The position numbers were made by a program, and so were the translations under genes. Of a stretch of DNA of 51,819 nt, positions 1-51,819 are shown in pieces. How positions within the stretch are numbered: position 1 is the stretch's first letter; every line of letters begins with the position of its first letter. The stretch is taken from NCBI GenBank assembly GCA_020279385.1, contig GCA_020279385.1_4133.1; one strand, 5' to 3'. Source of the stretch: a phage. The notes under the pieces are model-generated. The model was not told where the DNA came from. It did not search any database and worked only from the letters and a program-made list of their open reading frames with translations.

Positions 1-1528
1 AATTTCTTTCTTCCAGCATTGGAAGCAAGTGCCCTTCTATCCTCTTCATTACGCCAGCCTGACCAACGAAAGGTTTTACCTTTCTCGCTGATTCGTACAG
101 GGCGCGAATATTCAGGATCCCTTTGTTCGCCTTGCCGTGCCTCGTGATCAATTCAATCAATTTGCCCATTTCAGCATCATCACCAGCATAACCAGAAGCA
201 TTTGCGGCGCTAATGTATGTTTTGCTCAATTCCTGAAACATGATCAACGCCTCTTGCATTGTTTCCACGTCGATCTCTTTCGACTTCTGCGGGTATCCAG
301 CAGGATTAAACCAGTTGCGGATAACATGCAGGACGGAAGCAAGCCTGATCACCTGTTTATCCATTTTACCAAGCGCACCGCGTAACATTGTATGAGAATA
401 CTTTCCTCCGTCTGCAAGATGCGGTTCCATATCCTGGCGAGCAATGTTGAGCACTCGCATAGCTGAACGGCTTATTTTCAGCGATATATTTGATTCGCTC
501 ATGATGTTATGCACCAATTGATAATATTGGGCTTTCAATTCAGAATCCACCGCCTCATAGGTAGAATCACCATTTTCATCAATGAATGAGCGACGGCCTA
601 AGAATGATTCCTCGCGGACCAACAAAAAACGCTCACTAACACCGATGCCTCGCGATCCAGCGTCCATGATTCCGCTTATCGTTTCATCCTGGGCTATAAC
701 GCTCATACATCCAAGCGCGCGAAAACTCATATTATTGTCAGCATTAGCACGGGCAATTGATACGTGACCATTATCCCACGCCTTAAGCACTAGCTCACTG
801 TTAGTCTTCCTTTCGCTATTTGCATAGGTCAAGCCTAACAGACTGTTAATACTTGTTGCTTCGTCAGATATTACGGCAAAGTTACCTTGCTTGTTGTTGA
901 TTTTCGCCAAGCCTTCTGGAGTTGTATCTGAAACAGGAAAAGTTATATCACACATTTTTTCCAGCTTTTCCTCCAGATCCTCTTTTTCCTGGTATAGAGA
1001 TTTCATATCAGCGCCGGATCTTTCGCTTTTCATCTCCTTTGCAAGACCTGCCAGCTTTGCCTGTATTTTCTTTCTTTCCTTGCGGCGTTGCTCGTTGATC
1101 TTCTCAACTTCCGCAATCATCGGAGCGATAGCCATGCTGTTGATCGCAGATTTACCAGTTGACGGCGGCTGGCTTGTAACGACGTAAAGCGCAGTCGGCT
1201 GATCGGTTCCGTGATAGTCAACCGTAAAACGTCCAAGCATAGCGGCAGAAATGCAGCCGATAAAGTGCATGTAAGCCGATGATTCAGGGAATTGAACGGA
1301 TCGCGCAATGCTGCGTGATAACTTGCCGACAACATCAATATCATTACCAAGAGAAATAACGGGGTAGCGATCGTGACCGCTATTCACATCCTTTACGTCG
1401 CCCCAAAAGCTGGACGACTGGCGATAGCCGTTAGCCTGAATTGATACGCGAACTGGTGAAAGGTTCTGGCTTTCAGCCATAGCGATTATTTGCTGTGGAG
1501 TTAATTTGTTCGTTTCTAATGAAAACAT
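1..1528 (-). CDS. Large hypothetical protein, at least 509 aa in window; C-terminus runs off the window start
   Basis: Uninterrupted minus-strand frame from ATG at 1528-1526 (AAGGAG RBS upstream) to position 1; absent from the ORF track because it has no in-window stop; function unknown. Confidence 0.7.
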   Translation of the reverse strand, partial: MFSLETNKLTPQQIIAMAESQNLSPVRVSIQANGYRQSSSFWGDVKDVNSGHDRYPVISLGNDIDVVGKLSRSIARSVQFPESSAYMHFIGCISAAMLGRFTVDYHGTDQPTALYVVTSQPPSTGKSAINSMAIAPMIAEVEKINEQRRKERKKIQAKLAGLAKEMKSERSGADMKSLYQEKEDLEEKLEKMCDITFPVSDTTPEGLAKINNKQGNFAVISDEATSINSLLGLTYANSERKTNSELVLKAWDNGHVSIARANADNNMSFRALGCMSVIAQDETISGIMDAGSRGIGVSERFLLVREESFLGRRSFIDENGDSTYEAVDSELKAQYYQLVHNIMSESNISLKISRSAMRVLNIARQDMEPHLADGGKYSHTMLRGALGKMDKQVIRLASVLHVIRNWFNPAGYPQKSKEIDVETMQEALIMFQELSKTYISAANASGYAGDDAEMGKLIELITRHGKANKGILNIRALYESARKVKPFVGQAGVMKRIEGHLLPMLEERN

Positions 1529-1580
1529 TCGTTAGCTTCTCCTTTGTGGGCCGTAAATTTTAACGGCCCAATACTACCCC

Positions 1581-1602
1581 GTTTTGTCAAAAAGTGCTAT
1601 TT
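1581..1602 (-). promoter_or_regulatory. Copy of conserved intergenic element AATAGCACTTTTTGTTAAAAC (variant), about 55 nt upstream of the 1528 start
   Basis: Read directly: reverse complement matches the element found in about 19 copies. Confidence 0.5.
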
Positions 1603-1813
1603 GATCCGCTCTATTGCAACCAGAAGTCGATCAGGCTGGCGGTCGCTGTAGCATTCTCCTGTAATCCCATCTTTAAACGTAAAGTAAAGCGCCTTATGAT
1701 ATGAAAAACCAATCAGCCAGCCTACCGCCGTTTTTTGATGGGCCTGACTATATCGCCAGGCTTGAAAGTCTTTGTGGTAGAATGCGTTACTTTGTAACGG
1801 TTTTCACTGTTTA

Positions 1814-2200
1814 TCACAGATATTTGCCCTCAAACAGATAACATCCGCCAGCAGAGAATCCGACCTCTTCACGGTACAGGTTCCAGCGGTCGCCGCACTC
1901 ATCAAAAACATAACCCGCAACGCTTCCAAGCGGTCGCCCTTTCTCGATCTGGTATCGCTTGCCCTGCTTAAAGTGCTTTTTGCACGGCATGTTATGATCT
2001 ACAAACGTGCAAAGAACGGTTTTTGTGTTAATGGCGCGGTAATCATCTCGGTTTGCTGGAAGCCAGCGGCTACCCTTAACAAGCGTCTTAACCTGGAACT
2101 CTTCCACCTCGATCACATCATCACTTCCTGCAATCTTCTGATAAACCGTTTTAAAACGGCCTTTCATCAATACGTTGGTTTCATTACAGATAACATTCAT
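1814..2200 (-). CDS. Hypothetical protein (128 aa)
   Basis: ORF with AAGGAG RBS before ATG at 2200. Confidence 0.6.
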   Translation of the reverse strand: MNVICNETNVLMKGRFKTVYQKIAGSDDVIEVEEFQVKTLVKGSRWLPANRDDYRAINTKTVLCTFVDHNMPCKKHFKQGKRYQIEKGRPLGSVAGYVFDECGDRWNLYREEVGFSAGGCYLFEGKYL

Positions 2201-2254
2201 GATCAGATCTCCTTTGTTTGTTCGATGTGATTATGCCAGGTTTTTACACCTGGC

Positions 2255-2276
2255 TTTTAACAAAAAGTGCTATTTT
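2255..2276 (-). promoter_or_regulatory. Conserved intergenic element copy; contains the TAG stop of the 2270-2956 gene
   Basis: ttttaacaaaaagtgctatttt on plus strand; hairpin ccaggt/acctgg and CATAAT lie between it and the 2200 start. Confidence 0.5.
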
Positions 2277-2956
2277 GAGTTTGACTCAAAGACGGCGCGA
2301 GCAAATCCGCGCGGAGTGAGGGAGCGTAGTTGCTTTGTTCTGGCAGACTTACCTCCTAAAAACTTCCAACCCCAAAAGAACATTACGCCCTCATCATTGG
2401 ATAACGGCTTGCGTTCCGGTTCGGTAAATCCGTTGCCGCACCAGATAGCCGTCCTTTTAGTGTAGCCATCCTTTAGCGGCATTTTGGGGTGAAATGACCC
2501 ATCGGATTCGTCCAGGTAGTTACCAAAATCGCGCGGATTGAAATAAAAATCCGGCTTGCGCCATAGCGTTGATAGTCGGCCTACCGGATTCTCAGCCATC
2601 CAGGGAACACCGAAATGATTTCCGACTTTTTCAACCATGATTGCATTTTGGAGCGCGATATGAATATCGTCTTCGCTGCGCACATGCTTACTTCCTGATT
2701 GGGCGAACATGGTGCAGTCTGGAAAGCCAAATACAATATCAGGTTTTGGAATATCCATCTTAATGATGTTTTCAATGAAATTTTCATCAATCCACATATT
2801 CACATAATGCAGATTTTCATGCTTCATTTTGATGAAATATTCTCCGTGATTGCCTTCGTCAGCGTTAAAGCAATAGCATTGATAACCAGCCTTCGCATAT
2901 TCAAGCAACATGATTCCAGATCCATCAAACATTGAGTAAGCAACTTTATTTCCCAT
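2270..2956 (-). CDS. Short DNA C5-cytosine methyltransferase-like protein with atypical catalytic motif
   Basis: F-D-G-S-G (motif I-like) and DIVFGFPDCTMFAQSG resembling the PCQ motif IV region, plus ENP (ENV-like); start taken at internal ATG just after the HNH stop; no target-recognition domain evident. Confidence 0.45.
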   Translation of the reverse strand: MGNKVAYSMFDGSGIMLLEYAKAGYQCYCFNADEGNHGEYFIKMKHENLHYVNMWIDENFIENIIKMDIPKPDIVFGFPDCTMFAQSGSKHVRSEDDIHIALQNAIMVEKVGNHFGVPWMAENPVGRLSTLWRKPDFYFNPRDFGNYLDESDGSFHPKMPLKDGYTKRTAIWCGNGFTEPERKPLSNDEGVMFFWGWKFLGGKSARTKQLRSLTPRGFARAVFESNSK

Positions 2957-3473
2957 GATTTTTATGATACCCCAATTCATTCTCGGCTTTACGTTTTGCG
3001 GCAACAGCATCTCCAAAACTGGAGAAACAACCTATATAAATCCTACTTCCTCGCTTTCCGCTTCCAACCCTTACAATCCACTTGCCATGTTTATTTTTAT
3101 GCACACCTGGTATGCCACTTGTATTGTTTTTCTGCTTTGATGTGTTTCGCATATTTCCTTTGTGATCTTTTAACTCAAAGTTTATTGCTCTGTTATCAGT
3201 CGTAATGTGATTTACGTGATCAACCTCCATTCCTTCCGGTATAGGCCCATAGTGCATTTCATAGCATATTCTATGAACTTTCAGGTTATAACGTTTTCCG
3301 TTTACAGTAAGTGCGGTTTCTAAATATCTGCCACCACTACCCAAAGAGCCAACCTCATTACCAGCATTACAAGCATTCCATTGTTTAACTCTTGATTGGT
3401 GAATATCTTTTCTTTCTTTCCAGAACAGCTTTCCGGTTTCTGGATTGTATGTAAAGTAATCGTGCCAATTCAT
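2946..3473 (-). CDS. HNH homing endonuclease with AP2-like DNA-binding region
   Basis: HNH-type His/Asn residues (EVDHVNH..N) plus C-terminal basic domain; paralog of 48048-48533; GAGGTGA RBS. Confidence 0.7.
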   Translation of the reverse strand: MNWHDYFTYNPETGKLFWKERKDIHQSRVKQWNACNAGNEVGSLGSGGRYLETALTVNGKRYNLKVHRICYEMHYGPIPEGMEVDHVNHITTDNRAINFELKDHKGNMRNTSKQKNNTSGIPGVHKNKHGKWIVRVGSGKRGSRIYIGCFSSFGDAVAAKRKAENELGYHKNHGK

Positions 3474-3481
3474 TCATCACC

Positions 3482-3706
3482 TCAAAACGGAAAACAGCGC
3501 GCACAACTAGGATCGAAATCGCATCCACAATCATTAACAATCATAGTGGGATCTGCAAATATTGCGCTTGATTCAAGATCCATATCCATATCACCTAAAG
3601 CCTCATCAAGAGTCTTAATTTTATATGCCACTTCAAGCGCCGCCTCTTTATTTAGTCCGGCATCTTCTGCCATTTGAAGGCGCTCAAAAAATCCGTCTTG
3701 ACTCAT
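3482..3706 (-). CDS. Hypothetical acidic protein (74 aa) with C-terminal Cys cluster
   Basis: ORF with ATG start; CGCDFDPSCARC motif. Confidence 0.5.
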   Translation of the reverse strand: MSQDGFFERLQMAEDAGLNKEAALEVAYKIKTLDEALGDMDMDLESSAIFADPTMIVNDCGCDFDPSCARCFPF

Positions 3707-3819
3707 CGCATAATCCCCTTAATAACAGCCAAGATAATAGCCAGGCCAGCAGCAGTAACCAAAAAGCCAACCGCGCCAATAATCGAATAAAAAAAGAAAT
3801 CAATAGCCTTATCTATCAT
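3703..3819 (-). CDS. Possible small membrane peptide (38 aa)
   Basis: Short ORF MIDKAIDFFFYSIIGAVGFLVTAAGLAIILAVIKGIMR with one hydrophobic helix; stop overlaps the next start (ATGCGATGA); RBS spacing poor. Confidence 0.3.
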   Translation of the reverse strand: MIDKAIDFFFYSIIGAVGFLVTAAGLAIILAVIKGIMR

Positions 3820-3860
3820 TTCCACCTCATTTAAAAGGCGGCAAAACGCCGCCATATTAA

Positions 3861-4088
3861 TTAAAGAGCACGCCAACTTTGAATATAGAAAGCGTTTTCT
3901 TCCAGTAATTCTTTTAACTGATCTTTATTGTATTTGCGCACCTTACCGCCTGGATGGATACCAATAAGATAGCCGCCTTTGCCCTCGGTGATAGTGATTT
4001 GGCTAATTCCACAAGACTTATCAAGTTTTACAGCCACGCGGTGATGAGCGTCAATAGTTGACACAATGTTTAAAACTTTTGCTTTCAT
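3861..4088 (-). CDS. Hypothetical protein (75 aa)
   Basis: ORF with GAGGAT RBS. Confidence 0.5.
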   Translation of the reverse strand: MKAKVLNIVSTIDAHHRVAVKLDKSCGISQITITEGKGGYLIGIHPGGKVRKYNKDQLKELLEENAFYIQSWRAL

Positions 4089-4196
4089 TTAAATATCCTC
4101 AATTGAAATATGAATGGCGTCGTGCTCTTTTTCCGTCGCCGCCGTAATGGTCATTTGCAGCCGATACCATCCATGCATTTTTGAAAATAAATAGCC

Positions 4197-4409
4197 TCAT
4201 TTCTTATTTTTCATCTTAAATTTATGGCCTGGAACACCAGCACCAATATACCCATCGTTGTATTCCATCAAATAAAGGTGAATACCATTATCTGAAATTA
4301 CATGAGGATCTTCTTTGAGATTTCCCATTAGTGGATATTCTTTTTCGCGCGTAAATTTCCAAATTGAGTTATAAGTTTCTACGCATTTAAGTTTTAATTT
4401 CTTTGTCAT
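4197..4409 (-). CDS. Hypothetical protein (70 aa)
   Basis: ORF coupled to the upstream gene. Confidence 0.5.
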   Translation of the reverse strand: MTKKLKLKCVETYNSIWKFTREKEYPLMGNLKEDPHVISDNGIHLYLMEYNDGYIGAGVPGHKFKMKNKK

Positions 4410-4690
4410 TATGCGATACCAGTTACGTTAAAACTTACAGCCTTTGTTGCGCTAAATACATAAGCATCAACAGCGCCGCCAAATACACGAATTTTACCCT
4501 GGCCGTACTGCGCATTCATATTTCGCCAAACCGTTCTATTAGAGCAGAATGCGCTACCAGTCTTAATAAGCGTATCCATCTCTTTTCTTAGATCGCGATA
4601 GTCCAGCCAGAATCTAAAGGCACGCTGTTTAATTCGCGCCGCCTTGATTTTTTCTCTTGCGCTATTGAAATCATTCTTTTCGTATGCCAT
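4409..4690 (-). CDS. Hypothetical protein (93 aa)
   Basis: ORF with GGAG RBS. Confidence 0.5.
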   Translation of the reverse strand: MAYEKNDFNSAREKIKAARIKQRAFRFWLDYRDLRKEMDTLIKTGSAFCSNRTVWRNMNAQYGQGKIRVFGGAVDAYVFSATKAVSFNVTGIA

Positions 4691-4887
4691 TAAATGATCT
4701 CCATGTATGTTTCAAAGCCATTTAACTTGAACAGGTCGTTTTCACATTTGCGCACGTTCCAAGTTAGCCCTGAGTGGTACGCATCCATATCATCAAGGTC
4801 AATGGTGATTTCAGCACCTTTCTTAAACAAACCTTTTTCGTGAGACTTGTCGCGCTTAACAACTTTAACATCAACCTGATTTTCCAT
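4690..4887 (-). CDS. Hypothetical protein (65 aa)
   Basis: Track ORF begins at GTG 4938; internal ATG at 4887 has GAGGAT RBS. Confidence 0.5.
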   Translation of the reverse strand: MENQVDVKVVKRDKSHEKGLFKKGAEITIDLDDMDAYHSGLTWNVRKCENDLFKLNGFETYMEII

Positions 4888-4942
4888 CTTTAAATCCTCG
4901 CTTGTTGTCGATGGGTGTAATATACCATTCAGGCGCACATCG

Positions 4943-4965
4943 TTTTTAACAAAAAGTGCTATTTA
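4943..4965 (-). promoter_or_regulatory. Conserved intergenic element copy immediately after the stop of 4963-5226
   Basis: ttttaacaaaaagtgctattta read on plus strand. Confidence 0.5.
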
Positions 4966-5226
4966 GTCCAGGAATTCGATTTCACGCTCTCCAGTTAACG
5001 GATCCACAAGCCAGAATCCGAGCGGTTCGCCGTGAACACCGCCATAGAATCCAAGCGCTGTCAGATCTTCACCTTTAACGAATACCAGGTTTCCGCTACG
5101 GCTTACGTGAGAAACGTTAACGATAACCGGAAATGTGCGATCCTTAAATGCAGGCCGCAGGGCGTAACATCCGTTGTTGAGCAAACGTGCTTTGCGCTTA
5201 ACTGGAATAGGTGCATTAATTTTCAT
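4963..5226 (-). CDS. Hypothetical protein (87 aa)
   Basis: ORF with AAGGAG RBS. Confidence 0.55.
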   Translation of the reverse strand: MKINAPIPVKRKARLLNNGCYALRPAFKDRTFPVIVNVSHVSRSGNLVFVKGEDLTALGFYGGVHGEPLGFWLVDPLTGEREIEFLD

Positions 5227-5452
5227 GGTTATTACTCCTTATCGTAAAGATTTAAAGACGTATAGTTTATTGCGGTAACTATATATCCGCATTGTTATTT
5301 CTCGCAGTGCAATATATTCCTTCCTGTTTTCCGGAAGACTGGCGAGCAACAACAGGCAGTATTTATAAGCGCGGTCAAGATTTCTTTCCGTGCCCCTGCA
5401 ATATCCCTTGTTGCGCCTGGAACGGTACAGCCATAACAATTTCTTGAACATT

Positions 5453-5662
5453 TCAGATACGCCCATACAGATCACAGACTTCGTTGATAAAATTGCTTTG
5501 CGCCCCTTTGTTGTCACGCTCAAGAATTGCGCGGCATTCAAACTTATGATTATGCACGATGACTACAACCATGTTTTCAGGCATTGAGCGGTTATAGCGT
5601 TGCGCATCAGTGATTAAAACATCCATACCCATCTCATGTGCTTTCTTGATCACATCCAACAT
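5453..5662 (-). CDS. Hypothetical protein (69 aa), paralog of 5650-5916
   Basis: ATG at 5662 with AGGAG RBS; C-terminal NFINEVCDL matches ADFINDVCLL of the neighbour. Confidence 0.5.
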   Translation of the reverse strand: MLDVIKKAHEMGMDVLITDAQRYNRSMPENMVVVIVHNHKFECRAILERDNKGAQSNFINEVCDLYGRI

Positions 5663-5916
5663 TTTTTCTTCTCCTGCAATAAGCAAACATCATTGATAAA
5701 ATCAGCACGGCCCTTAATGTTGCTGATGTGGAGCGTCTTTTCAGCGTACAGGCCATCACCTTCAATCACGATCATTACGCGAGTCGGTTTATTCACGGGC
5801 GCACACGAAAAGAGTGGGCGCGCCGGAAGAAATTTAGTAGCCACATCCAGGTTAGCCCTGGCGGCCCTGCAAAATGCCTCCGCCAGATCCAAATCATTTT
5901 CGGTAATCACCGCCAT
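5650..5916 (-). CDS. Hypothetical protein (88 aa), paralog of 5453-5662
   Basis: ATG with GAGGAG RBS; shared VxIEGD...FINDVC pattern. Confidence 0.5.
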   Translation of the reverse strand: MAVITENDLDLAEAFCRAARANLDVATKFLPARPLFSCAPVNKPTRVMIVIEGDGLYAEKTLHISNIKGRADFINDVCLLQEKKKCWM

Positions 5917-6188
5917 TACTTCTTGATCTCCTCACTGATAAATTTCAGCACCTGACGCAAGAAAACCTCGTTGTTGATAGTCGCTGGCAATTCTTCCTTC
6001 ACTTCTTGCGGCAGATAGATATTGCCGTGCCAGGTCAAGCAATCGTAGTTGATACGATAAGAGCAAAGCCACTCGCAATCGTTATCTGCTTCCCAAATGC
6101 AGAGTTGCAGAACATCGCCAAAATCTTCAACAGTCAGATCCAGACCGTGACGCTTAGCGAAGTTGAAAGTGGTTTTGCTGATGTTCAT
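5916..6188 (-). CDS. Hypothetical protein (90 aa), first gene of the leftward block
   Basis: ATG with AGGAG RBS. Confidence 0.55.
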   Translation of the reverse strand: MNISKTTFNFAKRHGLDLTVEDFGDVLQLCIWEADNDCEWLCSYRINYDCLTWHGNIYLPQEVKEELPATINNEVFLRQVLKFISEEIKK

Positions 6189-6247
6189 TTACTATCTCCT
6201 GAGCGGTTCGTTTTGATGTGTGTAATGTACCCGATCAGACGGCCTGA

Positions 6248-6269
6248 GTTTTAACAAAAAGTGCTATTT
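6248..6269 (-). promoter_or_regulatory. Conserved intergenic element copy upstream of the leftward block
   Basis: gttttaacaaaaagtgctattt on plus strand, about 60 nt from the 6188 start. Confidence 0.5.
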
Positions 6270-6298
6270 GACGGTTAGCGCCAGGATTGCGATCTAAA

Positions 6299-6390
6299 TA
6301 ATCAAAAGTAATCATTCGTAATCAAATCACGTCAAAATGATGATTGCCTTTGCAAATTTGATGAGAAAAGTAATCACGTTTAATCATTGG
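6299..6390. repeat. Iteron-like direct repeats of (G)TAATCA at about 10-bp spacing
   Basis: TAATCA at about 6299, 6309, 6319, 6371, 6381 plus inverted tgatgattg at about 6338. Confidence 0.5.
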
Positions 6391-6560
6391 TTGCAGGGGA
6401 GATAGTGAAACCTTCCCCTCTTTCCTCACTTTTCCGCCCGGCTGTCAGTGGTTGTTGTCTTTTGTTCACCCCTGTTACCGATTTCAGGCGGCGTGTTTCC
6501 GCGCGGTTTTCCGGTGTAGCGAAAACGGAAAAAACAAAAAAAATCCTATATAATACATTG

Positions 6561-6750
6561 AAAATAAAGATTATTTATTTATATATATCTATAATGTTTT
6601 CTTTTTGTTCTCACTGTTACAGTGCTTTTTTTTGGGTGTGGTGTGGTTGTGTGTTGGTATATATGGATAGTTGCGCGCGCGGCGGATTGCATATGTATAT
6701 ATACTTTTTCCGGCGGATTGCGTTAACAGCGTGAACAGAAAAATAACAGC
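6561..6750. repeat. AT/GT-rich non-coding element A, homologous to 36796-36974
   Basis: Shared blocks ttatttatttat, GT-rich tgggtgtggtgtggttgtg, catatgtatatata..ccggcgg, gaacagaaaaataaca. Confidence 0.6.
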
Positions 6751-6822
6751 CCTGAAATCAACAACTTGCGCATGATTTTGTAGTTTTTCGATATTGGTAA
6801 CGTTTTGAATACAACAAAAACA

Positions 6823-6850
6823 TTGACACGCACCAAATAGCTTTTATAAT
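6823..6850 (+). promoter_or_regulatory. Consensus sigma70-type promoter for the rightward early block
   Basis: TTGACA, 16-nt spacer, TATAAT, followed by GGAGGAAAGG RBS and ATG 6882. Confidence 0.65.
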
Positions 6851-6881
6851 GCGCCAACAGTCAACAACTGGAGGAAAGGAA

Positions 6882-7346
6882 ATGGAACAGAAGACCACTA
6901 AGGACTATTGCGATTGGCTTCGCGAGCTTGGTCGCCGCCTGGCTAGTGGCGATATTGAAGAGTATAAAATGTCACTAATTGACCTGGCCGGAATGTTAAG
7001 CGGTGACGACTGCTACAAGATCACGCGCAGTTCATCCTACAGCCGGACCATTATCAACCGCGTTCCAGAAGTAAGGGCCGCAGGTCGGGTAAGCATCAAG
7101 GTAGAGGAAACGGAAGATGATAAATTTTACGTTTTCCGCATGGTCCGCGAATCGAAAAGGAAAATCATCACACCCGAAGAATTGCCAGCCATCAAGGCAA
7201 GGGCGATCAAAAAGTTTGCCGATCGCTTACTGGCAGCAATCCCGAATATCGTTGACCTGGAAGGGGATAAACTGGCTGGGGCTTGCGAGGGCGTAAGCCG
7301 CTACCAGGATATGATCCGCGAAATCATCAAAGAGGAGGAGCAATAA
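6882..7346 (+). CDS. Hypothetical early protein (154 aa)
   Basis: Internal ATG with GGAGGAAAGG RBS; the upstream track ATG overlaps the -10 hexamer. Confidence 0.6.
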   Translation: MEQKTTKDYCDWLRELGRRLASGDIEEYKMSLIDLAGMLSGDDCYKITRSSSYSRTIINRVPEVRAAGRVSIKVEETEDDKFYVFRMVRESKRKIITPEELPAIKARAIKKFADRLLAAIPNIVDLEGDKLAGACEGVSRYQDMIREIIKEEEQ

Positions 7347-7606
7347 TGAAAAAGGCATTAATCGGCGTTTTGGCGGCAATGGCATTCCTGACCGGATGCG
7401 AAAAGGCATCAGAATCAACGGTTGTCGTAGGCGTGGAGTCAGATTTTAAAGTCGGTCGCCTGTTCACTGTTGACGGATGCACAGCATACAGATTCTATGA
7501 TAACGGTCGCGCGATCTATTACACCAACTGCAAAGGCGCAACGGATAGCACGTACAACAGCGGAAAGAACGTAATGCACCAGCAAGTCACAACAGATATT
7601 AAATAG
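7346..7606 (+). CDS. Putative lipoprotein (86 aa)
   Basis: MKKALIGVLAAMAFLTGC signal peptide with lipobox; GAGGAGG RBS; TAATG coupling. Confidence 0.6.
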   Translation: MKKALIGVLAAMAFLTGCEKASESTVVVGVESDFKVGRLFTVDGCTAYRFYDNGRAIYYTNCKGATDSTYNSGKNVMHQQVTTDIK

Positions 7607-7622
7607 CACTTTTTGTTAAAAC
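7601..7622 (+). promoter_or_regulatory. Conserved intergenic element copy containing the TAG stop of 7346-7606
   Basis: aaatagcactttttgttaaaac, then GC-rich dyad and CATAAT before the 7679 start. Confidence 0.55.
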
Positions 7623-7678
7623 GCCGGGCGCAAAGCCTGGCATAATAGCCTCATCGAAACGAGATTGAGGAAACAAAA

Positions 7679-7864
7679 ATGGCACGTCGCATCACCAAAG
7701 ACCTTAAAGTCCTGAACAAAGAAAACGTAGTTAAAATCCTGGTTATCTGGGGCTACAACGAAGAAGCAGCAAAGCAGAAGGTAGAGGCAGGTTATGACCT
7801 GGCTGTAAAAGCAATGCCAAACGACGACGCCAAAGGCATTGCAAACTATGTAGCTTTCTTTTAA
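7679..7864 (+). CDS. Hypothetical protein (61 aa)
   Basis: ORF with GAGGAAA RBS. Confidence 0.5.
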   Translation: MARRITKDLKVLNKENVVKILVIWGYNEEAAKQKVEAGYDLAVKAMPNDDAKGIANYVAFF

Positions 7865-7879
7865 TTAGCGGGTGAATAA

Positions 7880-8065
7880 ATGAAAACGAAATTAGTCCAT
7901 AAATCAGAAATCAAGATTGGCGATACCGTGATTCACAACGGCGAGCTTAGAACGGTTGGCAAAGAGTCAATAAGCCACGATGAATTTATGGGGATCTTGT
8001 TGTTCGGTGACTCTTATCGTCTTGGTTACAAGATGGTTGAGCTTGTGGAAGAGGTAAAATTCTAA
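7880..8065 (+). CDS. Hypothetical protein (61 aa)
   Basis: ORF with ATG start. Confidence 0.5.
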   Translation: MKTKLVHKSEIKIGDTVIHNGELRTVGKESISHDEFMGILLFGDSYRLGYKMVELVEEVKF

Positions 8066-8085
8066 ATAGCACTTTTTGTTAAAAC
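8064..8085 (+). promoter_or_regulatory. Conserved intergenic element copy
   Basis: aaatagcactttttgttaaaac containing the stop of 7880-8065. Confidence 0.55.
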
Positions 8086-8163
8086 TCGAAAACTATAACC
8101 AGGCATAATAAATCACATAGGGCGGCACGTCGTCGCCCACAAAACCAATCAGGAGAAAGCACC

Positions 8164-9057
8164 ATGTTAAAACTTGCTGACATTAAATTCCCGATCACCT
8201 TCGAATCTCGCGGCATTGGTCATTACATTTTTACTGATGAAAAAACATGCCATAAAGTTGATTTGCATAGCTACAAGCGTGCTCCATCAGGCATGGAGAT
8301 TGAACACTTCATTGATGCACATAACAAGCACTACAGCGCACTTAAAGACTATGGCTATGCAATGCCAGGCTACACATGTTTGCACTACAAGCCATATAAG
8401 GGCCAGGTGTTACCAGTGCGATCACCGGAACGCGCAGAGATTCCGATGGTCAATATGAAAACCTGCGACTACAAAAAGCTGTGGTGCTTAAGTCTGGACA
8501 ATATCAAGTATCCGATCACGTTCCACACGACTGGCAAGTCAACGATTCGCTACACATCGCGCGACAATGGCGTTTATAGCAATGGTCAGAAATCAGGGTT
8601 TAAGGTGGATTCCTTTGTTAATGGTCATAATAAATACAATCCGCACAATGAAAAAGATAAGATTTACTATGTGGAAGACATTACAAAACACTTGTTTGGA
8701 GAAACTCCATTCGGCGGCGGGAAGACGGCAGTTCAGAAAATCATTGGCGAGGAGATCCACAAAGCGGCTGCCGAAATGAAAGCGCCTGGAGGCTGGCGTA
8801 TTGATAAGAGCGCCTTTGCAAATCAAGAAATCGTAACGCAGGGCGCGATTGAAGATATGCCAGTTGCAGCCACGCTAAAAGGAGTCCGGCTTGATGATGG
8901 TGTGTGGTTTGAAGTAACGGCTACACCAAAGACGATCGAGATTCATGATGACGTTGTTATTCTTCTGCTTCACCACGGCGGCTATAAAAACCGGACGGTT
9001 GCAGGTGAGATCAGCATCAAGCGCGGAACGATGGTTAAGTGGAAGGTCAAAGTGTAA
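8164..9057 (+). CDS. Hypothetical protein (297 aa) with internal duplication
   Basis: AGGAGAAAG RBS; repeated segment LADIKFPITFESRG / LDNIKYPITFHTTG. Confidence 0.6.
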   Translation: MLKLADIKFPITFESRGIGHYIFTDEKTCHKVDLHSYKRAPSGMEIEHFIDAHNKHYSALKDYGYAMPGYTCLHYKPYKGQVLPVRSPERAEIPMVNMKTCDYKKLWCLSLDNIKYPITFHTTGKSTIRYTSRDNGVYSNGQKSGFKVDSFVNGHNKYNPHNEKDKIYYVEDITKHLFGETPFGGGKTAVQKIIGEEIHKAAAEMKAPGGWRIDKSAFANQEIVTQGAIEDMPVAATLKGVRLDDGVWFEVTATPKTIEIHDDVVILLLHHGGYKNRTVAGEISIKRGTMVKWKVKV

Positions 9058-9078
9058 ATAGCACGAATTGTTAAAACT
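9057..9078 (+). promoter_or_regulatory. Conserved intergenic element copy (variant aaatagcacgaattgttaaaac)
   Basis: Followed by hairpin gtggggccat..atggccccac with TATAAT in the loop. Confidence 0.55.
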
Positions 9079-9130
9079 CAAATGTGGGGCCATGTATAAT
9101 GGCCCCACTTTCAACGAAGGAGATAAAACG

Positions 9131-9349
9131 ATGTACATTAGCAAGAAGATGAAATGTGTTTCCGTTAACTATGCTTGCTCTGGCATGTTCAAGCCTGGCG
9201 AAATCTATACGGCGCAAAAACTGAAATCATCAACCGGATCTTTTTACGTGCCCAATAGTAAGGGGCATCGCATGTTCCTGAACGGCGGCGAAGGCACTAA
9301 GGTTATGGCACACGCTATGGTAATGGCTGAATTTGAGGAGGTTAAATAA
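9131..9349 (+). CDS. Hypothetical protein (72 aa)
   Basis: Internal ATG with AAGGAG RBS. Confidence 0.5.
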   Translation: MYISKKMKCVSVNYACSGMFKPGEIYTAQKLKSSTGSFYVPNSKGHRMFLNGGEGTKVMAHAMVMAEFEEVK

Positions 9350-9762
9350 TGGATGACTGCATGCCGTTTCCTGGATATAGAAATAAAGATGGTTACGGTC
9401 AGGTTTGCATAAATGGTGTAGTTGTTGGTGCTCACAGGTTAGCATATTGCAGAGCTAACAACCTTTCACTTAATGATATACGTGGAATGGTTGTAAGGCA
9501 TAGGTGTGATAATCCGCCGTGCTGCAATCCTGATCATTTGGAGATAGGGACGCAAAGGGATAACGTTATTGATTGCATAAAGCGAGGAAGGTTTAAAAGT
9601 AATGCTGGTGTTAATAATCCAAGAGCAAAATTGAATTACGACACAGCAGAAGAGATTCGCAAAGAGTACGCTAGCGGCGTAGTGTCTATGGGGGCGCTAG
9701 CTGAGAAATACATGGTTGGTAAAAGCACAATAAAAAGAGTTATTGACCGGAGCATTTGGTGA
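9349..9762 (+). CDS. HNH endonuclease
   Basis: HRCDNPPCCNPDHLEIGTQRDN motif. Confidence 0.7.
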   Translation: MDDCMPFPGYRNKDGYGQVCINGVVVGAHRLAYCRANNLSLNDIRGMVVRHRCDNPPCCNPDHLEIGTQRDNVIDCIKRGRFKSNAGVNNPRAKLNYDTAEEIRKEYASGVVSMGALAEKYMVGKSTIKRVIDRSIW

Positions 9763-10472
9763 TGAAAATTTATACATTTGAACTATGGGGCAATAAGTAC
9801 GAATTTACGACAAGCAAGCCTATTGTTGTGTGCGATCTCGACGGCACACTATCGGACGGATCGCATCGTTTGCATTTGCTGCCAACTGAAAACTTGCACC
9901 TTACGGAATCGTGGAGCGAATTTAACAGGGCCGCCGCCGGAGATTCACCGATTAAAAGCACGATCGCGGTTATTAACGGTTTATGGGTGTCGGGATTTGC
10001 CATCGTCATCTTGACCGGACGCAGCGACGAGGTTCGCTATGAAACCTGCAAATGGTTGAATGAGAACGGCGTGAAGTTTGACGAAATCATCATGCGCCGC
10101 CAGGAGGACAACCGAAAGGATACGGTTATTAAAGAAGAAGCCTTGCGCGCTATTGGCCTGGACAACATTGTTTGCGCCTTTGACGATTCGCCGAACGTGG
10201 TTAAGCACTTCCGCAGCTTGGGGATCACAACCTATCAGGTCACGGAATACGACAAGCCACGCGCTCACATACAATCTCACGGCGTGGAATCAATAAAGAT
10301 CACGAAGCGCGCCCGATTCGTCGGCAGCAAAGACAGCCTGGTCAATGCCAGCTTTATCAAAGGCAAGGTTTATGATGTTCATAGCCATGATAAAAACCGA
10401 TTCTTTTTGTGGGATGAAAAAGGTTTTGGCTGGTGCTTTAAGCATGACGACGGCGATTTTGTTAATGCGTAA
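9762..10472 (+). CDS. HAD-superfamily phosphatase (polynucleotide 3'-phosphatase-like) with extra C-terminal domain
   Basis: DxDGT motif (VVCDLDGTLSD); start overlaps HNH stop (TGATG). Confidence 0.6.
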   Translation: MKIYTFELWGNKYEFTTSKPIVVCDLDGTLSDGSHRLHLLPTENLHLTESWSEFNRAAAGDSPIKSTIAVINGLWVSGFAIVILTGRSDEVRYETCKWLNENGVKFDEIIMRRQEDNRKDTVIKEEALRAIGLDNIVCAFDDSPNVVKHFRSLGITTYQVTEYDKPRAHIQSHGVESIKITKRARFVGSKDSLVNASFIKGKVYDVHSHDKNRFFLWDEKGFGWCFKHDDGDFVNA

Positions 10473-10491
10473 TAGCACTTTTTGTTAAAAC
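10470..10491 (+). promoter_or_regulatory. Conserved intergenic element copy
   Basis: taatagcactttttgttaaaac then hairpin gggcttgcgttatagtaagccc. Confidence 0.55.
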
Positions 10492-10546
10492 ATCTCAACG
10501 GGCTTGCGTTATAGTAAGCCCATCAACAACAAACGAGGATTAAATC

Positions 10547-10810
10547 ATGGCTAACAAGATCGAGTTTTTTAAAGCGGTAGACATTATTGATGGCGCGCCT
10601 AGCTTCTTTGCCATCCATTCCATTGACGGCAAGGATATTGGGTACAACGTTATCCGTCGAGATGGAATCTCAAAACTTAGCGATCTGGTAGGGCGTATTG
10701 TGTCAAACGGGAAATGCGCATGGCCGGATTCGCCACGAGAGCCACGCCGCCGCGACATGGTAGATCCTGTTCTGCTTTACACCCTGGTAGTAGAAGGAGA
10801 AAATAAATGA
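10547..10810 (+). CDS. Hypothetical protein (87 aa)
   Basis: ORF with GAGGAT RBS. Confidence 0.5.
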   Translation: MANKIEFFKAVDIIDGAPSFFAIHSIDGKDIGYNVIRRDGISKLSDLVGRIVSNGKCAWPDSPREPRRRDMVDPVLLYTLVVEGENK

Positions 10811-10992
10811 TTTGGTTACTTGCTTTTTTGGTTGTTTTTCTTTACATTTCAGGCTTGTTTACGTTCCGCGCGTTGGTGAAATATTATGACGCGACATACA
10901 AAGACGATAAAATCGTTCTCGCTTTCTGGTTTGTTTGGGTGTGGTTAGCAATTTACGAGATCATCAGAGACAAACAGAAATTTGAGTGGTGA
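10807..10992 (+). CDS. Small membrane protein (61 aa)
   Basis: Two hydrophobic segments; ATGA overlap with upstream gene. Confidence 0.45.
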   Translation: MIWLLAFLVVFLYISGLFTFRALVKYYDATYKDDKIVLAFWFVWVWLAIYEIIRDKQKFEW

Positions 10993-11048
10993 TTCTTGCT
11001 ATGGCGCATTCATGCAGTGCGCCATGTTGAGAAAACCTAAAGGGGGAA

Positions 11049-11201
11049 ATGATGCGTAACTTTGAAAAAATCATTACCAAAAAGAAGCGTCGCGGGTACG
11101 ATGAGCATGTGGAGCTTGTGAAAAAGCAACGCAAGAAGCGCAACGAAGACAAGAAGCGCGGGAAAAAATTTAATGCGATTTTTCGCTATGGAGATCATTA
11201 A
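11049..11201 (+). CDS. Small basic protein (50 aa)
   Basis: Sub-threshold ORF MMRNFEKIITKKKRRGYDEH... with AAAGGGGGA RBS. Confidence 0.35.
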   Translation: MMRNFEKIITKKKRRGYDEHVELVKKQRKKRNEDKKRGKKFNAIFRYGDH

Positions 11202-11203
11202 TC

Positions 11204-11794
11204 ATGAAACGAGACATTATCATCCTTAATGGGCCGCCAGGTTGCGGGAAGGACACTATTGCAGCTTACCTAACGGGCCATCGTTACCCAGCGGTCAAGG
11301 CGTCATTCAAACAGCCGATGTTCGATATTGCTTTTTCTATGCTGGGCGTGTACCGATACGATGAATTTATGGACCTGTACAACGACCGAGAGCAAAAAGA
11401 AAAGCCTCAAGTTATCTTGGGCGGCAAGTCACCTCGACAATTCATGATCTGGATTAGCGAGGATGTAATGAAGCCAGTTTTTGGGGAACACTATTTCGGG
11501 CGTCGAATGGTTGAAGAGATTCACGAGATGTACCGAGATTTGGCGGTTGTGATCAGTGATGGCGGATTCCCCGAAGAAATCAAGCCGCTGGTTAAGGCAG
11601 GGCATGAAGTGCATATTTGCCGATTGCATCGCGACGGCTTCACGTTTGCTGGCGATTCGAGAGACTACATTGACCTGAGCGGTTATCACTATCGAATCCA
11701 TCACTATGATTTCCACTTGCAGGACGGTAAGCCGGAACTGGCTGTAAACGAGATCGTCAATGCTGTCAAATGGAAGCACACACAGATTAAATAG
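11204..11794 (+). CDS. P-loop nucleotide kinase (dNMP kinase-like)
   Basis: Walker A ILNGPPGCGKDT near N-terminus, similar in layout to phage deoxynucleotide monophosphate kinases. Confidence 0.6.
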   Translation: MKRDIIILNGPPGCGKDTIAAYLTGHRYPAVKASFKQPMFDIAFSMLGVYRYDEFMDLYNDREQKEKPQVILGGKSPRQFMIWISEDVMKPVFGEHYFGRRMVEEIHEMYRDLAVVISDGGFPEEIKPLVKAGHEVHICRLHRDGFTFAGDSRDYIDLSGYHYRIHHYDFHLQDGKPELAVNEIVNAVKWKHTQIK

Positions 11795-11809
11795 CACGAA
11801 TTGCTAAAC
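11788..11809 (+). promoter_or_regulatory. Conserved intergenic element copy (variant)
   Basis: taaatagcacgaattgctaaac followed by GC-rich segment and TATAAT. Confidence 0.5.
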
Positions 11810-11864
11810 GCGGGGCGCAATGCCTCGCTATAATGCAAACACCAATCAACGAGAGGAAATCACA

Positions 11865-12245
11865 ATGGTTAACATCAGAAAAATCCGCGTCGGCACTAAA
11901 TTCTTAGTTACTTACGCAATTCCAGATAGCGGAATGAAGAAGGGCCAGATTGTTAAGGTTGATAGCAAAAGATTCGGAATCCCTGGTATCAATGGCTATC
12001 TAATCAATAGAGATCTTGGATTCGACGGCTTCGCTATCCGTGCGCTTGAGGGTATTGTTGCCACTCTTAAACGAATCACTAATCATCGCGGCTGCCCAAT
12101 CAAGACGATTAAAGCGCCAATAAATTACGGCAAACTGGATAATCGTCGAATCCGCCGCCTGGCGCGTAACGCGTTAAAATTCCGTGGCGTAGGCGATGAT
12201 TTCTACTATGGATACAAGAGGATTGCGCGCAATGCTGGGAAATAA
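11865..12245 (+). CDS. Hypothetical protein (126 aa)
   Basis: Internal ATG with GAGAGGAAA RBS. Confidence 0.5.
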   Translation: MVNIRKIRVGTKFLVTYAIPDSGMKKGQIVKVDSKRFGIPGINGYLINRDLGFDGFAIRALEGIVATLKRITNHRGCPIKTIKAPINYGKLDNRRIRRLARNALKFRGVGDDFYYGYKRIARNAGK

Positions 12246-12344
12246 CAATAACGCAACGAATCCTAAGCCACCTTTTGATTTTCATTCCGCAATGATTGCG
12301 GTATTATCAATGCTACTTTTTCTTTATAGCATGAGGGCGCTACT

Positions 12345-12593
12345 ATGGTTTTTAACGCATTGAAACGACTGTTTAAGCCGGAATACCGGATCGTATTTTG
12401 CCGCGACTGTTCTACTTATCATGTGCAGCGACGCAGCTTAGGCGGCAATTGGCACTATGTTACAGATGACTTTTTCGGCATCATTGCCACTGAATTTAAG
12501 TATTACAGTGATGCCTATATGTACGTCAAGAAGCGCCACCGCTTACGCAAGTGTCGTTTTTCCGTGCTGATTCACGTTAATGATTGTTACTGA
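12345..12593 (+). CDS. Hypothetical protein (82 aa)
   Basis: ORF; Cys/His-containing. Confidence 0.45.
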   Translation: MVFNALKRLFKPEYRIVFCRDCSTYHVQRRSLGGNWHYVTDDFFGIIATEFKYYSDAYMYVKKRHRLRKCRFSVLIHVNDCY

Positions 12594-12600
12594 GGTGAAA

Positions 12601-12783
12601 ATGAAAACTGGTATTATTATTCTTTTCCTGATCCTTTTCGGTAGCCATTTAACCATTAACTATGAGGGCATTATGGCCTTTTGGGGCAACTTGATGGTTT
12701 TTGCCGCTGGTTCAATTACTGGCTACTCTGACGGGAAAAAGGACGGTGTTCGCAAGATGCTGATGGGACTTAAACAAAAATAA
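12601..12783 (+). CDS. Small membrane protein (60 aa)
   Basis: ATG with GAGGTG RBS; hydrophobic N-terminus. Confidence 0.4.
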   Translation: MKTGIIILFLILFGSHLTINYEGIMAFWGNLMVFAAGSITGYSDGKKDGVRKMLMGLKQK

Positions 12784-12794
12784 GGGGATCTGAA

Positions 12795-13085
12795 ATGGCA
12801 AACAAAACTTACCGCAAACTACTAGTTAACGCTTTTGAAAACATTGCGCAGTGTAACAAGTGGAACGACTCTAAACACTCGCCAGTCACAATGAAGCGCG
12901 CCGGATTCAAAAATGCTCGTTCATGGGCGCGAGCTTTCGCAGCTTGCTATATGCCGGATGGTGGACTAGGAGCGATGAACGATTTTTTGATCAACATGAT
13001 AGAGGAAGCTGCGCGAGAGGATCGACCGCTGACACAGCGAGATTTTGACGACTTCGCGCGCGATGAGCTTTACTATCTGAGCTAA
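12795..13085 (+). CDS. Hypothetical protein (96 aa)
   Basis: ORF with AGGGGA RBS. Confidence 0.5.
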   Translation: MANKTYRKLLVNAFENIAQCNKWNDSKHSPVTMKRAGFKNARSWARAFAACYMPDGGLGAMNDFLINMIEEAAREDRPLTQRDFDDFARDELYYLS

Positions 13086-13104
13086 TAGCACTTTTTGTTA
13101 AAAC
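13083..13104 (+). promoter_or_regulatory. Conserved intergenic element copy
   Basis: taatagcactttttgttaaaac then hairpin agggcatttgataaagtgccct. Confidence 0.55.
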
Positions 13105-13160
13105 TTCCGAAAGGGCATTTGATAAAGTGCCCTTATTGAAGCGAAACAGAGGAAAGCGCA

Positions 13161-13373
13161 ATGAAAATCAAAATCACCAAAATCGACACCATCAACGGCG
13201 ACGGATCAATCACTCTTGAGCAATGCGGTTTGGTTGTTGGTGATGTGCTGGAGGTTGACGGTCATTTCAGCGACGGATCTTATTGTGTTATTGCGCCGCG
13301 TAACAGTGAGTTTATCAAGGCTGGCGATAATATTAGTGTTAACCATGACGAATGCGAGGTAGTAGAAGAATGA
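13161..13373 (+). CDS. Hypothetical protein (70 aa)
   Basis: ORF with GAGGAAAG RBS. Confidence 0.5.
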   Translation: MKIKITKIDTINGDGSITLEQCGLVVGDVLEVDGHFSDGSYCVIAPRNSEFIKAGDNISVNHDECEVVEE

Positions 13374-13633
13374 TCACGATTAACCTGTCAGAGCAGCAAG
13401 CGCGCATTATGTTAGCGGCCTTTGGCTGGCGAGATGATGACGGCATCCAGGCAACGGTTAAAATTCCTGAGCCAGTTGCGCGTGAAGTTTTCATCCAGCT
13501 AGAACACGCATTTGATCCTGCTGGGACTGAGCAAGCGGAAACTGCCGCTTGGTTCGGAGAGAACGGATACAGAGATCAGCAAGTCGAAAACTGGAAGCGC
13601 ATAAACGAGACTATGGAGGAATCAGGTTTATGA
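13370..13633 (+). CDS. Hypothetical protein (87 aa)
   Basis: ATGA-coupled start. Confidence 0.5.
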   Translation: MITINLSEQQARIMLAAFGWRDDDGIQATVKIPEPVAREVFIQLEHAFDPAGTEQAETAAWFGENGYRDQQVENWKRINETMEESGL

Positions 13634-13944
13634 TTTACATTCACTACTACCAAATCGGAACTAACGAGAACAAAAAAGAGCATCGTTTCATCCACGATGA
13701 TTTGGACAAGGCAAAGGCCCAGCAACAGGTTTTAGGCGGCGTCATTCAGGCTTTTGAGCCTGTGGAAGATATTGAGTACCGCGAGCATTTAAAAGATGTT
13801 GTTATTGATGAGATCTCTTGCTTGATTGATGATATGACAAATCACGGCCCTGGTTCCCCGTGGGAAGATGCAGGATCTGTAACGTGGGATAAGGCCAAAG
13901 TTAAGACGCTAAACAACTTTCGAGAGATTCTCGACGGTTTTTAA
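13630..13944 (+). CDS. Hypothetical protein (104 aa)
   Basis: ATGA-coupled start. Confidence 0.5.
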   Translation: MIYIHYYQIGTNENKKEHRFIHDDLDKAKAQQQVLGGVIQAFEPVEDIEYREHLKDVVIDEISCLIDDMTNHGPGSPWEDAGSVTWDKAKVKTLNNFREILDGF

Positions 13945-14014
13945 TTAAAAACTCATAGCCGTTAGAGCGCCTCAATCGCATTCTAACGAGCTATTTTTCT
14001 GGTAAGGTGATTTA

Positions 14015-14143
14015 ATGGATGAGTACAAACAACCTTCGCAGTGGTGCAAAGAGAAGCAAGAAGAGGCACTGGAGCGCGGAGATGTGGAAGAGGCTATGAA
14101 CTATTTCAAACTTGCGGAAGAATGGAAGGGGAGAGGATACTGA
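14015..14143 (+). CDS. Small hypothetical protein (42 aa)
   Basis: Sub-threshold ORF MDEYKQPSQWCKEK... coupled to the next gene. Confidence 0.35.
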   Translation: MDEYKQPSQWCKEKQEEALERGDVEEAMNYFKLAEEWKGRGY

Positions 14144-14373
14144 TGTTCGGCATGAATGAGGCGCAATTCAACGCAGCTAAACGCCAGGCTAAAAAGTGCG
14201 GCGAGGCGATGAAAGCGGATGTGGAAAAGCGCGGGAAGTATGTTGATGAAGTAATGAAGGGCATCATTGCAGAACACTACCAGCCAATCGCGCCAATGTT
14301 GACGATCACTCAATTCATTTGGCTATGTGGTTACTTGCGTGGACGTTGGGGGAACGCTTTCGACAGGGAGTGA
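14143..14373 (+). CDS. Hypothetical protein (76 aa)
   Basis: Internal ATG with GGAAGGGGAGAGGA RBS. Confidence 0.5.
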   Translation: MFGMNEAQFNAAKRQAKKCGEAMKADVEKRGKYVDEVMKGIIAEHYQPIAPMLTITQFIWLCGYLRGRWGNAFDRE

Positions 14374-14402
14374 TTGACAACTCTTTCCTGATTGGTTAGC
14401 AT
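14374..14402 (+). promoter_or_regulatory. Sigma70-like promoter ahead of a structured leader
   Basis: TTGACA, 17-nt spacer, TAGCAT; downstream hairpins and T-run at 14463-14522. Confidence 0.45.
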
Positions 14403-14535
14403 GGCGTCGTTTACATAAGAGCGGCTTAGTCCGAACGCGTGACGCGATAGTCACACAACAACGGCGATATGCAGGAGGTTTTTGCAATGCAAAATAATCC
14501 GTAAGACGTATCGCCTTTTTTAATGGAGATCCAAA

Positions 14536-14769
14536 ATGATTAAATACAAATTAACCGTTTCTTTCCGTGATACCGTTATTCATCCTTTCTACAATAGCTT
14601 TGTTAACAGCTTTACAGTAGAAGCTACAGAGGATCAGTTAGACGGTGACGAAACTTGCATTTCTATCGGTAATGTTGCTTACCCGATTCACAACATTACC
14701 AGCATTAAGCGTGAGGTTGTCGCTGATGAATTACAAAGTGAAGATGACGATCCGGCGAATGGGGCGTAA
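14536..14769 (+). CDS. Hypothetical protein (77 aa)
   Basis: ORF with GGAG RBS. Confidence 0.5.
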   Translation: MIKYKLTVSFRDTVIHPFYNSFVNSFTVEATEDQLDGDETCISIGNVAYPIHNITSIKREVVADELQSEDDDPANGA

Positions 14770-14907
14770 TTGCCAATCATGCAAACAGGAATATGAATGC
14801 GTAGTTGATGCTCTTGATGAACTGGAAGCAGTAGCAAAAGCAAAAGAGCAATCAGGCGCTAATCCTGAAACACATCAATTTTCAATTAACCTTGTGAGGG
14901 CTTTACA

Positions 14908-15132
14908 ATGATCGCATTATCTTTCTGCATTGGTTTTATCATGGCTATCATTATCTTTTCCGTTGTCATGCGCTTTGCTTATAAGTTCGTGATTAATAAA
15001 GGTTGGTACGCTTCTGCAATCTGGAGCGAAAAACAAAAGAAATGGCTTGTACGTGGTCAATACCTGATGATCGGTAGCAAGATCCTAAATTCCATTCGAG
15101 CCAAAGATGGGAAAGTAAAATATACAGCTTAA
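14908..15132 (+). CDS. Small membrane protein (74 aa)
   Basis: Hydrophobic N-terminal helix. Confidence 0.45.
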   Translation: MIALSFCIGFIMAIIIFSVVMRFAYKFVINKGWYASAIWSEKQKKWLVRGQYLMIGSKILNSIRAKDGKVKYTA

Positions 15133-15138
15133 AAATCA

Positions 15139-15162
15139 CCCGCCGCACGGCGGGTTTTTTAT
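15139..15162 (+). terminator. Rho-independent terminator
   Basis: cccgccgcacggcggg hairpin plus T-run. Confidence 0.6.
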
Positions 15163-15210
15163 TGCCCGTTGTTTGGTATAATCAGGCATCTAACAAAAGG
15201 AGGATTAACA

Positions 15211-15738
15211 ATGGCTAAAAATGTTGAGCCTGCTGTAAAGGCATTAAATTTCAAAGAGTTATACAATAAAACTTATGGAGATATTGTTACACTAAACAAC
15301 CGCCACAAGTACACGCCGGAACAGGTTTTTGATATGGCGATCCGCTATTTCACTTGGGCCGAAGAGAATCACATCCAGGCGACTGAAACTGCTTCCTTTC
15401 AGGGTGACGTGTACGAGAGCAGAGTTTACAAGCCTCGCGTTTTCACGGTTAACGGATTCAGCTTGTATCTCGGCGTGACTGAGGCCGCCGTAAGCAAATG
15501 GCGTAAAGAGCCTGGATTCTGCGATGTGATGGAGTTTGTTGATAAGGTAATTTACGAGCAAAAATTCCAGCTTGCGGCAAACAACATGATTAACGCTGGA
15601 TTCATCGGTAAAGAGATCGGAGTAGAGAAGCCAGCGACAGTGAGCGTTGAAGCGAGCGCGGCAGCTAATGCAAGCATTGACGCAGTAACTGCCGATGAGG
15701 TGAAAGAGGCTGTGATTGATATTCTGGAGCAACTTTAA
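15211..15738 (+). CDS. terS: Terminase small subunit (putative)
   Basis: Internal ATG with AAGGAGG RBS; immediately precedes and overlaps terminase large subunit; HTH-like segment. Confidence 0.55.
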   Translation: MAKNVEPAVKALNFKELYNKTYGDIVTLNNRHKYTPEQVFDMAIRYFTWAEENHIQATETASFQGDVYESRVYKPRVFTVNGFSLYLGVTEAAVSKWRKEPGFCDVMEFVDKVIYEQKFQLAANNMINAGFIGKEIGVEKPATVSVEASAAANASIDAVTADEVKEAVIDILEQL

Positions 15739-17306
15739 TGATCATATGGGAAGATTTGACGGCGGCGCAAAAGCGAGCCATTAAAGAAATCAGTGAGCAT
15801 TCATTCGAAAAGATGATCAGAATCTGGTTCCAATTATTGCAGGGGCAAAAATTCCAGAGCAACTGGCATTTTAGCTTATTGTGCAGTGAGGTAGAGAAGA
15901 TCATCAATGGAGAGTCGCAGAATGTGATTTTCAACATTACGCCAGGTAGCGGCAAGACTGAGATTTTCTCGATCCACATGTCACCCTACGCGTCATTGAA
16001 AAGCCGGAAAGTGAGAAACCTTAACCTTTCGTTTAGTGATGGCCTTGTCCAGCAAAACAGCAACCGGATAAAGGAGATTATCGGTTCTCCTGAGTGGCAA
16101 GAGCTATGGCCTGGAAAACTGGCAAAGGCGAGCGCTAAAGATCTGATAGTCACCGAAGGCGGCAAGGTTAAATTGCAAGTTAACTCACGTTCTATTGGCG
16201 GCCAGGTAACAGGTTTGCGTGGCGGATATATGGATGATGGTTTTACTGGTATGCTGGTTCTTGACGATCCAGACAAGCCGGATGATATGCTTTCTAAGGT
16301 CAAGCGCGAGGCTATTCACATGCGATTAAAAAACACAGTGCGATCGCGTCGAATGAAAGACACCACGCCAATTGTTATGGTGCAACAGCGACTACACGTT
16401 AATGATTCCACCTGGTTCATGCTTAATGGCGGGATGGGTGGTATTGAGTTTAAAGTCGTTAGCATTCCGGCGCTGGTTACGAAAGAATACCGCGAAACGC
16501 TTCCTGATTGGTTGAAGCCTGAATTTGATCGTGATGTTCTGTCAAGTAAGCCAGTGATGATAGATGGCGTTGCTCATTATTCATTTTGGCCTGCGAAGGA
16601 AAGCGCGGAGGAGTTGCTTGCATTGCGCAATGCAGATCCTTACACGTTCGCCAGCCAATACCAACAGCAACCAATCGCGCTGGGCGGGAACGTGTTTAAA
16701 ACAGAGTGGTTCCAGTATTACGGCAGCGGCGAAAAATGCGCGCTTCCTAAACCGGATCGCTTTGAATACACATTTATTACTGGAGATACCGCGCAGAAGG
16801 CCGGAGAGCTTAACGACTATTCGGTTTTTTGTTATTGGGGGATGTATAAGAATCGCGTTTACTTCATTGATGGCATTCGCGGAAAGTGGGAAGCGCCGGA
16901 TCTTGAATTAAATTTTATTGCCTTCGTTAACCAGTGCTGGAAGCGCAATAAGGAGTGTGGCAGCTTGCGACGTATCCACATTGAGGATAAGGCCAGCGGC
17001 ACGGGTTTGATTCAGGGGGCCAAAAAGAAGATCCCGATTGATATAAATCCCGTTCAGCGAAACAATGACAAGGTGACGCGAGCAATGGACGCCGCGCCAG
17101 TAATGAGGGCCGGACGTGTGGCACTGCCAGAAAATCACCCCATGCTGCCTGAGATACTGGCAGAGGTTGCAGCATTCACTTTTGATGATTCTCATCCCCA
17201 TGATGATATTGTCGATAATATAGTTGATGCTGTTAACGTCGAAATGAACTTGGCAGATGATCCGGTGGCAAGGATGAAAAAGCTGGCTGGTCTACGCAAT
17301 AAATAG
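15738..17306 (+). CDS. terL: Terminase large subunit
   Basis: 522 aa; Walker A-like PGSGKT; position between small subunit and portal. Confidence 0.8.
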   Translation: MIIWEDLTAAQKRAIKEISEHSFEKMIRIWFQLLQGQKFQSNWHFSLLCSEVEKIINGESQNVIFNITPGSGKTEIFSIHMSPYASLKSRKVRNLNLSFSDGLVQQNSNRIKEIIGSPEWQELWPGKLAKASAKDLIVTEGGKVKLQVNSRSIGGQVTGLRGGYMDDGFTGMLVLDDPDKPDDMLSKVKREAIHMRLKNTVRSRRMKDTTPIVMVQQRLHVNDSTWFMLNGGMGGIEFKVVSIPALVTKEYRETLPDWLKPEFDRDVLSSKPVMIDGVAHYSFWPAKESAEELLALRNADPYTFASQYQQQPIALGGNVFKTEWFQYYGSGEKCALPKPDRFEYTFITGDTAQKAGELNDYSVFCYWGMYKNRVYFIDGIRGKWEAPDLELNFIAFVNQCWKRNKECGSLRRIHIEDKASGTGLIQGAKKKIPIDINPVQRNNDKVTRAMDAAPVMRAGRVALPENHPMLPEILAEVAAFTFDDSHPHDDIVDNIVDAVNVEMNLADDPVARMKKLAGLRNK

Positions 17307-17323
17307 CACTAATTGCTAAAAAG
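17301..17323 (+). promoter_or_regulatory. Conserved intergenic element copy (variant)
   Basis: aaatagcactaattgctaaaaag containing terL stop; followed by TATAAT and hairpin. Confidence 0.5.
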
Positions 17324-17335
17324 TTATATAATCAA

Positions 17336-17360
17336 GGCTGGATTTTTCCAGCCTTTTTTA
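17336..17360 (+). terminator. Terminator-like hairpin before portal
   Basis: ggctggatttttccagcc plus T-run, then GGAG RBS. Confidence 0.5.
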
Positions 17361-17376
17361 TTATGGAGATTTGACG

Positions 17377-18669
17377 ATGAGTGAAAAAACAAGGCTAGTT
17401 AAGGCCGATGGATACAACGAGATTTTCAAGGGCAGCAAGGGCAATGGGCGTGTGGAGTTGCCTTTCTTTATGCAAGGGTTCGAATACACCACGCACGCTG
17501 ATTTTTACATTCGCGACGGCCTAGCAAAACGAATCATCGACGTTGTTCCAGAAGAAATGGTGACGCCTGGATTTAATATTGACGGCGTGGAAGACGAGGA
17601 AAGTTTTAGATCTTTGTGGGATGAGAAGCGACTAAACGATAAAATCATTGATGCGCTTTGCTGGTCGCGTCTTTTTGGTGGCGCTGCAATCGTGGCAATC
17701 GTTCAGGATGGCAGGGCATTAAAGTCACCTGTAGCGCCTGGTGCAATCCTTGAAGATGTTCGCGTTTACGATCGCTTTCAGGTTCGCGTAGAAAAGCGAG
17801 AAACCAATCCGCGCAAGGTGCGATATGGTGAGCCATTGATTTACACCATTACACCTGGTGCTGACCTGCCAGAATACCAGGTTCACTATTCGCGAGTCTG
17901 TATTATCGACGGTGAGCGGCTACCAAATCAGCGACGTCAGTCAAATGATGGTTGGGGTGAGTCGATCCTGAATAAGCGACTTGTTGAGGCCATTTGTGAT
18001 TATAACTACTGCGAAAACTTAGCAACTCAATTGTTGCGACGTAAGCAACAGGCGGTATGGAAAGCTAAAGGTCTTGCTGATCTTTGTGATGATGATGATG
18101 GTGTTAACGCCGCACGTTTGCGCCTTGCTCAAGTTGATGATGAGGGTGGAGTTGGCCGTGCGATCGGCATTGATGCGGAAGATGAGGAATATGATGTTTT
18201 AAATTCTGATATTTCCGGCGTCGATTCATTCCTTGAAAAGAAGATGGATCGCATTGTATCTCTTTCCGGCATCCATGAAATCATCCTCAAAAACAAGAAC
18301 GTTGGCGGTGTTAGTGCGAGCCAAAACACGGCGCTTGAAACCTTCTACAAGCTGATCGATCGAAAGCGAAAGGAAGAATACAAACCAATCCTTGAATTTC
18401 TGATCCCGTTCCTGATTCAAGAGGAAGAATGGAGTATTCAGTTTGCGCCGTTAAGCGTTCCCAGCGAAAAGGACCAGGCCGAGATCTTGAACAAGAATAT
18501 TGATTCTTTGAGCAAGGCTATTGACGGTCAATTCATGGATACAGATGAGGCGCGCGACACATTGCGAGCCATTGCGCCTAACGTTAAACTAAAAGACGGT
18601 AATGACATTAAACTACCTGAGCAGGACGTAGAGCCGGAGCCAGGAACAACCGAGGGTAGCAATCAATGA
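17377..18669 (+). CDS. Portal protein
   Basis: About 430 aa directly after terL; track start is TTG, ATG at 17377 has GGAG RBS. Confidence 0.75.
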   Translation: MSEKTRLVKADGYNEIFKGSKGNGRVELPFFMQGFEYTTHADFYIRDGLAKRIIDVVPEEMVTPGFNIDGVEDEESFRSLWDEKRLNDKIIDALCWSRLFGGAAIVAIVQDGRALKSPVAPGAILEDVRVYDRFQVRVEKRETNPRKVRYGEPLIYTITPGADLPEYQVHYSRVCIIDGERLPNQRRQSNDGWGESILNKRLVEAICDYNYCENLATQLLRRKQQAVWKAKGLADLCDDDDGVNAARLRLAQVDDEGGVGRAIGIDAEDEEYDVLNSDISGVDSFLEKKMDRIVSLSGIHEIILKNKNVGGVSASQNTALETFYKLIDRKRKEEYKPILEFLIPFLIQEEEWSIQFAPLSVPSEKDQAEILNKNIDSLSKAIDGQFMDTDEARDTLRAIAPNVKLKDGNDIKLPEQDVEPEPGTTEGSNQ

Positions 18670-19421
18670 TAGTGAAAGGCGTCGTTAAACAATGGCGCTT
18701 TCCTGAAGCAAGTGAGCGGCAATTGCGCCGCTCAATTCAGGAGGCGATAAGGGATCTTGTTGTGCTGATGCGCAGCAAAACAAAGGAAATGAAATTTGAC
18801 GCGGACACCGAAGAAATCAACGCCGCAGAGGATGAGATTAGTAGCTTCGCGTTAAAGCTAATAGCTGGCATCGCCGCATCACTTCCGGTTATCGGCCTTG
18901 CTGTTTATAAATTCAACGCAAAGCAATTTATTAACGTAGCGAAATCAACGGGAGGCAAGTCAAATTCCGCCGTTATCATCCTTATGGCTATTGGGGCCAA
19001 TGCGAATGAGAGTTGGTATAGGACGCTATACGGTCAATGGCATGACATGACGATCGCATCTCTTCAAAAACTATTTGGAAACATCGTGTCTGACTGGTCA
19101 ACAAATATCAGATCGGCAAACTTTCGCGGAATGAGAGATGGTCAGGTTAATGAATTGGCTGGTAAGAGGTTCGCAGTTTATAGCTCTTGGGGTAAGACAA
19201 GGGCGGAAAACATCATAGGCGCTTGGAATAGTAGACTCATGCGCCAGCGTCTGTATGATGCAAAAGTAACTCATTATTTTTGGCATGGTATGCTTGATGA
19301 CAGAGAGCGATTGCAGCATGTACAATGGGAAGGTAAGCGCATTGCGCTAGATTCTGAACATGATTTTCCTGGTGAGCCTTTCGGTTGTCGTTGTTGGGCC
19401 ATACCAGATTGGAACAGTTAA
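18666..19421 (+). CDS. Head morphogenesis protein (Mu F / SPP1 gp7-like)
   Basis: ATGA-coupled to portal; C-terminal ...GEPFGCRCW motif. Confidence 0.6.
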   Translation: MIVKGVVKQWRFPEASERQLRRSIQEAIRDLVVLMRSKTKEMKFDADTEEINAAEDEISSFALKLIAGIAASLPVIGLAVYKFNAKQFINVAKSTGGKSNSAVIILMAIGANANESWYRTLYGQWHDMTIASLQKLFGNIVSDWSTNIRSANFRGMRDGQVNELAGKRFAVYSSWGKTRAENIIGAWNSRLMRQRLYDAKVTHYFWHGMLDDRERLQHVQWEGKRIALDSEHDFPGEPFGCRCWAIPDWNS

Positions 19422-19431
19422 GAGGTATTAA

Positions 19432-20547
19432 ATGAAAGCAAAACAAAGATTTGATAGCGCCAAAGTAAAGGCGCACTTTGATGATAACGGGTTTTTAGTT
19501 GATCGCCCTATCGTGGCGCGAATTGGTTTACAAGTCTATCAGACTCCTTTCGGTGAGCGCAGAGAATTTCGTCCTGCGTCCGAAGTATTCAAGGCCGACT
19601 CACTCGCCACCTTCGCAGGGAAGCCAGTCACGGTTGGTCACGTTACGGTAACTCCAGAAAACGCCGAAAAGGTTGTGGTTGGTTCTTGTGCTGGCGCTGG
19701 TGTGCCGAACGGGATCGGCGTAGAGGTTCCGTTAAGCATTTACTCAAAACGAGCAATCGAAAGCGCGAAGAAGCGAGACACGGCGGAAATTTCAGTTGGT
19801 TATACATCGGTTGATATTGATAAACCAGGCTGGGGCAATAATAAAACTGGTGAGTACGTTTTCGATGAGGATGTTAGCGAAGACTGGAAACCGGATTCTC
19901 CTGATTGGGTTAAGTTTGATGCAATCCAGACTGAAATCAAGGTAAACCACATCGCGTTAGTTTTCCGAGGTCGGGCTGGTATTGCAAAATTAAACCTTGA
20001 TAGTCAGCAAGATTTTCCGTATAGTGACGAAGTTATTAACAACAAAGAGGATCAAATCATGACTGTAAAAATTAAACTGGATGGCGCTGTAGAATTTGAT
20101 GTTCCGAAAGCAGTTGCGGATCACATTGAATCACTGAAAGCTGATGCCAAAGCGCAGAAAGAAAAGGCGGACGGCCTGGAGGCTGAGCGCGATGCACTGC
20201 AAACCAAAGTAGATGGCATTCAGGATCAGATTGATGCCGCAGTCAAGAAAGCAAAAGAAGATGCCGAGCAATACGCTCAATTAGTGGCAGACGCTAAAGA
20301 GTTAGGCATCAAGTGCGACGGCCTGGACGCTAAAGCAATCAAGGTTGCTTACATCAAAGAAGTTATGGGCAATGACGTTTCTGATAAAGCTGATGCCTAT
20401 ATCGAAACAGCTTTCGACATCGCTAAAAACTCTGATAAAATGGCGGCGCAGCGTAAGAGCATTAAAGGTGACTCTTTCGCTAATGAAAAACAGGATGACG
20501 CAGGTTCTAAGCTGAATCCTAACGCTCGTTTTGAGAAACTGAAATAA
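19432..20547 (+). CDS. Capsid scaffolding protein (possibly with N-terminal protease-like domain)
   Basis: C-terminal Ala/Lys/Glu-rich coiled coil; position between portal module and capsid. Confidence 0.5.
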   Translation: MKAKQRFDSAKVKAHFDDNGFLVDRPIVARIGLQVYQTPFGERREFRPASEVFKADSLATFAGKPVTVGHVTVTPENAEKVVVGSCAGAGVPNGIGVEVPLSIYSKRAIESAKKRDTAEISVGYTSVDIDKPGWGNNKTGEYVFDEDVSEDWKPDSPDWVKFDAIQTEIKVNHIALVFRGRAGIAKLNLDSQQDFPYSDEVINNKEDQIMTVKIKLDGAVEFDVPKAVADHIESLKADAKAQKEKADGLEAERDALQTKVDGIQDQIDAAVKKAKEDAEQYAQLVADAKELGIKCDGLDAKAIKVAYIKEVMGNDVSDKADAYIETAFDIAKNSDKMAAQRKSIKGDSFANEKQDDAGSKLNPNARFEKLK

Positions 20548-20559
20548 GGAGTAATTAAG

Positions 20560-21069
20560 ATGGCTAAAATTGGAGCAAGTTATTTTGACACTATGGCGCG
20601 TGCGCTTCCTGGTCAGGTATCCGACACGTCTGCATATAACATCGACGGCGCTTGCGTTCTTGACAAGGAAGACGGCATCCCAATCCTGGTTGGCGTGGCT
20701 GTTAAGCTAAAAGGCGTTGACTCAATGGGTAATAAGCTGATCGACGCTATTTCTGGTGGTGGTGATGTTCCTTATGGCGTTGGCGTTCGTTCGCACTTTC
20801 AAACTACGGCTGATAATGGTCGAATGGTTTATGAGGCTGGCGGCGGAATCAACGTTATGACTGAGGGCCGCGTCTGGATGATTGGCGATGATTCCGATAA
20901 AGGCAAAAAGCCAGAATATCGTGAGCCTGTAAAAATTGATGAAAACTCTGGCAAGGTGAAAAGTGCTGGCGCTATCAATACAAACTGGGTTTACACTGGC
21001 GATAAAACCACTTTTGGAACTGGCAATAATATGTTGACTTTGTTTGAAGTTCAGGTCTTCCCAAGCTAA
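20560..21069 (+). CDS. Capsid decoration-like structural protein, paralog 1
   Basis: Shares SxYNIDG..V and G..VW segments with 21120-21902. Confidence 0.4.
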   Translation: MAKIGASYFDTMARALPGQVSDTSAYNIDGACVLDKEDGIPILVGVAVKLKGVDSMGNKLIDAISGGGDVPYGVGVRSHFQTTADNGRMVYEAGGGINVMTEGRVWMIGDDSDKGKKPEYREPVKIDENSGKVKSAGAINTNWVYTGDKTTFGTGNNMLTLFEVQVFPS

Positions 21070-21074
21070 AATCA

Positions 21075-21100
21075 AGGCGCTCGCTTGAGCGCCTTTTTTA
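21075..21100 (+). terminator. Terminator-like hairpin followed by RBS
   Basis: ggcgctcgcttgagcgcc plus T-run then AAGGAG. Confidence 0.55.
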
Positions 21101-21119
21101 TTATGTAAGGAGAAATGAA

Positions 21120-21902
21120 ATGGCTAAAGATTATTCATCTGTTATGGGTCTTTCTTGCCCTGGTTGTTTGGTTGATTCTACTCGCTACAATATTGATGGT
21201 ACTGGCGTTTGTGGTTCTGAATCGATCATTGCTGGTAAGGTTGTTTTCTTTAAGGAGAGAATCGGCGGTTACAACATATTTGTTGACCACAAAGAGGAGG
21301 ACGCTGTGGTTGCGGGTGTTGCGCTAAGGAGCAACATAACAACGACAGTTAACGAGGAAGACGGGTATTCCGACTACAAGGAAGGAGACGCCATCAACAT
21401 TTTGACAAGAGGTGTTGTATGGTGTGTAACTCAAACAATTGAATCTCCCCCTGAGCATGGGGATCTTGTTTATGTTAACAATGATGGTTTTGTAGCAAAG
21501 AGTGATGGCGATGAAATCGTAGATGGCTGGATTTTTACTGGTGACTTCTACAAGTTTGATGAAACAATAAACATAGTCGGAGTCAGAATAACGCCGCTTT
21601 ATCATAGAAAATATCTTCTCACTGGTGCGATCATTGAGGCTGAAAATGGATACATAGAGGGAACAGAGACGATTGATAACGTCCAATTAAAGGTAACGGT
21701 TGTTCCGACTTGGGCTGATGACAAAACGGGTCAGTGGACAATTACAAATCCACAAGATCCAAGTGTTGCCAGTGTTAGCCGCACAGGTCTTGTTGTTCCT
21801 ACTGGTGTAGGAGGCAGAGTTAACGTCAACTGGACTGCTAATGATGGTTCTGGAGTTGCTGACCAGTTTGATATTGTATTTACGAAAACCGCTGGCGAAT
21901 AA
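21120..21902 (+). CDS. Capsid decoration-like structural protein, paralog 2, with C-terminal Ig-like domain
   Basis: N-terminus similar to 20560-21069; C-terminal beta-rich segment resembling bacterial Ig-like domains. Confidence 0.45.
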   Translation: MAKDYSSVMGLSCPGCLVDSTRYNIDGTGVCGSESIIAGKVVFFKERIGGYNIFVDHKEEDAVVAGVALRSNITTTVNEEDGYSDYKEGDAINILTRGVVWCVTQTIESPPEHGDLVYVNNDGFVAKSDGDEIVDGWIFTGDFYKFDETINIVGVRITPLYHRKYLLTGAIIEAENGYIEGTETIDNVQLKVTVVPTWADDKTGQWTITNPQDPSVASVSRTGLVVPTGVGGRVNVNWTANDGSGVADQFDIVFTKTAGE

Positions 21903-21927
21903 CTAATAGCATAAAAAAACATTGCAC

Positions 21928-21946
21928 GTTTAACAAAAAGTGCTAT
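21928..21946 (-). promoter_or_regulatory. Conserved intergenic element copy in reverse orientation inside the rightward structural module
   Basis: gtttaacaaaaagtgctat on plus strand; orientation opposite to flanking genes. Confidence 0.45.
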
Positions 21947-21952
21947 CATCTA

Positions 21953-21979
21953 GGCCGTTACATTTAACGGCCTTTTTTA
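21953..21979 (+). terminator. Terminator-like hairpin before major capsid gene
   Basis: ggccgttacatttaacggcc plus T-run then GGAGG. Confidence 0.55.
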
Positions 21980-21992
21980 TGGAGGAAACAAA

Positions 21993-22964
21993 ATGGCTAA
22001 AAAATATGATGAACTAGATGCTACGATTGTAGCGAATCATTTGCAGATTCAGGGCGTTAAGAGCGACGCTTCTGATATGGGTATTTGGACCGCTCAAGAG
22101 CTACACAAGATCCGCTCTACCGCATACGAGAAAGAGTATCCGGCAGGTTCCGCGCTTCGCGTATTCCCTGTAACAAACGAGCTTTCTGATACTGACAAGA
22201 CTTTCGAATATCAGACTTTTGATAAGGTTGGCTACGCGAAAATTATCGCCGACTACACCGATGATCTGCCGACTGTGGACGCGTTGATGACTTCTGAGTT
22301 TGGCAAAGTGTTCCGCCTGGGTAACGCTTATCTGATCTCCATTGATGAGATTAAAGCAGGTCAGCGAACTGGCAAGAGCCTGTCAACTCGCAAGGCTAAC
22401 GCTGCGCAAAATGCGCATGATCAGTTGATTAACTTCCTGGTGTTCAAAGGTTCCAAGCCTCATAAGATCGTTTCCGTTTTCGATCATCCTAACCTTACGA
22501 AAATTGCATCCAAAGGCTGGATGAGCAATGACGGCAATACCAAGTTCCCGCAGGTAGCAAGCGATGAACTGGAGGCCGCAATCGAAACGATCGAGGAAGT
22601 AACAAAAGGCCAGCACCGCGCGACTAACATCCTGATCCCGCCGTCCATGCGCAAAGTACTGACGGTTCGAATGGAAAATACCACTGAAAGTTATCTGGAA
22701 TACTTCCAGAAGCAAAACGGCGGTATCACTATCGACTCTATCGCAGAGCTTGAGGATATTGACGGCAAAGGTACGAAAGGTTGCTTGGTTTACGAAAAAG
22801 ATCCAATGAACATGAGCATTGAGATTCCAGAAGCGTTTAACATGCTTCCGGCGCAGCCAAAAGACCTACATTTCAAGGTTCCTTGCACTTCTAAGTGTAC
22901 TGGCCTTACGATTTATCGTCCGTTTACGATGGTGCTCATTACCGGCTTGAAAAAAGCTGAGTAA
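21993..22964 (+). CDS. Major capsid protein
   Basis: 323 aa in the expected position with strong RBS. Confidence 0.7.
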   Translation: MAKKYDELDATIVANHLQIQGVKSDASDMGIWTAQELHKIRSTAYEKEYPAGSALRVFPVTNELSDTDKTFEYQTFDKVGYAKIIADYTDDLPTVDALMTSEFGKVFRLGNAYLISIDEIKAGQRTGKSLSTRKANAAQNAHDQLINFLVFKGSKPHKIVSVFDHPNLTKIASKGWMSNDGNTKFPQVASDELEAAIETIEEVTKGQHRATNILIPPSMRKVLTVRMENTTESYLEYFQKQNGGITIDSIAELEDIDGKGTKGCLVYEKDPMNMSIEIPEAFNMLPAQPKDLHFKVPCTSKCTGLTIYRPFTMVLITGLKKAE

Positions 22965-22975
22965 TTAGATAACAT

Positions 22976-23003
22976 GGGGAGCCTTAAGGGTTCCCCTTTT
23001 TTA
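22976..23003 (+). terminator. Rho-independent terminator after capsid gene
   Basis: ggggagccttaagggttcccc plus T-run. Confidence 0.55.
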
Positions 23004-23020
23004 TTTATGGAGTACACAAA

Positions 23021-23287
23021 ATGAGCAAAAATTTAAAACTTAAAGTAACTGGCGTTTGCATGATTATTATGGACGGTAAGCGTTATCATCCTGGTGATGA
23101 AATTGAAATTGAATCTGAACGCATTAATGATTCCGCAGTTGAATACCTGATCGCTCGCGGTGATGTGGAAGTTAAAGACAATTCCGAAATTAACGAGCAA
23201 ATCAAGGCGAAAGCGGAGAAGAAGCGCAAAAAAGATCCTACCGAGGGCAAGAGCCGCAAAGAGCTAGAGGACGGCGGCGAATATTAA
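23021..23287 (+). CDS. Hypothetical structural-module protein (88 aa)
   Basis: ORF with GGAG RBS. Confidence 0.45.
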
Positions 23288-23333
23288 TAATTGGGGCGCT
23301 TATGCGCCCTTTGTCACATCTGGAGAAAACAAG

Positions 23334-23753
23334 ATGGTAGATGAATTTTACACAGACGCTGAAATCATGCAGCAAATCGTAAAGTTAGCGCCGCCAATGC
23401 AACAAGTTGATCCCGATTTAATTGTGGCATGGATTGAGCTTGCTAAAGAGTTTGTTTGCAAAAAGCGGTTTAAAAACTCATACCCGAAAGCGGTTGCGCT
23501 TTACACTCTTCACCTTATGACCTTAGACGGGGCAATGAAACAGGAAGGTGAAAGCGTAGAAAGCTATTCCCGCCGCGTTGCCTCGTTCACTCTGACTGGT
23601 GAGTTTAGTCAGACGTTTGATCGAATTTCTTCCGATACAAGCGGAAAGCAGATCCGACAAACGCCGTGGGGCAAAATGTACGAAGTGTTAAACCGTAAGC
23701 ACGGTGGCGGCTTTGGCCTTGTGACTGGATTGCGCCGGAGATGCTGCCGATGA
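23334..23753 (+). CDS. Putative head-tail connector protein
   Basis: Position and size; GGAGAAAA RBS. Confidence 0.4.
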
Positions 23754-24121
23754 ACTACAATGAGATTGCAAGAATGGCTACGGCTGGGATTAACTTTTTC
23801 AGCGACGCTAACGGTATGTTTAAGTGCATCACGCAGCAGGGCGGAGTTGAGATTATCGGCGGAGAGGAAGTTGCCAAGCCGGAGATTTCAGTGATGATAA
23901 AGGGGCTTGTTAGATCCCCTAGAACTAGAGAGGTTGACGGTGAAACAATCCGAGTAACCGACAAGTTGGGGATATTCACCAATGAAACTGAGATCAAAAA
24001 TGGTTATCAGATTGAAATTGATGGCGAACGTTATGTTGTCGTTGAAGCAAGACCAGTCAGGCAGACTAACATCACGGCAGCTTATCGTCCGATATTAAGG
24101 AGGATTGCTGTGCATGGCTGA
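23750..24121 (+). CDS. Putative head-tail joining protein
   Basis: ATGA-coupled start. Confidence 0.4.
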
Positions 24122-24557
24122 TAATTATAAGATCAGAGAATTTCACGGTGATATAAGCAGGTGGATTGATTCAGTAAGCAGCGGCCTTGTTGATTGCGTT
24201 GAAATGTTCGCGACAAACGTCCACGAGGATCTTGTAAAGCGCTCGCCAGTTGATACGGGCCGATATAAAGCTAACTGGCAGATAACAGCAAACAAGCCGC
24301 CTCTATATGCGCTAAACCAATACGATCGCGATGGTAGTAAAACCATTGCAGAAGGCAAGCGAGCAATATATGCAATCATGCGTGGCGGTGGCGCGGTGCG
24401 GTCAATCTATTTTTCAAACATGCTCATTTACGCCAACGCGCTTGAATACGGGCATTCAAAACAAGCGCCGTCCGGCGTACTTGGAATCGTGGCGGTAAAG
24501 CTGCGATCTTATATGGCTAAGGCAATAAAGGATTCGAGGGCAAAAAATGCACTATGA
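24114..24557 (+). CDS. HK97 gp10-like tail component
   Basis: VKRSPVDTGRYKANWQ and YANALEYGHS motifs; AAGGAGG RBS. Confidence 0.5.
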   Translation: MADNYKIREFHGDISRWIDSVSSGLVDCVEMFATNVHEDLVKRSPVDTGRYKANWQITANKPPLYALNQYDRDGSKTIAEGKRAIYAIMRGGGAVRSIYFSNMLIYANALEYGHSKQAPSGVLGIVAVKLRSYMAKAIKDSRAKNAL

Positions 24558-24948
24558 TTTAATGTTGGCGGCAAGAAAGGCGCTGGCGTCGGAATATGAA
24601 TCAAGATTCAAGATCTCCTATGAAAACGTTGATTTTGTGCCGCCTGGCGATGGTTCAATGTGGTTAAAATTTGACTACATGGAAGCGGACACGGATCGCA
24701 TATCTCTTGATAGAAAATGTGTTTCTTATATCGGTTTGGTTCAGGTTGGAATTGTCATTCCTCCTGGCGGCGGCACTGATAAAGCGCGTTTGCTGGCTAA
24801 AGAGATTGCGAGATTTTTCTATGATGGTAGAATGATTGAAACTGGCTATATTAGCGAGGGGGCAAACGTCCACGCATTACTAAAAAGTGAAACAGGTTGG
24901 TTCTTGCCGATCCGTTTCAGTGTTAGGCTTGATACAAAGGAGGAATAA
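24547..24948 (+). CDS. Putative tail completion/terminator protein
   Basis: Position upstream of major tail gene. Confidence 0.4.
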   Translation: MHYDLMLAARKALASEYESRFKISYENVDFVPPGDGSMWLKFDYMEADTDRISLDRKCVSYIGLVQVGIVIPPGGGTDKARLLAKEIARFFYDGRMIETGYISEGANVHALLKSETGWFLPIRFSVRLDTKEE

Positions 24949-24950
24949 TC

Positions 24951-25613
24951 ATGCACTTGCCTAATGGTTCTCAAATTTTCATCGGCGTTAATATGGGTGA
25001 TCCGATTCAGGCTACGGCTATTTCAAATGCTGATGATCCTGTTTTTACGACTGCAAACACTCAAAGCATCAAAAAAGGCGCTTATGTTCTTATTGAAACA
25101 TCTTCCTGGGGCAAACTTGTTAGTCGCGTGCTTCGAGTTAAGGAGGTATCAGATGATGCAAGCGTTACTCTTGAGGGTGTAAGCACGAAAGACACCAATG
25201 TTTTTCCGGCTGGTTCTAATACCGCAACTTTCCGAGAAGTAAAATCATGGGTAGAGATTCCTTGCGTACAGGATCTTGCGCAGGACGGCGGCGAGCAACA
25301 GTATTACACTTATCAGTGCTTGTCCGACGACCAGGAGCAGCAGCTACCTACCTATAAGAGCGCTGTTTCCCTGACGTACACCTTTGCGCACGAGTACGAT
25401 AACTCAATCTATCCTCTGCTGCGTAAAGCAGATGAAAGCGGCGAAGTCACCGCAATGCGTATGTACGTACCGAAAGCGAAAGAAATGCGTTGCTGGGCTG
25501 GCGTGCTGTCATTCAACGAGATCCCGCAAACTGCGGTTAACGAAATGGAAACCGTCTCCCTTTCTTGCTCGCTGAAAGGCCGCTACACATTCCTTCCTGC
25601 ATCACAGGGTTAA
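24951..25613 (+). CDS. Major tail protein (putative)
   Basis: 220 aa with AAGGAGG RBS, upstream of chaperone and tape measure. Confidence 0.55.
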   Translation: MHLPNGSQIFIGVNMGDPIQATAISNADDPVFTTANTQSIKKGAYVLIETSSWGKLVSRVLRVKEVSDDASVTLEGVSTKDTNVFPAGSNTATFREVKSWVEIPCVQDLAQDGGEQQYYTYQCLSDDQEQQLPTYKSAVSLTYTFAHEYDNSIYPLLRKADESGEVTAMRMYVPKAKEMRCWAGVLSFNEIPQTAVNEMETVSLSCSLKGRYTFLPASQG

Positions 25614-25618
25614 TCACA

Positions 25619-25643
25619 AGGGGCGTTGCGCCCCTTTTTTATT
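25619..25643 (+). terminator. Rho-independent terminator after major tail gene
   Basis: aggggcgttgcgcccct plus T-run. Confidence 0.6.
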
Positions 25644-25688
25644 TGATGTAATATTACCCCAACATTTAACCACTAAGGAGAAACACCA

Positions 25689-26003
25689 ATGGCTAAAATG
25701 AAATTGACTCTTGCGCCGCTTCCAGACTTCAAACTTCCAGTTAAATTTGTATTGCCTGATGGTAACGAGCAAAAAATTGTGTTCACCGTTAAGCATAAAA
25801 AGGCAAGCGAGATTCAAGAGCTTTACCAGAAAGAAGGTATTAAAGATCCTGAATTCATTATGAATGTTGCCGTAGGTTGGGATCTGGAAGAAGAATTCAA
25901 CGAAGAAAACGCGCAACTGTTAGTTGATTACTATCCTGGCGCGGCGCTGGCTCTCATGGGATCTTACTTAAGCGCTCTGGCAGGGCAGCGAGTAAAAAAC
26001 TAA
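25689..26003 (+). CDS. Tail assembly chaperone (G-like)
   Basis: Immediately upstream of tape measure; ends just after slippery A_AAA_AAC. Confidence 0.6.
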   Translation: MAKMKLTLAPLPDFKLPVKFVLPDGNEQKIVFTVKHKKASEIQELYQKEGIKDPEFIMNVAVGWDLEEEFNEENAQLLVDYYPGAALALMGSYLSALAGQRVKN

Positions 26004-26317
26004 AACGGGCGGTTTATCTGTACTACCAGAAGCCGCCCACAGATGCAGAGCTTGAGGCCGTAGGTTTAACCCGCGCAGACTATGAAGGCGAGGAACCGCC
26101 GGAAGTTATATTTGATGAATCAATGATGCAGTCATGGGATGTATTCTGCGCAATGCAGACTCAATGGCGATCTGCTGGTGGCGGCGCTTATGGCCTTGAT
26201 TACAATGTTTTGCCTATGTTGTTCAAAATCTATAGAATAGACGATGAAGAAATGGCATTGAACGACTTGCGGATCATGGAAAGTAAAGCGCTCGAAATGA
26301 TGCACGCAGGAAAATAA
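25689..26317 (+). CDS. Tail assembly chaperone -1 frameshift product (GT-like)
   Basis: Slippery heptamer AAAAAAC at 25994-26000; the -1 frame is open from the slip site to the stop at 26317. Confidence 0.5.
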
Positions 26318-26359
26318 ACGAGCGCCTTTTGGCGCTCTTTTCTTATCTGGAGGTACTTA

Positions 26360-29263
26360 ATGGCGGAACAATACGCAGGCTTGACGTTAGGCGTTGACGT
26401 TCAGCAGGTAAACAACGCAGTTAAATCCCTGAGGGATTTTAAGACCGCTTCCGAGGGTGCGGCTGATGGTCTTGAGTCTTTCGTCAATGAGGAGCAGATT
26501 GCACGACAGAGAGCCAAAGATTTGGCCTCCGAGCTTGCAAAGCAGAGAAAGGAATTTCAGAGCGTACAGGCCGCAATAGATCCGACTGCGGCAAAAATGG
26601 AGCGACTAAAGGTTGCGGCGGCTGATCTTGATAAGCTTTGGAAAAAGGGAGTGGTTCCAGACGAGACTTTTTTCAAGCTAAGCGAAATGATTGAGGCTCA
26701 GAGCAACAAGCTAGCGATAAACCGAAGGGCTTTAACCGAAGAAGGGAGAGCGGCGCTTGAGGAGTCAAAGCAGAAAGCAAAGGCTGCGGCTGAGGCTCAG
26801 AAATTCATTGCTGCGCTTGAAGCGCAATCGGCTGCGGCTGGCAAGACGCAATCCGAACTGATGGAAATGAAAGCGGCTCAACTTGGTGTAAGTGCTCAGG
26901 CCGCGCCATTCATTGCACAGCTTAAAGCGCAAGAAAAACAGATGAAGTTAACCGGAATTAGCGCAGGGCAATATAACCAGGCCATGCGAATGCTTCCGGC
27001 TCAGATCACTGATGTTGTAACGTCTCTGGCTTCCGGTATGCCTATTTGGTTGGTTGCAATCCAGCAGGGTGGACAGATTAAAGATTCTTTCGGCGGCGTT
27101 GGTAATACGTTTAAAGCGTTGTTGTCGTTTCTGAATCCGGTAAACGTTGGCCTTGCAGCCTTAGCCGTTTCAATGGGTGCTCTTGTTAAGGCTGGTTATG
27201 ATGCGTATAAATCACAACGTGACTTGCAAGAGGCATTGGTTCTGACTGGTGGATATGCTGGCACAAGCGGCGCACAGTTTGATAAGCTGGCGCAGGACAT
27301 TAATAACAGCACTGATGCGACGATAGGAAATATCCGATCCATCGCAACAGATCTTGCAAAGTCCGGCAAGTTCACGATTGATCAGATTAAAGCAATCACG
27401 AAAACCACCGCTCAGTGGTCAACTGTAACTGGTGAATCAAGTGACAAGATAACCGATTACTTTAATAAGATTGCTGGAGATCCGGTTAAAGGTCTTGCAG
27501 AGCTAAACGAGCAATTCAACTTTTTAAGCGAAGGGCAGTTAACTTACATTGCAGATCTTGAGAAAACGAAAGGCAAGACAGAAGCAGTAACGACGGCAAC
27601 AAAGTTATTTGCTGATGTTATGGATCAGAGGTTAGCTGAACTGGCGGACTCCGCAACGCCATTAGAAAAGATGTGGACTGACATTAAAAAATGGGCGTCA
27701 GATGCTTGGGGTTGGGTTGGTGATCATACTCTGGCGGCGCTTAACCTGATCATTGACGTTGTAGCTGGAACGGTTGAGCAGGTTCGTTATTTGCTTAATC
27801 AGGGTGATATTCTCATTGGTGAGTTTATTGTATCTGCAACAAAGGCTATGCAAAAAATACCTGGTCTTAATGGCGTTGGTGACTCAGTAATTGCACAGCA
27901 ACAGAATATTATCAATAACGCTAAGGAGAACAATAAGGAGCTATTAAAATCAATTGCCGAACGTAACGAGCGAGTCAAAAAAGGCGAGCAGGGTTACATT
28001 GACATGATGAAAAATCGTGCAGCGGTTGAACAGCAATATGCGACAAAAACAAAAGAGAATATCAGGAAGGAAGCCGAGGAATTAGCTAAGCGCGATAAAA
28101 AGCAAAAGGCTGAAAAAGCTAAGGTATCGGCTGGCGATAAGCTGGAAGAACAATATCAGCGTGATATCCTTGCGCTAGAAACTCAATTAAGAGTTTTGAA
28201 AGAGCACAAGACGATCACAGATACCATAAGCCAGCAACGTAAATCTTTATGGGCTGAACAAGCTAAAATTCAGATTTTGCAAGAAGCCTCAACAAAACGG
28301 CAACTTACTGATGAAGAAAAAAGCATTTTAGCCAACAAAGATAAGATCCTGGCGATGGCTGAACAAAAAGCTATTTTGGGCGATCAGATTGTTGCGCAAA
28401 CGCGCCTTAATCAGTTGCAAGATAGCTCAATCAAGTTTATCCAGCAGCAGAAAGCAGCAACGGAAGCACTAGCAAAAACCAGAGGGTTAAGCGAGCGTGA
28501 AGCAGCAAGAGCGGCGGAACGTGCAAAAGTTGAGGCTGATTATCTTGCAAAAGGAGGCAAGGAAGGAGATCCGCAACTCACAGCAATGATGGATGCATTA
28601 GACAATCGCTATAAAGAGGAAGATGCCAAACGTGCTGATTGGTTGGCTGGCGCTAAAAATGCCTTTGCGGAGTACGGCGAGGAAGCAATGAACATGTATG
28701 ATAATGTCGGCAACATTGCGAGCCAGGCGCTAAACGGCCTATCGCAACAAATGACTGATTTTTTGACTACTGGACAAGCCAGCTTCAAAGACTTTGCAAA
28801 ATCGATCATTAGCATGATTGTTGAGATGATCACAAAAATGGTTATCTTCAATAGCATTTCCGGCATGATGGGAGGCTCAACGTGGACTATGGGATCTCTA
28901 ATGAGCGGCTTCTCGTCTGGTGGGTACACTGGCGACGGCGGCAAGTATGATCCGGCTGGCATTGTTCACAAAGGCGAGTTTGTTTTCACTAAGGAAGCAA
29001 CGCAGCGAATCGGCGCTCGCAACCTTTACCGCCTGATGCGTGGATATGCAAACGGCGGCAGCGTTGGCGGCTCAGGTTACAGCAGGGCTTCAACTGGCGG
29101 CACTGGACTTGCTTACTCGTTCGGTGATATCAACGTTGATATCAACAACGGGAACGATCCAAAAGGAATGGAAACTGGTGTTAGAATGCTTGTTGCTGAT
29201 ATGCTCAAGCGTGAAATGGGTCAAGGCGGCAGCATTTACAATTTCGTTATGGAAAGGAGGTAA
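26360..29263 (+). CDS. Tail tape measure protein
   Basis: 967 aa, coiled-coil rich N-terminal half, Gly-rich C-terminus. Confidence 0.85.
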   Translation: MAEQYAGLTLGVDVQQVNNAVKSLRDFKTASEGAADGLESFVNEEQIARQRAKDLASELAKQRKEFQSVQAAIDPTAAKMERLKVAAADLDKLWKKGVVPDETFFKLSEMIEAQSNKLAINRRALTEEGRAALEESKQKAKAAAEAQKFIAALEAQSAAAGKTQSELMEMKAAQLGVSAQAAPFIAQLKAQEKQMKLTGISAGQYNQAMRMLPAQITDVVTSLASGMPIWLVAIQQGGQIKDSFGGVGNTFKALLSFLNPVNVGLAALAVSMGALVKAGYDAYKSQRDLQEALVLTGGYAGTSGAQFDKLAQDINNSTDATIGNIRSIATDLAKSGKFTIDQIKAITKTTAQWSTVTGESSDKITDYFNKIAGDPVKGLAELNEQFNFLSEGQLTYIADLEKTKGKTEAVTTATKLFADVMDQRLAELADSATPLEKMWTDIKKWASDAWGWVGDHTLAALNLIIDVVAGTVEQVRYLLNQGDILIGEFIVSATKAMQKIPGLNGVGDSVIAQQQNIINNAKENNKELLKSIAERNERVKKGEQGYIDMMKNRAAVEQQYATKTKENIRKEAEELAKRDKKQKAEKAKVSAGDKLEEQYQRDILALETQLRVLKEHKTITDTISQQRKSLWAEQAKIQILQEASTKRQLTDEEKSILANKDKILAMAEQKAILGDQIVAQTRLNQLQDSSIKFIQQQKAATEALAKTRGLSEREAARAAERAKVEADYLAKGGKEGDPQLTAMMDALDNRYKEEDAKRADWLAGAKNAFAEYGEEAMNMYDNVGNIASQALNGLSQQMTDFLTTGQASFKDFAKSIISMIVEMITKMVIFNSISGMMGGSTWTMGSLMSGFSSGGYTGDGGKYDPAGIVHKGEFVFTKEATQRIGARNLYRLMRGYANGGSVGGSGYSRASTGGTGLAYSFGDINVDINNGNDPKGMETGVRMLVADMLKREMGQGGSIYNFVMERR

Positions 29264-29265
29264 TT

Positions 29266-29619
29266 TTGGCTAACCTGGAAATGTTTAAGTGGTGTACACA
29301 AATCCAGAGCAGCGGCGGTAGCATGACCACTGAGGACAACGTTAGGGAGGTTGTTTTCGGTAACGGTTACACTCAAGTTGCATCCTCTGGATTCAACACG
29401 ACAAAGCGGAGCTTTACGGTTGTGTACGCTGGCGCTGATTACAAGGATGTGATCAGCTTTATGCAGAGGCATTTGATTAAGCCTTTCGCGTGGGTCGCTC
29501 CTGACGGAAATGCTGGATTATTCAGGGTTAAAACTGGAACAATCGCAGCTAAACCAATCTCCCCAACCACTCAGGAGGTAACGGCGACTTTCGTCGAGCA
29601 GTTTACCAGCATGGAATAA
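29266..29619 (+). CDS. Minor tail protein M-like
   Basis: Probable TTG start 7 nt after AAGGAGG; position after tape measure. Confidence 0.6.
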   Translation: MANLEMFKWCTQIQSSGGSMTTEDNVREVVFGNGYTQVASSGFNTTKRSFTVVYAGADYKDVISFMQRHLIKPFAWVAPDGNAGLFRVKTGTIAAKPISPTTQEVTATFVEQFTSME

Positions 29620-29624
29620 TCAAA

Positions 29625-29649
29625 GCCGCCTTTGTGCGGCTTTTTTATT
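29625..29649 (+). terminator. Terminator-like hairpin
   Basis: gccgcctttgtgcggc plus T-run. Confidence 0.5.
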
Positions 29650-29688
29650 GGTGCTACAATACGCAATTATCACAAAGGAGGTCTATCA

Positions 29689-30441
29689 ATGGCTACAGGC
29701 AAAGAAGAATTTGAAAACTGCTTACAGAGCCTTTACCCTGGCGAGATCATGACGCTTGTCGAGGTTGACGGCTCTAAGTTCGGCGCTGGCGTTTACAGGT
29801 TCCACAATGAGAACGTGCAATACACGCCGGAGGAGATTATGAGGGCGGTTGAGAGCGGCACGCTACCGCCTAAGGAAATTATTTTCCAGGGCGAGGCATA
29901 CGGTGCGCGGCCTTTCGGGATCACTGGTATTAGCTTTACAAGTGACGGCAAGGCCGGAAAGCCGGAGTTAACCCTGTCAAACATTGACAGCCAGGTATCC
30001 GCACTTATCCGATCATTTAATGGGATGATGCAAGCAAAGGTCACAATATGGGTAACGTCAAAAGAAATGATTCAGAGTGACGGCAGCGTAAAAGACGGCG
30101 CTTATCGTAAACTGGTCTACTACGTCGAGCGGCCTAGCTACTGCAACAAGAGCATAGCACGCTTTGAGCTTACATCGCCGTATGATATGGATGGTATAAT
30201 GATCCCTCCGCGAATCACTCAGAGCGTTTGCTATTGGGCGCAGCGTGGATGGTATCGAAGCGGAAAGGGTTGCAGCTATAACGGATCGCGAATGTTCGAC
30301 AAGGACAATAACCCTGTAACGGATCCGAGCCTTGACCAATGCGCGGGAACATGCACGGCGTGCAAACTGCGTTTTGGTGCGGATCAAGAGTTGGATTTTG
30401 GCGGCTGCGCCGTCGCATCACTTTTAAGGAGCTACCAATGA
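29689..30441 (+). CDS. Minor tail protein L-like
   Basis: C-terminal Cys cluster (CAGTCTACK...GGC); AAAGGAGG RBS. Confidence 0.7.
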   Translation: MATGKEEFENCLQSLYPGEIMTLVEVDGSKFGAGVYRFHNENVQYTPEEIMRAVESGTLPPKEIIFQGEAYGARPFGITGISFTSDGKAGKPELTLSNIDSQVSALIRSFNGMMQAKVTIWVTSKEMIQSDGSVKDGAYRKLVYYVERPSYCNKSIARFELTSPYDMDGIMIPPRITQSVCYWAQRGWYRSGKGCSYNGSRMFDKDNNPVTDPSLDQCAGTCTACKLRFGADQELDFGGCAVASLLRSYQ

Positions 30442-31154
30442 TTAGCGCAAAAATTAAACTGGAAATAATGCGCCACGCGCAGGACGTATACCCCGCCGAG
30501 TGTTGCGGGGTTGTAACCCAAAAGTCACGCGTCCAGCGATATCACCGAATCAAGAACGTGCATGATGATCCAGAAAATCATTTCTTGATGGACGCGGACG
30601 AGTACGCAGAAATTGAGGGCGGGGATCATGAAATTATCGCAATAGTTCACAGTCACACCGGAGACGGAGCAACCACGCTACCGAGCGCACACGATACTTG
30701 CATGTGCGATGAAATGGGCGTGACGTGGGTTATCGTTTCATTGCCAGAAGGTGATATGCGCATGGTGGAGCCTGCAACACGTCCTCTGATTGGTCGCCCG
30801 TGGTCGCTCGGTTCGTATGATTGCTGGGGCTTGATTATGGCGTGGCACAAGGAGCAAGGCGTGATCTTGAATGACTTTCGCAAGCCTTACGAATGGTGGA
30901 AGCCGGAGCATGGCGAAAATCTCTACCAGGAGAACTATCTGAAAGAGGGTTTCATTCCAACAGGCAAGGAGCCGGAGCCTGGCGATATGATCATAATGCA
31001 GCTTCAAGCGCCAGTATGGAACCATGCCGGAATCTACTTAGGCAACAATCAAATCCTGCACCATGCTTTTGGCAAGCTGTCAAGATCTGATATCTATTCT
31101 GGATGGTATCAGGAGCACACGGTAATGATTTGCAGACATAAGGAGCTAAAGTAA
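30438..31154 (+). CDS. Tail assembly protein K-like (JAB/MPN plus NlpC/P60-like)
   Basis: HSHTGDGA HxH motif then Cys/His peptidase-like segment; ATGA-coupled. Confidence 0.7.
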   Translation: MISAKIKLEIMRHAQDVYPAECCGVVTQKSRVQRYHRIKNVHDDPENHFLMDADEYAEIEGGDHEIIAIVHSHTGDGATTLPSAHDTCMCDEMGVTWVIVSLPEGDMRMVEPATRPLIGRPWSLGSYDCWGLIMAWHKEQGVILNDFRKPYEWWKPEHGENLYQENYLKEGFIPTGKEPEPGDMIIMQLQAPVWNHAGIYLGNNQILHHAFGKLSRSDIYSGWYQEHTVMICRHKELK

Positions 31155-31753
31155 TGCAGACACTAAAGAGAATTAAGCTTTCTGGCTCGCTGGGGCGGCG
31201 TTTCGGCGTTTTTCATGAGTTAGCCGTTGAATCATACCCCGAAGCGATTCGTGCGCTCTCCGTGGCGCTGGAGGGCTTTAAAGACTATATGCAAAGTGAA
31301 GTTGGATCGCGTATGCACTACGCTGTTTTTGTTGACGGGAAAAATGTAGGTCAGTATGACGAAAAGGCGTGGAAGTGCGGCAAGGAAATACGAATCATCC
31401 CGATCCCGTCCGGCTCAAAATCTGGCGGATTGTTCCAGGTTGTTTTAGGCGCGGCAATCATGGCTACGGCGTTCTTTACTGGCGGTGCATCGCTTGCCGC
31501 AATGGGCGCTCTCGCCTCCTCAGCGTTCATGATGGGCGGCGCGATGGTTTTGGGCGGTGTTATGCAGATGATATCACCACAGCGCGGCGGCATGCAGATG
31601 GAAGTTAAGAGCACGGAAAACAAGCCGTCCTACGCGTTCGGCGGAGCAGTAAACACCACGGCAGCAGGTTATCCGCTACCGCTGCCATACGGCTATCGAA
31701 CGGTTGGCGGCGCTATCTGGAGTTCAGGCAGCTACGCAGAGGACAAAGTATAA
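31154..31753 (+). CDS. Tail assembly protein I-like
   Basis: N-terminus MQTLKRIKLSGSLG; Gly/Ala-rich hydrophobic C-terminus. Confidence 0.6.
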   Translation: MQTLKRIKLSGSLGRRFGVFHELAVESYPEAIRALSVALEGFKDYMQSEVGSRMHYAVFVDGKNVGQYDEKAWKCGKEIRIIPIPSGSKSGGLFQVVLGAAIMATAFFTGGASLAAMGALASSAFMMGGAMVLGGVMQMISPQRGGMQMEVKSTENKPSYAFGGAVNTTAAGYPLPLPYGYRTVGGAIWSSGSYAEDKV

Positions 31754-31758
31754 ATCAA

Positions 31759-31782
31759 GCCCCGCATTGCGGGGTTTTTTAT
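31759..31782 (+). terminator. Rho-independent terminator
   Basis: gccccgcattgcgggg plus T-run. Confidence 0.6.
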
Positions 31783-31804
31783 TGGTTGCTATAATGCAAC
31801 CTCA

Positions 31805-31826
31805 AAACAGCACAAATTGTTAAAAC
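31805..31826 (+). promoter_or_regulatory. Divergent copy of the conserved intergenic element upstream of the J-like gene
   Basis: aaacagcacaaattgttaaaac followed by GGAGG RBS. Confidence 0.4.
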
Positions 31827-31840
31827 TGGAGGCCAAAACT

Positions 31841-34800
31841 ATGATAAGCGGCAATAAGGGCGGCTCCTCTAAGCCGTATACGCCAAAGGAGATGGAGGAC
31901 AACCTGATCTCCATCAACAAAATCAAGATCCTCCTGGCGGTTTCAGACGGAGAGGTAGACGGCGAGTTTTCGCTAAAAAATCTCTACCTTGACGACGTGC
32001 CAGTGCAAAACGCAGACGGCTCGCTTAACTATAGCGGTGTTAGTGCTGAGTTCCGGCCAGGCACTCAAACGCAGGACTACATCAAGGGGTTTTCAGACAC
32101 GTCAAGCGAAATCACGATTCAGCGAGATCTGGCGCAGAATAACCCTTACAGCATTGCGGTAACAAACAAATCACTATCTGCTATCAGGATCAAAATCCTG
32201 ATGCCTCAGGGCTACAAGCAGGAGAATAACGGCGATCTGGTTGGTGTATCAGTGCAATACGCGGTTGATATGGCTGTAGACGGCGGCTCGTTCCAGCGAG
32301 TTCTTACTGATACGATCACTGGCAAGACAACAAGCGGCTATGACCGAAGCCAGCGAATCGACCTGCCAGCATTCAACGAGCAGGTGATTTTGCGCGTTAG
32401 CCGAATCACTGCGGACTCTAACACAAGCCGAGTTGTTGACGCGATCAGATTGCAGAGCTATGCGGAGGTTGTTGATGCAAAATTCCGTTACCCTCTGACT
32501 GGTCTTGTTTACGTTGAGTTTGATAGCGAGCTTTTCCCGACTCAGCTACCGAACATTTCTATCAAGAAGAAATGGAAGCTGATCAAGGTTCCTGTTAACT
32601 ACGATCCAGATTCGCGCACCTATAGCGGATCATGGAATGGTTTATTCAAGACGGCGTGGAGCAATAACCCCGCCTGGGTTCTGTATGACCTGATCACCAA
32701 TCAGCGCTACGGACTAGACCAAAGGGAGCTTGGGATTGAAATCGACAAGTGGAGCATCTACGAGGCGGCTCAGTATTGCGATCAGATGGTTCCCGATGGT
32801 AAGGGCGGTTTAGAGCCTCGCTATCTTTGTGATGTGGTTATCCAGAGCCAGATTGAGGCGTTTAACCTTATCCGCGATATTTGCTCAATCTTCCGTGGTA
32901 TGAGCTTTTGGAACGGCGAGAGCCTTTCTATCGTGGTGGATAAGCCGCGTGATCCGTCTTACATTTTCAGTAATGACAACGTGGTAAACGGTGATTTTCA
33001 GTACACCTTTGCGAGCGAGAAAAGCATGTACACACAGTGCAACGTGACTTTCGACGACGAGCAAAACATGTACAGCCAGGATATTGAGGGCGTTTTTGAT
33101 ACTGAGGCCGCTTTGCGTTTTGGTCACAATCCGACAAGCATCACCGCAATCGGATGCACACGACGCAGCGAGGCGAACCGCCGAGGGCGCTGGATTCTCA
33201 AGACCAACCTGCGCAGCACTACGGTAAACTTTGCAACTGGTCTTGAGGGCATGATCCCGACAATCGGAGACGTGATCGCAATCGCGGATAACTTCTGGGC
33301 TAGCAACTTGACGCTTAATCTTTCTGGGCGCGTCATGGAGGTTTCAGGGCTGCAAGTTTTCCTCCCGTTCCGAGTTGATGCGCGGCCTGGTGATTTTATC
33401 CTGATCAACAAGCCGGACGGAAAGCCAGTTAAGCGCACTATTTCACGAGTTAGCGCAGACGGGAAAACTATTGAGTTAAACGTTGGCTTTGGTTTCGACG
33501 TTAAGCCGGACACGGTTTTTGCAATCGACAGGACTGATCTTGCATTGCAGCAGTATGTTGTCACTGGAATCACCAGGGGAGACGATACCGAGCAATTCAC
33601 GTACTCAATAACGGCGGTCGAATACGATCCAAACAAGTACGACGAAATTGATTACGGAGTGAACATTGACGACAGACCAACAAGCATTGTAAACCCTGGC
33701 GTGATGAAAGCGCCTGAGAATGTCCAGGTGTCCTCTTACTCTCGCATTGTTCAGGGGCAGAGCGTAGAGACGATGGTTGTTAGCTGGGATAAGGTCGAAT
33801 ATGCAAGCTTGTACGAGGTGCAATGGAGGAAGGACAATAGCAACTGGCTAAACGTTCCTCAGACTGCAAACAAAGAGGTTAGCGTTGAGGGTATTTACTC
33901 AGGCAACTACTTTGTGAGGGTGCGATCTGTTTCTGCATCCGGCAGCACTTCCCCGTGGTCAAAGATTGCAACCGCAACCCTGACAGGTAAAGTTGGCGAG
34001 CCAGGAGCGCCGATTAATCTTACAGCTTCTGATAATGAAGTTTTTGGCATTCGTGTCAAATGGGGTATGCCGGAAGGGTCAGGAGATACGGCTTACATAG
34101 AGCTTCACCAATCGCCAGATGGAGCGGTGGAAAACTCAAGTTTGCTTACGCTGATCCCGTATCCTCAATATGAGTATTGGCATAGCACGTTACCAGCGGG
34201 GCAAGTTGTATGGTATAGAATCCGCAGCGTTGACAGAATAGGCAACGTTTCCGGCTGGACTGACTTTGTTCGTGGCATGGCGTCAGATGATGTTGACTCT
34301 GTTTTAGGCGACATTCTGGACAAGATTTTTGATACCGAAGCGGGTCAAGAAATCAAAGAGAACGCCATAGACAGTGCAAACAAAATCAAAGACCAGGCGC
34401 AATCAATCATCCAGAACGCATTGGCAAACGATGCTGATGTGAAGTGGACGCGAGTACAAAACGGAAAGCGTAAGGCTGAATATGGTCATGCACTGGAGCT
34501 TATTGCTACCGAAACGGAGGCGCGAGTAACTCAAATCGAAGAGTTAAAGGCGTCAATTGATGAAGATATAGTTTCAAGTATCAAAACCGTTCAGGAAGCG
34601 ATTGCCAACGAATCAGAGACGCGAGCTACTCAAGTGCAGCAACTTGATTCTAAATTTACGAAGGAAATAGACGGCGTAAAACGAGATACGGCTGCAAGCA
34701 TTGGCGAGGTAAGGCAAACCATTACCAATGAATCAGAAGCGCGTGCGCAAGCCGTTCAGCAGCTTGACGCTAAGTTTTCGAAAGAGATTAATGACCTTAA

Positions 34801-35407
34801 CGATGCAATCAAGGTTGATGTTGAGGCGAACATATCAGAAGTAAGACAGGCTATCGCTAATGAGACAGAGGCAAGGGTTCAGGCTGACCAGGCTTTAACA
34901 GCCAAATTCGGAGACGTTGAATCAGCACTAGCCGAAAAACTTGATTCGTGGGCTAACGTTGATTCGGTTGGCGCTAAGTACGCTATGAAATTGGGCCTTA
35001 CTTACAAGGGACAGAAGTACAGCGCAGGAATGATCATGCAGTTGTCGCAATCTTCTCAAGGCTTGATCTCGCAAATCTTGTTTGATGCTAACAGGTTCGC
35101 GATCATGACTAGCTCTACTGGCGGAACGTTTACTTTGCCTTTCGTTGTTGAAAACAACCAGGTTTTCATTAACAGCCTGCTAGTGAAAAACGGGTCCATC
35201 ACAAATGCTATGATCGGTAATTATATTCAGTCGAATAACTTTGTTGCTAATCAGCAGGGGTGGAGGCTGGATAAAAATGGCAGATTTGAGAACTATGGTT
35301 CTACATCTGGAGAAGGGGCCATGAAGTTGACCAACGAAACGATAAGTGTACGGGACGCAAACGGGCGCTTGCGTGTTCAGATTGGTAGGCTTACTGGTAC
35401 GTGGTAA
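31841..35407 (+). CDS. Host specificity / central tail fibre protein J-like
   Basis: 1188 aa after the I-like gene; FN3-like segment; C-terminal coiled-coil repeats. Confidence 0.8.
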   Translation: MISGNKGGSSKPYTPKEMEDNLISINKIKILLAVSDGEVDGEFSLKNLYLDDVPVQNADGSLNYSGVSAEFRPGTQTQDYIKGFSDTSSEITIQRDLAQNNPYSIAVTNKSLSAIRIKILMPQGYKQENNGDLVGVSVQYAVDMAVDGGSFQRVLTDTITGKTTSGYDRSQRIDLPAFNEQVILRVSRITADSNTSRVVDAIRLQSYAEVVDAKFRYPLTGLVYVEFDSELFPTQLPNISIKKKWKLIKVPVNYDPDSRTYSGSWNGLFKTAWSNNPAWVLYDLITNQRYGLDQRELGIEIDKWSIYEAAQYCDQMVPDGKGGLEPRYLCDVVIQSQIEAFNLIRDICSIFRGMSFWNGESLSIVVDKPRDPSYIFSNDNVVNGDFQYTFASEKSMYTQCNVTFDDEQNMYSQDIEGVFDTEAALRFGHNPTSITAIGCTRRSEANRRGRWILKTNLRSTTVNFATGLEGMIPTIGDVIAIADNFWASNLTLNLSGRVMEVSGLQVFLPFRVDARPGDFILINKPDGKPVKRTISRVSADGKTIELNVGFGFDVKPDTVFAIDRTDLALQQYVVTGITRGDDTEQFTYSITAVEYDPNKYDEIDYGVNIDDRPTSIVNPGVMKAPENVQVSSYSRIVQGQSVETMVVSWDKVEYASLYEVQWRKDNSNWLNVPQTANKEVSVEGIYSGNYFVRVRSVSASGSTSPWSKIATATLTGKVGEPGAPINLTASDNEVFGIRVKWGMPEGSGDTAYIELHQSPDGAVENSSLLTLIPYPQYEYWHSTLPAGQVVWYRIRSVDRIGNVSGWTDFVRGMASDDVDSVLGDILDKIFDTEAGQEIKENAIDSANKIKDQAQSIIQNALANDADVKWTRVQNGKRKAEYGHALELIATETEARVTQIEELKASIDEDIVSSIKTVQEAIANESETRATQVQQLDSKFTKEIDGVKRDTAASIGEVRQTITNESEARAQAVQQLDAKFSKEINDLNDAIKVDVEANISEVRQAIANETEARVQADQALTAKFGDVESALAEKLDSWANVDSVGAKYAMKLGLTYKGQKYSAGMIMQLSQSSQGLISQILFDANRFAIMTSSTGGTFTLPFVVENNQVFINSLLVKNGSITNAMIGNYIQSNNFVANQQGWRLDKNGRFENYGSTSGEGAMKLTNETISVRDANGRLRVQIGRLTGTW
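34510..34920 (+). repeat. In-frame tandem repeats (about 42 aa each) in J-like C-terminus
   Basis: ANESETRATQVQQLDSKFTKEI / TNESEARAQAVQQLDAKFSKEI / ANETEARVQADQALTAKFGD. Confidence 0.6.
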
Positions 35408-35450
35408 AATCAAAGCGGGGCGCTTGCCCCGCATTTATGGAGGTTTAATA

Positions 35451-35762
35451 ATGGCTGAATATGGAATATCAACATGGGATGCAAACGGAAAATATAACAA
35501 CTACGGCATCAAGCCATCCGTTGTTGTTGGAATGTTCTCGCTTTCTACAGGCCAGGTTTCTGGCAGTTATACGTTTAATGTTCCTTCTGGATATAAACTA
35601 TCATACGCAATATCCCTTGATGAAGGTAGCAGCGCCGGAGATAGGAGAAAAATCACAATATCAGGCAACAAAATTACTATTTCAAATGCTGGATCATCAA
35701 TAGGTGCTGACATATGGCCTACAACAAAATGCGATGTTGTTGTTTTTTTGGAGACTGCATAA
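35451..35762 (+). CDS. Hypothetical tail-associated protein (103 aa)
   Basis: ATG with GGAGG RBS; N-terminus MAEYG..W.ANG resembles the next gene. Confidence 0.5.
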   Translation: MAEYGISTWDANGKYNNYGIKPSVVVGMFSLSTGQVSGSYTFNVPSGYKLSYAISLDEGSSAGDRRKITISGNKITISNAGSSIGADIWPTTKCDVVVFLETA

Positions 35763-36353
35763 ATGGCACAATACGGAGCAAGTTTAAAATTATCCAATGG
35801 CAATGTTTTCGTTACTCCTGACGCAAGTCCTTTGTGCCTTTATAGGCGAATGACGCTAACGTCAAGTTACCAATCAGTGACAATTCCATCTGGTAAGCCT
35901 GTCATGTATTTTGCTCGTGACGCTGACGGAATATCAATGGCCTTTAGAAATTCAGCAACAGAATTGTTGGTTGGGCCTGGAAATGGAGTAGGTTACATCT
36001 TTACTATTTTTACTCCTTCGCTTCCAAAATATGGAATGGCGATCTGGAATGCTCAAGGTCAACTAATATTAACAAATGAATCAAGGATTCTTACAGATCT
36101 TGTAAAGGTTGGCACCCCTGGAAATAAAGGTGGAATATACATAGATCAGACTCTTACAGGTTCTTATGCGGTTGCGCCACAATTGCTTGGTGCTATTGTT
36201 GGAATGGGATCTGCATCTATTTATGCCGCAACAAAATATAACGGAAGCACTACAAGGATTTATGGCAAGGCAGCCGGACAGCCTCCAGGAGCTCAAGGTT
36301 ATATTAATCACGGAAATATAATTACAGCAATAAAGACTGATATTTACGACTAA
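35763..36353 (+). CDS. Hypothetical tail-associated protein (196 aa)
   Basis: Coupled to the upstream gene; shares the YG..W.A.G motif. Confidence 0.5.
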   Translation: MAQYGASLKLSNGNVFVTPDASPLCLYRRMTLTSSYQSVTIPSGKPVMYFARDADGISMAFRNSATELLVGPGNGVGYIFTIFTPSLPKYGMAIWNAQGQLILTNESRILTDLVKVGTPGNKGGIYIDQTLTGSYAVAPQLLGAIVGMGSASIYAATKYNGSTTRIYGKAAGQPPGAQGYINHGNIITAIKTDIYD

Positions 36354-36388
36354 TTAAAAAGGGGCTTTTGCCCCTTTATTTTTATTTA
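36354..36388. terminator. Bidirectional terminator between convergent genes
   Basis: A-run, ggggcttttgcccc, T-run. Confidence 0.6.
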
Positions 36389-36613
36389 CAGACTGCAATC
36401 AGCGTTTTTAAAGTTATCAATGCTCACCCACTGAAAATTAAATGGATAGCCAGCCTTGACAAGAGTGCGGTCGCCAACTCGTTTTGCCCCAAAGATAGCA
36501 ACTGAATACTGCATTCCGCTATTTTCATAAATAGCCGTGCATTCACGTTTAGGCATATTTGCGCAACCAGTCAGCGCAACGGCTGCGATTAAAACTGCAA
36601 TTAACTTTTTCAT
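36386..36613 (-). CDS. Outer-membrane lipoprotein, candidate Cor-like superinfection exclusion protein
   Basis: MKKLIAVLIAAVALTGC lipobox; small; antisense immediately after tail genes; AAGGAG RBS. Confidence 0.5.
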   Translation of the reverse strand: MKKLIAVLIAAVALTGCANMPKRECTAIYENSGMQYSVAIFGAKRVGDRTLVKAGYPFNFQWVSIDNFKNADCSL

Positions 36614-36667
36614 CTTTTCATCTCCTTTGTTGTTGTTGGTTCAACTATACACGATTTTAAGGCGCGC

Positions 36668-36688
36668 GTTTAGCAAAAAGTGCTACTT
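36668..36688 (-). promoter_or_regulatory. Conserved intergenic element copy upstream of the lipoprotein gene
   Basis: gtttagcaaaaagtgctactt on plus strand. Confidence 0.5.
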
Positions 36689-36795
36689 GTTATTTTTTGT
36701 TTTACGGTGTTATCGAATTTAAGACGGCGTAAATTTAGCTCAAATTTTAGCCAATATAAGAACAATAAATAATCAATAAAATAGATATATACATA

Positions 36796-36974
36796 TAAAA
36801 TCAATAGTTTATTTATTTATGTATGTATATTTGTTTTTTCTTGTTATCTGTGTTTCTTGTGGTTTTGGTTGTTTGTGGTGATTTTTCTTTCTGAGTATCT
36901 GCATGTGCCATCATTCATGTGTATGTATATAATCCGGCGTATCTTAGAGAACAAGGGAACAAGAAAAATAACAC
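36796..36974. repeat. AT/GT-rich non-coding element B, homologous to 6561-6750
   Basis: tttatttatttatgtatgtat, tgtggttttggttgtttgtggtg, catgtgtatgtatataatccggcg, gaacaagaaaaataaca. Confidence 0.6.
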
Positions 36975-37055
36975 ATGTTAATCATTAACTTACGCGTCAG
37001 ATTTGTTTTCTTGCCATCTTAGAACGTTTAGAAAACAGAAAAAACAAAACAACTA

Positions 37056-37083
37056 TTGACTAAATCAACCAAATGGCTACAAT
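37056..37083 (+). promoter_or_regulatory. Sigma70-type promoter for the recombination module
   Basis: TTGACT, 16-nt spacer, TACAAT; spacer shares CCAAAT.GC with the 6823 promoter. Confidence 0.6.
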
Positions 37084-37113
37084 GCACACACAAAGCAACG
37101 AGGAGCATTAAAG

Positions 37114-38169
37114 ATGAGTGATTTTAACGCCTACACTAGCGAAGAAATGAGCAACGAGCTTTATCATGATCCTAACGCGTGGACGGCTGAATACGTCAGC
37201 GGTTCCAGCCTGGCGGAGATTTACAGCACTTGCCCGGCGTACTGGAAGTACAAGCCTCGCCAGGAAACTAAGGCACTTGTTTTCGGTACGCAGTCGCATA
37301 CCAATTTTGAAAGCAAGGAGTTATTCGAAAAAACATATCGCCGCGCACCGTCGCAGGATGACTTTAAAGATCTGATCACAAGCCAAACGGCGTTAGCTGC
37401 AAAGCTGAAATCTTTTGGCCTGAAAGGTACGACTGGTAAGCAGTACCCTGAATTGCTGGAAATGCTGTACAAGTGCGGTGAGGATCTCAATGTATGGTGG
37501 CTTATCGAAATGATGGCAGAATGCCAGGCCGCAGCGGACGGCGTGCAGTTAATCGACGCGAAAGATTATGATGCCTGTGTAGCGATGCGGCGCGTACTTG
37601 AGGCAATACCTGAGCATAATGCTTGCATGAATAGCCCAACCGCGCAGCGTGAAATGTCAATATTCGGGATCATCAATGGCGTAAAAGTTAAAGTGCGCCT
37701 TGATCACGTTGACGTAAACAAGGATGTAAAGGCCACAATCATTAACGGTTACGACGAAAAAGGCCGACCGATTTATGAAGAAGTCATCTATCCAGAAGCT
37801 GTGATTATCACTGACTATAAAACAACGGTTAGCGCAAATCCGGTTGACTTCCAGCGCCTGGCTTACAATCACGGCTATTATCTCAAAATGGCTTTGCAGC
37901 ATGATTTATTTAAAAAGGCGTATCCAGACGAGGAAAGGCCAGTAATCGTGAGATTGCTTGCTCAAGAGAAGAAAGAGCCTTACTTGCCTCTCGCATTCCG
38001 CATGAACATTGAGCAATTGAAGATCGGGCGTATCCAGTACATGAGCGTGATCAACAAGTTCAACGTTTGCCAACAGTTAGATGAATGGCCTTCGTATGCA
38101 AACGGACAACCAGAAATTGATCTTGATACTCCTGATTGGGTTCGTGCTCAATTCAGGCAGTATCTATGA
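37114..38169 (+). CDS. Recombination exonuclease (PD-(D/E)XK, RecE/RecB-like)
   Basis: VIITDYKTT nuclease motif; sits with annealing protein and SSB. Confidence 0.55.
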   Translation: MSDFNAYTSEEMSNELYHDPNAWTAEYVSGSSLAEIYSTCPAYWKYKPRQETKALVFGTQSHTNFESKELFEKTYRRAPSQDDFKDLITSQTALAAKLKSFGLKGTTGKQYPELLEMLYKCGEDLNVWWLIEMMAECQAAADGVQLIDAKDYDACVAMRRVLEAIPEHNACMNSPTAQREMSIFGIINGVKVKVRLDHVDVNKDVKATIINGYDEKGRPIYEEVIYPEAVIITDYKTTVSANPVDFQRLAYNHGYYLKMALQHDLFKKAYPDEERPVIVRLLAQEKKEPYLPLAFRMNIEQLKIGRIQYMSVINKFNVCQQLDEWPSYANGQPEIDLDTPDWVRAQFRQYL

Positions 38170-38230
38170 CAAACCAAACAAATAGCTAAACTTTTATAAT
38201 GGTTGGTGATATAATTCGCCAACCAGATAA

Positions 38231-38899
<669 letters not shown>

Positions 38900-38902
38900 T
38901 AA

Positions 38903-38926
38903 ACGGGGCGCTTGCGCCCCTTTTGT
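38903..38926 (+). terminator. Terminator-like hairpin
   Basis: ggggcgcttgcgcccc plus short T-run. Confidence 0.45.
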
Positions 38927-38942
38927 CATAGGAGAAAACAAA

Positions 38943-39395
38943 ATGCACGTTATTACAGGTGAGATCAGAAAAGAGCCAAAAGTAAAGCAAATGCCTAACG
39001 GCAGCACGCTATATGTTGTTGAGCTTTCCGAGCGATACAAAGACCGAGAGGGAAATTGGCAGTATACAAACTATGTGTTTTTCTTTAACGCGAAAACAGA
39101 CGGCCTGAATGGTTGGTATGCTGAGGCTTTCCAAGTAGGAAAGGTTATTTCTGTTTCCTGCGATACCTTGCGAGTTGAAACGAGAGAATACAACGGAAAG
39201 ATTTACAGCACCGTGCAGCCTGGCGGATTTGCAAACCTGCTATTTAGCCAGCGCGGAGAAAGCCAGCAACAATATCAGCAGCGAACGCAAGGAGGCTGGG
39301 GGCAACCACAACAGCAACAGCAACAAAATACTCAACAGCAGCCACAGCAAAGCAATCAGCCGCCGATTGACTTTGACGATGATATACCATTCTAA
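38943..39395 (+). CDS. ssb: Single-stranded DNA-binding protein
   Basis: Gln/Gly-rich linker and acidic tail ending DFDDDIPF. Confidence 0.8.
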   Translation: MHVITGEIRKEPKVKQMPNGSTLYVVELSERYKDREGNWQYTNYVFFFNAKTDGLNGWYAEAFQVGKVISVSCDTLRVETREYNGKIYSTVQPGGFANLLFSQRGESQQQYQQRTQGGWGQPQQQQQQNTQQQPQQSNQPPIDFDDDIPF

Positions 39396-39399
39396 TGAC

Positions 39400-39431
39400 A
39401 AAAAGCCCCGCATATGCGGGGCATTTTTTAG
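39400..39431. terminator. Bidirectional terminator
   Basis: A-run, gccccgcatatgcggggc, T-run. Confidence 0.65.
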
Positions 39432-39970
39432 TCTAACGTGGTTGGTTTGTTTACCAGTGCCGCTACAACCGCTTTTAACTCGTCAATTTCTTTTCTCATC
39501 TCATCGTTTTCCGCTTTCAGTTTCTTAACGTGGTGAATCAGTGGAACAGTGAGGCGGTCATACATAACGCCTTCCGCCACCATGCCATTACTTGAAGCAA
39601 TGGCAGGATCTTCTCCTTCTTGCAGCGGTCGCCAGTGAACGTACTCCGGCGCAATTTCTCCAACTTCCTCTGCAATCAGTCCGTACCATCCCCAATCTTT
39701 ACGGTCGCTTTCACAGGTTGACCGATACCACACAGGACGCATTTCAAGCATCAGATCCGCATATTCATCAATAACCGATTCTACGCTGCGCTTATAACGA
39801 GAAGAGGAAGTGGAGCGTAAAACTTGCGACACTCCAGCATTTGGATCAAGCCATAAGTTTGCTGATTGAGCGGTTGTGTTTAGTCTAAACAAATAAAATG
39901 CCTCGTTACCAGTCAGGGGGGTAAAAATTGCCACCATACCTTCCGCTATCCAACTCGGACGATAGATCAT
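39428..39970 (-). CDS. Protein with C-terminal peptidase S74-like intramolecular chaperone domain; probably the 3' part of a frameshifted fibre gene
   Basis: SDRKD...YGLIAEEVGEIAPEYV...YDRLTVPLI...coiled coil; no credible RBS; 65-nt overlap with upstream ORF across a G6/C6 run. Confidence 0.45.
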   Translation of the reverse strand: MIYRPSWIAEGMVAIFTPLTGNEAFYLFRLNTTAQSANLWLDPNAGVSQVLRSTSSSRYKRSVESVIDEYADLMLEMRPVWYRSTCESDRKDWGWYGLIAEEVGEIAPEYVHWRPLQEGEDPAIASSNGMVAEGVMYDRLTVPLIHHVKKLKAENDEMRKEIDELKAVVAALVNKPTTLD

Positions 39971-40166
39971 TTTGTTTTAGATACAGCTTCAACTTATTGT
40001 CAACATCAGTAGTTGATGCTTTTCCTGCAACATCCTGTTTTAGTGTCGAAACATCACTTTTCAGCTTCGTTATATCACCAGGAATAGTAGCAACATCCTG
40101 TTTTAGTGTTGAAACATCATTTTTCAGCCTCGTTATATCACTAGGTATAACAGTTACTGTAGCCAT
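39906..40166 (-). CDS. Small fibre-like protein with tandem 21-aa repeats; probably the 5' part of a frameshifted gene
   Basis: AAGGAG RBS; DITRLKNDVSTLKQDVA / DITKLKSDVSTLKQDVA repeats. Confidence 0.5.
   Translation of the reverse strand: MATVTVIPSDITRLKNDVSTLKQDVATIPGDITKLKSDVSTLKQDVAGKASTTDVDNKLKLYLKQNDLSSELDSGRYGGNFYPPDW
40028..40150 (-). repeat. Tandem 63-bp coding repeats
   Basis: caacatcctgttttagtgtcgaaacatcacttttcagcttcgttatatcacc repeated with few changes. Confidence 0.6.
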
Positions 40167-40178
40167 TTTCCTAACTCC

Positions 40179-40457
40179 TTAAGCCCATTCTCTAATCGGC
40201 TGATCTAACTCAACCACGTAGCCATTAAAAATTACGGCATCAAACTCATCATCAATGATTCGCACATTAACGAAATAGCCGTCGTTCTTTCGCGCAATCT
40301 CCTCGCCATCGTCAGATCGTGCAATTACTGTATAAGTATTGCCGATTACATCGAGCAGGATTGCATCCTGAATGGATTCGTTATCATCCCAATTAATTTT
40401 TCCTAAAAAGGCCGAAAACTCGGCCTTGTCTGCAAATTTTAATGTTAAATCACGCAT
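40179..40457 (-). CDS. Hypothetical protein (about 92 aa) between fibre genes
   Basis: ATG overlaps the tail fibre stop (TAATG). Confidence 0.45.
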   Translation of the reverse strand: MRDLTLKFADKAEFSAFLGKINWDDNESIQDAILLDVIGNTYTVIARSDDGEEIARKNDGYFVNVRIIDDEFDAVIFNGYVVELDQPIREWA

Positions 40458-42424
40458 TAAACAATTTCCCCCAATTGATGATCTGTTAGCGCCTTGTGCC
40501 ATATACGGAAGTTTCTAACGTGCCCGAAAAGATGGCGTTCGCCTGTACTTGTTTGTCCGCCAATCCTTATAGTGGCCGTCGATCTTATGTATCTCCATTC
40601 CGTTTTTGTTTCGCTTGATATTCTGGCATTACTTACACAGCAATTATTGTAATCACTCTTTACTCTCATTCCCATGATCATCTTTTTTAGTTTCGCATTC
40701 TCGTAAACCCTTCGGTTTGAGTTACCTATATCGCAATAAGGGAATCCGTCATTATCTCCCCCAGCAGACCCAAAAGCAAGAATAATTGCCGCTCCGGTTT
40801 GATGGCCGACTGTATCAAAAACACGCGGCGCTGCGTTTGGCGTTATACTCCAGTTTTTATGAGCTTCCACAAGCACTGTAAAAGGCAAATTGTAAAGGTT
40901 GTTTTTTATTGGCAATGTAACCATATCGCTTGCCCTTGTTGCCGGAGTTCCATCAGTGATAACCAGAGACGAAGCAGATGATCCGTTTTCAACTTGGGCG
41001 GTAGCTATAGTCATAAATTGACCTGCGGTAATATCCTGGCCTGCCCTTGCTATCATCTCAACGCGAGCATACATCTTTATATCTTCTGGTGCTCTATATG
41101 TACCCTGGAATAGTACCCATCCACCTGATTCTTGCTTTACATCATACGTCAAATTAACCCCTCCAGTCACATCAAGAGTGACAAGATCAAGCATCACATC
41201 AGCTATAAATATGTTTTCTTGTCCATCAGGACTGAGTTTGGAGAATCGCAATCTTAACCTAACTGGTGAAGAATATTCCTCGCCGATTCTTGCGCGTATT
41301 GAGATAGTTCCATACTCACCATTCGCAACATCCACTACGCGAGATGTACCAGTTGAAATTGCTGTGATCGGGCCAGTATCTTGACTTTCTTTATAAGTGA
41401 ATTTAGCGGAAGTTATACCAAATTCATCTGTAGAATCAGCTGATACGTCCAGTCTGTTTACGTTTCTATTCCATTTGTTCGGTGAATTGCTATTTATGAA
41501 GTTGTTTGTTCTCTGCCCTTCAATCAGCAATCCATCTCTTTCAAAACGCGGTTCATCAATTGCTGCAACAGTAAGAATACCTGATTTGTTAATGTATGTT
41601 GCAGTTGATGCACGTTTAAATTTGACAATCTTGTCGCCCGGCATCGTGATCTCATCATCACCTATGACAATCTTTTTGTATGACGGCGAGAATCCGGTGA
41701 TCATATCCAGGGAATCATTAAATGGTATCCACACGTCAGGCAGAGGCTGCAATAAATCTTTGTAAGGTTCTTCGGCCTGCTTTGCGTATTCCTCCGCTTG
41801 ATCTCTAGCACTTTCAGCACCTGTCTTTGCGGCATTCGCAGCATCACGCGCAGTTTCAGCGCCTTTTCTTGCAGTTTCAGCGCCAGTCTTTGCGGTATTT
41901 GCAGCGTCACGCGCGGATTCAGCGGCAGCCTTTGCAGTATCAGCACCTTTCTTGCTATTCTCTGCATTTGTTGCGCTTGTCTTTGCGTTATTCTCGCTAG
42001 TTTTAGCTGCCTTCTGGCTTGCTGCGGCTGCGTCAGCATTTGTCTTTACGTCTTCCTGGATCTTCTGTAGCTTATCCCAATCAAAATCCTTGATGATCTC
42101 AATAAATCCAGCAAACTCCGATTCCTTCCCCTGGTAATAACGCAACGTTTCCGCTACGTCTTGCGCAAGACCGTCAACCGTTAACGAGTCATGAAGCAAG
42201 ATCAGGTAATTTGTCTTCTTGACTACCGCGCCGCCAGTAGTAATTGCGCGAATGCTTGTATCGCTAATCACTTCCGTAATCACAGCAGCTTGCAAAGGTT
42301 GAGCAAGAAAGAAAATAGTTGCACCTGGGCGAATCAAGGTTAATTGCTCACGCCATTTTGTACCGTAACCAGTTACATAACCTTGCGCGTCCATAGACGC
42401 TTGGCCTTGTCTGTAAATCGCCAT
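40457..42424 (-). CDS. Tail fibre protein
   Basis: 655 aa from ATG 42424 (AGGAGG RBS); Ala/Thr/Lys-rich repeats; C-terminal lectin-like beta region. Confidence 0.65.
   Translation of the reverse strand: MAIYRQGQASMDAQGYVTGYGTKWREQLTLIRPGATIFFLAQPLQAAVITEVISDTSIRAITTGGAVVKKTNYLILLHDSLTVDGLAQDVAETLRYYQGKESEFAGFIEIIKDFDWDKLQKIQEDVKTNADAAAASQKAAKTSENNAKTSATNAENSKKGADTAKAAAESARDAANTAKTGAETARKGAETARDAANAAKTGAESARDQAEEYAKQAEEPYKDLLQPLPDVWIPFNDSLDMITGFSPSYKKIVIGDDEITMPGDKIVKFKRASTATYINKSGILTVAAIDEPRFERDGLLIEGQRTNNFINSNSPNKWNRNVNRLDVSADSTDEFGITSAKFTYKESQDTGPITAISTGTSRVVDVANGEYGTISIRARIGEEYSSPVRLRLRFSKLSPDGQENIFIADVMLDLVTLDVTGGVNLTYDVKQESGGWVLFQGTYRAPEDIKMYARVEMIARAGQDITAGQFMTIATAQVENGSSASSLVITDGTPATRASDMVTLPIKNNLYNLPFTVLVEAHKNWSITPNAAPRVFDTVGHQTGAAIILAFGSAGGDNDGFPYCDIGNSNRRVYENAKLKKMIMGMRVKSDYNNCCVSNARISSETKTEWRYIRSTATIRIGGQTSTGERHLFGHVRNFRIWHKALTDHQLGEIV
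41773..42013 (-). repeat. Low-complexity tandem repeats in tail fibre gene
   Basis: AKTSENNAKTSATNAENSKKGADTAKAAAESARDAANTAKTGAETARKGAETARDAANAAKTGAESARD. Confidence 0.55.
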
Positions 42425-42438
42425 TTGTAAAATCCTCC

Positions 42439-42458
42439 TAAATAGCACTTTTTGCTAA
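42439..42458 (+). promoter_or_regulatory. Conserved intergenic element copy, antisense to both flanking genes
   Basis: taaatagcactttttgctaa overlapping the tail fibre RBS; second partial copy taatagcatttt at about 42471. Confidence 0.45.
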
Positions 42459-42488
42459 TGACAATGCAGATAATAGCATTTTCAAGCG

Positions 42489-42515
42489 CAAAAAAAAACC
42501 CCGCATAAGCGGGGC
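42489..42515 (-). terminator. Rho-independent terminator for leftward transcript
   Basis: Minus strand ccccgcttatgcgggg followed by T9. Confidence 0.65.
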
Positions 42516-42530
42516 AATACTATCGGAGTT

Positions 42531-43460
42531 TTATAGCAGTGATTCGGGCTTGTAGAGTTTTCTTTCTACGCCCTGTTTAAAATTATCGTTAACAGGCATC
42601 ATTATGTCAAGCCCTCTTTCCTCTGCCGCGATTATCACATCACGATCATCTTTCCGGCAGACTACGCGCATTCTTCTTTCTCCTTTATATCTATGCGCAA
42701 CCATTTCAAGATTTGAAGGAGTAAAACAGGCCCACACCTCTTGACCAGTTGATAAATGAACATGCTGAGAATCAACCCAATCAAGGCACAAATAGATCGT
42801 CTTATCTGTGCTACCTGTTTTAACAACAGATCCGCGCGTGTAGTCGCGAGCTAAAAACCAATCCTTTCCATCCTCATCAATGAAAAGCACGTTACACATT
42901 TCATCATCCAGCCCGTCATCATGCACCAGGTGACAAGGTAGCGCGTGAATGTATCGACCATCCTTGACGCCGCAATCATAATGACAATCTTCCGGCGGAT
43001 ATATCCCTTCATAAACACTTAAAGGTGTGCGATCGAATTTTAATGTTTTTGCCATCACTTTTTCGCAGCATTCATGACTTGCCTGTTTCCCGAACGAGTA
43101 ACCAGAAGAACGCGAAGCGCGTTTGTTTGCTCTGATCCTGTAATCCTGCGGCACTTTTCCGAGGAATCGGCCCAAAATGTTGATGGCCTCGCTGTAAGGT
43201 TCGCCAGTTAATTTCATTAACCAACCGATCCCCGTGTCGTTGCCGCATACGTTGCAGATCGCGCCGCCGTCGCCCTCTTCATTTAGCTTATCAGTCCATC
43301 TAAAACGATCCTTACCGCCGCAGTGTGGGCAAGGTTGATGCTTTTTGTTGAAAACATCGCTATGCAGTCCGCAAATGCTTTGTAGTGCTTCACGCCATAA
43401 CCCCTTCATATATGGCAAAACATCTTCTTTCTGATAGGTCATAAAGTTTTCAGTATTCAT
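42531..43460 (-). CDS. DNA primase (zinc-ribbon containing)
   Basis: CPHCGG...CNVCG zinc-binding motif; start at internal ATG with GAGGT RBS. Confidence 0.6.
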   Translation of the reverse strand: MNTENFMTYQKEDVLPYMKGLWREALQSICGLHSDVFNKKHQPCPHCGGKDRFRWTDKLNEEGDGGAICNVCGNDTGIGWLMKLTGEPYSEAINILGRFLGKVPQDYRIRANKRASRSSGYSFGKQASHECCEKVMAKTLKFDRTPLSVYEGIYPPEDCHYDCGVKDGRYIHALPCHLVHDDGLDDEMCNVLFIDEDGKDWFLARDYTRGSVVKTGSTDKTIYLCLDWVDSQHVHLSTGQEVWACFTPSNLEMVAHRYKGERRMRVVCRKDDRDVIIAAEERGLDIMMPVNDNFKQGVERKLYKPESLL

Positions 43461-43515
43461 GGCAAACCTCAATAAAAAAGCCCAGCAAATATTATCATTT
43501 CGCTGAGCCTTATCA

Positions 43516-43992
43516 TTAGCTATTTGTGCTGTTATCACCTTTGTAGAATCGTCCGCCTGGTTCGTAGTCTGAATTTTTGACTACGCGCAACATCTCGTAT
43601 TTGTCGCAACGGGTAGTAAGAGGCTTACCGTTAGAATCAAACCGCAGATCTGGACGACAAAATGATGCGCGGTATCCTTTGCATCCATTATATTTGTAGT
43701 CGTTATGCACCTTTTGTGCTCCAGCGGCTGAAATCATACCACGCTTTCGCCATTGGTTAACGACTTGCTGAGATACGCGTAGACGTCGAGCCATAGCAGG
43801 AACACCGCCATAATACTCGATCAGAATATCCAAGCGAGATTTCAGGCTTGCTTTTACCTCATCTCGCAGGATAAGAAATCCGGTTCGGTGTTTTCGTGGC
43901 TTTTTGTCTTTACCTCGTCGCGTTCCGTTGTTACCGTTAATAGTGCGCTTGTCGATCTCACCCGTAGACACCGCAATTCGTGCATCTTTCAT
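43516..43992 (-). CDS. HTH DNA-binding protein
   Basis: Helix-turn-helix GGVPAMARRLRVSQQVVNQWRKRG; basic N-terminus; GAGGTGA RBS. Confidence 0.5.
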   Translation of the reverse strand: MKDARIAVSTGEIDKRTINGNNGTRRGKDKKPRKHRTGFLILRDEVKASLKSRLDILIEYYGGVPAMARRLRVSQQVVNQWRKRGMISAAGAQKVHNDYKYNGCKGYRASFCRPDLRFDSNGKPLTTRCDKYEMLRVVKNSDYEPGGRFYKGDNSTNS

Positions 43993-44002
43993 CTAGTCAC
44001 CT

Positions 44003-44023
44003 CATAGCATTTTTTGTTAAAAC
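44003..44023 (+). promoter_or_regulatory. Conserved intergenic element copy upstream of helicase
   Basis: catagcattttttgttaaaac, about 57 nt before ATG 44080. Confidence 0.5.
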
Positions 44024-44079
44024 AGTTTATTGTAATGAGTCTATTATATACTCCAAATGGCATTTTTTAAAGGTTTAAG

Positions 44080-46077
44080 ATGATTCCAAATATCGAAAAA
44101 CAAATATCAGCGTTAGGCGAGGCAGTAATAAAAAGCATCCAAGAGCGATTCACGGTTGGCAATATAGTGCCTTATCCTTATCAGTGCGTTGCGTATGCCG
44201 AGATCGCAAAGCGCATGAAAAACTATGAGCATCCTTTCTTTGTTAAGGCTTCTGTGTCGGCTGGCAAAACATTGATGTTTGCGATGGTTGCGGCGCAATG
44301 CCGCAAAATGGGATTGAAAATGATGGTCCTTGCTCGCCAGGCTGAAATTGTTGATCAGGATTCGGAAGAGATCAGCAATCTTGGCGTGCCAAACTCAATC
44401 TATTGCGCCGGACTGAAAACAAAAAGCGCATACTTTCCGATCGTGGTCGGTTCTGAGGGCACTGTAGTAAACGGATTGTTTAAGTCGTTAGGTGATTATG
44501 TTCCGCACGTTATCGGTATTGATGAATGTCACCAGGTGGATTGGGAGGATCTCGCGGACGCGATAGAAAATAATGAATCTTACCAGCAGATGACCACTAA
44601 GAAGGATTTGCCAGTACTGATTGGAGAAGAACAGCAATTTGATTCCAATGGCGATCCAATGTTCGGAACAGGGCGCACACAGTACACCGTAATAATCATG
44701 GAAATGATGCGCAGGTGTCGCGAGGCATACGGGCACGAATTGCGAATATTCGGTATGACTGGATCTGAGTTTCGCGGCGTGGTTCCAATACTGGTTGAAG
44801 ATAAGAACAAAAAGGGATTCTGGCGTGAGCAGGTGACTAACATAGACACAAACTACTTAATCAAATTTGGTTCTGTAGTGCCAACAAATTTCGGCGACGT
44901 AGGCGACCTGGGGTATGACCTTTCAGAGTTCGAAGCCAGTAGCGAGGATGGCGTTTCAGACTTTGACGCTAAAACATTGCGCAAGATGGAAGAAAAGATC
45001 CATCAAGACGCAACAATGACACAGAAAATCATGGCTAAAGTCCATGAGATATGCAAAGACAGGAACGGAGTTTTAGTTACATGCGCAGGGGAAAGACACT
45101 GCAAGGAGGCCGCCGCCGCACTTCCGCCAGGCGTTGAATACAGGATCATAACTGGCAAGACTGGAGACAATCAGCGTAAAGAGTGGCTGAGGGAGGCATA
45201 CGAGGGAAAAGTAAAATACATCTTCCAGGTACAGGCGCTTACCACTGGCGTTAACGTTCCGTTTTGGGATACTTCGGTAATACTGAGAAAGATAGGATCT
45301 CTAACATTGCTTATCCAGCTTTTGGGGCGCGGTATGCGACTGCTTAAGCAATGGCACATTGAGCAGGGATTCAAGAAAAAAGATCATCTTGTATTGGATT
45401 TTGCCGGTACTATGGATGAGTTAGGGGATTTGTATTTCGATCCAATCCTTGAGCAAGCGCAATTCCAAAAGAGATTTACAAACGGGAAAGAGCCTAAGAC
45501 TTGTCCGATATGTGGAACGCTAAACAGCTTTTACGCTCGCCGATGTATGCACGTAGACGATAACAGGAAGAGATGCGAGCATTTTTGGACTTACAGAATT
45601 TGCGAGGACCAGGTAGATCCGAGAACAAAAAAGATAATCAAGCGCGGTTGCGGAACAAAAAACGACGTAGTGGCGAGAGTATGCCGTTGTTGCGATATTT
45701 CTCTTGTCGATCCTAACGAGAAGTTAAGCGGTAAGCACTACACCAAAAACGATTGGTGCAACGTTAAATCTTTCCGCGTTGATATGACGAAAAACCAGAA
45801 AGGAATTATTTTTTGCTATGAGCTTGAGGCCAACGGCGACACGTTCAAGGCATACGAAAGATTTTTTCCTGAGTCAGAAAGCAACATTTGCCGGACGATA
45901 TGGAGAAAAATAGCATTGCAGCACATACCGGATCGCAAGATTGCTGGTATGGTGGCGAGCTATAGAAATGCTCGCAAAATAATGTCATACGCTCATCACA
46001 TCATGCCGCCTGTACGCGTAACGCATCGCAAAAACGGCAAAGGTGAGGATAACATTGCAAAACGGGAGTTTGTTTAA
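44080..46077 (+). CDS. SF2 DNA helicase with C-terminal Cys-rich zinc-ribbon domain
   Basis: Walker A SAGKT; motif II IGIDECHQ; C-terminal CPICG...CRCC. Confidence 0.8.
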   Translation: MIPNIEKQISALGEAVIKSIQERFTVGNIVPYPYQCVAYAEIAKRMKNYEHPFFVKASVSAGKTLMFAMVAAQCRKMGLKMMVLARQAEIVDQDSEEISNLGVPNSIYCAGLKTKSAYFPIVVGSEGTVVNGLFKSLGDYVPHVIGIDECHQVDWEDLADAIENNESYQQMTTKKDLPVLIGEEQQFDSNGDPMFGTGRTQYTVIIMEMMRRCREAYGHELRIFGMTGSEFRGVVPILVEDKNKKGFWREQVTNIDTNYLIKFGSVVPTNFGDVGDLGYDLSEFEASSEDGVSDFDAKTLRKMEEKIHQDATMTQKIMAKVHEICKDRNGVLVTCAGERHCKEAAAALPPGVEYRIITGKTGDNQRKEWLREAYEGKVKYIFQVQALTTGVNVPFWDTSVILRKIGSLTLLIQLLGRGMRLLKQWHIEQGFKKKDHLVLDFAGTMDELGDLYFDPILEQAQFQKRFTNGKEPKTCPICGTLNSFYARRCMHVDDNRKRCEHFWTYRICEDQVDPRTKKIIKRGCGTKNDVVARVCRCCDISLVDPNEKLSGKHYTKNDWCNVKSFRVDMTKNQKGIIFCYELEANGDTFKAYERFFPESESNICRTIWRKIALQHIPDRKIAGMVASYRNARKIMSYAHHIMPPVRVTHRKNGKGEDNIAKREFV

Positions 46078-46496
46078 TGGCTATAACTGATAAAGGAGAT
46101 TATCTTGAGTTTTACGAAAGAGATCCAACAGACACGAGAAAGGAAGTTAATCACCAGATAGATAGTTTTCAGTGGTTGACTTATGCTCATCCTTACTTGC
46201 TGGCGTGGCATACGGTAAACGAGAATGAGAAGTCGAAAGTAACGGCGATGATTGATCAGCAGTCCGGCTTGGTTAAGGGGGTAAGCGATTTCATCATCCT
46301 GATTGGTTCAAACGGAAAATACCCCTTTGCAGCGATTGAGATCAAACGAGTGAATAAATCAGGCAAGGGGAAAGCATCACCAGTCAGCGATGAACAAAAG
46401 GCTTTTTTGCGTCGCGTTCGCAGCTTAGGAGGATTCGCTGCGGTCGCCTACGGATTTAATCAGTTTAAGTTAGCTATTGAATACATGCTTAAATAG
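46077..46496 (+). CDS. VRR-NUC domain nuclease
   Basis: DFIILIG...AAIEIKR (D..ExK core); ATG overlaps helicase stop. Confidence 0.6.
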   Translation: MAITDKGDYLEFYERDPTDTRKEVNHQIDSFQWLTYAHPYLLAWHTVNENEKSKVTAMIDQQSGLVKGVSDFIILIGSNGKYPFAAIEIKRVNKSGKGKASPVSDEQKAFLRRVRSLGGFAAVAYGFNQFKLAIEYMLK

Positions 46497-46512
46497 CACT
46501 TTTTGTTAAAAC
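46491..46512 (+). promoter_or_regulatory. Conserved intergenic element copy
   Basis: aaatagcactttttgttaaaac with TAG stop of 46077-46496, then hairpin ggcgcgatggattgcgcc and CATAAT. Confidence 0.55.
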
Positions 46513-46576
46513 TGGCGCGATGGATTGCGCCATAATTCAATAACACGAGATGGCTTTTAATAGCGGAGAAATGAAA

Positions 46577-47302
46577 ATGGCTAAAGATATTTTAGATAAA
46601 GACACCCATGACGCATTCGTTAGCTTTGAGCAGTTGGAGAGAGAAACGTTTATAGGAAATGCTCTTGCAACTGGAGGCCATTACCAGGCAGTAAAGCCAA
46701 ATCAATATTATAAGGTAAGCGGCAACCGATACGCTGGAAGCACTACGCCGGACGTTGTGCGCGATATGTGGAGCACACCTCAAGAGATCGTGGAGTGGAT
46801 GGAATCAGAATTTGGCGAATACGATCTCGACGCGGCAGCAAGCCAGGAAAACGCAGTTTGCGAGAAGTTCTACAGCAAGGAAACAAACTGCTTAAAGCGT
46901 TGGTGGGGTAGCAACAAGCACGTATGGCTTAACCCGCCGTACAGCAACCCAACTCCATTTATCAAGAAAGCAATTGAGCAAATGGAGCACAACAACCAAA
47001 TTGATGTTTTGTTGCCATCCGACAACTCTACAGCATGGTTTTATGAGGCGCAGAAAAACGCGGCTGAAATTATCTGGATCACTGGCGAGGTTTACGAAGA
47101 GGGTGGAGTAGAATACTCCCGCACCGGAAGAATTGCCTTTGTGTCTGGATTGACTGGTGAGCCTGTGCAGGGCAACAACAAGGGAAGCGTGATTTTTGTC
47201 ATGCGCAAACTTAAAGAAGGCGAGGAGCAGAAAACGCGATACGTTAAGATCAGCGATATTTGCCCTTCTGTAACCGAACGTCGCGCACGCAAACGGAGCT
47301 AA
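46577..47302 (+). CDS. dam: DNA N6-adenine methyltransferase (Dam-like)
   Basis: NPPY motif (WLNPPYSNP); alternative ATG at 46571. Confidence 0.7.
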   Translation: MAKDILDKDTHDAFVSFEQLERETFIGNALATGGHYQAVKPNQYYKVSGNRYAGSTTPDVVRDMWSTPQEIVEWMESEFGEYDLDAAASQENAVCEKFYSKETNCLKRWWGSNKHVWLNPPYSNPTPFIKKAIEQMEHNNQIDVLLPSDNSTAWFYEAQKNAAEIIWITGEVYEEGGVEYSRTGRIAFVSGLTGEPVQGNNKGSVIFVMRKLKEGEEQKTRYVKISDICPSVTERRARKRS

Positions 47303-47306
47303 CACG

Positions 47307-47564
47307 ATGGAAAAAGAGAGAAGCGTTTATTTAAATGAAACTGGCGAGTGGTTGTTATTTCGCGCTATGGTGTGCGATGCACTTGATAAAAACCCTAACG
47401 TGAAAAAGATGATTGATTGCGATCCGTGGGAATTTTCAAGCGCATTAGATATGAGCTTTGAGGAGACAAGAAAACTCCCGCTTGAAAAATGGCACGAACA
47501 AATCAGAAATGACATGCAAGAGTTTGTCGATTCGTGGAATTTTCAGCACGGAATGATCCACTAA
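47307..47564 (+). CDS. Hypothetical protein (85 aa)
   Basis: ORF with ATG start. Confidence 0.5.
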   Translation: MEKERSVYLNETGEWLLFRAMVCDALDKNPNVKKMIDCDPWEFSSALDMSFEETRKLPLEKWHEQIRNDMQEFVDSWNFQHGMIH

Positions 47565-47583
47565 TAGCACTTTTTGTTAAAAC
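47562..47583 (+). promoter_or_regulatory. Conserved intergenic element copy with hairpin; inverted partner at 51265-51307
   Basis: taatagcactttttgttaaaac then cccggcctagtgtcggg and CATAAT. Confidence 0.55.
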
Positions 47584-47639
47584 GCCCGGCCTAGTGTCGG
47601 GCATAATTATTTCAACGAAGCAAACATGAGGAAATAAAA

Positions 47640-47819
47640 ATGGTGGTATTCGATAAACGCGCTTTTAACCTTGCTCAAGAAGTAGCAAAAGGTTCAGTGG
47701 ATGGCGGTTCAAAGGAAGGGTTCCAGTTTGATTGGGAGATCGCAATGTTTTTACTGAAAGTTGCATACGGTCACGCGCCAATTGAACAAGCGGAGGCATA
47801 TTATAAGCATGAAGGTTGA
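47640..47819 (+). CDS. Small hypothetical protein (59 aa)
   Basis: Sub-threshold ORF with GAGGAAA RBS. Confidence 0.4.
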   Translation: MVVFDKRAFNLAQEVAKGSVDGGSKEGFQFDWEIAMFLLKVAYGHAPIEQAEAYYKHEG

Positions 47820-48051
47820 GCAAGGAAGAGATGCGGTATGGAATCACGCTAAAGAATGCGGTATTGCCGACGATATAAAGAAGATCGCGCAATACTTTGA
47901 TATTGCAGATGTGAGCATAATTAGCGGCGATAAGATGACTTTCCTCAAGGAAAGGCCGCGAAAAATGGTAAGAGTTCCAGCAGTTCCAACAAAAATTGAT
48001 TTCAAATCTGTAATCGACAGCAGCAGAGAGCAAAGGAAAAGATTTAAATGA
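47809..48051 (+). CDS. Hypothetical protein (80 aa)
   Basis: Track ORF starts at TTG; internal ATG 47809 preceded by GCGGAGG. Confidence 0.45.
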   Translation: MKVEQGRDAVWNHAKECGIADDIKKIAQYFDIADVSIISGDKMTFLKERPRKMVRVPAVPTKIDFKSVIDSSREQRKRFK

Positions 48052-48533
48052 TAAATTGGAGTGATTATTTTGAATATAGAAATGGAATACTTTACTGGAA
48101 AGTAAGGAGAAATGGGAGAAATGGAGGAGTCAAACCTGGAGACGTTGCAGGGTGCAAAAATGAATATGGATATGTTTTAATAGGATTTAATGGAAAACTG
48201 CACTACAGACATTCAATAGTTTGGGAAATGCACAACGGTAAGATTCCAGAAGGATTTGTCATAGATCATAAAAACCCCGTTTGTGATGGAGAGGAGGCTA
48301 ATGACAATATCGACAACCTTAGAATAATACGTCATTCAGACAACCTTAGAAAAGGTTGCGGTAGAGTTAGAAAAAGCAATACAAGCGGAATAACTGGCGT
48401 TATGTATAATAAAAGAGATGATCTATGGGTAGCTTCAATATGCGTAAACTCAAATAGAATATCAAAATCATTCAAATCAATGGATGATGCTATAAATCAG
48501 AGGATGATTTGGGAATCAGAATACATAAAATGA
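48048..48533 (+). CDS. HNH homing endonuclease with AP2-like DNA-binding region
   Basis: MINWSDYFEYRNGILYWK N-terminus, HNH residues (IDHKNPVCDG..N); paralog of 2946-3473. Confidence 0.7.
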   Translation: MINWSDYFEYRNGILYWKVRRNGRNGGVKPGDVAGCKNEYGYVLIGFNGKLHYRHSIVWEMHNGKIPEGFVIDHKNPVCDGEEANDNIDNLRIIRHSDNLRKGCGRVRKSNTSGITGVMYNKRDDLWVASICVNSNRISKSFKSMDDAINQRMIWESEYIK

Positions 48534-48627
48534 GGATAGTTATCATGTGGCGCTTGTTTGTTCTACCGTTACCCGTTATCATCGCTGTTACAGTTATGTA
48601 CCATATAGTGATGAGATAGGTAGCAGA

Positions 48628-49743
48628 ATGAAAAATGTAAAAATTACAGATGAGCAATTCAAGATCGAACGGGCGGCGGGTAAGACATATAAACAGATCG
48701 CTCAAGAGTACGGAATGAATGTTAGAAGCGTCGAGCGTCGCGCGGCGCGTCTTGCAAAGCAAGGCCAGGTATCCACCATTGGAGCGCCTGGTTTTGGAGT
48801 TCATGGTGAGTCAGTAATGACTGACAAAGAAGGCAACATAATCCTAAAGTGGACTAAAACCAGCAAGGATAAAGAGCAATTAGAAGCATTAATGCGCGCA
48901 GCAATGGAGGCATTTAGCGAGGAAGTGCCGCGATTAGATCCGGTCCCATTACAGGAGCGCGACTATAACGAAACGCTTTCTTTGTATCCGATCTTTGACA
49001 TGCACTTAGGCGCTATGGCCCATAAGCACGAATGCGGCGAAAATTGGGATACTGCCACGGCAGAGCGCGTTATGAATAACTTTATCGACTATGCTTTAAT
49101 GTGCGCACCGGATAGCGAAAAGGCTGTCATCCTGATTGGTGGCGATATGCTGCATAGCGACGGCCTGGAGGCGGTTACACCTGCAAGCGGTCACGTACTG
49201 GATCAAGATAGTCGATATGCAAAATTGGTTTACGTTGCCATCCGTGCAATGCGACGCGCAATCAATAAAATGTTGTTAAAGCATAAACATGTTGAAGTCC
49301 AGATCGTAGAGGGAAATCATGACCAATCAGGAATGATTTGGCTACGCGCAGCGATGGCGGCAGCATATGAGAACGAGCCGCGCGTTTACGTTGATGTTTC
49401 TCCTCGCGTTGTTCACCACACGCAATACGGAAAAACTTTCCTTGCGTACCATCACGGGCACACAGTGCGTAAACCTGAGACTTTGCTAATGATGTGCGCG
49501 TCAGATTGGCGGGAGGACTTCGGAAACTCAAAAACGATGTATGCGCACGTAGGGCACTGGCATCACCAGACCGTAACAGAAACGTCGCTTGGCATCGTGG
49601 AGGTGCATAGCACCCTGGCGGCAAAAGACGCATACGCCGCGCGAGGTGGCTGGAGATCTCGACGCCGTGCGGCGGTTATCATTTACGACAAAGAGCATGG
49701 AGAAGTCGGGCGATTTGTTCACTATCCAGAAATGATGAATTGA
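48628..49743 (+). CDS. Metallophosphoesterase (calcineurin-like) with N-terminal HTH
   Basis: Motifs DMHLG, GGDMLHSDG, GNHD, HHGH, GHWHH; N-terminal HTH KTYKQIAQEYGMNVRSVERRAARL. Confidence 0.6.
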   Translation: MKNVKITDEQFKIERAAGKTYKQIAQEYGMNVRSVERRAARLAKQGQVSTIGAPGFGVHGESVMTDKEGNIILKWTKTSKDKEQLEALMRAAMEAFSEEVPRLDPVPLQERDYNETLSLYPIFDMHLGAMAHKHECGENWDTATAERVMNNFIDYALMCAPDSEKAVILIGGDMLHSDGLEAVTPASGHVLDQDSRYAKLVYVAIRAMRRAINKMLLKHKHVEVQIVEGNHDQSGMIWLRAAMAAAYENEPRVYVDVSPRVVHHTQYGKTFLAYHHGHTVRKPETLLMMCASDWREDFGNSKTMYAHVGHWHHQTVTETSLGIVEVHSTLAAKDAYAARGGWRSRRRAAVIIYDKEHGEVGRFVHYPEMMN

Positions 49744-49789
49744 TGAATTTTTATTTAAATCAATGACAAATTAAATCAAAAACTTGCAA

Positions 49790-49819
49790 AGGGGCGGCGT
49801 TTGTCGCCTCTTTTTTTTG
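49790..49819 (+). terminator. Rho-independent terminator
   Basis: ggggcggcgtttgtcgcctc plus T8. Confidence 0.6.
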
Positions 49820-49888
49820 TTTAATTTTTTACCATGTGCGTTTATCATGCGGTCAATATATTGACTTTAATTAATATGGAGAATAAAA

Positions 49889-50104
49889 ATGAAAGATTTT
49901 ATTAACGCAGCTACCGCCGGATCTGGCGGTTCATCTATCGCAAGCGCCGCTACAGGGCAGTTAACCATTGCTATTGCCAGCTTTGTTTTAATGGCTGCAT
50001 TCGGTGCATGGGGCGCTTACCTTCGCTGGCGTGATAGTAAAAAATTCCACGAGGCGATCGAAAAAGGTGATATTCAAAAAGCTATTGAGATTAGGGGCAA
50101 GTAA
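49889..50104 (+). CDS. Putative holin
   Basis: 71 aa, one transmembrane helix, charged C-terminus, directly upstream of endolysin. Confidence 0.5.
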
Positions 50105-50595
50105 TGAGCATAAAGAACAGGGTAGCGGCGGCGGCCTTTGGCGTTGCGGTTGCCTTGACTTCTCCACTTCTTGAAGAGATCGAAGGGGTAAGATACAAGC
50201 CATACAAAGATATTGCGGGAGTATGGACGGTTTGCGCAGGAATCACCGGACCCGATGTTATCCTGGGGAAAACGTACACTAAAAAAGAGTGTGATGCTTT
50301 GTTGGCTAAGCATATCAAGGTTGCTAAAAAGGAAGTTGACAAGCAAGTTAAGGTTGACATTCCTGATAGTATGCGTGCAGCAATGTACTCATTCACTTAC
50401 AATGCAGGTGTGGGAGCTTTCAGAAATTCAACAATGCTGAAACTCATCAACCAGGGGAAATTAAACGAGGCTTGCGATCAGCTTTATCGTTGGACTTATT
50501 ACCATAACCCAAAAACAGGAAAGCGCGAGAAGTCTAAAGGCTTACTTAACAGGCGCAAGGTCGAATACAAATATTGCACAATGGATCTGAGATGA
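50104..50595 (+). CDS. Endolysin (T4-lysozyme-like muramidase)
   Basis: [26 protein letters not shown] with catalytic Glu/Asp/Thr arrangement. Confidence 0.8.
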
Positions 50596-50987
50596 TGAAG
50601 AAATTTTTACTTACACCAATCGCAATGGCGGTGATCTTGTCTGGATGTTCAAGCGTTACGCCACTGACCGGATTAATCGGCAGTAAGCCGGAAATCACAG
50701 CGCAGGCTGGCGCGGAGAACGTGAAGCAGACAGTTGGCATTACAGCAAGGCAGGACGACAGCACAAAACAGGAAACCACAATAAAGGAATCTGCGGTTGA
50801 CAAGGTGGACACGTCCAGCAAGAAGGATTTCACAACATCAACCATTCAGGCCAATACCATCAAGGCAGACAAAATTCAGGTCGTGCAGGGTAATAACGGC
50901 AGATGGTACGATCCAGTAATCATATGCGTGGTTGTGTTTCTTGTGCTGATTTGTCTTTACTGGATAGAAAAGAAAAAGGAGGCTTAA
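50592..50987 (+). CDS. Unimolecular spanin (lipoprotein with C-terminal transmembrane helix)
   Basis: N-terminal lipobox LSGCSS and C-terminal hydrophobic helix; start overlaps endolysin stop. Confidence 0.6.
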
Positions 50988-51005
50988 TGCCTCCTTTATT
51001 TTTAT
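50975..51005. terminator. Bidirectional terminator at convergence point
   Basis: A-run, aggaggcttaatgcctcct, T-run. Confidence 0.6.
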
Positions 51006-51226
51006 GCGTCGGGCCACATATGAGTTTCGTTTGTTGGCTTGTTCGATTCATCGTACTGCCTTACTTCAATGCTGCAAGTGTCGCCATACATTTCTGCAAT
51101 CTTGCGCTCATTTTCAACAGCCGATTGCTCACTCCATCCAAAATCCCTGTCATAAATTGTCGGGATTTCAGCAGAAGATCCGTTGTCATGATTATATACG
51201 CGAACTACTAAAAACTTGCTGGACAT
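51002..51226 (-). CDS. Hypothetical protein (74 aa)
   Basis: ORF with ATG start. Confidence 0.45.
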   Translation of the reverse strand: MSSKFLVVRVYNHDNGSSAEIPTIYDRDFGWSEQSAVENERKIAEMYGDTCSIEVRQYDESNKPTNETHMWPDA

Positions 51227-51286
51227 AATTTTACCTTTTGGTTGTTTCGTTTCGATGAAACAAATATACCCGACACTAGGCCGGGC

Positions 51287-51307
51287 GTTTTAACAAAAAA
51301 TGCTATT
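51287..51307 (-). promoter_or_regulatory. Conserved intergenic element copy with hairpin, inverted relative to the 47562 copy
   Basis: gttttaacaaaaaatgctatt preceded by cccgacactaggccggg on plus strand. Confidence 0.5.
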
Positions 51308-51423
51308 CCATACGCTTTACCGTAACCAGTAATACACCATCATCATTGCATAAAACATGTTCAGTGGTGCTAAAAGCGCGCATATCTGAATAAAGTAGCG
51401 TAAGTAAAGCATGAATAAAATCC

Positions 51424-51819
51424 TCATGTGATATTGAATTTACGGCGCAGTGCTTCAAGATCTTGTCTATTAGCTTTTGCCTGGAACAATTCATCATCGC
51501 CCATCTCCCCTATTCTAGCCATATCCCTGATCCAGTCGTTGCGCATACCATCCAGGCTATACAATTCGAATCCGAAAGGCCGCTTTGACGATCCTTTGGA
51601 CCAGTATTTACCGCAGACCCCATCTATATAGCCAGCCGTCATCATTCTTGCGCAAAATTCCTTAGATGCAAGGCTGGCGAACATTCGCGGCGTAAGTCCG
51701 GCGGCCCGTGCGAGCCGCTCACATTCTCTATGCTGATAGATAAATTTGGCTATGTGCTGCCTGTTAAACCAGTCGTATGACTCACACCATTTATACAGAT
51801 CAAGCAAAAACATAATCAT
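51424..51819 (-). CDS. Hypothetical protein (131 aa), start at or beyond window end
   Basis: ATG at the last three bases of the window; purine-rich RBS would lie at window positions 1-15 if the ends are contiguous. Confidence 0.45.
   Translation of the reverse strand: MIMFLLDLYKWCESYDWFNRQHIAKFIYQHRECERLARAAGLTPRMFASLASKEFCARMMTAGYIDGVCGKYWSKGSSKRPFGFELYSLDGMRNDWIRDMARIGEMGDDELFQAKANRQDLEALRRKFNIT

What the first reader, a model, noticed from the sequence alone, without database searches (positions are those of the whole stretch)
1..1528. The window ends are probably contiguous: the large leftward gene appears to finish across the junction and overlap the start of the gene at the far end
The minus-strand ORF beginning at 1528 is still open at position 1. 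If position 51819 is joined to position 1, the frame continues for six codons (Y-D-Y-V-F-A) to a TGA at about 51802-51800. The ATG of the 51424-51819 gene then sits exactly at the junction, preceded by a purine-rich RBS-like GGAAGAAAGAAA supplied by window positions 4-15. Such tidy gene coupling across the join is unlikely by chance and implies an arbitrarily linearised circular or circularly permuted genome. The protein would be about 516 aa; I could not assign a function, and it contains a TSQPPSTGKS segment that is not a canonical Walker A.
Basis: inference. Interest (0 to 1): 0.5.

Follow-up and report, generated by a model that had tools for sequence, protein, structure and literature searches.

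The report
Phage genome ends: neighbours, 49 bases missing
The window is a T1-like coliphage genome cut open at an arbitrary point, so its two ends are neighbours on the circular map. However, 49 bases are missing between them, so the tidy gene overlap seen on joining the ends is an artefact and the finding is ordinary.

Summary
Joining 51819 to 1 extends the minus-strand ORF from 1528 by six codons to a TGA at 51802-51800 (515 aa). The ATG of the 51424-51819 gene is the last three bases of the window.

The exact join is not the real sequence. All 27 related loci that span both flanks, and 84 of 87 matching phage records, carry 49 extra bases exactly between the two window ends.

A public contig from run SRR12199279 is 100.000% identical to the window over 34 kb. 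It runs 31 nt past window position 1 into that 49-nt segment, not into the window's far end.

The true gene encodes a 526-aa protein ending ...EERNYVCVINGVIFVNPILLG. Its TGA overlaps the next gene's ATG (ATGA). The "RBS" at positions 4-15 is simply helicase coding sequence (E-E-R-N).

The protein is a DUF3987, MCM-like (SF6) replicative helicase. "QPPSTGKS" is the family's invariant P-loop. The missing 17 residues form the wing of its C-terminal winged helix.

The downstream 131-aa protein is a small winged-helix protein, not YdbL.

The circular-permutation interpretation is right and already known for T1-like phages (Drexlerviridae). Interest is low.

The parts
1..1528 (-). DUF3987 (MCM-like, SF6) replicative helicase gene, codons 1-509 of 526. 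The last 17 codons and the stop are not in the window. Position 1 is the first base of codon 510.
1145..1168 (-).
   Evidence: Q120 P121 P122 S123 G125 K126 S127 are invariant in 50 homologues down to 36% identity. In the model the segment sits between strand 115-119 and helix 126-166.
51424..51819 (-). 131-aa gene (129 aa if it starts at the second ATG, 51813-51811). It encodes a small winged-helix protein, phrog_2794, labelled 'YdbL' in some records.
51800..51802 (-). TGA that closes the helicase frame only if the ends are joined exactly. It is not the real stop codon.
   Evidence: for the join. for the real stop, which is a TGA overlapping the ATG at 51819-51817 after 49 further nt.
4..15 (-). 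Purine-rich GGAAGAAAGAAA. It is helicase coding sequence (part of L-E-E-R-N), not an RBS for the 131-aa gene.
   Evidence: The same sequence is present in relatives 49 nt further from the ATG. The translation ...LPMLEERNY is conserved.
1539..1544 (-). Shine-Dalgarno AAGGAG, 10 nt upstream of the helicase ATG.
   Evidence: Read directly from the sequence.
1581..1600 (-). Copy of the phage's recurrent promoter-like box (ATAGCACTTTTTGACAAAAC) upstream of the helicase gene. It is the likely start of the helicase / 131-aa transcription unit.
   Evidence: 14 copies with 3 or fewer mismatches against 0.01 expected, mostly upstream of gene blocks.
51268..51306 (-). Next copy of the box (51287-51306) plus a GC hairpin (51268-51286), downstream of the 131-aa gene. 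It marks the end of the unit and the start of the 74-aa gene unit. It is also one arm of a 31-nt exact inverted repeat with 47571-47601.

Best explanation
The window is the genome of a virulent T1-like coliphage (Drexlerviridae, Tempevirinae; nearest relatives are Warwickvirus phages such as JLBYU07 and SECphi27). It was assembled as a circle and opened at an arbitrary point that falls in the 3' end of a replication gene.

The two window ends are neighbours on the circular map, but 49 nt are absent from the record between 51819 and 1. On the + strand these are CCCAGCAGTATTGGATTGACAAAAATAACACCATTAATCACACAAACAT. The unique genome length is therefore about 51,868 bp.

The interrupted gene encodes a 526-aa DUF3987 protein. 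This is an MCM-like (superfamily 6, AAA+) hexameric replicative helicase with the P-loop QPPSxGKS, a Walker B motif (VISDE), an SERF arginine-finger-like motif and a C-terminal winged helix. Its stop codon overlaps the start codon of the next gene (ATGA). That gene, encoding a 131-aa winged-helix protein, is therefore probably translated by termination-reinitiation coupling. Both genes lie in one leftward transcription unit that starts at the conserved promoter-like box at about 1600.

Shown: the 49-nt gap, the gene identities, the fold and the conserved motifs. Inferred: helicase activity, translational coupling, the promoter role of the box, and the reason the 49 nt were lost (an assembly break or trimming).
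For: (1) 27 of 27 related loci covering both flanks have exactly 49 nt between the window's last and first 30 bases. 84 of 87 matching phage records hold the rebuilt junction as one ungapped piece of 349 nt.

(2) Same phage, independent assembly. Logan contig SRR12199279_101 (47,631 nt) is 100.000% identical to window 1-13473 and 25763-46353 with no gaps. Contig SRR12199279_222 is an exact substring of window 47572-51298 and is the only contig in the collection with this endolysin. Contig _101 extends 31 nt beyond window position 1. On the minus strand those bases read ATGTTTGTGTGATTAATGGTGTTATTTTTGT. That is the first 31 nt of the 49-nt segment and encodes ...NYVCVINGVIF.

(3) The helicase is 526 aa, with a 4-nt ATGA overlap to the 131-aa gene, in all annotated or gene-called relatives of this subgroup.

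(4) The missing tail is conserved. N521 is nearly invariant and P522 invariant in 50 homologues down to 36% identity. In the model it forms the two wing strands 511-514 and 517-520 of the C-terminal winged helix.

(6) Literature. DUF3987 proteins are described as divergent SF6 helicases with a C-terminal wHTH, proposed as phage replicative helicases (PMC4889955). A PriCT-DUF3987 protein was shown to be a Walker A/B-dependent 5'-3' helicase (PMC11724360).

(7) The whole window is colinear with a rotated SECphi27. Relatives are opened at many different places. T1-like genomes are circularly permuted.
Against: I could not read the raw reads, and I could not retrieve the SRR12199279 contig that covers 51299-51819 and the 18 nt just upstream of the ATG. 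Those 18 nt are therefore inferred from relatives only.

The reason for the loss is unknown. It is odd that the window ends exactly on a start codon, and that it starts exactly 31 nt (the Logan k-mer size) inside the Logan contig. Helicase activity, coupling and promoter function are all untested for this protein.
Confidence: 0.92

Rival explanations
1. The exact join is real. This phage carries a genuine 49-bp deletion, so its helicase is 515 aa, ends in YDYVFA, and overlaps the next gene by 20 nt.
For: The join gives an intact ORF with a nearby stop. CAT occurs at both edges of the missing segment, a 3-nt microhomology.
Against: A 100%-identical independent assembly continues from position 1 into the 49-nt segment. 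The junction 30-mer is absent from three large collections. No relative has the deletion. The deletion would remove the conserved wing (N521, P522) of the C-terminal winged helix. A deletion coinciding exactly with the linearisation point is improbable. A stop this close is expected 28% of the time by chance.
Confidence: 0.04
2. The window ends are (close to) the physical ends of the virion DNA, such as a cos site or fixed termini. Assemblies would then stop there and lose a few tens of bases.
For: Two assemblies of the same read set, the window and the Logan contig, both break inside the same 49-nt stretch. That break is not explained by a repeat.
Against: T1-like phages package by the headful mechanism from a pac site and are circularly permuted. 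No cos site was found in SU57, and pac lies in the untranslated region next to the small early ORFs. The terminase genes are about 15 kb away, at 15.2-17.3 kb. Assemblies from many other samples run straight through this site. The site lies inside a conserved coding sequence.
Confidence: 0.03
3. The break reflects heterogeneity in the sequenced population at a homing-endonuclease hot spot. Two haplotypes would differ in the last 18-49 nt of the helicase gene, or by an HNH gene inserted between the helicase gene and the 131-aa gene. They would form a graph bubble, and the record would be the backbone between the bubble's two ends. This concerns the cause of the gap and is compatible with the best explanation.
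For: In Fulano1, L036 and L042 an HNH gene sits exactly between the helicase stop and the ATG of the 131-aa gene. Similarity between phages then stops at that ATG, which is where the window ends. The Logan contig starts immediately after a base that is polymorphic among relatives (position 18 of the 49-mer).
Against: There is no direct evidence of a second haplotype in this run. The other 47.6 kb assembled without a break, which argues against a mixed sample. Simple trimming or low coverage would give the same result.
Confidence: 0.25

Closest known systems
Helicase / 'YdbL' gene pair of Warwickvirus phages (e.g. Escherichia phage JLBYU07 JLBYU07_16/_15; SECphi27 gp11/gp10)
   Same: 97.6-99.4% nucleotide identity on both sides of the junction. 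Same gene order and same flanking genes: holin, endolysin, spanin and a 74-aa gene on one side; a 73-aa gene (intact in the relatives), a 128-aa gene and a Dcm-type methyltransferase gene on the other.
   Different: The window record lacks the 49 nt that hold the last 17 codons of the helicase gene. The rest of the genome is a distinct phage; its best long match is 91.7% identical over 86% of window 26000-50000.
MCM / superfamily 6 AAA+ replicative helicases (archaeal MCM, eukaryotic Mcm2-7)
   Different: 10-17% identity. No MCM Pfam hit was reported. The N-terminal part aligns poorly (TM about 0.35 over the full length), so an MCM-type N-terminal OB/zinc domain is not evident. A 40-residue helix (126-166) directly follows the P-loop.
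AgaPH, the PriCT-DUF3987 helicase of a pAgo-associated mobile element (PMC11724360)
   Same: Same Pfam family (DUF3987), with Walker A/B motifs and a small C-terminal domain. AgaPH was shown biochemically to be an oligomeric, ATP/dATP-dependent 5'-3' helicase.
   Different: AgaPH has an N-terminal PriCT domain and works with an AEP PrimPol. The phage protein has a different N-terminus, and the phage's primase (Zn_Ribbon_Prim, 309 aa in the gene calls on relatives; within window ORF 42531-43538) is a separate, distant gene.
Phage T1 and other Drexlerviridae genomes as sequence records
   Same: Circularly permuted, terminally redundant headful genomes that assemble as circles and are deposited opened at arbitrary points.
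   Different: Nothing of substance, apart from the 49-nt hole at the opening point in this record.

Membership tests
   The 100%-identical Logan contig continues from position 1 into the 49-nt segment. 27 of 27 relatives have 49 nt between the two ends.
Arbitrarily linearised circular map of a T1-like (Drexlerviridae) phage | Gene order colinear with a rotation of related genomes, and both ends map to adjacent positions | tested here: met
   the ends map to SECphi27 4765 and 4815; the region is contiguous in 84 or more records, each opened elsewhere.
Arbitrarily linearised circular map of a T1-like (Drexlerviridae) phage | Virion DNA circularly permuted and terminally redundant (headful, pac) | not testable with these tools
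   Known for T1-like phages from the literature (PMC7718038). Testing it here needs reads or restriction mapping of this phage.
DUF3987 (Pfam PF13148) | Match to the family HMM above the gathering score | tested here: met
   153.2 bits against a cut-off of 27; residues 81-430 match HMM positions 3-350 of 364.
SF6 / MCM-like AAA+ helicase | AAA+ core fold closest to MCM | tested here: met
SF6 / MCM-like AAA+ helicase | Conserved NTPase motifs (P-loop lysine, Walker B acidic pair, arginine finger) | tested here: met
   G125 K126 S127, E223 and R300 are invariant, and D222 and S298 nearly invariant, in 50 homologues. Assigning R300 as the arginine finger is an inference.
SF6 / MCM-like AAA+ helicase | Hexameric ring, ATP-driven DNA unwinding | not testable with these tools
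   Shown only for another DUF3987 protein, AgaPH (PMC11724360).
SF6 / MCM-like AAA+ helicase | [quoted passage not shown] | tested here: met
   Met for the full 526-aa protein (helices 474-481 and 493-507, strands 511-514 and 517-520). The 515-aa product of the exact join would lack both wing strands.
YdbL (the label used in some phage records for the 131-aa protein) | Match to a curated YdbL family model | tested here: not met
   No Pfam or NCBIfam hit at all. The predicted fold is a winged helix, so the label looks like a carried-over misannotation.
Translationally coupled gene pair | Stop of the upstream gene overlaps the start of the downstream gene (ATGA) | tested here: met
   Met in every relative of this subgroup and in the rebuilt junction. 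The coupling itself is inferred, not measured. The 20-nt overlap of the exact join is an artefact.

The most novel reading that the evidence does not exclude
The hole at the junction is not a clerical loss. It would mark real heterogeneity in the sequenced phage stock at a homing-endonuclease hot spot between the helicase gene and the winged-helix gene. Examples would be a sub-population with an HNH gene inserted there, or a converted helicase 3' end. In that case the record captures a homing or gene-conversion event in progress.
Probability: 0.1. Interest if true: 0.25.

Novelty: already known. Interest (0 to 1): 0.1.

Why it matters
Scientifically it matters little. That T1-like genomes are circularly permuted, and that they carry a DUF3987 helicase gene, was already known.

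Practically it is a useful caution. Joining the ends of a deposited or assembled phage genome can produce a plausible but false gene end. Here the record lacks 49 nt, so any annotation of it will truncate the helicase or give it a wrong C-terminus. The record length should be about 51,868 bp. The work also shows that the 'YdbL' label on the neighbouring gene has no support, and that the protein is predicted to be a small winged-helix protein.

Tried and rejected
- **The window's own record.** It is not in the phage collection (best long match 91.7%), nor in IMG/VR, JGI metagenomes or GTDB genomes by an exact 43-mer.
- **The exact-join 30-mer.** No hits in the viral, metagenome or genome contig collections.
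- **The 49-mer elsewhere in the window** (possible misassembly). No match with 3 or fewer mismatches. No terminal direct repeat of 5-499 nt.
- **A repeat as the cause of the break in the 49-nt stretch.** Rejected: no 14-mer from the junction region recurs elsewhere. A 31-nt inverted repeat does explain the other two Logan contig breaks.
- **The third SRR12199279 contig (51299-51819 onwards).** The only complete gene on it encodes a protein present in 844 index blocks, and only the 24 blocks with the longest contigs are read. Look-ups with the HNH and 398-aa proteins also did not show that run.
- **Sequence search of solved structures with the helicase.** Only chance coiled-coil matches. NCBIfam gave nothing.
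- **Literature searches.** Searches for the run accession and for the promoter-like box found nothing.
- **tRNA scan.** None found.

Full report
**1. What is in the sequence**

The minus-strand ORF starting at ATG 1528-1526 is preceded by AAGGAG at 1544-1539. It is open down to position 1, giving 509 complete codons. The last three bases of the window are CAT, the ATG of a 131-aa minus-strand ORF (51819-51424).

When 51819 is joined to 1 in silico, the long ORF reads six more codons (Y-D-Y-V-F-A) and stops at a TGA at 51802-51800. That gives 515 aa and a 20-nt overlap with the next gene.

**2. Is this more than chance?**

No. In this window a random entry point meets a stop after 6 or fewer sense codons 28% of the time. 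Of the three frames entering the 131-aa gene, one is the gene's own frame and the other two stop after 0 and 5 codons. A tidy stop shortly after the join is therefore weak evidence.

**3. What the window is**

The first 3 kb match T1-like coliphages (Drexlerviridae, Tempevirinae, Warwickvirus) at up to 99.3% identity. The whole window is colinear with a rotation of Escherichia phage SECphi27. Window 48528-51819 corresponds to SECphi27 1472-4765, and window 1-2356 to 4815-7171.

The terminase genes lie at about 15.2-17.3 kb, far from the window ends. Related records are opened at many different positions. T1-like genomes are described as circularly permuted headful genomes without cos sites (PMC7718038). 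The interpretation of an arbitrarily linearised circular or permuted genome is therefore supported.

**4. The join is not exact**

A 2,400-nt query made by joining the ends hit 64 records at 80% coverage or more. All 40 listed rows were split in two pieces spanning 2,449-2,450 nt.

Alignment places the extra 49 nt exactly between 51819 and 1...ATAATCAT[CCCAGCAGTATTGGATTGACAAAAATAACACCATTAATCACACAAACAT]AATTTC.... All 27 fetched loci that cover both flanks have a gap of exactly 49 nt. These loci come from GenBank, IMG/VR, ENA and Logan.

A 349-nt junction rebuilt with the 49 nt is found as a single ungapped piece in 84 of 87 matching phage records, at up to 99.7% identity. The 30-mer of the exact join occurs nowhere in the viral, metagenome or genome contig collections. 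The 49-mer is not elsewhere in the window.

**5. The same phage, assembled independently**

A strain-specific protein look-up found Logan contig SRR12199279_101 (47,631 nt). It is 100.000% identical, without gaps, to window 25763-46353 and to window 1-13473. A second contig from that run, SRR12199279_222, is an exact substring of the window (47572-51298). It is the only contig in the collection that encodes this endolysin.

Contig _101 runs 31 nt beyond window position 1. On the minus strand those bases read ATGTTTGTGTGATTAATGGTGTTATTTTTGT. They are the first 31 nt of the 49-nt segment and encode ...EERNYVCVINGVIF. They are not the window's far end, which reads ATGATTATGTTT....

It refutes the exact join but not the neighbourhood of the ends.

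**6. The real gene pair**

In every annotated or gene-called relative of this subgroup the helicase gene encodes 526 aa. Its TGA overlaps the ATG of the 131-aa gene in the sequence ATGA.

The purine-rich stretch at positions 4-15 encodes E-E-R-N of the helicase. In relatives it lies 49 nt further from the ATG, so it is not that gene's ribosome-binding site. The pair is probably translated by termination-reinitiation, which is an inference. Many distant homologues of the small protein start at the second ATG (MFLLD...), 6 nt downstream.

A conserved promoter-like box lies upstream of the helicase gene at 1581-1600. The next copy, with a hairpin, follows the 131-aa gene at 51268-51306. The two genes therefore look like one transcription unit, which is also an inference.

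**7. What the large protein is**

- Family: Pfam DUF3987 (153 bits against a cut-off of 27) and PHROG 2373 'DNA helicase'.
- Solved relatives: no solved structure is detectable by sequence.
- Model: an AlphaFold2 model of the complete 526-aa homologue P0001 was built on a 50-sequence alignment. P0001 differs from the window's 509 encoded residues at two positions. The model has pLDDT 88.6 and pTM 0.86.
- Literature: this agrees with the assignment of DUF3987 to divergent SF6 helicases with a C-terminal wHTH (PMC4889955). It also agrees with the biochemical demonstration that a PriCT-DUF3987 protein is a Walker A/B-dependent 5'-3' helicase (PMC11724360).
E223 and R300 are also invariant, and D222 nearly so.

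**8. What the missing 17 residues are**

The tail ...NYVCVINGVIFVNPILLG is conserved down to 36% identity. N521 is nearly invariant and P522 invariant. It forms the two wing strands of the C-terminal winged helix. The 515-aa product of the exact join would lack them. This is a further argument that the join is not biological.

**9. The small protein**

**10. Why the 49 nt are missing is unresolved**

The other two Logan contig breaks in that run are explained by a 31-nt exact inverted repeat (47571-47601 and 51268-51298). The break in the 49-nt stretch is not explained by a repeat.

Three details are curious:
- The window ends exactly on a start codon.
- The window starts exactly 31 nt (the Logan k-mer size) inside contig _101.
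- Contig _101 starts right after a base that is polymorphic among relatives.

In Fulano1, L036 and L042 an HNH homing-nuclease gene sits exactly between the helicase stop and this ATG. A population bubble at a homing hot spot is therefore possible, but so is simple trimming or low coverage. Only the reads can tell.

**11. Verdict**

The feature is an ordinary, already known property of T1-like phage records, plus a 49-nt hole in this one. The reported overlap, C-terminus and RBS are artefacts of the in-silico join. Interest is low.

Noticed in passing
window 1581-1600(-), 2254-2273(-), 4943-4962(-), 6248-6267(-), 7603-7622(+), 8066-8085(+), 9058-9077(+), 10472-10491(+), 13085-13104(+), 21927-21946(-), 44004-44023(+), 46493-46512(+), 47564-47583(+), 51287-51306(-): A 20-nt box, ATAGCACTTTTTGTTAAAAC, occurs 14 times with 3 or fewer mismatches, against 0.01 expected. 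It is nearly always oriented with local transcription and sits just upstream of gene blocks. It is often followed by a GC hairpin, cATAAT, and then an RBS and ATG. It looks like the phage's own promoter or operator signal. The gap between TTGTTA and cATAAT is about 22 nt, too long for a standard sigma-70 promoter. I found no paper containing the sequence.
   Followed up: partly
window 1731-1736 (T6 on +, A6 on the coding minus strand), within 1597-1817: The 73-aa gene lies between the 128-aa gene and the helicase gene in most relatives. Here it is frameshifted by a one-base loss in an A7 run (A7 to A6). The same loss is in the independent Logan contig, so it is in the reads. L034 has lost the gene through a different 1-nt deletion. 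It is either a pseudogene or a homopolymer error shared by both assemblies.
   Followed up: partly
window 47571-47601 and 51268-51298: A 31-nt exact inverted repeat, part of a 62-nt repeat that is 89% complementary. It is made of two oppositely oriented copies of the promoter-like box plus hairpin, and it flanks the 3.7-kb block that runs from a 59-aa gene through the HNH, 398-aa and lysis genes to the 74-aa gene. It explains two contig breaks in k=31 assemblies. In principle it could mediate inversion of that block.
   Followed up: partly
L058 (Fulano1 OL539459) 2741-3214; L036 3914-4387; L042 7956-8429: In some related phages a 157-aa HNH homing-nuclease gene is inserted exactly between the helicase stop and the start of the 131-aa-type gene. 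A second HNH gene lies on the other side of that small gene. This gene boundary is a homing hot spot. The window itself carries other HNH genes at 2946-3473, 9349-9762 and 48048-48533.
   Followed up: partly
window 40027-40149: Two tandem 60-63-nt copies at 92% identity, inside the minus-strand ORFs at 39906-40166 just downstream of the 663-aa tail-fibre-type gene (40457-42448).
   Followed up: no
window 6400-6850 and 36650-36900: Two AT-rich non-coding stretches with short TTTATTTAT/TATATA repeats, at the points where transcription direction switches. By analogy with T1 and SU57, the first is where the pac region or terminal repeat is expected.
   Followed up: no
window 51424-51819 and relatives: The product name 'YdbL' (and 'YfiJ' for the helicase in Shigella phage JK16) is propagated through many GenBank records of T1-like phages. 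No family model supports it.
   Followed up: yes

What the first reader, a model, noticed from the sequence alone, without database searches (positions are those of the whole stretch)
2270..2956. Short C5-methyltransferase-like protein with FPDC in place of the catalytic PCQ motif
The 228-aa protein keeps a motif I-like FDGSG and a motif IV-like DIVFGFPDCTMFAQSG but has PDC instead of PCQ and no evident target-recognition domain. It could be a minimal or orphan cytosine methylase, an enzyme with different chemistry (base hypermodification), or an inactive decoy. It sits directly beside an HNH endonuclease, and the genome also has a separate Dam-like methylase.
Basis: partly seen in the sequence, partly recalled or inferred. 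Interest (0 to 1): 0.5.

Follow-up and report, generated by a model that had tools for sequence, protein, structure and literature searches.

The report
Small orphan phage cytosine-C5 DNA methyltransferase
This is an ordinary, already catalogued accessory gene of T1-like coliphages: a very compact DNA cytosine-C5 methyltransferase whose syntenic relative in phage KarlJaspers/K42 has been shown to make 5-methylcytosine and to set off the retron Ec86 defence, and the neighbouring HNH gene is just a mobile homing-endonuclease insertion.

Summary
A 228-aa ORF on the minus strand (2956->2270) carries FDGSG, GFPDCT and AENPVG. It is not a new kind of protein. It belongs to phrog_757 (E=5e-78), a family found in about 1,490 phage records and 1,811 protein clusters. 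Near-identical genes are already annotated as "putative DNA cytosine methyltransferase".

"PDC" is not an insertion. Asp80 replaces the Pro of the Pro-Cys dipeptide, and that position varies across the family (P, D, S, E, V, Q). Cys81, Glu122-Asn-Pro and Pro79 are near-invariant, and dN/dS is 0.10.

The HNH gene is a ~520-bp homing-endonuclease insertion that is absent from relatives, so it is not a restriction partner. The Dam-like gene is confirmed at 46550-47302.

Activity and target (probably CCWGG) of this Asp-Cys lineage are inferred, not measured.

Verdict: already known, low interest.

The parts
2270..2956 (-). Coding sequence of the 228-aa small orphan C5-cytosine DNA methyltransferase (stop codon included)
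   Evidence: ORF and translation; phrog_757 E=5e-78; 45% identical and syntenic to KarlJaspers bas06_0055 'Dcm-like C5 cytosine methyltransferase'; AF2 model pLDDT 90.7 with a C5-MTase fold
2915..2929 (-). Motif I, F10-D-G-S-G14 (SAM-binding glycine loop after strand 1)
   Evidence: Aligned to M.HaeIII FSGAG and M.HhaI FAGLG; D11, G12, S13 and G14 invariant in close homologues
2711..2725 (-). Motif IV, F78-P79-D80-C81-T82: predicted catalytic nucleophile Cys81, with Asp80 in place of the canonical Pro
   Evidence: Reverse complement reads TTT CCA GAC TGC ACC. C81 aligns with Cys71 of M.HaeIII, Cys81 of M.HhaI and Cys82 of KarlJaspers/K42 Dcm. C81, T82 and P79 are near-invariant; position 80 varies
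2579..2593 (-). Motif VI, E122-N-P-V-G126 (ENV-type Glu, predicted to protonate cytosine N3)
   Evidence: E122 is invariant in 112 of 112 deep family members. It aligns to E128 of K42 Dcm and to ENV of M.HhaI
2441..2464 (-). Conserved Y165-T-K167-R168-T169-A-I-W172 strand, a motif VIII-like basic pair
   Evidence: Y165, K167, T169 and W172 are 99% conserved. K167 and R168 align with K175 and K176 of K42 Dcm, which the authors called substrate-binding. Equivalence to QxRxR is inferred
2291..2326 (-). C-terminal R211-S-L-T-P-R-G-F-A-R-A-V222, a motif IX-like helix start; the protein ends 6 residues later
   Evidence: R211, P215 and G217 are over 90% conserved. Resemblance to M.HhaI RKLHPRECARVM is by eye against the verified M.HhaI sequence; no tool aligned it
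2946..3473 (-). Free-standing HNH homing endonuclease gene (175 aa) inserted just upstream; its stop overlaps the methylase start by 11 nt
   Evidence: PF13392 HNH_3 E=9.5e-15 and phrog_99 E=1.7e-51. Absent at this position in KarlJaspers and BEK7; the alignment shows a clean insertion after ...CCGTTTTGAGG. Similarity to 10 listed relatives (H13-H22) stops at window 2941-2951
2235..2254 (-). Conserved 7-bp stem-loop GCCAGGU-GUAAAA-ACCUGGC, 16 nt after the methylase stop; both arms contain CCWGG
   Evidence: RNA fold -15.3 kcal/mol, z=-3.7; nearly identical in KarlJaspers. No T-run follows, so the terminator scan did not call it
1814..2200 (-). Downstream neighbour, a 128-aa protein of unknown function (context only)
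   Evidence: phrog_2684 E=2.9e-42; 74% identical to KarlJaspers bas06_0054
3482..3706 (-). Upstream neighbour, a 74-aa protein of unknown function (context only)
   Evidence: 84% identical to KarlJaspers bas06_0056
46550..47302 (+). Separate Dam-like N6-adenine methyltransferase gene, the second orphan methylase of the phage
   Evidence: ORF; tblastn 84% identity to KarlJaspers 'Dam-like N6-adenine methyltransferase'

Best explanation
The gene encodes an active, orphan, SAM-dependent DNA cytosine-C5 methyltransferase of the very small phage family phrog_757 (the 'phage Dcm' family).

Inferred mechanism, as in all C5-MTases: the FDGSG loop and Asn31 hold SAM. The target cytosine is flipped out. 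Cys81 attacks C6, and Glu122 (ENP) protonates N3. The methyl group goes to C5 and Cys81 leaves by beta-elimination. Asp80 sits where other enzymes have the Pro of the Pro-Cys dipeptide. In this family that position is tolerant, and the conserved Pro is one residue earlier.

Biological role (inferred): the enzyme methylates phage DNA during infection, which protects it from cytosine-sensitive restriction. By analogy with K42 Dcm the likely target is CCWGG. As a side effect the enzyme can betray the phage to methylation-sensing defences such as retron Ec86/Eco1.

The gene is accessory. Phage T1 lacks it, and K42 deletion mutants are viable.

Shown here: homology, fold, residue conservation, selection and synteny. 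Shown by others on a 45%-identical homologue: 5mC formation and retron triggering. Inferred only: activity and specificity of this Asp-Cys allele.
For: phrog_757 E=5e-78. About 1,490 phage records carry a homologue, many annotated as cytosine methyltransferase.

KarlJaspers bas06_0055 is syntenic, 711 bp and 45% identical over its full length, E=6e-72. Its residues C82, E128, K175 and K176 coincide exactly with those named for K42 Dcm.

The K42 paper reports LC-MS detection of 5mC on msDNA when Dcm is expressed but not with the quadruple mutant. It also reports escape mutants in dcm, loss of defence when the msDNA CCTGG is mutated, and that 34 of 35 Ec86-sensitive phages encode a Dcm.

C81, T82, G88, E122, N123 and P124 are invariant or nearly so. 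dN/dS is 0.10.

CCWGG (131 observed, 132.6 expected) and GATC (315, 312) are not avoided, while CCSGG, GAATTC and CTAG are. This is only circumstantial.
Against: No activity has been measured for this allele or for any Asp-Cys member that I could find.

Sequence profiles do not place it in the canonical family. PF00145 scores 12.8 bits against a cut-off of 22. Only 1 of 109 diverse members reaches PF00145 at E<=0.01. Family profiles find no solved C5-MTase by sequence.

The canonical Pro of the Pro-Cys dipeptide is missing. A recognisable TRD and motif X could not be located.

K42 Dcm specificity was assumed from E. coli Dcm and supported only by msDNA mutagenesis. At 45% identity the target of this allele may differ.
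Confidence: 0.8

Rival explanations
1. The Asp-Cys allele transfers a different group or feeds a hypermodification pathway. It could be a CmoX-like carboxymethyltransferase using host Cx-SAM, or the first step of a methylase plus TET-like dioxygenase pathway.
Confidence: 0.05
2. It is a catalytically dead methyltransferase-like protein. Loss of the Pro-Cys dipeptide would make it a decoy, a DNA binder or a SAM binder.
For: The canonical Pro before the catalytic Cys is replaced by Asp. The protein is below Pfam threshold. No TRD is recognisable.
Against: Cys81, Glu122-Asn-Pro and the SAM-loop residues are invariant across the lineage and nearly so across 1,811 clusters. dN/dS is 0.10. Position -1 is naturally variable (P, D, S, E, V, Q) in a family whose PPC member is active. 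Conserving a nucleophile and a general acid is unexpected for a pseudo-enzyme.
Confidence: 0.06
3. The methylase and the adjacent HNH endonuclease form a restriction-modification or other functionally coupled pair.
For: The genes are adjacent and co-oriented, and the HNH stop overlaps the methylase start by 11 nt.
Against: The HNH gene is a clean ~520-bp insertion that is absent in KarlJaspers and BEK7, which keep the methylase. Similarity to 10 listed relatives (H13-H22) ends at the junction. It belongs to HNH_3 / phrog_99, the typical phage homing endonucleases. Other copies sit next to unrelated genes in BEK7 and T1.
Confidence: 0.02
4. It methylates RNA (DNMT2-like tRNA m5C) or acts mainly on single-stranded or hairpin nucleic acid, not on duplex phage DNA.
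Confidence: 0.04

Closest known systems
Phage K42 / KarlJaspers (Bas06) 'Dcm', the trigger of retron Ec86 (Eco1) (bioRxiv 10.1101/2023.08.16.553469; GenBank MZ501090 bas06_0055)
   Same: The locus and gene order are the same. The size is similar (236 vs 228 aa), and identity is 45% over the full length. C82, E128, K175 and K176 correspond to C81, E122, K167 and R168. Both have FDGSG, ENPVG and an identical C-terminal RSLTPRGFARAVFE.
   Different: Motif IV is AFPPCTD there and GFPDCTM here. Three segments are strongly diverged: about 83-114, 146-162 and 178-200. These are the catalytic loop and the region where a TRD would lie, so specificity may differ. Flanking genes are 74-84% identical but the methylase only 45%, which points to allelic replacement. 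Activity is shown only for K42.
Canonical bacterial type II C5-MTases (M.HhaI, M.HaeIII, E. coli Dcm; Pfam PF00145)
   Different: It is about 100 residues shorter. There is no recognisable TRD or motif X. It has Asp-Cys-Thr where they have Pro-Cys-Gln, Asn31 where motif II has an acidic residue, and K-R/K-T where motif VIII has QxRxR. It is below the Pfam threshold. It has no cognate restriction enzyme.
DNMT3A/DNMT3B catalytic domains
   Different: Sequence identity is only 12-16%. The DNMT3 enzymes are about 60 residues longer after motif VIII, work as oligomers with DNMT3L, and target CpG.
CmoX, the phage DNA cytosine C5-carboxymethyltransferase (PDB 8yf3; PMC12783734)
   Different: CmoX is 333-372 aa. 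It carries SPPC and the Cx-SAM-binding Arg350 in motif X, and it is usually next to cmoA and a ligase gene. None of these is seen here.

Membership tests
Small phage 'Dcm-like' methyltransferases (phrog_757; K42/KarlJaspers Dcm family) | Significant full-length match to the family profile | tested here: met
   phrog_757 E=5.1e-78, residues 3-227; 1,811 clusters match the family profile, with typical length 200-260 aa
Small phage 'Dcm-like' methyltransferases (phrog_757; K42/KarlJaspers Dcm family) | Homology and synteny with the experimentally characterised member | tested here: met
   45% identity over 236 columns, E=6e-72; same position between the bas06_0054 and bas06_0056 homologues
Small phage 'Dcm-like' methyltransferases (phrog_757; K42/KarlJaspers Dcm family) | Conservation of the residues mutated in the inactive K42 Dcm (C82, E128, K175, K176) | tested here: met
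   They align to C81, E122, K167 and R168. C81, E122 and K167 are at least 99% conserved; position 168 is mainly K or R
Small phage 'Dcm-like' methyltransferases (phrog_757; K42/KarlJaspers Dcm family) | Formation of 5mC in DNA, and triggering of retron Ec86 | not testable with these tools
   Reported only for K42 Dcm; needs wet-lab work for this allele
C5-cytosine DNA methyltransferases (PF00145 / DNMT superfamily) | Pfam PF00145 match above the gathering score | tested here: not met
   12.8 bits against a cut-off of 22, E=0.079, residues 8-91 only; 1 of 109 diverse relatives reaches E<=0.01
C5-cytosine DNA methyltransferases (PF00145 / DNMT superfamily) | C5-MTase catalytic-domain fold | tested here: met
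C5-cytosine DNA methyltransferases (PF00145 / DNMT superfamily) | Motif I FxGxG (SAM binding) | tested here: met
   FDGSG at 10-14 aligns with FSGAG of M.HaeIII and FAGLG of M.HhaI
C5-cytosine DNA methyltransferases (PF00145 / DNMT superfamily) | Motif IV catalytic cysteine | tested here: met
   Cys81 aligns with HaeIII Cys71, HhaI Cys81 and K42 Cys82; invariant in the family
C5-cytosine DNA methyltransferases (PF00145 / DNMT superfamily) | Pro immediately before the catalytic Cys (Pro-Cys dipeptide) | tested here: not met
   Asp80 occupies this position. Counts are D 90, S 18, P 11, Q 2 in close homologues, and P 88 of 112 in the deep set
C5-cytosine DNA methyltransferases (PF00145 / DNMT superfamily) | Motif VI ENV glutamate | tested here: met
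   E122-N-P; E is invariant in 112 of 112; aligned to ENV of M.HhaI
C5-cytosine DNA methyltransferases (PF00145 / DNMT superfamily) | Motif VIII QxRxR | tested here: inconclusive
   The conserved Y165-x-K167-(K/R)168-T169 strand is the likely counterpart, but no tool aligned it to QxRxR
C5-cytosine DNA methyltransferases (PF00145 / DNMT superfamily) | Target-recognition domain between motifs VIII and IX, and motif X (GN[AS]V) | tested here: inconclusive
   Only about 54 residues follow the motif VIII-like strand. RSLTPRGFARAV resembles motif IX by eye. Motif X was not located.
CmoX carboxymethyltransferases | SPPC motif plus Arg at the M.HhaI Asn304 position; cmoA and ligase genes nearby | tested here: not met
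   Motif IV is FPDC. The Arg350 equivalent could not be mapped. No cmoA or ligase gene is annotated in syntenic genomes
Type II restriction-modification system | A cognate endonuclease that is always linked to the methylase | tested here: not met
   The neighbouring HNH_3 gene is present or absent among close relatives that all keep the methylase

The most novel reading that the evidence does not exclude
The Asp-Cys (FPDCT-hydrophobic) lineage is not just another CCWGG 5mC methylase. Its remodelled catalytic loop and its diverged segments 146-162 and 178-200 could give it a different target sequence, a different substrate form, or even a different transferred group from the PPC-type K42 enzyme. 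The deep two-allele polymorphism at one locus, shuffled between phage genera, would then reflect selection by restriction systems and by methylation-sensing defences such as retron Ec86.
Probability: 0.15. Interest if true: 0.5.

Novelty: already known. Interest (0 to 1): 0.2.

Why it matters
It matters little as a discovery. The gene is already annotated in near-identical phages, and its family has a characterised member.

Three modest points remain.

1. This very abundant family of phage C5-methyltransferases escapes Pfam PF00145 and NCBIfam. Profile-based annotation will therefore miss a known trigger of retron Ec86/Eco1.
2. A 228-aa enzyme with no recognisable TRD, and with a tolerant position in place of the "invariant" Pro of the Pro-Cys dipeptide, is a useful minimal model. 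It could show how C5-MTases recognise DNA and position the nucleophile.
3. Two alleles only 45% identical sit at one locus and are exchanged between genera. That hints at diversifying pressure on phage methylases.

Tried and rejected
1. Sequence-profile links to solved C5-MTases. phmmer gave only E=0.035 to M.HaeIII. Family profiles A2 and A3 found no C5-MTase in PDB sequences. NCBIfam gave nothing. The assignment therefore rests on the fold and on the K42 homologue.

2. Mapping the C-terminal half (motifs VIII-X) with hhalign against the verified M.HhaI sequence. Only motifs I-VI aligned, and weakly. Motif X and the CmoX Arg350 position stay unmapped.

3. The idea that the HNH insertion duplicated the methylase's original start, based on ATGAATTGG occurring at both ends. 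Rejected: BEK7, which lacks the HNH gene, starts at the ATG equivalent to 2956.

4. The idea that Asp moved from +2 to -1 of the Cys as a compensatory swap. The association is strong in raw counts (0 of 91 against 72 of 117). But it comes from essentially one lineage and is not significant after de-replication (p=0.10).

5. An RM-pair reading of HNH plus methylase. Rejected on presence/absence polymorphism.

7. Literature searches for methylome or specificity data on this family found nothing beyond the retron work.

Full report
OBSERVATION

The window is a T1-like coliphage genome of the Drexlerviridae (Tempevirinae, Warwickvirus). The surveyed region (window 1800-3500) is 99.5% identical to Escherichia phage JLBYU10.

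The reported ORF is real but lies on the minus strand, from the ATG at 2956 to the TAG at 2270-2272, and encodes 228 aa. It contains three motifs:
- FDGSG at residues 10-14
- DIVFGFPDCTMFAQSG at residues 73-88, with Cys81
- AENPVG at residues 121-126

The 228-aa start is the homologous one. Phage BEK7 has the same allele (228 aa, MKQKIAYSMFDGSG...) and no upstream HNH gene. It starts at the equivalent ATG, 8 nt after a GAGG Shine-Dalgarno. The longer starts used in some annotations (236-246 aa) lie inside the HNH gene.

WHAT IT IS

Pfam's C5-MTase model only grazes the protein: PF00145 scores 12.8 bits against a cut-off of 22, over residues 8-91. NCBIfam finds nothing. PHROGs places it firmly in phrog_757, "DNA methyltransferase", at E=5e-78.

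The family is very common:
- tblastn finds a homologue in 1,492 phage records. These include Drexlerviridae, Klebsiella siphoviruses, RB49-like myoviruses and Seuratvirus relatives.
- 608 clusters at 90% identity match.
- An exhaustive profile search finds 1,811 clusters at 50% identity. Nearly all are 200-260 aa.

Near-identical genes are already annotated as "putative DNA cytosine methyltransferase" or "Dcm-like C5 cytosine methyltransferase".

LINK TO A CHARACTERISED ENZYME

A bioRxiv paper on retron Ec86 (10.1101/2023.08.16.553469) studied phage K42, whose genome is 95.4% identical to KarlJaspers/Bas06. It reports the following:
- All four Ec86 escape mutants hit a 711-bp dcm gene.
- Dcm expression is toxic only when Ec86 is present.
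- LC-MS detects 5mC on msDNA with Dcm but not with a C82A/E128A/K175A/K176A mutant.
- Mutating the msDNA CCTGG abolishes defence.
- 34 of 35 Ec86-sensitive phages encode a Dcm.

I fetched KarlJaspers (MZ501090). Its 711-bp "Dcm-like" gene sits at the syntenic position, and its residues 82, 128, 175 and 176 are exactly C, E, K and K. Our protein is 45% identical to it over the full length, E=6e-72. Those four residues map to C81, E122, K167 and R168.

FOLD

An AlphaFold2 model built from 42 homologues is confident: mean pLDDT 90.7 and pTM 0.89. Confidence is low only at about residues 81-100, the catalytic-loop region.

- Foldseek against the PDB returns DNMT3A/3B catalytic domains for the top ~45 hits (E about 1e-7, probability 1.00). 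DNMT1 and the prophage CP-933R methylase follow.
- BFVD returns small phage "cytosine methylases" with TM 0.77-0.90.

Sequence profiles of the family do not reach any solved C5-MTase. Only 1 of 109 diverse members touches PF00145. The family is therefore a highly diverged branch that standard annotation profiles miss.

THE "PDC" MOTIF

Alignments to M.HaeIII, to M.HhaI (sequence verified; hhalign) and to KarlJaspers (AFPPCTD against GFPDCTM) all agree. Cys81 lies on the catalytic Cys, and Asp80 lies on the Pro of the Pro-Cys dipeptide. This is a substitution, not an insertion.

- Among 121 close homologues position 80 is D 90, S 18, P 11 and Q 2. Pro79, Cys81, Thr82 and Gly88 are invariant or nearly so.
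- Among 150 deep cluster representatives motif IV is PPCT 85, PVCT 9, PECT 8, PSCT 5 and PDCT 4.

PPC is therefore the commonest state among the deep cluster representatives, and the -1 position is tolerant. Asp-Cys marks one abundant enterobacterial-phage lineage.

Glu122 is invariant (112 of 112) and Asn123-Pro124 nearly so. Tyr165, Lys167, Thr169, Trp172, Arg211, Pro215 and Gly217 are also highly conserved. dN/dS against PeterMerian is 0.10, with dS=0.21. These facts argue for an active enzyme and against a decoy.

An apparent swap of an Asp between positions +2 and -1 of the Cys is a single-lineage signal. It is not significant after de-replication.

SIZE AND MISSING PARTS

The protein is about 100 residues shorter than M.HhaI. 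Two features stand out:
- A ~30-residue conserved insertion lies between the strands at 137-139 and 169-174.
- Only about 54 residues follow the motif VIII-like strand.

The C-terminal RSLTPRGFARAV resembles motif IX of M.HhaI (RKLHPRECARVM) by eye, and the protein ends six residues later. I could not locate motif X or a TRD. I could not superpose structures because coordinates are not exposed.

The segments most diverged from KarlJaspers Dcm are about 83-114, 146-162 and 178-200. They are the best candidates for DNA recognition. This is inference.

SURROUNDINGS

The HNH gene (2946-3473, minus strand; PF13392 E=9.5e-15; phrog_99) is a clean ~520-bp insertion. It lies between the stop of the upstream 74-aa gene (...CCGTTTTGAGG) and the methylase start.

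- KarlJaspers and BEK7 lack it.
- Similarity to 10 listed relatives (H13-H22) ends at window 2941-2951.
- The insertion took over the original Shine-Dalgarno. The methylase ATG now overlaps the HNH stop, which suggests translational coupling (inference).

It is a homing endonuclease, not a restriction partner.

The Dam-like gene exists at 46550-47302 on the plus strand. Phage T1 itself has Dam but no Dcm-like gene, so the gene is accessory. This fits the viable K42 deletion mutants.

The flanking genes are 74-84% identical to KarlJaspers, but the methylase is only 45%. BEK7 is in the same genus as KarlJaspers yet carries our allele. So two old alleles are exchanged at this locus.

CCWGG (131 observed, 132.6 expected) and GATC (315, 312.2) are not avoided in the genome. 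CCSGG (6 against 21.8), GAATTC (3 against 10.8) and CTAG (34 against 71.2) are avoided. This fits protection at Dcm and Dam sites but does not prove it.

RIVALS

- A dead decoy: about 6%.
- An RNA or single-strand-specific role: about 4%.
- An RM pair with HNH: about 2%.

VERDICT

This is a known, abundant, orphan phage C5-cytosine DNA methyltransferase with a lineage-specific Asp-for-Pro change next to the catalytic cysteine. Membership in the K42 Dcm / phrog_757 family is established. Membership in the C5-MTase superfamily is established by fold and by the catalytic Cys and Glu, but not by Pfam threshold or by the Pro-Cys dipeptide.

Activity and target of this allele remain inferred. Novelty: already known. 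Interest: low (0.2).

Noticed in passing
window 2270-2956 versus L003 (MZ501090) 40087-40797; flanks at window 1814-2200 and 3482-3706: Two deeply diverged methylase alleles (45% identity) occupy the same locus, while the flanking genes are 74-84% identical. The last ~75 nt of the gene and the downstream spacer are almost identical. BEK7 (Hanrivervirus, like KarlJaspers) carries the Warwickvirus-type allele. This suggests allelic replacement by recombination inside the gene and possibly diversifying pressure on the methylase.
   Followed up: partly
window 2235-2254 (minus strand): A conserved 7-bp stem-loop, GCCAGGU-GUAAAA-ACCUGGC (z=-3.7), lies 16 nt after the methylase stop. No T-run follows it. 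Both arms are CCWGG sites, the presumed target of this enzyme family. It resembles the CCTGG-bearing stem-loop of Ec86 msDNA. Its function is unknown.
   Followed up: partly
window 2946-3473 (minus strand): The HNH homing-endonuclease cassette replaced the methylase's own Shine-Dalgarno and its first ~4 codons. The methylase ATG now lies 11 nt inside the end of the HNH ORF, so methylase expression may depend on translational coupling to the homing endonuclease.
   Followed up: partly
phage records MG065636-MG065687 ('Campylobacter phage A14b, A119, A16a ...'): About 20-39 unannotated records labelled Campylobacter jejuni phages match this T1-like coliphage region at 86-97% DNA identity. They are probably mislabelled or contaminant Drexlerviridae sequences.
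   Followed up: no
L001 (OK272486) JLBYU10_18, JLBYU10_21, JLBYU10_23: Several small neighbouring ORFs in JLBYU10 carry implausible names. A 128-aa protein is called 'phosphoglucomutase/phosphomannomutase', a 74-aa protein 'cytosine DNA methylase' and a 75-aa protein 'polyribonucleotide nucleotidyltransferase'. Pfam gives no support for the 128-aa protein, which is only phrog_2684 of unknown function. These look like annotation artefacts.
   Followed up: partly
BFVD hits A0A6J5SE15 (1,397 aa) and A0A6J5NPY6 (1,126 aa): The same small methylase fold occurs as one domain of very large proteins of uncultured Caudovirales, one of them named Helicase/UvrB N-terminal. So the module also exists fused to helicase-like proteins.
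   Followed up: no
whole window: Several palindromes are strongly avoided: CCSGG 6 against 21.8 expected, GAATTC 3 against 10.8, CTAG 34 against 71.2, and GGCC, AGCT and GTAC at about 0.72. CCWGG, GATC and GCGC are at expectation. The pattern fits protection at Dcm and Dam sites and counter-selection at other restriction sites.
   Followed up: partly
P0015 (Bdellovibrio sp. 22V, 3.6-Mb contig), P0054/P0110 (Salmonella), P0059 (Serratia): Homologues 57-63% identical occur in bacterial chromosomes, presumably in prophages. One is in a Bdellovibrio genome, an unexpected host for an enterobacterial-phage-type gene.
   Followed up: no

What the first reader, a model, noticed from the sequence alone, without database searches (positions are those of the whole stretch)
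6299..6390. Iteron-like TAATCA repeats with helical periodicity in the leader of the leftward early operon
Five direct copies of (G)TAATCA are spaced at about 10 bp (about 6299, 6309, 6319, then 6371, 6381) with an inverted copy between. This is the arrangement expected for an operator or an origin iteron array. The HTH protein (43516-43992) or the unknown early proteins are candidate binders.
Basis: seen in the sequence. Interest (0 to 1): 0.45.

Follow-up and report, generated by a model that had tools for sequence, protein, structure and literature searches.

The report
Phased TAATCA repeats beside phage packaging site
Five evenly phased copies of TAATCA are really there. They lie in a T1-like coliphage between an early promoter and the place where DNA packaging most likely starts, so they are probably a protein docking site for packaging and/or early-gene control, not an mRNA leader or a classic replication iteron array.

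Summary
TAATCA occurs on the + strand at 6299, 6309, 6319, 6371 and 6381, with an imperfect inverted copy (TGATTG, 6341-6346). This is the strongest non-trivial hexamer cluster in the window, and simulations almost never reproduce it.

The window is a Warwickvirus (T1-like, Drexlerviridae). The array is not in a leader: it lies about 80-170 bp upstream of the leftward operon's promoter, in the 660-bp divergent early control region.

That region holds the packaging start (pac) in T1-like phages. T1's annotated terminal-repeat start, a PhageTerm peak in phage MSK, and the record ends of XY3 and PHB17 all map to about 6347-6420, beside or inside the array.

TGATT/AATCA is the most enriched pentamer in this segment across seven lineages. 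Each lineage has a copy 5-25 nt left of a conserved G-rich element. The distal triple is lineage-specific; T1, Hanrivervirus and WaterSpirit carry TATTCCA/TGGAATA there.

Best reading (about 0.4): a pacL-like docking array for small terminase that may also shut off the adjacent promoter. Rivals are a promoter operator, origin iterons, or no specific function. No binder was identified.

Side finding: the phage's 21-nt promoter repeat matches the MarA/SoxS/Rob marbox.

The parts
6299..6324 (+). Distal triple: TAATCA at 6299, 6309 and 6319 (10-bp spacing), followed by the partial copy AAATCA at 6324-6329.
   Evidence: Specific to the 61 Warwickvirus records. Replaced by TATTCCA/TGGAATA repeats in T1, Hanrivervirus and WaterSpirit.
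6341..6355 (+). Central segment: the inverted imperfect copy TGATTG (6341-6346) overlapping the quasi-palindrome TTGCCTTTGCAA (6344-6355). It resembles the family-wide unit TGATTGTTGCA...TGCAA.
   Evidence: T1 RefSeq coordinate 1 (GTGATT|GTTGCATGGTGTGCAAC) maps here, both by motif and by distance from the promoter 20-mer (about 6347-6352).
6371..6386 (+). Proximal pair: TAATCA at 6371 and 6381, in helical phase with the distal triple.
   Evidence: All seven lineages compared have a TGATT/AATCA copy about 5-25 nt left of the G-rich element (positions, sequences).
6396..6418 (+). Conserved G-rich element GGGGAGATA|GTGAAACCTTCCCC. It can form a 5-bp stem. It is the inferred site or neighbourhood of the first packaging cut (6404|6405).
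   Evidence: XY3 (98% identical to the window here) and PHB17 (a different genus) both open at the homologous GTGAAACC. The haarsle record breaks 9 nt to the left. The motif is conserved across lineages.
6453..6478 (+). TGTTGT, TGTTCA and TGTTAC at 6453, 6463 and 6473 (10-bp spacing), on the side that would be packaged. Candidate right-hand (pacR-like) site.
   Evidence: repeat D2. Related TGTTAT/TGTTC repeats occupy the same place in Hanrivervirus, WaterSpirit, L152 and L154. Function inferred only.
6224..6267 (-). Leftward promoter module: the 20-mer ATAGCACTTTTTGTTAAAAC (6267..6248), an 18-nt spacer, and the -10-like TACATT (6229..6224). It places the array upstream of the promoter, not in a leader.
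   Evidence: The window holds 14 copies, all pointing the same way as the genes, with a fixed 18-nt (17 in one) distance to a -10-like hexamer. The repeat is published for phage TLS with function unknown (PMC11447400). It matches the marbox consensus.
15211..15738 (+). Small terminase (TerS, P22 gp3 family). Candidate binder.
   Evidence: Pfam PF16677, E = 3.8e-11. 61 phage records carry TerS at >=95% identity and the next best is <=80%. The same number of records, 61, carry the array.
43516..43992 (-). Cro/YdaS-like HTH protein.
   Evidence: Weak Pfam hits just below threshold. The recognition helix is nearly invariant across lineages with different distal repeats.

Best explanation
The TAATCA array is the left-hand recognition half ('pacL-like') of the packaging-initiation (pac) region of this T1-like phage.

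**Proposed mechanism (inferred).**
1. A ring of small-terminase (TerS) subunits docks on hexamers that all face the same side of the helix, over about 90 bp.
2. The ring holds or wraps this DNA.
3. This presents the adjacent conserved G-rich element (cut at about 6404|6405) to the large terminase for the first cut.
4. Headful packaging then runs rightward.
5. Because the array abuts the leftward early promoter, occupancy late in infection would probably also shut that promoter off, as reported for SPP1.

**Shown here.**
- The repeats are real, phased and unique in the genome.
- They lie next to positions used or measured as genome ends in relatives.
- The core motif is enriched at this place across the family.

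**Inferred only.**
- That TerS is the binder.
- That the DNA wraps around it.
- That binding represses the promoter.
For: **Position.** Five lines of evidence place the pac region beside or inside the array.
- T1's RefSeq record starts, with its annotated 2800-bp terminal repeat, inside the homologous intergenic region, 162 bp from the leftward gene. This maps to window about 6347-6352.
- A published PhageTerm peak in phage MSK (position 36,862, PMC8421802) lies 149 nt beyond its promoter 20-mer, which corresponds to window about 6416.
- The XY3 and PHB17 records open at exactly the homologous GTGAAACC, window 6405.
- The haarsle record breaks 9 nt to the left.
- The SU57 paper states that pac lies in this untranslated region in T1-like phages.

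**Architecture.**
- The array is single-copy.
- All copies lie on one helical face over 8 turns.
- A second 10-bp-phased repeat (TGTT x3) lies on the other side of the inferred cut.

**Family-wide signal.**
- TGATT/AATCA is the most enriched pentamer in the promoter-to-G-run segment of seven lineages: 26 observed against 5.1 expected, with at least 2 copies in each.
- Each lineage has a copy 5-25 nt left of the G-rich element.
- This segment is the top TGATT/AATCA cluster genome-wide in the window, atuna and T1.

**TerS.**
- It falls into discrete types: 61 records at >=95% identity, none between 80 and 95%. The count equals the 61 records that carry the array.
- Between the window and WaterSpirit, TerS is 64% identical while the adjacent TerL is 91%, and the repeats also differ.

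**Precedent.** In SPP1/SF6, pac has direct repeats (boxes A, B, C), TerS binds on both sides of the cut, and neighbouring HTH motifs on the TerS ring sit one helical turn apart. [quoted passage not shown]
Against: - **No binding data.** Nothing here shows that any protein binds the array.
- **The TerS tree does not follow the distal repeat type.** T1, Hanrivervirus and WaterSpirit share TATTCCA/TGGAATA, yet their TerS proteins are only 54-68% identical to each other. Hanrivervirus TerS is closest to the window's (74%).
- **The 61 = 61 match is confounded.** All these records belong to one genus, and only the counts were compared, not the lists.
- **The end evidence is indirect.** Three record ends may reflect laboratory convention rather than measured termini, and the T1-based and MSK-based estimates differ by about 60 bp.
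- **The TerS family fits poorly.** P22, the founding member of the gp3 family, uses a single asymmetric 22-bp pac site. Its HTH-like motif is reported to be occluded (PMC4737164).
- **No sign of intrinsic bending.** AA-dinucleotide periodicity is not significant.
- **Weaker signal in two lineages.** In Hanrivervirus and WaterSpirit this segment is not the genome's top TGATT cluster.
Confidence: 0.4

Rival explanations
1. The array is an upstream operator or enhancer for the leftward early promoter, and possibly for the whole divergent control region. A phage or host regulator would bind the phased hexamers at about -80 to -170 and repress or activate the promoter at 6267..6224. Packaging would not be involved.
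For: - The array lies directly upstream of the promoter module.
- In T1 and WaterSpirit the replacement repeat (TATTCCA) overlaps the outer end of the promoter 20-mer. In Hanrivervirus four half-sites form a 38-bp palindrome 13 bp from it, as operators often do.
- The TATTCCA/TGGAATA motif is kept between subfamilies (T1 and Hanrivervirus) with different spacing, independently of TerS type. This points to a non-TerS binder.
- T1 has a second leftward-facing 20-mer that is also followed by GATTA/TGATT repeats.
- The array is single-copy.
Against: - No co-varying DNA-binding gene was found. The 70-aa ORF at 5239-5451 is missing from three phages that keep the array. The first rightward gene is 29% identical in atuna, which keeps the array. 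gp39 is present in both array types.
- No DNA-binding domain was detected in the neighbouring early proteins.
- The recognition helix of the only annotated regulator barely varies between array types.
- The copies that are positionally conserved across lineages keep their distance to the G-rich element, not to the promoter.
Confidence: 0.28
2. The repeats are origin iterons. An initiator would oligomerise on them and open the AT-rich stretch about 150 bp to the right (6540-6600).
For: - Direct repeats in helical phase are typical of origins.
- The same intergenic region contains a very AT-rich block and further repeats.
- The origin of T1-like phages is unknown (TLS paper).
Against: - The conserved unit is only 6-7 bp, whereas plasmid and lambda iterons are about 17-22 bp.
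- No initiator-like gene was recognised nearby or elsewhere. The replication genes found are a primase, helicases, SSB and recombinases.
- The AT-rich block is separated from the array by the G-rich element and GC-rich repeats.
- Packaging ends map here, which explains the position without invoking an origin.
Confidence: 0.08
3. The array has no sequence-specific function. On this view it is a recent local duplication or slippage product, or generic AT-rich upstream DNA, kept by descent within one genus.
For: - All 61 records with the array are 95-99% identical over it, so there is too little divergence to show selection.
- Among 6 distinct sequences, 1 of 12 variable positions falls in the 30 hexamer bases against 2.4 expected, which is not significant.
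- One lineage (atuna) has CAATCA in copy 4.
Against: - The cluster is very improbable by composition.
- The phase is kept across the 52-bp gap.
- The same core pentamer is enriched at the same place in distant lineages whose non-coding DNA is otherwise unalignable.
- The array stays 95-99% identical even in the atuna group, where the right half of the intergenic region and the next gene have been replaced.
Confidence: 0.12

Closest known systems
SPP1/SF6 pac region (pacL boxes A and B, pacC, pacR box C), bound by a ring-shaped small terminase
   Same: - Short direct repeats lie on both sides of a defined first cut.
- The footprint is about 100 bp.
- Binding units sit one helical turn apart.
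- The region overlaps an early promoter, so that TerS binding can switch from transcription to packaging (PMC4737164, PMC4856287).
   Different: - SPP1 pac lies at the TerS gene. Here it is about 8.8 kb upstream of TerS, in a divergent early control region.
- The TerS here belongs to the P22 gp3 family, not the SPP1 G1P family.
- SF6 TerS shows little sequence specificity, whereas here a sequence motif is conserved.
- Intrinsic bending is documented for pacL but was not detected here.
Phage P1 pac site (from memory: TGATCA/G hexamers, four on one side and three on the other of a central cleavage zone)
   Same: - Hexamer repeats form two clusters that flank a central zone.
- If T1's coordinate 1 is the true cut, it falls between the 3-copy and 2-copy clusters.
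- The hexamers are similar (TGATCA against TGATTA).
   Different: - The P1 hexamers contain GATC, and Dam methylation controls cleavage. TAATCA has no GATC.
- The XY3, PHB17 and MSK evidence puts the cut to the right of both clusters, not between them.
- The P1 details are recalled from memory and were not checked in a paper.
P22 pac site (a single 22-bp sequence GAAGATTTATCTGAAGTCGTTA inside gene 3), recognised by gp3-family TerS
   Same: - The TerS family is the same (Pfam PF16677; 30% identity to P22 gp3).
- Packaging is by the headful mechanism.
- A GATT core is present in both.
   Different: - P22 has a single asymmetric site within the TerS gene.
- Here there are five phased hexamers in an intergenic region far from TerS.
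Operator arrays of phage early control regions and plasmid or lambda origin iterons
   Same: Multiple phased copies of a short motif in a divergent early control region.
   Different: - The copies do not overlap the -35/-10 elements.
- No cognate repressor or initiator gene lies nearby.
- The conserved unit is 6-7 bp, not 17-22 bp.

Membership tests
pac-site recognition repeats (SPP1 pacL / P1 pac type) | Lies at or next to the physical end made by the first packaging cut | tested here: inconclusive
   Four indirect lines point to 6347-6420: T1 coordinate 1 with its terminal repeat, the MSK PhageTerm peak, the XY3 and PHB17 record ends at the homologous GTGAAACC, and the haarsle break. No reads or end mapping exist for this phage itself, and the estimates differ by about 60 bp.
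pac-site recognition repeats (SPP1 pacL / P1 pac type) | Short repeats in helical phase, present once per genome | tested here: met
   Five copies with coherence 0.99 at 10.25 bp. The paired pattern occurs exactly only here.
pac-site recognition repeats (SPP1 pacL / P1 pac type) | Co-varies with the small terminase | tested here: inconclusive
   61 records carry the array and 61 carry TerS at >=95%. WaterSpirit differs in both. However, the distal repeat type shared by T1, Hanrivervirus and WaterSpirit goes with TerS proteins only 54-68% identical to each other.
pac-site recognition repeats (SPP1 pacL / P1 pac type) | Bound by small terminase and required for the first cut or for transduction of a plasmid that carries it | not testable with these tools
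   Needs EMSA or footprinting and a plasmid-transduction assay.
Replication-origin iterons | Direct repeats of about 17-22 bp beside an AT-rich unwinding element | tested here: not met
   Only 6-7 bp per 10-bp unit is conserved. The AT-rich block (6540-6600) is about 150 bp away, beyond the G-rich element and GC-rich repeats.
Replication-origin iterons | A cognate initiator gene encoded nearby | tested here: not met
   No initiator-like or DNA-binding domain was found in the flanking early proteins. The annotated relative lists only a primase, helicases, SSB and recombinases.
Promoter operator (lambda OR/OL type) | Sites overlap the -35/-10 or the transcription start | tested here: not met
   The array lies at about -82 to -169 from the inferred start. 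No sigma-70-like promoter lies within it on either strand.
Promoter operator (lambda OR/OL type) | A cognate repressor that changes together with the operator type | tested here: not met
   Candidates were rejected. The HTH recognition helix is nearly the same in both array types.
mRNA leader or structured RNA element | Transcribed 5' of the first gene, or matches a known RNA family | tested here: not met
   The promoter module lies between the array and the gene. Rfam gave only chance-level hits.

The most novel reading that the evidence does not exclude
The TAATCA/TGATT repeats are the sequence-specific recognition element of the T1-family pac site, which has never been defined at the nucleotide level. 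Small terminase bound there would also act as the late switch that turns off the leftward early operon. The lineage-specific distal repeats (TAATCA against TATTCCA/TGGAATA) would then be interchangeable specificity modules, much as immunity regions are, but for packaging and early control.
Probability: 0.25. Interest if true: 0.6.

Novelty: new member of a known kind. Interest (0 to 1): 0.5.

Why it matters
T1 is a classic phage, a generalized transducer and a notorious laboratory contaminant. Its pac site has only been placed by restriction mapping, and the one sequence proposal for a relative (TLS) rests on a 6-base resemblance to P22.

A defined motif, a conserved cut element and a clear set of mutations to make would render pac recognition in Drexlerviridae directly testable. 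They would also help in setting genome ends correctly in the hundreds of deposited T1-like genomes.

Tried and rejected
**Candidate binders**
1. The type-specific basic 70-aa ORF (5239-5451) looked promising. It is present in 58 array-bearing records and absent from WaterSpirit, pSf-1 and T1. It was rejected because PeterMerian, Kalemo and EC167 keep the array without it. It also has no family hit.
2. The first rightward gene (DUF7174, 6881-7346) was rejected. It is 29% identical in atuna, which keeps the array.
3. pSf-1 gp27/gp28 and gp39 were considered as binders of the TATTCCA type. gp27/28 have no T1 homologue at E <= 1e-3, and gp39 is also present in FritzSarasin, which has the TAATCA type.
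4. The TerS HTH-like segment differs in every lineage. It does not split along the TAATCA/TATTCCA divide.

**Other explanations of the sequence**
5. A-tract curvature: AA periodicity near 10-10.8 bp is not significant in any of the seven lineages.
6. Known RNA families: only chance-level Rfam hits.
7. A host or prophage copy of the array: no BLAST match in 5,426 complete E. coli genomes.
8. Sigma-70 promoters inside the array: none at a threshold of 9 or 10 matches out of 12 on either strand.
9. Host regulators with 10-bp direct repeats (for example CpxR, GTAAA-N5-GTAAA, against GTAAT-N5-GTAAT here) were considered from memory only and not tested.

**Searches that gave nothing useful**
10. A scan of IMG/VR for TAATCA-N4-TAATCA-N4-TAATCA returned mostly unrelated tandem repeats in giant viruses and other contigs.
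11. Substitutions within the 6 distinct array sequences are too few to test for selection.
12. The original T1 genome paper is not in the library, so how T1's coordinate 1 was determined could not be checked.

Full report
**What the window is.** The region is 98-99% identical to Escherichia phages JLBYU19, Poky and FritzSarasin. These belong to genus Warwickvirus, subfamily Tempevirinae, family Drexlerviridae, the T1-like phages. The finding lies in a 660-bp non-coding stretch (6189-6848). To its left is an operon of small genes transcribed leftward, whose first gene is 5916..6188 on the - strand. To its right is an operon transcribed rightward from the only perfect sigma-70 consensus promoter in the genome, TTGACA-16-TATAAT at 6823-6850.

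**Check of the observation.** TAATCA is on the + strand at 6299, 6309, 6319, 6371 and 6381. There is an extra AAATCA at 6324-6329 and an imperfect inverted copy, TGATTG, at 6341-6346.
- Apart from a TGATGA trinucleotide run in a coding region, this is the largest same-strand hexamer cluster in the window.
- None of 200 genome-sized Markov simulations produced five copies of any hexamer in 90 bp. One of 2000 simulations with the local composition did.
- TAATCA-N4-TAATCA occurs exactly only here.
- The five copies are in phase at 10.25 bp, with coherence 0.99.

**The array is not in a leader.** A search for the conserved sequence next to the array showed that GTTTTAACAAAAAGTGCTAT occurs 14 times in the window with at most 3 mismatches, against 0 expected.
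- Read in the direction of the local genes, it is ATAGCACTTTTTGTTAAAAC.
- It usually begins at the stop codon of the preceding gene.
- It is followed after 18 nt (17 in one copy) by a -10-like hexamer such as CATAAT, TATAAT or TACATT.
- This is the 21-nt intergenic repeat published for phage TLS and noted there for T1 and Rtp. Its function was stated to be unknown (PMC11447400).
- One copy (6267..6248, with -10 at 6229..6224) lies between the array and the first leftward gene.

The array is therefore about 82-169 bp upstream of the inferred transcription start.

**Relatives.** In 61 phage records the 128-bp array segment is 95-99% identical. This includes the atuna group, in which the right half of the intergenic region and the next gene have been replaced. 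Other lineages carry different short repeats at the same place.
- T1, Hanrivervirus (pSf-1, egaa, haarsle) and WaterSpirit have two or three TATTCCA followed by two TGGAATA/GGAATAA. In Hanrivervirus these form a 38-bp palindrome of four half-sites 10 bp apart.
- MSK (Rtp-like) has four TTGC-N7-GCAA units. Other lineages have two or three.

Under this variety there is a common core.
- TGATT/AATCA is the most enriched pentamer in the segment between the promoter 20-mer and a conserved G-rich element. Across seven lineages the count is 26 against 5.1 expected, with at least two copies in each.
- From the positions, each lineage has a copy about 5-25 nt left of the G-rich element.
- The segment is the top TGATT/AATCA cluster genome-wide in the window, atuna and T1, but not in pSf-1 or WaterSpirit.

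The array is therefore composite. The proximal pair (6371, 6381) corresponds to a family-wide element. The distal triple is a Warwickvirus-specific module.

**The packaging site.**
- The T1 RefSeq record begins, with an annotated 2800-bp terminal repeat, inside the homologous intergenic region, 162 bp from the leftward gene. By motif (GTGATT|GTTGCA...TGCAAC against ATGATT|GCCTTTGCAA) and by distance from the 20-mer, this is window about 6347-6352, in the gap between the two TAATCA clusters.
- For phage MSK, a published PhageTerm analysis gives a forward packaging start at 36,862 (PMC8421802). That is 149 nt beyond its 20-mer, equivalent to window about 6416.
- The GenBank records of XY3 (98% identical to the window here) and PHB17 (genus Changchunvirus) both open at the homologous GTGAAACC within GGGGAnnnn|GTGAAACC, which is window 6404|6405.
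- The haarsle record breaks 9 nt further left.
- The SU57 paper states that pac lies in this untranslated region in T1 and T1-like phages.

These lines are indirect, and record ends may follow laboratory convention. All of them nevertheless place the first cut within about 60 bp of the right end of the array. On the packaged side, TGTTGT, TGTTCA and TGTTAC follow at 6453, 6463 and 6473. Related TGTT repeats occupy the same place in other lineages.

**Who binds?**

*TerS (15211-15738).*
- It is a P22 gp3-family protein.
- It falls into discrete types: 61 records at >=95% identity, none between 80 and 95%. This count matches the 61 array-bearing records.
- Between the window and WaterSpirit, TerS is 64% identical while the adjacent TerL is 91%.
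- However, the TerS tree does not follow the distal repeat type, and the 61 = 61 match is what common descent within a genus would give.

*The Cro/YdaS-like HTH protein (43516-43992).* Its recognition helix is almost invariant across array types. This fits a conserved target, perhaps the TGATT core or something else, rather than the type-specific repeats.

*Neighbouring early proteins.* They show no DNA-binding domain. Three apparent co-varying genes failed on closer inspection.

**Mechanism.** The best-supported model is a pacL-like docking array.
- In SPP1/SF6, direct repeats flank the cut.
- A TerS ring with DNA-binding motifs one helical turn apart protects about 100 bp.
- Binding also competes with RNA polymerase at an early promoter (PMC4737164 and PMC4856287).

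The window shows the same geometry: five hexamers on one face over eight turns, a conserved cut element, a second phased repeat on the far side, and an abutting early promoter.

Points against the model:
- There are no binding data.
- The TerS family is that of P22, which uses a single 22-bp site.
- No intrinsic-bend signal was found.
- The TATTCCA module is shared across TerS types.

A pure promoter-operator role is the main rival. Origin iterons and no specific function are less likely. I give the pac reading 0.40, the operator 0.28, no specific function 0.12 and origin iterons 0.08, with the remainder unassigned.

**Side finding.** The 20-mer ATAGCACTTTTTGTTAAAAC fits the MarA/SoxS/Rob marbox consensus AYnGCACnnWnnRYYAAAY (PMC3709825).
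- It matches every specified position except, in most copies, the last.
- With at most one mismatch, the consensus hits 18 times in the window against 1.1 expected.
- Its centre lies at about -40 from the inferred start and it reads in the direction of transcription. This is the published definition of a class II marbox promoter (PMC12052159).
- No paper in the library links the marbox with T1-like phages.
- It suggests that most T1-family promoters depend on host Rob, MarA or SoxS, or on a phage mimic. That would answer a question the TLS authors list as open.

**Verdict.** The feature is real, statistically strong and undescribed in the papers searched. It is best filed as a new member of the class of phased protein-binding repeats at phage packaging and early-control regions. 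Its binder is unknown, and the experiments needed to find it are straightforward.

Noticed in passing
window, 14 copies: 1581, 2254, 4943, 6248 (+ strand coordinates, leftward genes); 7603, 8066, 9058, 10472, 13085, 44004, 46493, 47564 (rightward genes); 21927, 51287. More turn up with the degenerate consensus (11791, 17303, 31807, 36668).: The phage's promoter-associated 20/21-nt repeat ATAGCACTTTTTGTTAAAAC was published for TLS, T1 and Rtp with function unknown. It matches the E. coli MarA/SoxS/Rob marbox consensus AYnGCACnnWnnRYYAAAY: 18 hits with at most 1 mismatch against 1.1 expected. It lies a fixed 18 nt (17 in one copy) upstream of a -10-like hexamer with no -35 element, which is the geometry of a class II marbox promoter. 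This suggests T1-like transcription depends on host Rob, MarA or SoxS, or on a phage mimic. No paper in the library makes this link.
   Followed up: partly
window 6823-6850 (+): The only 12/12 sigma-70 consensus promoter in the genome (TTGACA-16-TATAAT). It drives the rightward early operon. The leftward operon has no equivalent.
   Followed up: partly
window 6453-6478, 6595-6620 (+), 6724-6748 (inverted); AT-rich block 6540-6600: A roughly 25-nt element, TGTT.TCTTTTTGTTCAC.CTGTTA, occurs three times around a very AT-rich block. One copy contains TGTTCACC, which from memory is the octamer bound by the phage P4 alpha primase-helicase, and the phage's primase is annotated in T1 as P4-alpha-like. 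This could mark the unknown replication origin or the right-hand pac half. Untested.
   Followed up: no
window 6680-6690 and 6711-6721: An exact 11-nt direct repeat, CGGCGGATTGC, 31 bp apart. It brackets ATATGTATATATAC and follows a GCGCGCGCG run.
   Followed up: no
window 4690-4938 (-): A small early protein matches Pfam PF25180, 'phage antiviral trigger protein Gp54' (E = 7.6e-38).
   Followed up: no
window 5239-5662 (-): FritzSarasin annotates a single 140-aa CDS here. The window has two ORFs in different frames joined by TGAAATG: 69 aa at 5662..5453 and a very basic 70 aa at 5451..5239. The second is missing from PeterMerian, Kalemo and EC167.
   Followed up: partly
L140 (T1 NC_005833) 48700-48836 and 1-330: T1 has a second leftward-facing copy of the 20-mer to the right of its G-rich hairpin. 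No -10-like hexamer lies at the usual distance. It is followed by further GATTA/TGATT repeats, and three CGATTAACA repeats lie upstream of the rightward promoter.
   Followed up: no
window 15211-15738 and 15738-17306: TerS is far more diverged than the adjacent TerL between Warwickvirus and its nearest relatives: 64-74% against 91-93%. No records have intermediate TerS identity (80-95%). This suggests TerS is exchanged or evolves as a separate module.
   Followed up: partly

What the first reader, a model, noticed from the sequence alone, without database searches (positions are those of the whole stretch)
6561..6750. Element A: about 190-bp AT/GT-rich non-coding block at the leftward/rightward strand switch, homologous to a second block 30 kb away
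The 600-bp gap between the divergent early blocks holds a block with alternating purine-pyrimidine runs (atatatat, gcgcgcgcg), a GT-rich tract (tgggtgtggtgtggttgtgtgttggt) and a duplicated ccggcggattgc. It aligns at roughly 65-70% with 36796-36974, segment by segment, in the same orientation. Both copies lie 70-100 bp upstream of near-consensus sigma70 promoters that share CCAAAT.GC in the spacer. Conservation of a non-coding block within one genome suggests function: a replication origin, an enhancer of early transcription, or a small-RNA locus.
Basis: seen in the sequence. Interest (0 to 1): 0.6.

Follow-up and report, generated by a model that had tools for sequence, protein, structure and literature searches.

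The report
Twin origin-like regions of T1-like phage
Two related non-coding stretches of about 350-400 bp sit at the same two places in every T1-like phage examined; each holds the most easily melted DNA of the genome, flanked by protein-binding repeats and host IHF sites and leading into an early promoter, which makes them the best candidates so far for the unknown replication origins, or early-gene control hubs, of this phage family.

Summary
Window 6451-6850 (A) aligns with 36686-37083 (B) at 67% identity in the same orientation, far above shuffled controls. The window is a T1-like phage (Drexlerviridae, about 98% to SECphi27).

A profile of the two copies finds the element at the same two syntenic positions in all Tempevirinae loci and weakly in T1. 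A lies in the pac-proximal gap. B lies upstream of recE-erf-ssb.

In six complete genomes of four lineages, the two least stable 60-bp duplex segments genome-wide are always the AT cores of A and B. The cores are bracketed by short lineage-specific motifs largely confined to A and B. In T1, all six genomic TGTAACA copies lie there. IHF consensus sites are 12-fold enriched at two fixed positions.

No RNA structure, Rfam hit, DnaA-box cluster, or plasmid or E. coli homologue was found.

- Best reading (0.4): paired origin-like unwinding modules fused to the early sigma70 promoters, comparable to SPP1 oriL/oriR.
- Main rival (0.35): purely transcriptional control regions.
- The small-RNA idea is rejected.

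Function is inferred, not shown. The element appears undescribed.

The parts
6451..6519 (+). Left extension of element A. It holds a T-rich TGTT arm (6453-6478), which is a copy of the arm at 6595-6620, and a GGCGGCG box. The homology with B (36686-36750) starts here.
   Evidence: SW alignment coordinates; direct repeat D1 6453-6478 / 6595-6620, 73%.
6520..6540 (+). Left A-rich arm M1 of element A (GAAAACGGAAAAAACA). It is a direct repeat of M4 and the inverted complement of M2.
   Evidence: D5 6521-6536 vs 6807-6822; I14; conserved as AACAAAAAGAACAAA in the family alignment.
6535..6594 (.). AT core 1 of element A: 12% GC, the second least stable 60-bp duplex of the whole window. It is the centre of an imperfect dyad.
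   Evidence: Nearest-neighbour stability z=+4.84; the next non-element site is +3.37. Self reverse-complement BLAST hit 6533-6609. It is the most conserved block of the family, TTATTTATATATATCTATTTGT.
6595..6620 (-). T-rich arm M2, which reads AACA-rich on the minus strand. TGTT occurs at 6595, 6606 and 6615. It forms an inverted repeat with M1 and M4.
   Evidence: I1 (6593-6620 vs 6797-6824, 71% complementary); (orientation pattern of AACA/TGTT).
6612..6633 (+). Terminator-like hairpin CACTG-tta-CAGTG followed by T8. It is not conserved in relatives and is probably incidental.
   Evidence: absent at the aligned position in other members.
6634..6658 (+). GT-rich tract (gggtgtggtgtggttgtgtgttgg).
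   Evidence: conserved as tG.tT.t.gTg in the family consensus.
6657..6705 (.). AT core 2, an alternating purine-pyrimidine block. GTATATATGG ... GCGCGCGCG ... ATGTATATATAC, with inverted arms 6657-6669 and 6692-6704. It is homologous to core 1.
   Evidence: I5; D3 6569-6587 vs 6685-6703, 79%; conserved T.TAT.TAT.
6680..6721 (+). Two exact copies of CGGCGGATTGC (6680-6690 and 6711-6721). The second corresponds to the family-conserved CCGGCG.AA box.
   Evidence: D6.
6721..6749 (+). Direct repeats GTTAACAG / GTGAACAG / ATAACAG (module M3). The variant of the repeat differs between phages but is the same within an element.
   Evidence: e.g. GGTAACA x2, TGTAAC x2, GTCAAC x2; GATTAACAC x3 in T1 A; GTGAACA enriched in TLS A and B.
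6756..6768 (+). Exact IHF consensus AATCAACAACTTG (WATCAANNNNTTR), centred about 95 bp upstream of the predicted start site. This is IHF site 2.
   Evidence: conserved family-wide as WATCA.NNNCTTA; 43 exact hits in 55 unique elements against 3.6 +/- 2.0 in shuffles, clustered at relative positions 0.1 and 0.67.
6807..6822 (+). A-rich arm M4 (GAATACAACAAAAACA) abutting the -35 hexamer, in the position of an UP element.
   Evidence: D5; conserved aaaca..aa.aAcA directly before TTGAC.
6823..6850 (+). Consensus sigma70 promoter TTGACA-16-TATAAT of element A, with CCAAATAGC (6833-6841) in the spacer. It drives the DUF7174 gene (ATG 6882).
6249..6267 (-). Leftward copy of the 21-nt family repeat ATAGCACTTTTTGTTAAAA, 61 nt upstream of the first leftward gene (5916-6188). 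It lies outside the homologous block but marks the left boundary of the divergent gap.
36686..36756 (+). Left extension of element B: a TGTT arm 36696-36714 and a GACGGCGTA box 36717-36731.
   Evidence: (D1, D2 of the B region).
36764..36823 (.). AT core 1 of element B: 10% GC, the least stable 60-bp duplex of the window. It contains the exact IHF consensus AATCAATAGTTTA at 36799-36811 (site 1). GAACA at 36760 forms the left arm.
   Evidence: z=+4.96; I1/I2 (dyad 36774-36800 / 36817-36843, 78%).
36830..36856 (-). T-rich arm M2 of B (TGTT at 36832, 36842, 36851). The 12-nt TTTGTTTTTTCT is exactly complementary to AGAAAAAACAAA in M4.
   Evidence: I6 (36830-36841 vs 37037-37048, 100%).
36857..36885 (+). 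GT-rich tract of B (tggttttggttgtttgtggtg).
   Evidence: alignment.
36905..36941 (.). AT core 2 of B (CATGTGTATGTATATAA) followed by the CCGGCGTA box. TGTATGTATAT repeats at 36820 and 36920.
   Evidence: D5, D2.
36946..36974 (+). Direct repeats GAGAACAAG / GGAACAAG / ATAACAC (module M3 of B).
   Evidence: GAACA at 36949, 36957; TAACA at 36969.
36980..36992 (+). IHF-like site 2 of B, AATCATTAACTTA (one mismatch to the consensus), aligned with 6756-6768.
37031..37055 (+). A-rich arm M4 of B (GAAAACAGAAAAAACAAAACAACTA) abutting the -35 hexamer.
   Evidence: 90.9% match to 6521-6542.
37056..37083 (+). Sigma70 promoter TTGACT-16-TACAAT of element B, with CCAAATGGC (37069-37077) in the spacer. It drives exoVIII/recE (ATG 37114), erf and ssb.
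36668..36686 (-). Leftward copy of the 21-nt repeat (GTAGCACTTTTTGCTAAAC), upstream of the 75-aa lipoprotein (cor-like) gene 36386-36613.

Best explanation
A and B are two copies of a cis-acting DNA module, not an RNA and not coding. Every T1-like phage examined carries it at two fixed places: just inside the pac end, and upstream of the recE-erf-ssb operon.

Each module has the same layout:
- An extremely AT-rich core, the most easily melted DNA in the genome.
- Short repeats bracketing the core in inverted and direct orientation. Their sequence is specific to each phage lineage.
- One or two IHF bending sites.
- An A-tract that abuts an early promoter read by host sigma70 RNA polymerase.

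I think the modules are most likely the phage's replication origins, or an origin plus a cis-acting partner, as in SPP1 oriL/oriR.

The proposed mechanism is as follows. A lineage-specific phage protein binds the repeats. IHF bends the DNA. Negative supercoiling builds up behind the strong early promoter and, at A, behind the divergent leftward unit. Together these open the AT core, so that the phage DUF3987 helicase and the primase can load without DnaA.

The promoter-proximal third (A-tract at the UP position, IHF site at about -95, distal A-rich repeats) would also boost early transcription, so the two roles are coupled.

Shown: homology, conservation, synteny, duplex instability, motif confinement, IHF-consensus enrichment, promoters. 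Inferred: protein binding, melting, initiation.
For: (1) Real homology between A and B.

(2) Family-wide conservation at both syntenic positions. The nhmmer profile hits A-type and B-type loci of Tempevirinae at E 1e-13 to 1e-76, and T1 A and B at about 3-5e-4, always in the same orientation relative to the downstream operon.

(3) In six complete genomes the two least stable 60-bp segments genome-wide are the cores of A and B. The genomes are the window, SECphi27, TLS, T1, KP36 and Rogue1. The cores score z 4.5-6.0, while the next site scores <=3.75 in five of the six. This holds even where primary sequence similarity to the window is no longer detectable.

(4) Lineage-specific motifs are confined to A and B and bracket the core:
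- T1: TGTAACA, 6 of 6 genomic copies.
- KP36: GTAAGAT, 12 of 19 copies (p about 8e-20). The palindrome TAAGATnnATCTTA occurs only in B.
- Rogue1: TACGCGTA occurs only at A and B.
- TLS: GTGAACA, 4 of 8 copies.
- Window: AACA/TGTT density is 3-3.6 times the genome mean, with the same + / - / + / + orientation pattern in both copies.

(5) A and B evolve in concert within a genome. KP36 shows 86% identity over 132 columns with a 55-nt identical run, and Rogue1 shows 82%. This fits one trans-acting factor.

(6) IHF consensus sites are 12-fold enriched at two fixed positions, one of them inside the AT core. An IHF site inside an AT-rich segment is a feature I recall from the pSC101 and R6K origins (my knowledge, not checked here).

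(7) In KP36 and Rogue1 the promoter downstream of B is of the 21-nt-repeat type, not the sigma70 consensus type, yet the core plus motifs are kept. The core's role therefore does not depend on one promoter class.

(8) B always lies in or next to the recombination/replication gene block. In KP36 it abuts the primase gene.

(9) No origin is known for T1-like phages and no initiator has been recognised (PMC11447400, PMC7718038). The phages do encode a DUF3987 helicase and a primase.

(10) There is a precedent. SPP1 has two origins of similar organisation (direct repeats plus an AT-rich DUE), far apart in a pac-type siphovirus genome (PMC6316719).
Against: - There is no experimental evidence of initiation at either site.
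- No initiator was identified. The repeats are short (6-9 nt), few in the window itself, and vary in spacing (8, 9, 12-13 nt), unlike classical 17-22-bp iterons.
- No DnaA-box cluster.
- GC skew is uninformative. It follows gene orientation and shows no step at B.
- The modules are contiguous with strong early promoters. Their orientation relative to the promoter is strictly conserved, even after inversion in KP36. A purely transcriptional role explains this equally well.
- In T1 A, the two TGTAACA copies overlap the predicted -10/+1 region, 200 bp from the core, which looks like an operator.
- AT-rich, unstable DNA upstream of strong promoters is common.
- The motifs were chosen post hoc. They remain significant after correction for about 8000 k-mers in KP36 and T1, but are weak in the window.
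Confidence: 0.4

Rival explanations
1. A and B are purely transcriptional control regions of the two main immediate-early promoters. The A-tract at -40 to -60 acts as an UP element. IHF at about -95 bends the DNA and brings distal A-rich repeats or bound regulators to RNA polymerase, as recalled for lambda pL. The lineage-specific repeats are operators of a phage regulator that shuts off or boosts early transcription, possibly by looping. The AT core is a supercoil-sensitive element, as recalled for the ilvPG upstream region.
For: - Consensus sigma70 promoters are part of the conserved block in nearly all members: TTGAC-N16/17-(A/T)NAATGC.
- A and B carry the two best intergenic sigma70 promoters of the window.
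- An A-rich tract abuts the -35 hexamer, and the IHF consensus lies at a conserved distance.
- Orientation relative to the promoter is invariant, even in the inverted KP36 module.
- In T1 A the TGTAACA inverted pair overlaps the -10/+1 region.
- KP36 has 14-bp palindromes typical of HTH-dimer operators, one of them about 70-90 bp upstream of the recE promoter.
- All four exact CCAAATRGC copies lie in spacers of sigma70-like promoters, which suggests a regulator acts on this promoter class.
Against: - Conserved architecture reaches -330 or further, well beyond usual upstream activating regions.
- The most conserved and most extreme feature, the AT core, is 230-290 bp from the promoter.
- In T1 B all four specific motifs bracket the core, 225-390 bp upstream of the promoter.
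- Two other sigma70-like promoters with the same spacer motif (38844 and 44071-) lack the element.
- The core and motifs persist in KP36 and Rogue1 B although the promoter there is of a different type.
- There is no 10-11-bp A-tract phasing.
Confidence: 0.35
2. A is the packaging recognition region (pac). Clusters of terminase small-subunit binding repeats and an IHF site flank the cleavage zone, as recalled for P1 pac. B is a secondary or vestigial pac-like site.
For: - The T1 RefSeq record starts at the terminal repeat (repeat_region 1..2800), and its A element lies at 210-540.
- The TLS record starts at the restriction-mapped pac, and its A element lies at 194-519.
- Mapping precision was low, so the true cut could lie in the core.
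- Repeat clusters plus IHF resemble P1 pac (my recollection).
Against: - B is equally conserved, is 30 kb away, and travels with the recE operon.
- The T1 and TLS literature that I know of, or read here, describes a single pac and gives no second series of ends (my recollection for T1).
- The SU57 authors could not see a pac fragment.
- A pac role does not explain the conserved promoter linkage.
Confidence: 0.07
3. The elements are relics of an old duplication, kept similar by recombination between the two copies. They serve mainly as homology anchors for modular exchange at the edges of variable early regions and have no dedicated function beyond the promoters.
For: - A copies are often closer to B copies than to other A copies.
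- There is evidence of gene conversion, such as the 55-nt identical run in KP36.
- The early region next to A is highly mosaic. The gene downstream of A was found in only 2 IMG/VR loci.
Against: - Duplex instability is conserved in six genomes even where the sequence has diverged beyond detection.
- Positions of the IHF sites are conserved.
- Lineage-specific motif arrays argue for selection on function.
Confidence: 0.06
4. The block encodes a small regulatory RNA. For example, an RNA of about 78 nt could start after TATAAT at 6546 and end at the hairpin plus T8 at 6612-6633.
For: A -10-like TATAAT and a terminator-like hairpin exist in copy A.
Against: - No Rfam family matches.
- RNAalifold gives zero conserved pairs on either strand.
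- The hairpin is not conserved. The TATAAT is TATAAC in many members, and there is no -35.
- Indels are frequent.
Confidence: 0.02

Closest known systems
Bacillus phage SPP1 oriL / oriR (two origins bound by gp38)
   Same: Both are pac-type siphoviruses of about 44-52 kb with two distant non-identical regions of similar organisation: direct repeats plus an AT-rich DNA unwinding element. In SPP1, AT-rich islands are the strongest compositional outliers of the genome. One site is proposed to act as a fork barrier that triggers the switch to recombination-dependent concatemer synthesis by an exonuclease, an annealase and an SSB (PMC6316719). Here B sits directly upstream of recE-erf-ssb.
   Different: There is no sequence relationship. 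No gp38-like initiator, DnaB-type helicase or loader was recognised here. SPP1 oriL lies inside the initiator gene, whereas both T1-type elements are intergenic and fused to promoters. Function is demonstrated in SPP1 and only inferred here.
Satellite phage P4 ori and crr (my recollection, not checked here)
   Same: P4 has two separated cis regions carrying the same short octamer (TGTTCACC, whose complement is GGTGAACA). The T1-type primase is annotated as P4 alpha-like. GTGAACA is the enriched repeat in TLS and is present in window A.
   Different: The window has only one exact GTGAACA in A and none in B. The primase here covers only the N-terminal half of the long primase profile and has no recognisable ori-binding domain. 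Other genera use unrelated motifs.
SaPI-type origins: short iterons flanking an AT-rich region, melted by a self-loading Rep helicase (my recollection)
   Same: Short island-specific repeats (6-8 nt) lie on both sides of an AT-rich segment of about 60-80 bp, with no DnaA boxes. A helicase of a family typical of mobile-element replicons (DUF3987) is encoded by the phage.
   Different: Binding of the DUF3987 helicase to the repeats is untested. There are fewer repeats here. IHF sites and a fused promoter are not SaPI features.
Lambda pL upstream region (IHF plus distal UP element) and the ilvPG IHF/supercoil-destabilised upstream region (my recollection)
   Same: Each has a sigma70 promoter with an A-rich tract at the UP position, an IHF site about 90 bp upstream, further A-rich DNA beyond the bend, and a strongly destabilised AT-rich upstream segment.
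   Different: The conserved block here extends to about -400, is duplicated in the genome, and carries lineage-specific repeat arrays around a core 230-290 bp from the promoter.
Phage P1 pac site (hexamer clusters plus IHF; my recollection)
   Same: Clusters of a short repeated motif flank a central zone, with an IHF site. Copy A lies about 200 bp from the mapped genome end in T1 and TLS.
   Different: A second equally conserved copy lies 30 kb away. No GATC or Dam-methylation motif occurs in the elements. Cleavage has not been mapped to the element.

Membership tests
Repeat-plus-DUE phage/plasmid replication origin (SPP1 oriL/oriR type) | AT-rich DNA unwinding element of low duplex stability | tested here: met
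   The cores of A and B are the two least stable 60-mers genome-wide in 6 of 6 genomes, z 4.5-6.0.
Repeat-plus-DUE phage/plasmid replication origin (SPP1 oriL/oriR type) | Repeated initiator-binding sites next to the DUE | tested here: inconclusive
   Lineage-specific short motifs confined to A and B bracket the cores. They are short, few in the window, and variably spaced. Binding is untested.
Repeat-plus-DUE phage/plasmid replication origin (SPP1 oriL/oriR type) | A cognate origin-binding initiator encoded by the element's genome | tested here: inconclusive
   Candidates exist but none is linked to the motifs: a Cro/YdaS-like HTH next to the primase, and a DUF3987 helicase with a small downstream protein. 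The KP36 motif is absent from the promoter gap of its HTH regulator.
Repeat-plus-DUE phage/plasmid replication origin (SPP1 oriL/oriR type) | Replication initiates at the site | not testable with these tools
   This needs marker-frequency analysis, 2D gels or plasmid amplification assays.
DnaA-dependent origin (oriC-like) | Cluster of DnaA boxes TTWTNCACA | tested here: not met
   With up to one mismatch there are 91 hits in the window against 125 expected. None lies in A and one weak hit lies in B.
P4 ori/crr | Multiple copies of the type I octamer TGTTCACC in both regions | tested here: not met
   GTGAACA occurs once in A (6731) and not at all in B. It occurs 9 times in the window overall.
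P4 ori/crr | Alpha-type primase-helicase with a C-terminal ori-binding domain | tested here: not met
   The primase is 335 aa. It matches only positions 6-316 of the 667-position primase profile, plus Zn_Ribbon_Prim.
UP-element / IHF upstream activating region of a sigma70 promoter (lambda pL type) | Functional-looking sigma70 promoter downstream | tested here: met
   12/12 and 10/12 matches to the consensus, conserved across the family.
UP-element / IHF upstream activating region of a sigma70 promoter (lambda pL type) | A/T-rich tract at -40 to -60 and an IHF site upstream | tested here: met
   M4 abuts the -35 hexamer. An exact IHF consensus lies at 6756-6768, is conserved, and is 12-fold enriched over shuffles. 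This is sequence-level evidence only.
UP-element / IHF upstream activating region of a sigma70 promoter (lambda pL type) | IHF- and upstream-DNA-dependent promoter activity | not testable with these tools
   This needs reporter fusions, footprinting and ihf mutant hosts.
Structured small RNA / Rfam family | Match to a covariance model, or conserved secondary structure with covariation | tested here: not met
   No Rfam hit at gathering thresholds. RNAalifold gives 0 pairs on both strands.
pac site of a headful phage | Located at the packaging-series start | tested here: inconclusive
   A lies about 200 bp inside the record start, which is the mapped pac or terminal repeat, in T1 and TLS. B is not at any known end.
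Cruciform / long hairpin element | Thermodynamically stable inverted repeat | tested here: not met
   DNA folds of the dyads are only marginally better than shuffles (z -1.2 to -2.4, and +0.3 for T1 B).

The most novel reading that the evidence does not exclude
A and B form a functionally differentiated pair bound by one lineage-specific phage protein, as in SPP1 oriL/oriR or P4 ori/crr. One copy fires as the theta origin. The other, placed directly upstream of recE-erf-ssb, acts in cis as a partner or fork trap that converts early replication into recombination-dependent concatemer synthesis. Both are melted by IHF and by supercoiling from the early promoters rather than by a DnaA-like initiator. 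The same hubs would then couple early transcription, replication start and, at A, packaging start.
Probability: 0.15. Interest if true: 0.7.

Novelty: new member of a known kind. Interest (0 to 1): 0.5.

Why it matters
T1 is one of the seven classic T phages. T1-like phages (Drexlerviridae) are common laboratory and fermentation contaminants, phage-therapy candidates, and standard test phages for defence systems (SECphi27). Their replication origin and early regulatory circuitry are unknown. Recent genome papers state that no origin could be found (PMC11447400, PMC7718038).

This analysis turns one pairwise similarity into a family-wide, precisely delimited pair of candidate cis elements. It gives concrete sub-sites (AT core, lineage-specific repeats, IHF sites, promoter) that can be mutated or cloned. 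That makes both the origin question and the early-to-late switch directly testable.

It also flags that many GenBank records annotate spurious 'hypothetical proteins' across these elements.

Tried and rejected
- **Small RNA.** Rfam gathering scan of the whole window found nothing. RNAalifold on 22 members, both strands and the left half alone, gave zero pairs. Rejected.
- **Stable cruciform or hairpin.** DNA folding of the dyads is only weakly better than shuffles. The dyad is better read as a symmetric arrangement of A-rich and T-rich arms.
- **DnaA-dependent origin.** No box cluster.
- **Dam/GATC cluster.** No GATC in either element, although the genome has 315.
- **Intrinsic curvature.** No 10-11-bp phasing of A-tracts.
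- **Fis sites.** Three Fis-like matches lie left of the B core but none in A. They are not shared.
- **Internal sigma70 promoters in the AT cores.** Only -10-like hexamers occur, without a -35. The conserved TATAAT becomes TATAAC in many members. Not supported.
- **Homologues outside phages.** No match in 72,556 plasmids or 5,426 E. coli genomes.
- **Global identity comparison of the element with the exoVIII gene**. Cheap gaps inflated the identity, so it was not used as evidence.
- **The search for related loci with the gene downstream of A.** It returned only 2 loci. TerL with 10-kb flanks was used instead.
- **The Jahat_MG145 'repeat_region'.** I hoped it marked physical ends, but it is two 12-13-nt features. 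Uninformative.
- **Literature searches** for T1 origin, transcriptome or IHF dependence. No description of these elements was found. The Rtp genome paper is not held.
- **Test for higher A-B similarity within a genome than between genomes among Tempevirinae.** Only a modest effect (68 vs 56). The effect is clear only in KP36, Rogue1 and T1.
Full report
**Identity of the window**

BLAST of both regions against phage records gives 94-99% matches to Escherichia phages of Drexlerviridae/Tempevirinae, including SECphi27, tonnikala, tunus and swan01. In the SECphi27 annotation, element A lies in the divergent gap between a leftward block of small early genes and a rightward block that runs into the terminase and structural genes. 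Element B lies between a leftward cor-type lipoprotein gene and the rightward exoVIII(recE)-erf-ssb operon.

**Checking the observation**

Smith-Waterman alignment of the two gaps scores 94-95, with 67% identity over 387 columns in the same orientation. It spans 6451-6822 against 36686-37046.

| Comparison | Score |
|---|---|
| A vs B | 94-95 |
| Dinucleotide shuffles | 21.9 +/- 2.8 |
| 25-nt block shuffles (local composition kept) | 36.8 +/- 8.2, maximum 64 |
| Reversed control | 28 |

nhmmer with either copy finds the other as the only additional hit in the window, at E 6e-7 and 4e-11. The similarity is therefore real and not a composition artefact. It is about twice as long as reported, and it continues into the promoters at 6823-6850 (12/12 to consensus) and 37056-37083 (10/12).

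**Family-wide conservation**

I collected 43 loci around exoVIII homologues and 27 loci with 10 kb upstream of TerL homologues from IMG/VR. I added the complete genomes of SECphi27, T1, TLS, KP36 and Rogue1.

A profile built from A and B and iterated once finds the element at both syntenic positions in essentially all Tempevirinae loci, at E 1e-13 to 1e-76. It finds it weakly at both positions in T1, at 210-418 and 30006-30347 (E 3-5e-4). Every hit has the same orientation relative to the downstream operon.

T1 RefSeq position 1 is the start of the 2.8-kb terminal repeat. The TLS record starts at the restriction-mapped pac. In both genomes the A element begins about 200 bp inside that end. In TLS there is no leftward gene next to B, so divergent transcription is not a universal property of B.

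**Anatomy**

The family alignments and repeat analysis show a conserved order. Coordinates are for copy A.

| Part | Coordinates (A) | Note |
|---|---|---|
| T-rich TGTT arm and GGCGGCG box | 6451-6519 | Left extension |
| A-rich arm M1 | 6520-6540 | |
| AT core 1 | 6535-6594 | |
| T-rich arm M2 | 6595-6620 | Inverted complement of M1 and M4 |
| GT-rich tract | 6634-6658 | |
| AT core 2 | 6657-6705 | Shorter alternating purine-pyrimidine block |
| CCGGCG box | near 6711-6721 | |
| Two or three direct repeats | 6721-6749 | GTTAACAG, GTGAACAG, ATAACAG |
| IHF consensus | 6756-6768 | |
| A-rich arm M4 | 6807-6822 | Abuts the -35 hexamer |
| Promoter | 6823-6850 | |

AACA/TGTT tetramers are 3-3.6 times denser than the genome average. 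They show the same + / - / + / + orientation pattern in A and B.

The exact IHF consensus WATCAANNNNTTR occurs only five times in the window. Two of those lie in the elements, at 6756 in A and at 36799 in the centre of the B core. Across 55 unique family members there are 43 exact matches against 3.6 +/- 2.0 in shuffles. They cluster at relative positions 0.1 and 0.67. In the T1 group the site sits at the same place on the other strand.

**Not an RNA, not coding, not a stable hairpin**

- Rfam finds nothing.
- RNAalifold predicts no pair on either strand.
- The hairpin plus T8 in copy A is not conserved.
- Indels that are not multiples of three are frequent.
- DNA folding of the dyads is barely better than shuffles.

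**The decisive comparative results**

First, nearest-neighbour duplex stability. In the window the two least stable 60-mers are 36764-36823 (z +4.96, 10% GC) and 6535-6594 (z +4.84, 12% GC). The next site scores +3.37. The same holds in SECphi27, TLS and T1. It also holds in KP36 (Webervirus) and Rogue1 (Rogunavirinae), where the profile no longer detects the sequence. In all six genomes the two minima fall at position A and in the gap upstream of the recE operon. In KP36 that operon is inverted, and the B core has moved with it and abuts the primase gene.

Second, lineage-specific motifs are confined to the two elements and bracket the cores.

| Genome | Motif | Distribution |
|---|---|---|
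| T1 | TGTAACA | All 6 genomic copies lie in A (469, 494) or B (29932, 29966, 30075, 30093) |
| KP36 | GTAAGAT | 12 of 19 copies (Poisson p about 8e-20); palindrome TAAGATnnATCTTA only twice, both in B |
| Rogue1 | TACGCGTA | Only at 130 (A) and 26520 (B) |
| TLS | GTGAACA | 4 of 8 copies |

Third, A and B evolve in concert within a genome. KP36 shows 86% identity over 132 columns with a 55-nt identical run. Rogue1 shows 82% over 68 columns. T1 A and T1 B are each other's best match. Among Tempevirinae, A copies are often closer to B copies than to other A copies.

These three results point to selection for easy melting, and for binding of a lineage-specific factor that is presumably phage-encoded, at exactly two places in the genome.

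**Transcription context**

Only three intergenic strong sigma70-type promoters exist in the window: those of A and B, and a leftward one at 44071-44043 for the Cro/YdaS-like regulator and primase.

All four lie inside spacers of sigma70-like promoters, at 6823, 37056, 38844 (upstream of ssb) and 44071-. About 0.8 copies are expected by chance.

Its core, AAATAGC, also begins the 21-nt repeat ATAGCACnnnTTGnTAAAA described for TLS (PMC11447400). That repeat occurs 22 times in the window against 2.7 expected. It includes leftward copies at 6249-6267 and 36668-36686, which mark the left side of both gaps.

In KP36 and Rogue1 the promoter downstream of B is of this 21-nt type rather than the sigma70 consensus type, while the core and its motifs persist.

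**Interpretation**

The data establish a cis-acting DNA module with three linked parts: an unwinding-prone core flanked by specific repeats, IHF bending sites, and an early promoter with an A-tract at the UP position.

Two mechanisms fit. The first is paired replication origins, or an origin plus a cis partner. The closest documented precedent is SPP1. Its oriL and oriR lie far apart, share an organisation of direct repeats plus an AT-rich DUE, and are among the strongest AT islands of that genome. oriR is proposed to trigger the switch to recombination-dependent replication by an exonuclease, an annealase and an SSB (PMC6316719). In T1-like phages, B sits directly upstream of exactly such genes. 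From my own knowledge, SaPI origins (short iterons flanking an AT-rich region) and P4 ori/crr (two cis regions) are further analogues.

The second mechanism is purely transcriptional control. It would resemble the lambda pL arrangement of IHF plus distal UP element and the ilvPG supercoil-destabilised upstream region (both from my knowledge), with the repeats acting as operators.

I give the origin reading a slight edge, 0.40 against 0.35, for three reasons:
- The most conserved and most extreme property is the core, 230-290 bp from the promoter.
- In T1 B all specific motifs bracket the core rather than the promoter.
- The core module survives a change of promoter class.

No DnaA-box cluster exists and no initiator is recognised. 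The proposed melting by a phage protein, IHF and transcription-generated supercoiling, followed by loading of the DUF3987 helicase and primase, is inference.

A pac role for A (0.07) is suggested by its position but does not explain B. A relic or recombination-anchor reading (0.06) does not explain conserved instability after sequence divergence. The small-RNA reading is about 0.02.

**Novelty**

No homologue exists in plasmids or E. coli chromosomes. The accessible literature states that no origin has been found in T1-like phages and does not describe these paired elements. Many GenBank records annotate hypothetical proteins across them. I classify the element as a new member of a known kind: an origin-like or early control region. 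Interest is moderate to good, because it makes the long-unknown T1 origin and early switch directly testable.

Noticed in passing
window, 22 sites, e.g. 7603-7621(+), 8066-8084(+), 4944-4962(-), 6249-6267(-), 46493-46511(+): The 21-nt repeat ATAGCACTTTTTGTTAAAA, known from TLS with function unknown, occurs 22 times against 2.7 expected. It nearly always follows the direction of transcription. It typically starts right at the stop codon of the upstream gene (..TAATAGCAC). A GC-rich hairpin follows, then a (C/T)ATAAT-like hexamer about 22 nt after TTGTTA, about 60-75 nt before the next start codon. It looks like a promoter/terminator-type gene-boundary cassette.
   Followed up: partly
window 6833-6841, 37069-37077, 38852-38860, 44053-44061: All four exact copies of CCAAATRGC lie inside the spacers of sigma70-like promoters at 6823, 37056, 38844 (upstream of ssb, inside the end of erf) and 44071(-) (regulator/primase). 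AAATAGC also begins the 21-nt repeat. This suggests one regulator could act on both promoter classes. The motif is less well kept in TLS.
   Followed up: partly
L043 (IMGVR_UViG_2974632794_000001, Shigella phage 2019SD1-like) 1837-2004 and 2158-2315: The B element is split into two profile hits (model positions 11-174 and 156-310) by about 150 bp of extra sequence. The reported exoVIII match coordinates overlap it. This may be an insertion inside the element.
   Followed up: no
L076 (KP36) 29415-29474: KP36 has a third very unstable AT-rich site (z 4.76). It lies in the gap at the other boundary of the segment (tail fibre, ssb, erf, recE) that is inverted relative to T1 and TLS. It may be a trace of the inversion event involving the B element.
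   Followed up: no
window, whole; elements 6451-6850 and 36686-37083: GATC is frequent in the genome (315 sites, one per 164 bp, against about one per 256 expected). It is absent from both elements. The phage family encodes Dam-type methyltransferases.
   Followed up: partly
L076 110-415; L077 66-260 and 420-542; records under hits H1-H28: Public records annotate one to four 'hypothetical proteins' across the A and B elements (e.g. KP36 gp01, Rogue1 gp01/gp02). The window ORF 6387-6734 is of the same kind. Given the non-coding conservation pattern, these are probably false gene calls.
   Followed up: partly
(e.g. MG065640, MG065679, MG065643): Eleven to eighteen records named 'Campylobacter phage', 47-50 kb, match these T1-type intergenic regions at 72-77%. 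They look like T1-like genomes rather than typical Campylobacter phages.
   Followed up: no
window 36727-36774: Three of the twelve Fis-like matches (G..YW7R..C) of the whole window cluster immediately left of the B core. There is no counterpart in A.
   Followed up: partly
window 1-1456 and 51303-51819: By offset to SECphi27, the DUF3987 helicase gene and its small downstream neighbour appear to run across the ends of the window. This suggests the window is a complete, circularly permuted genome assembly.
   Followed up: no
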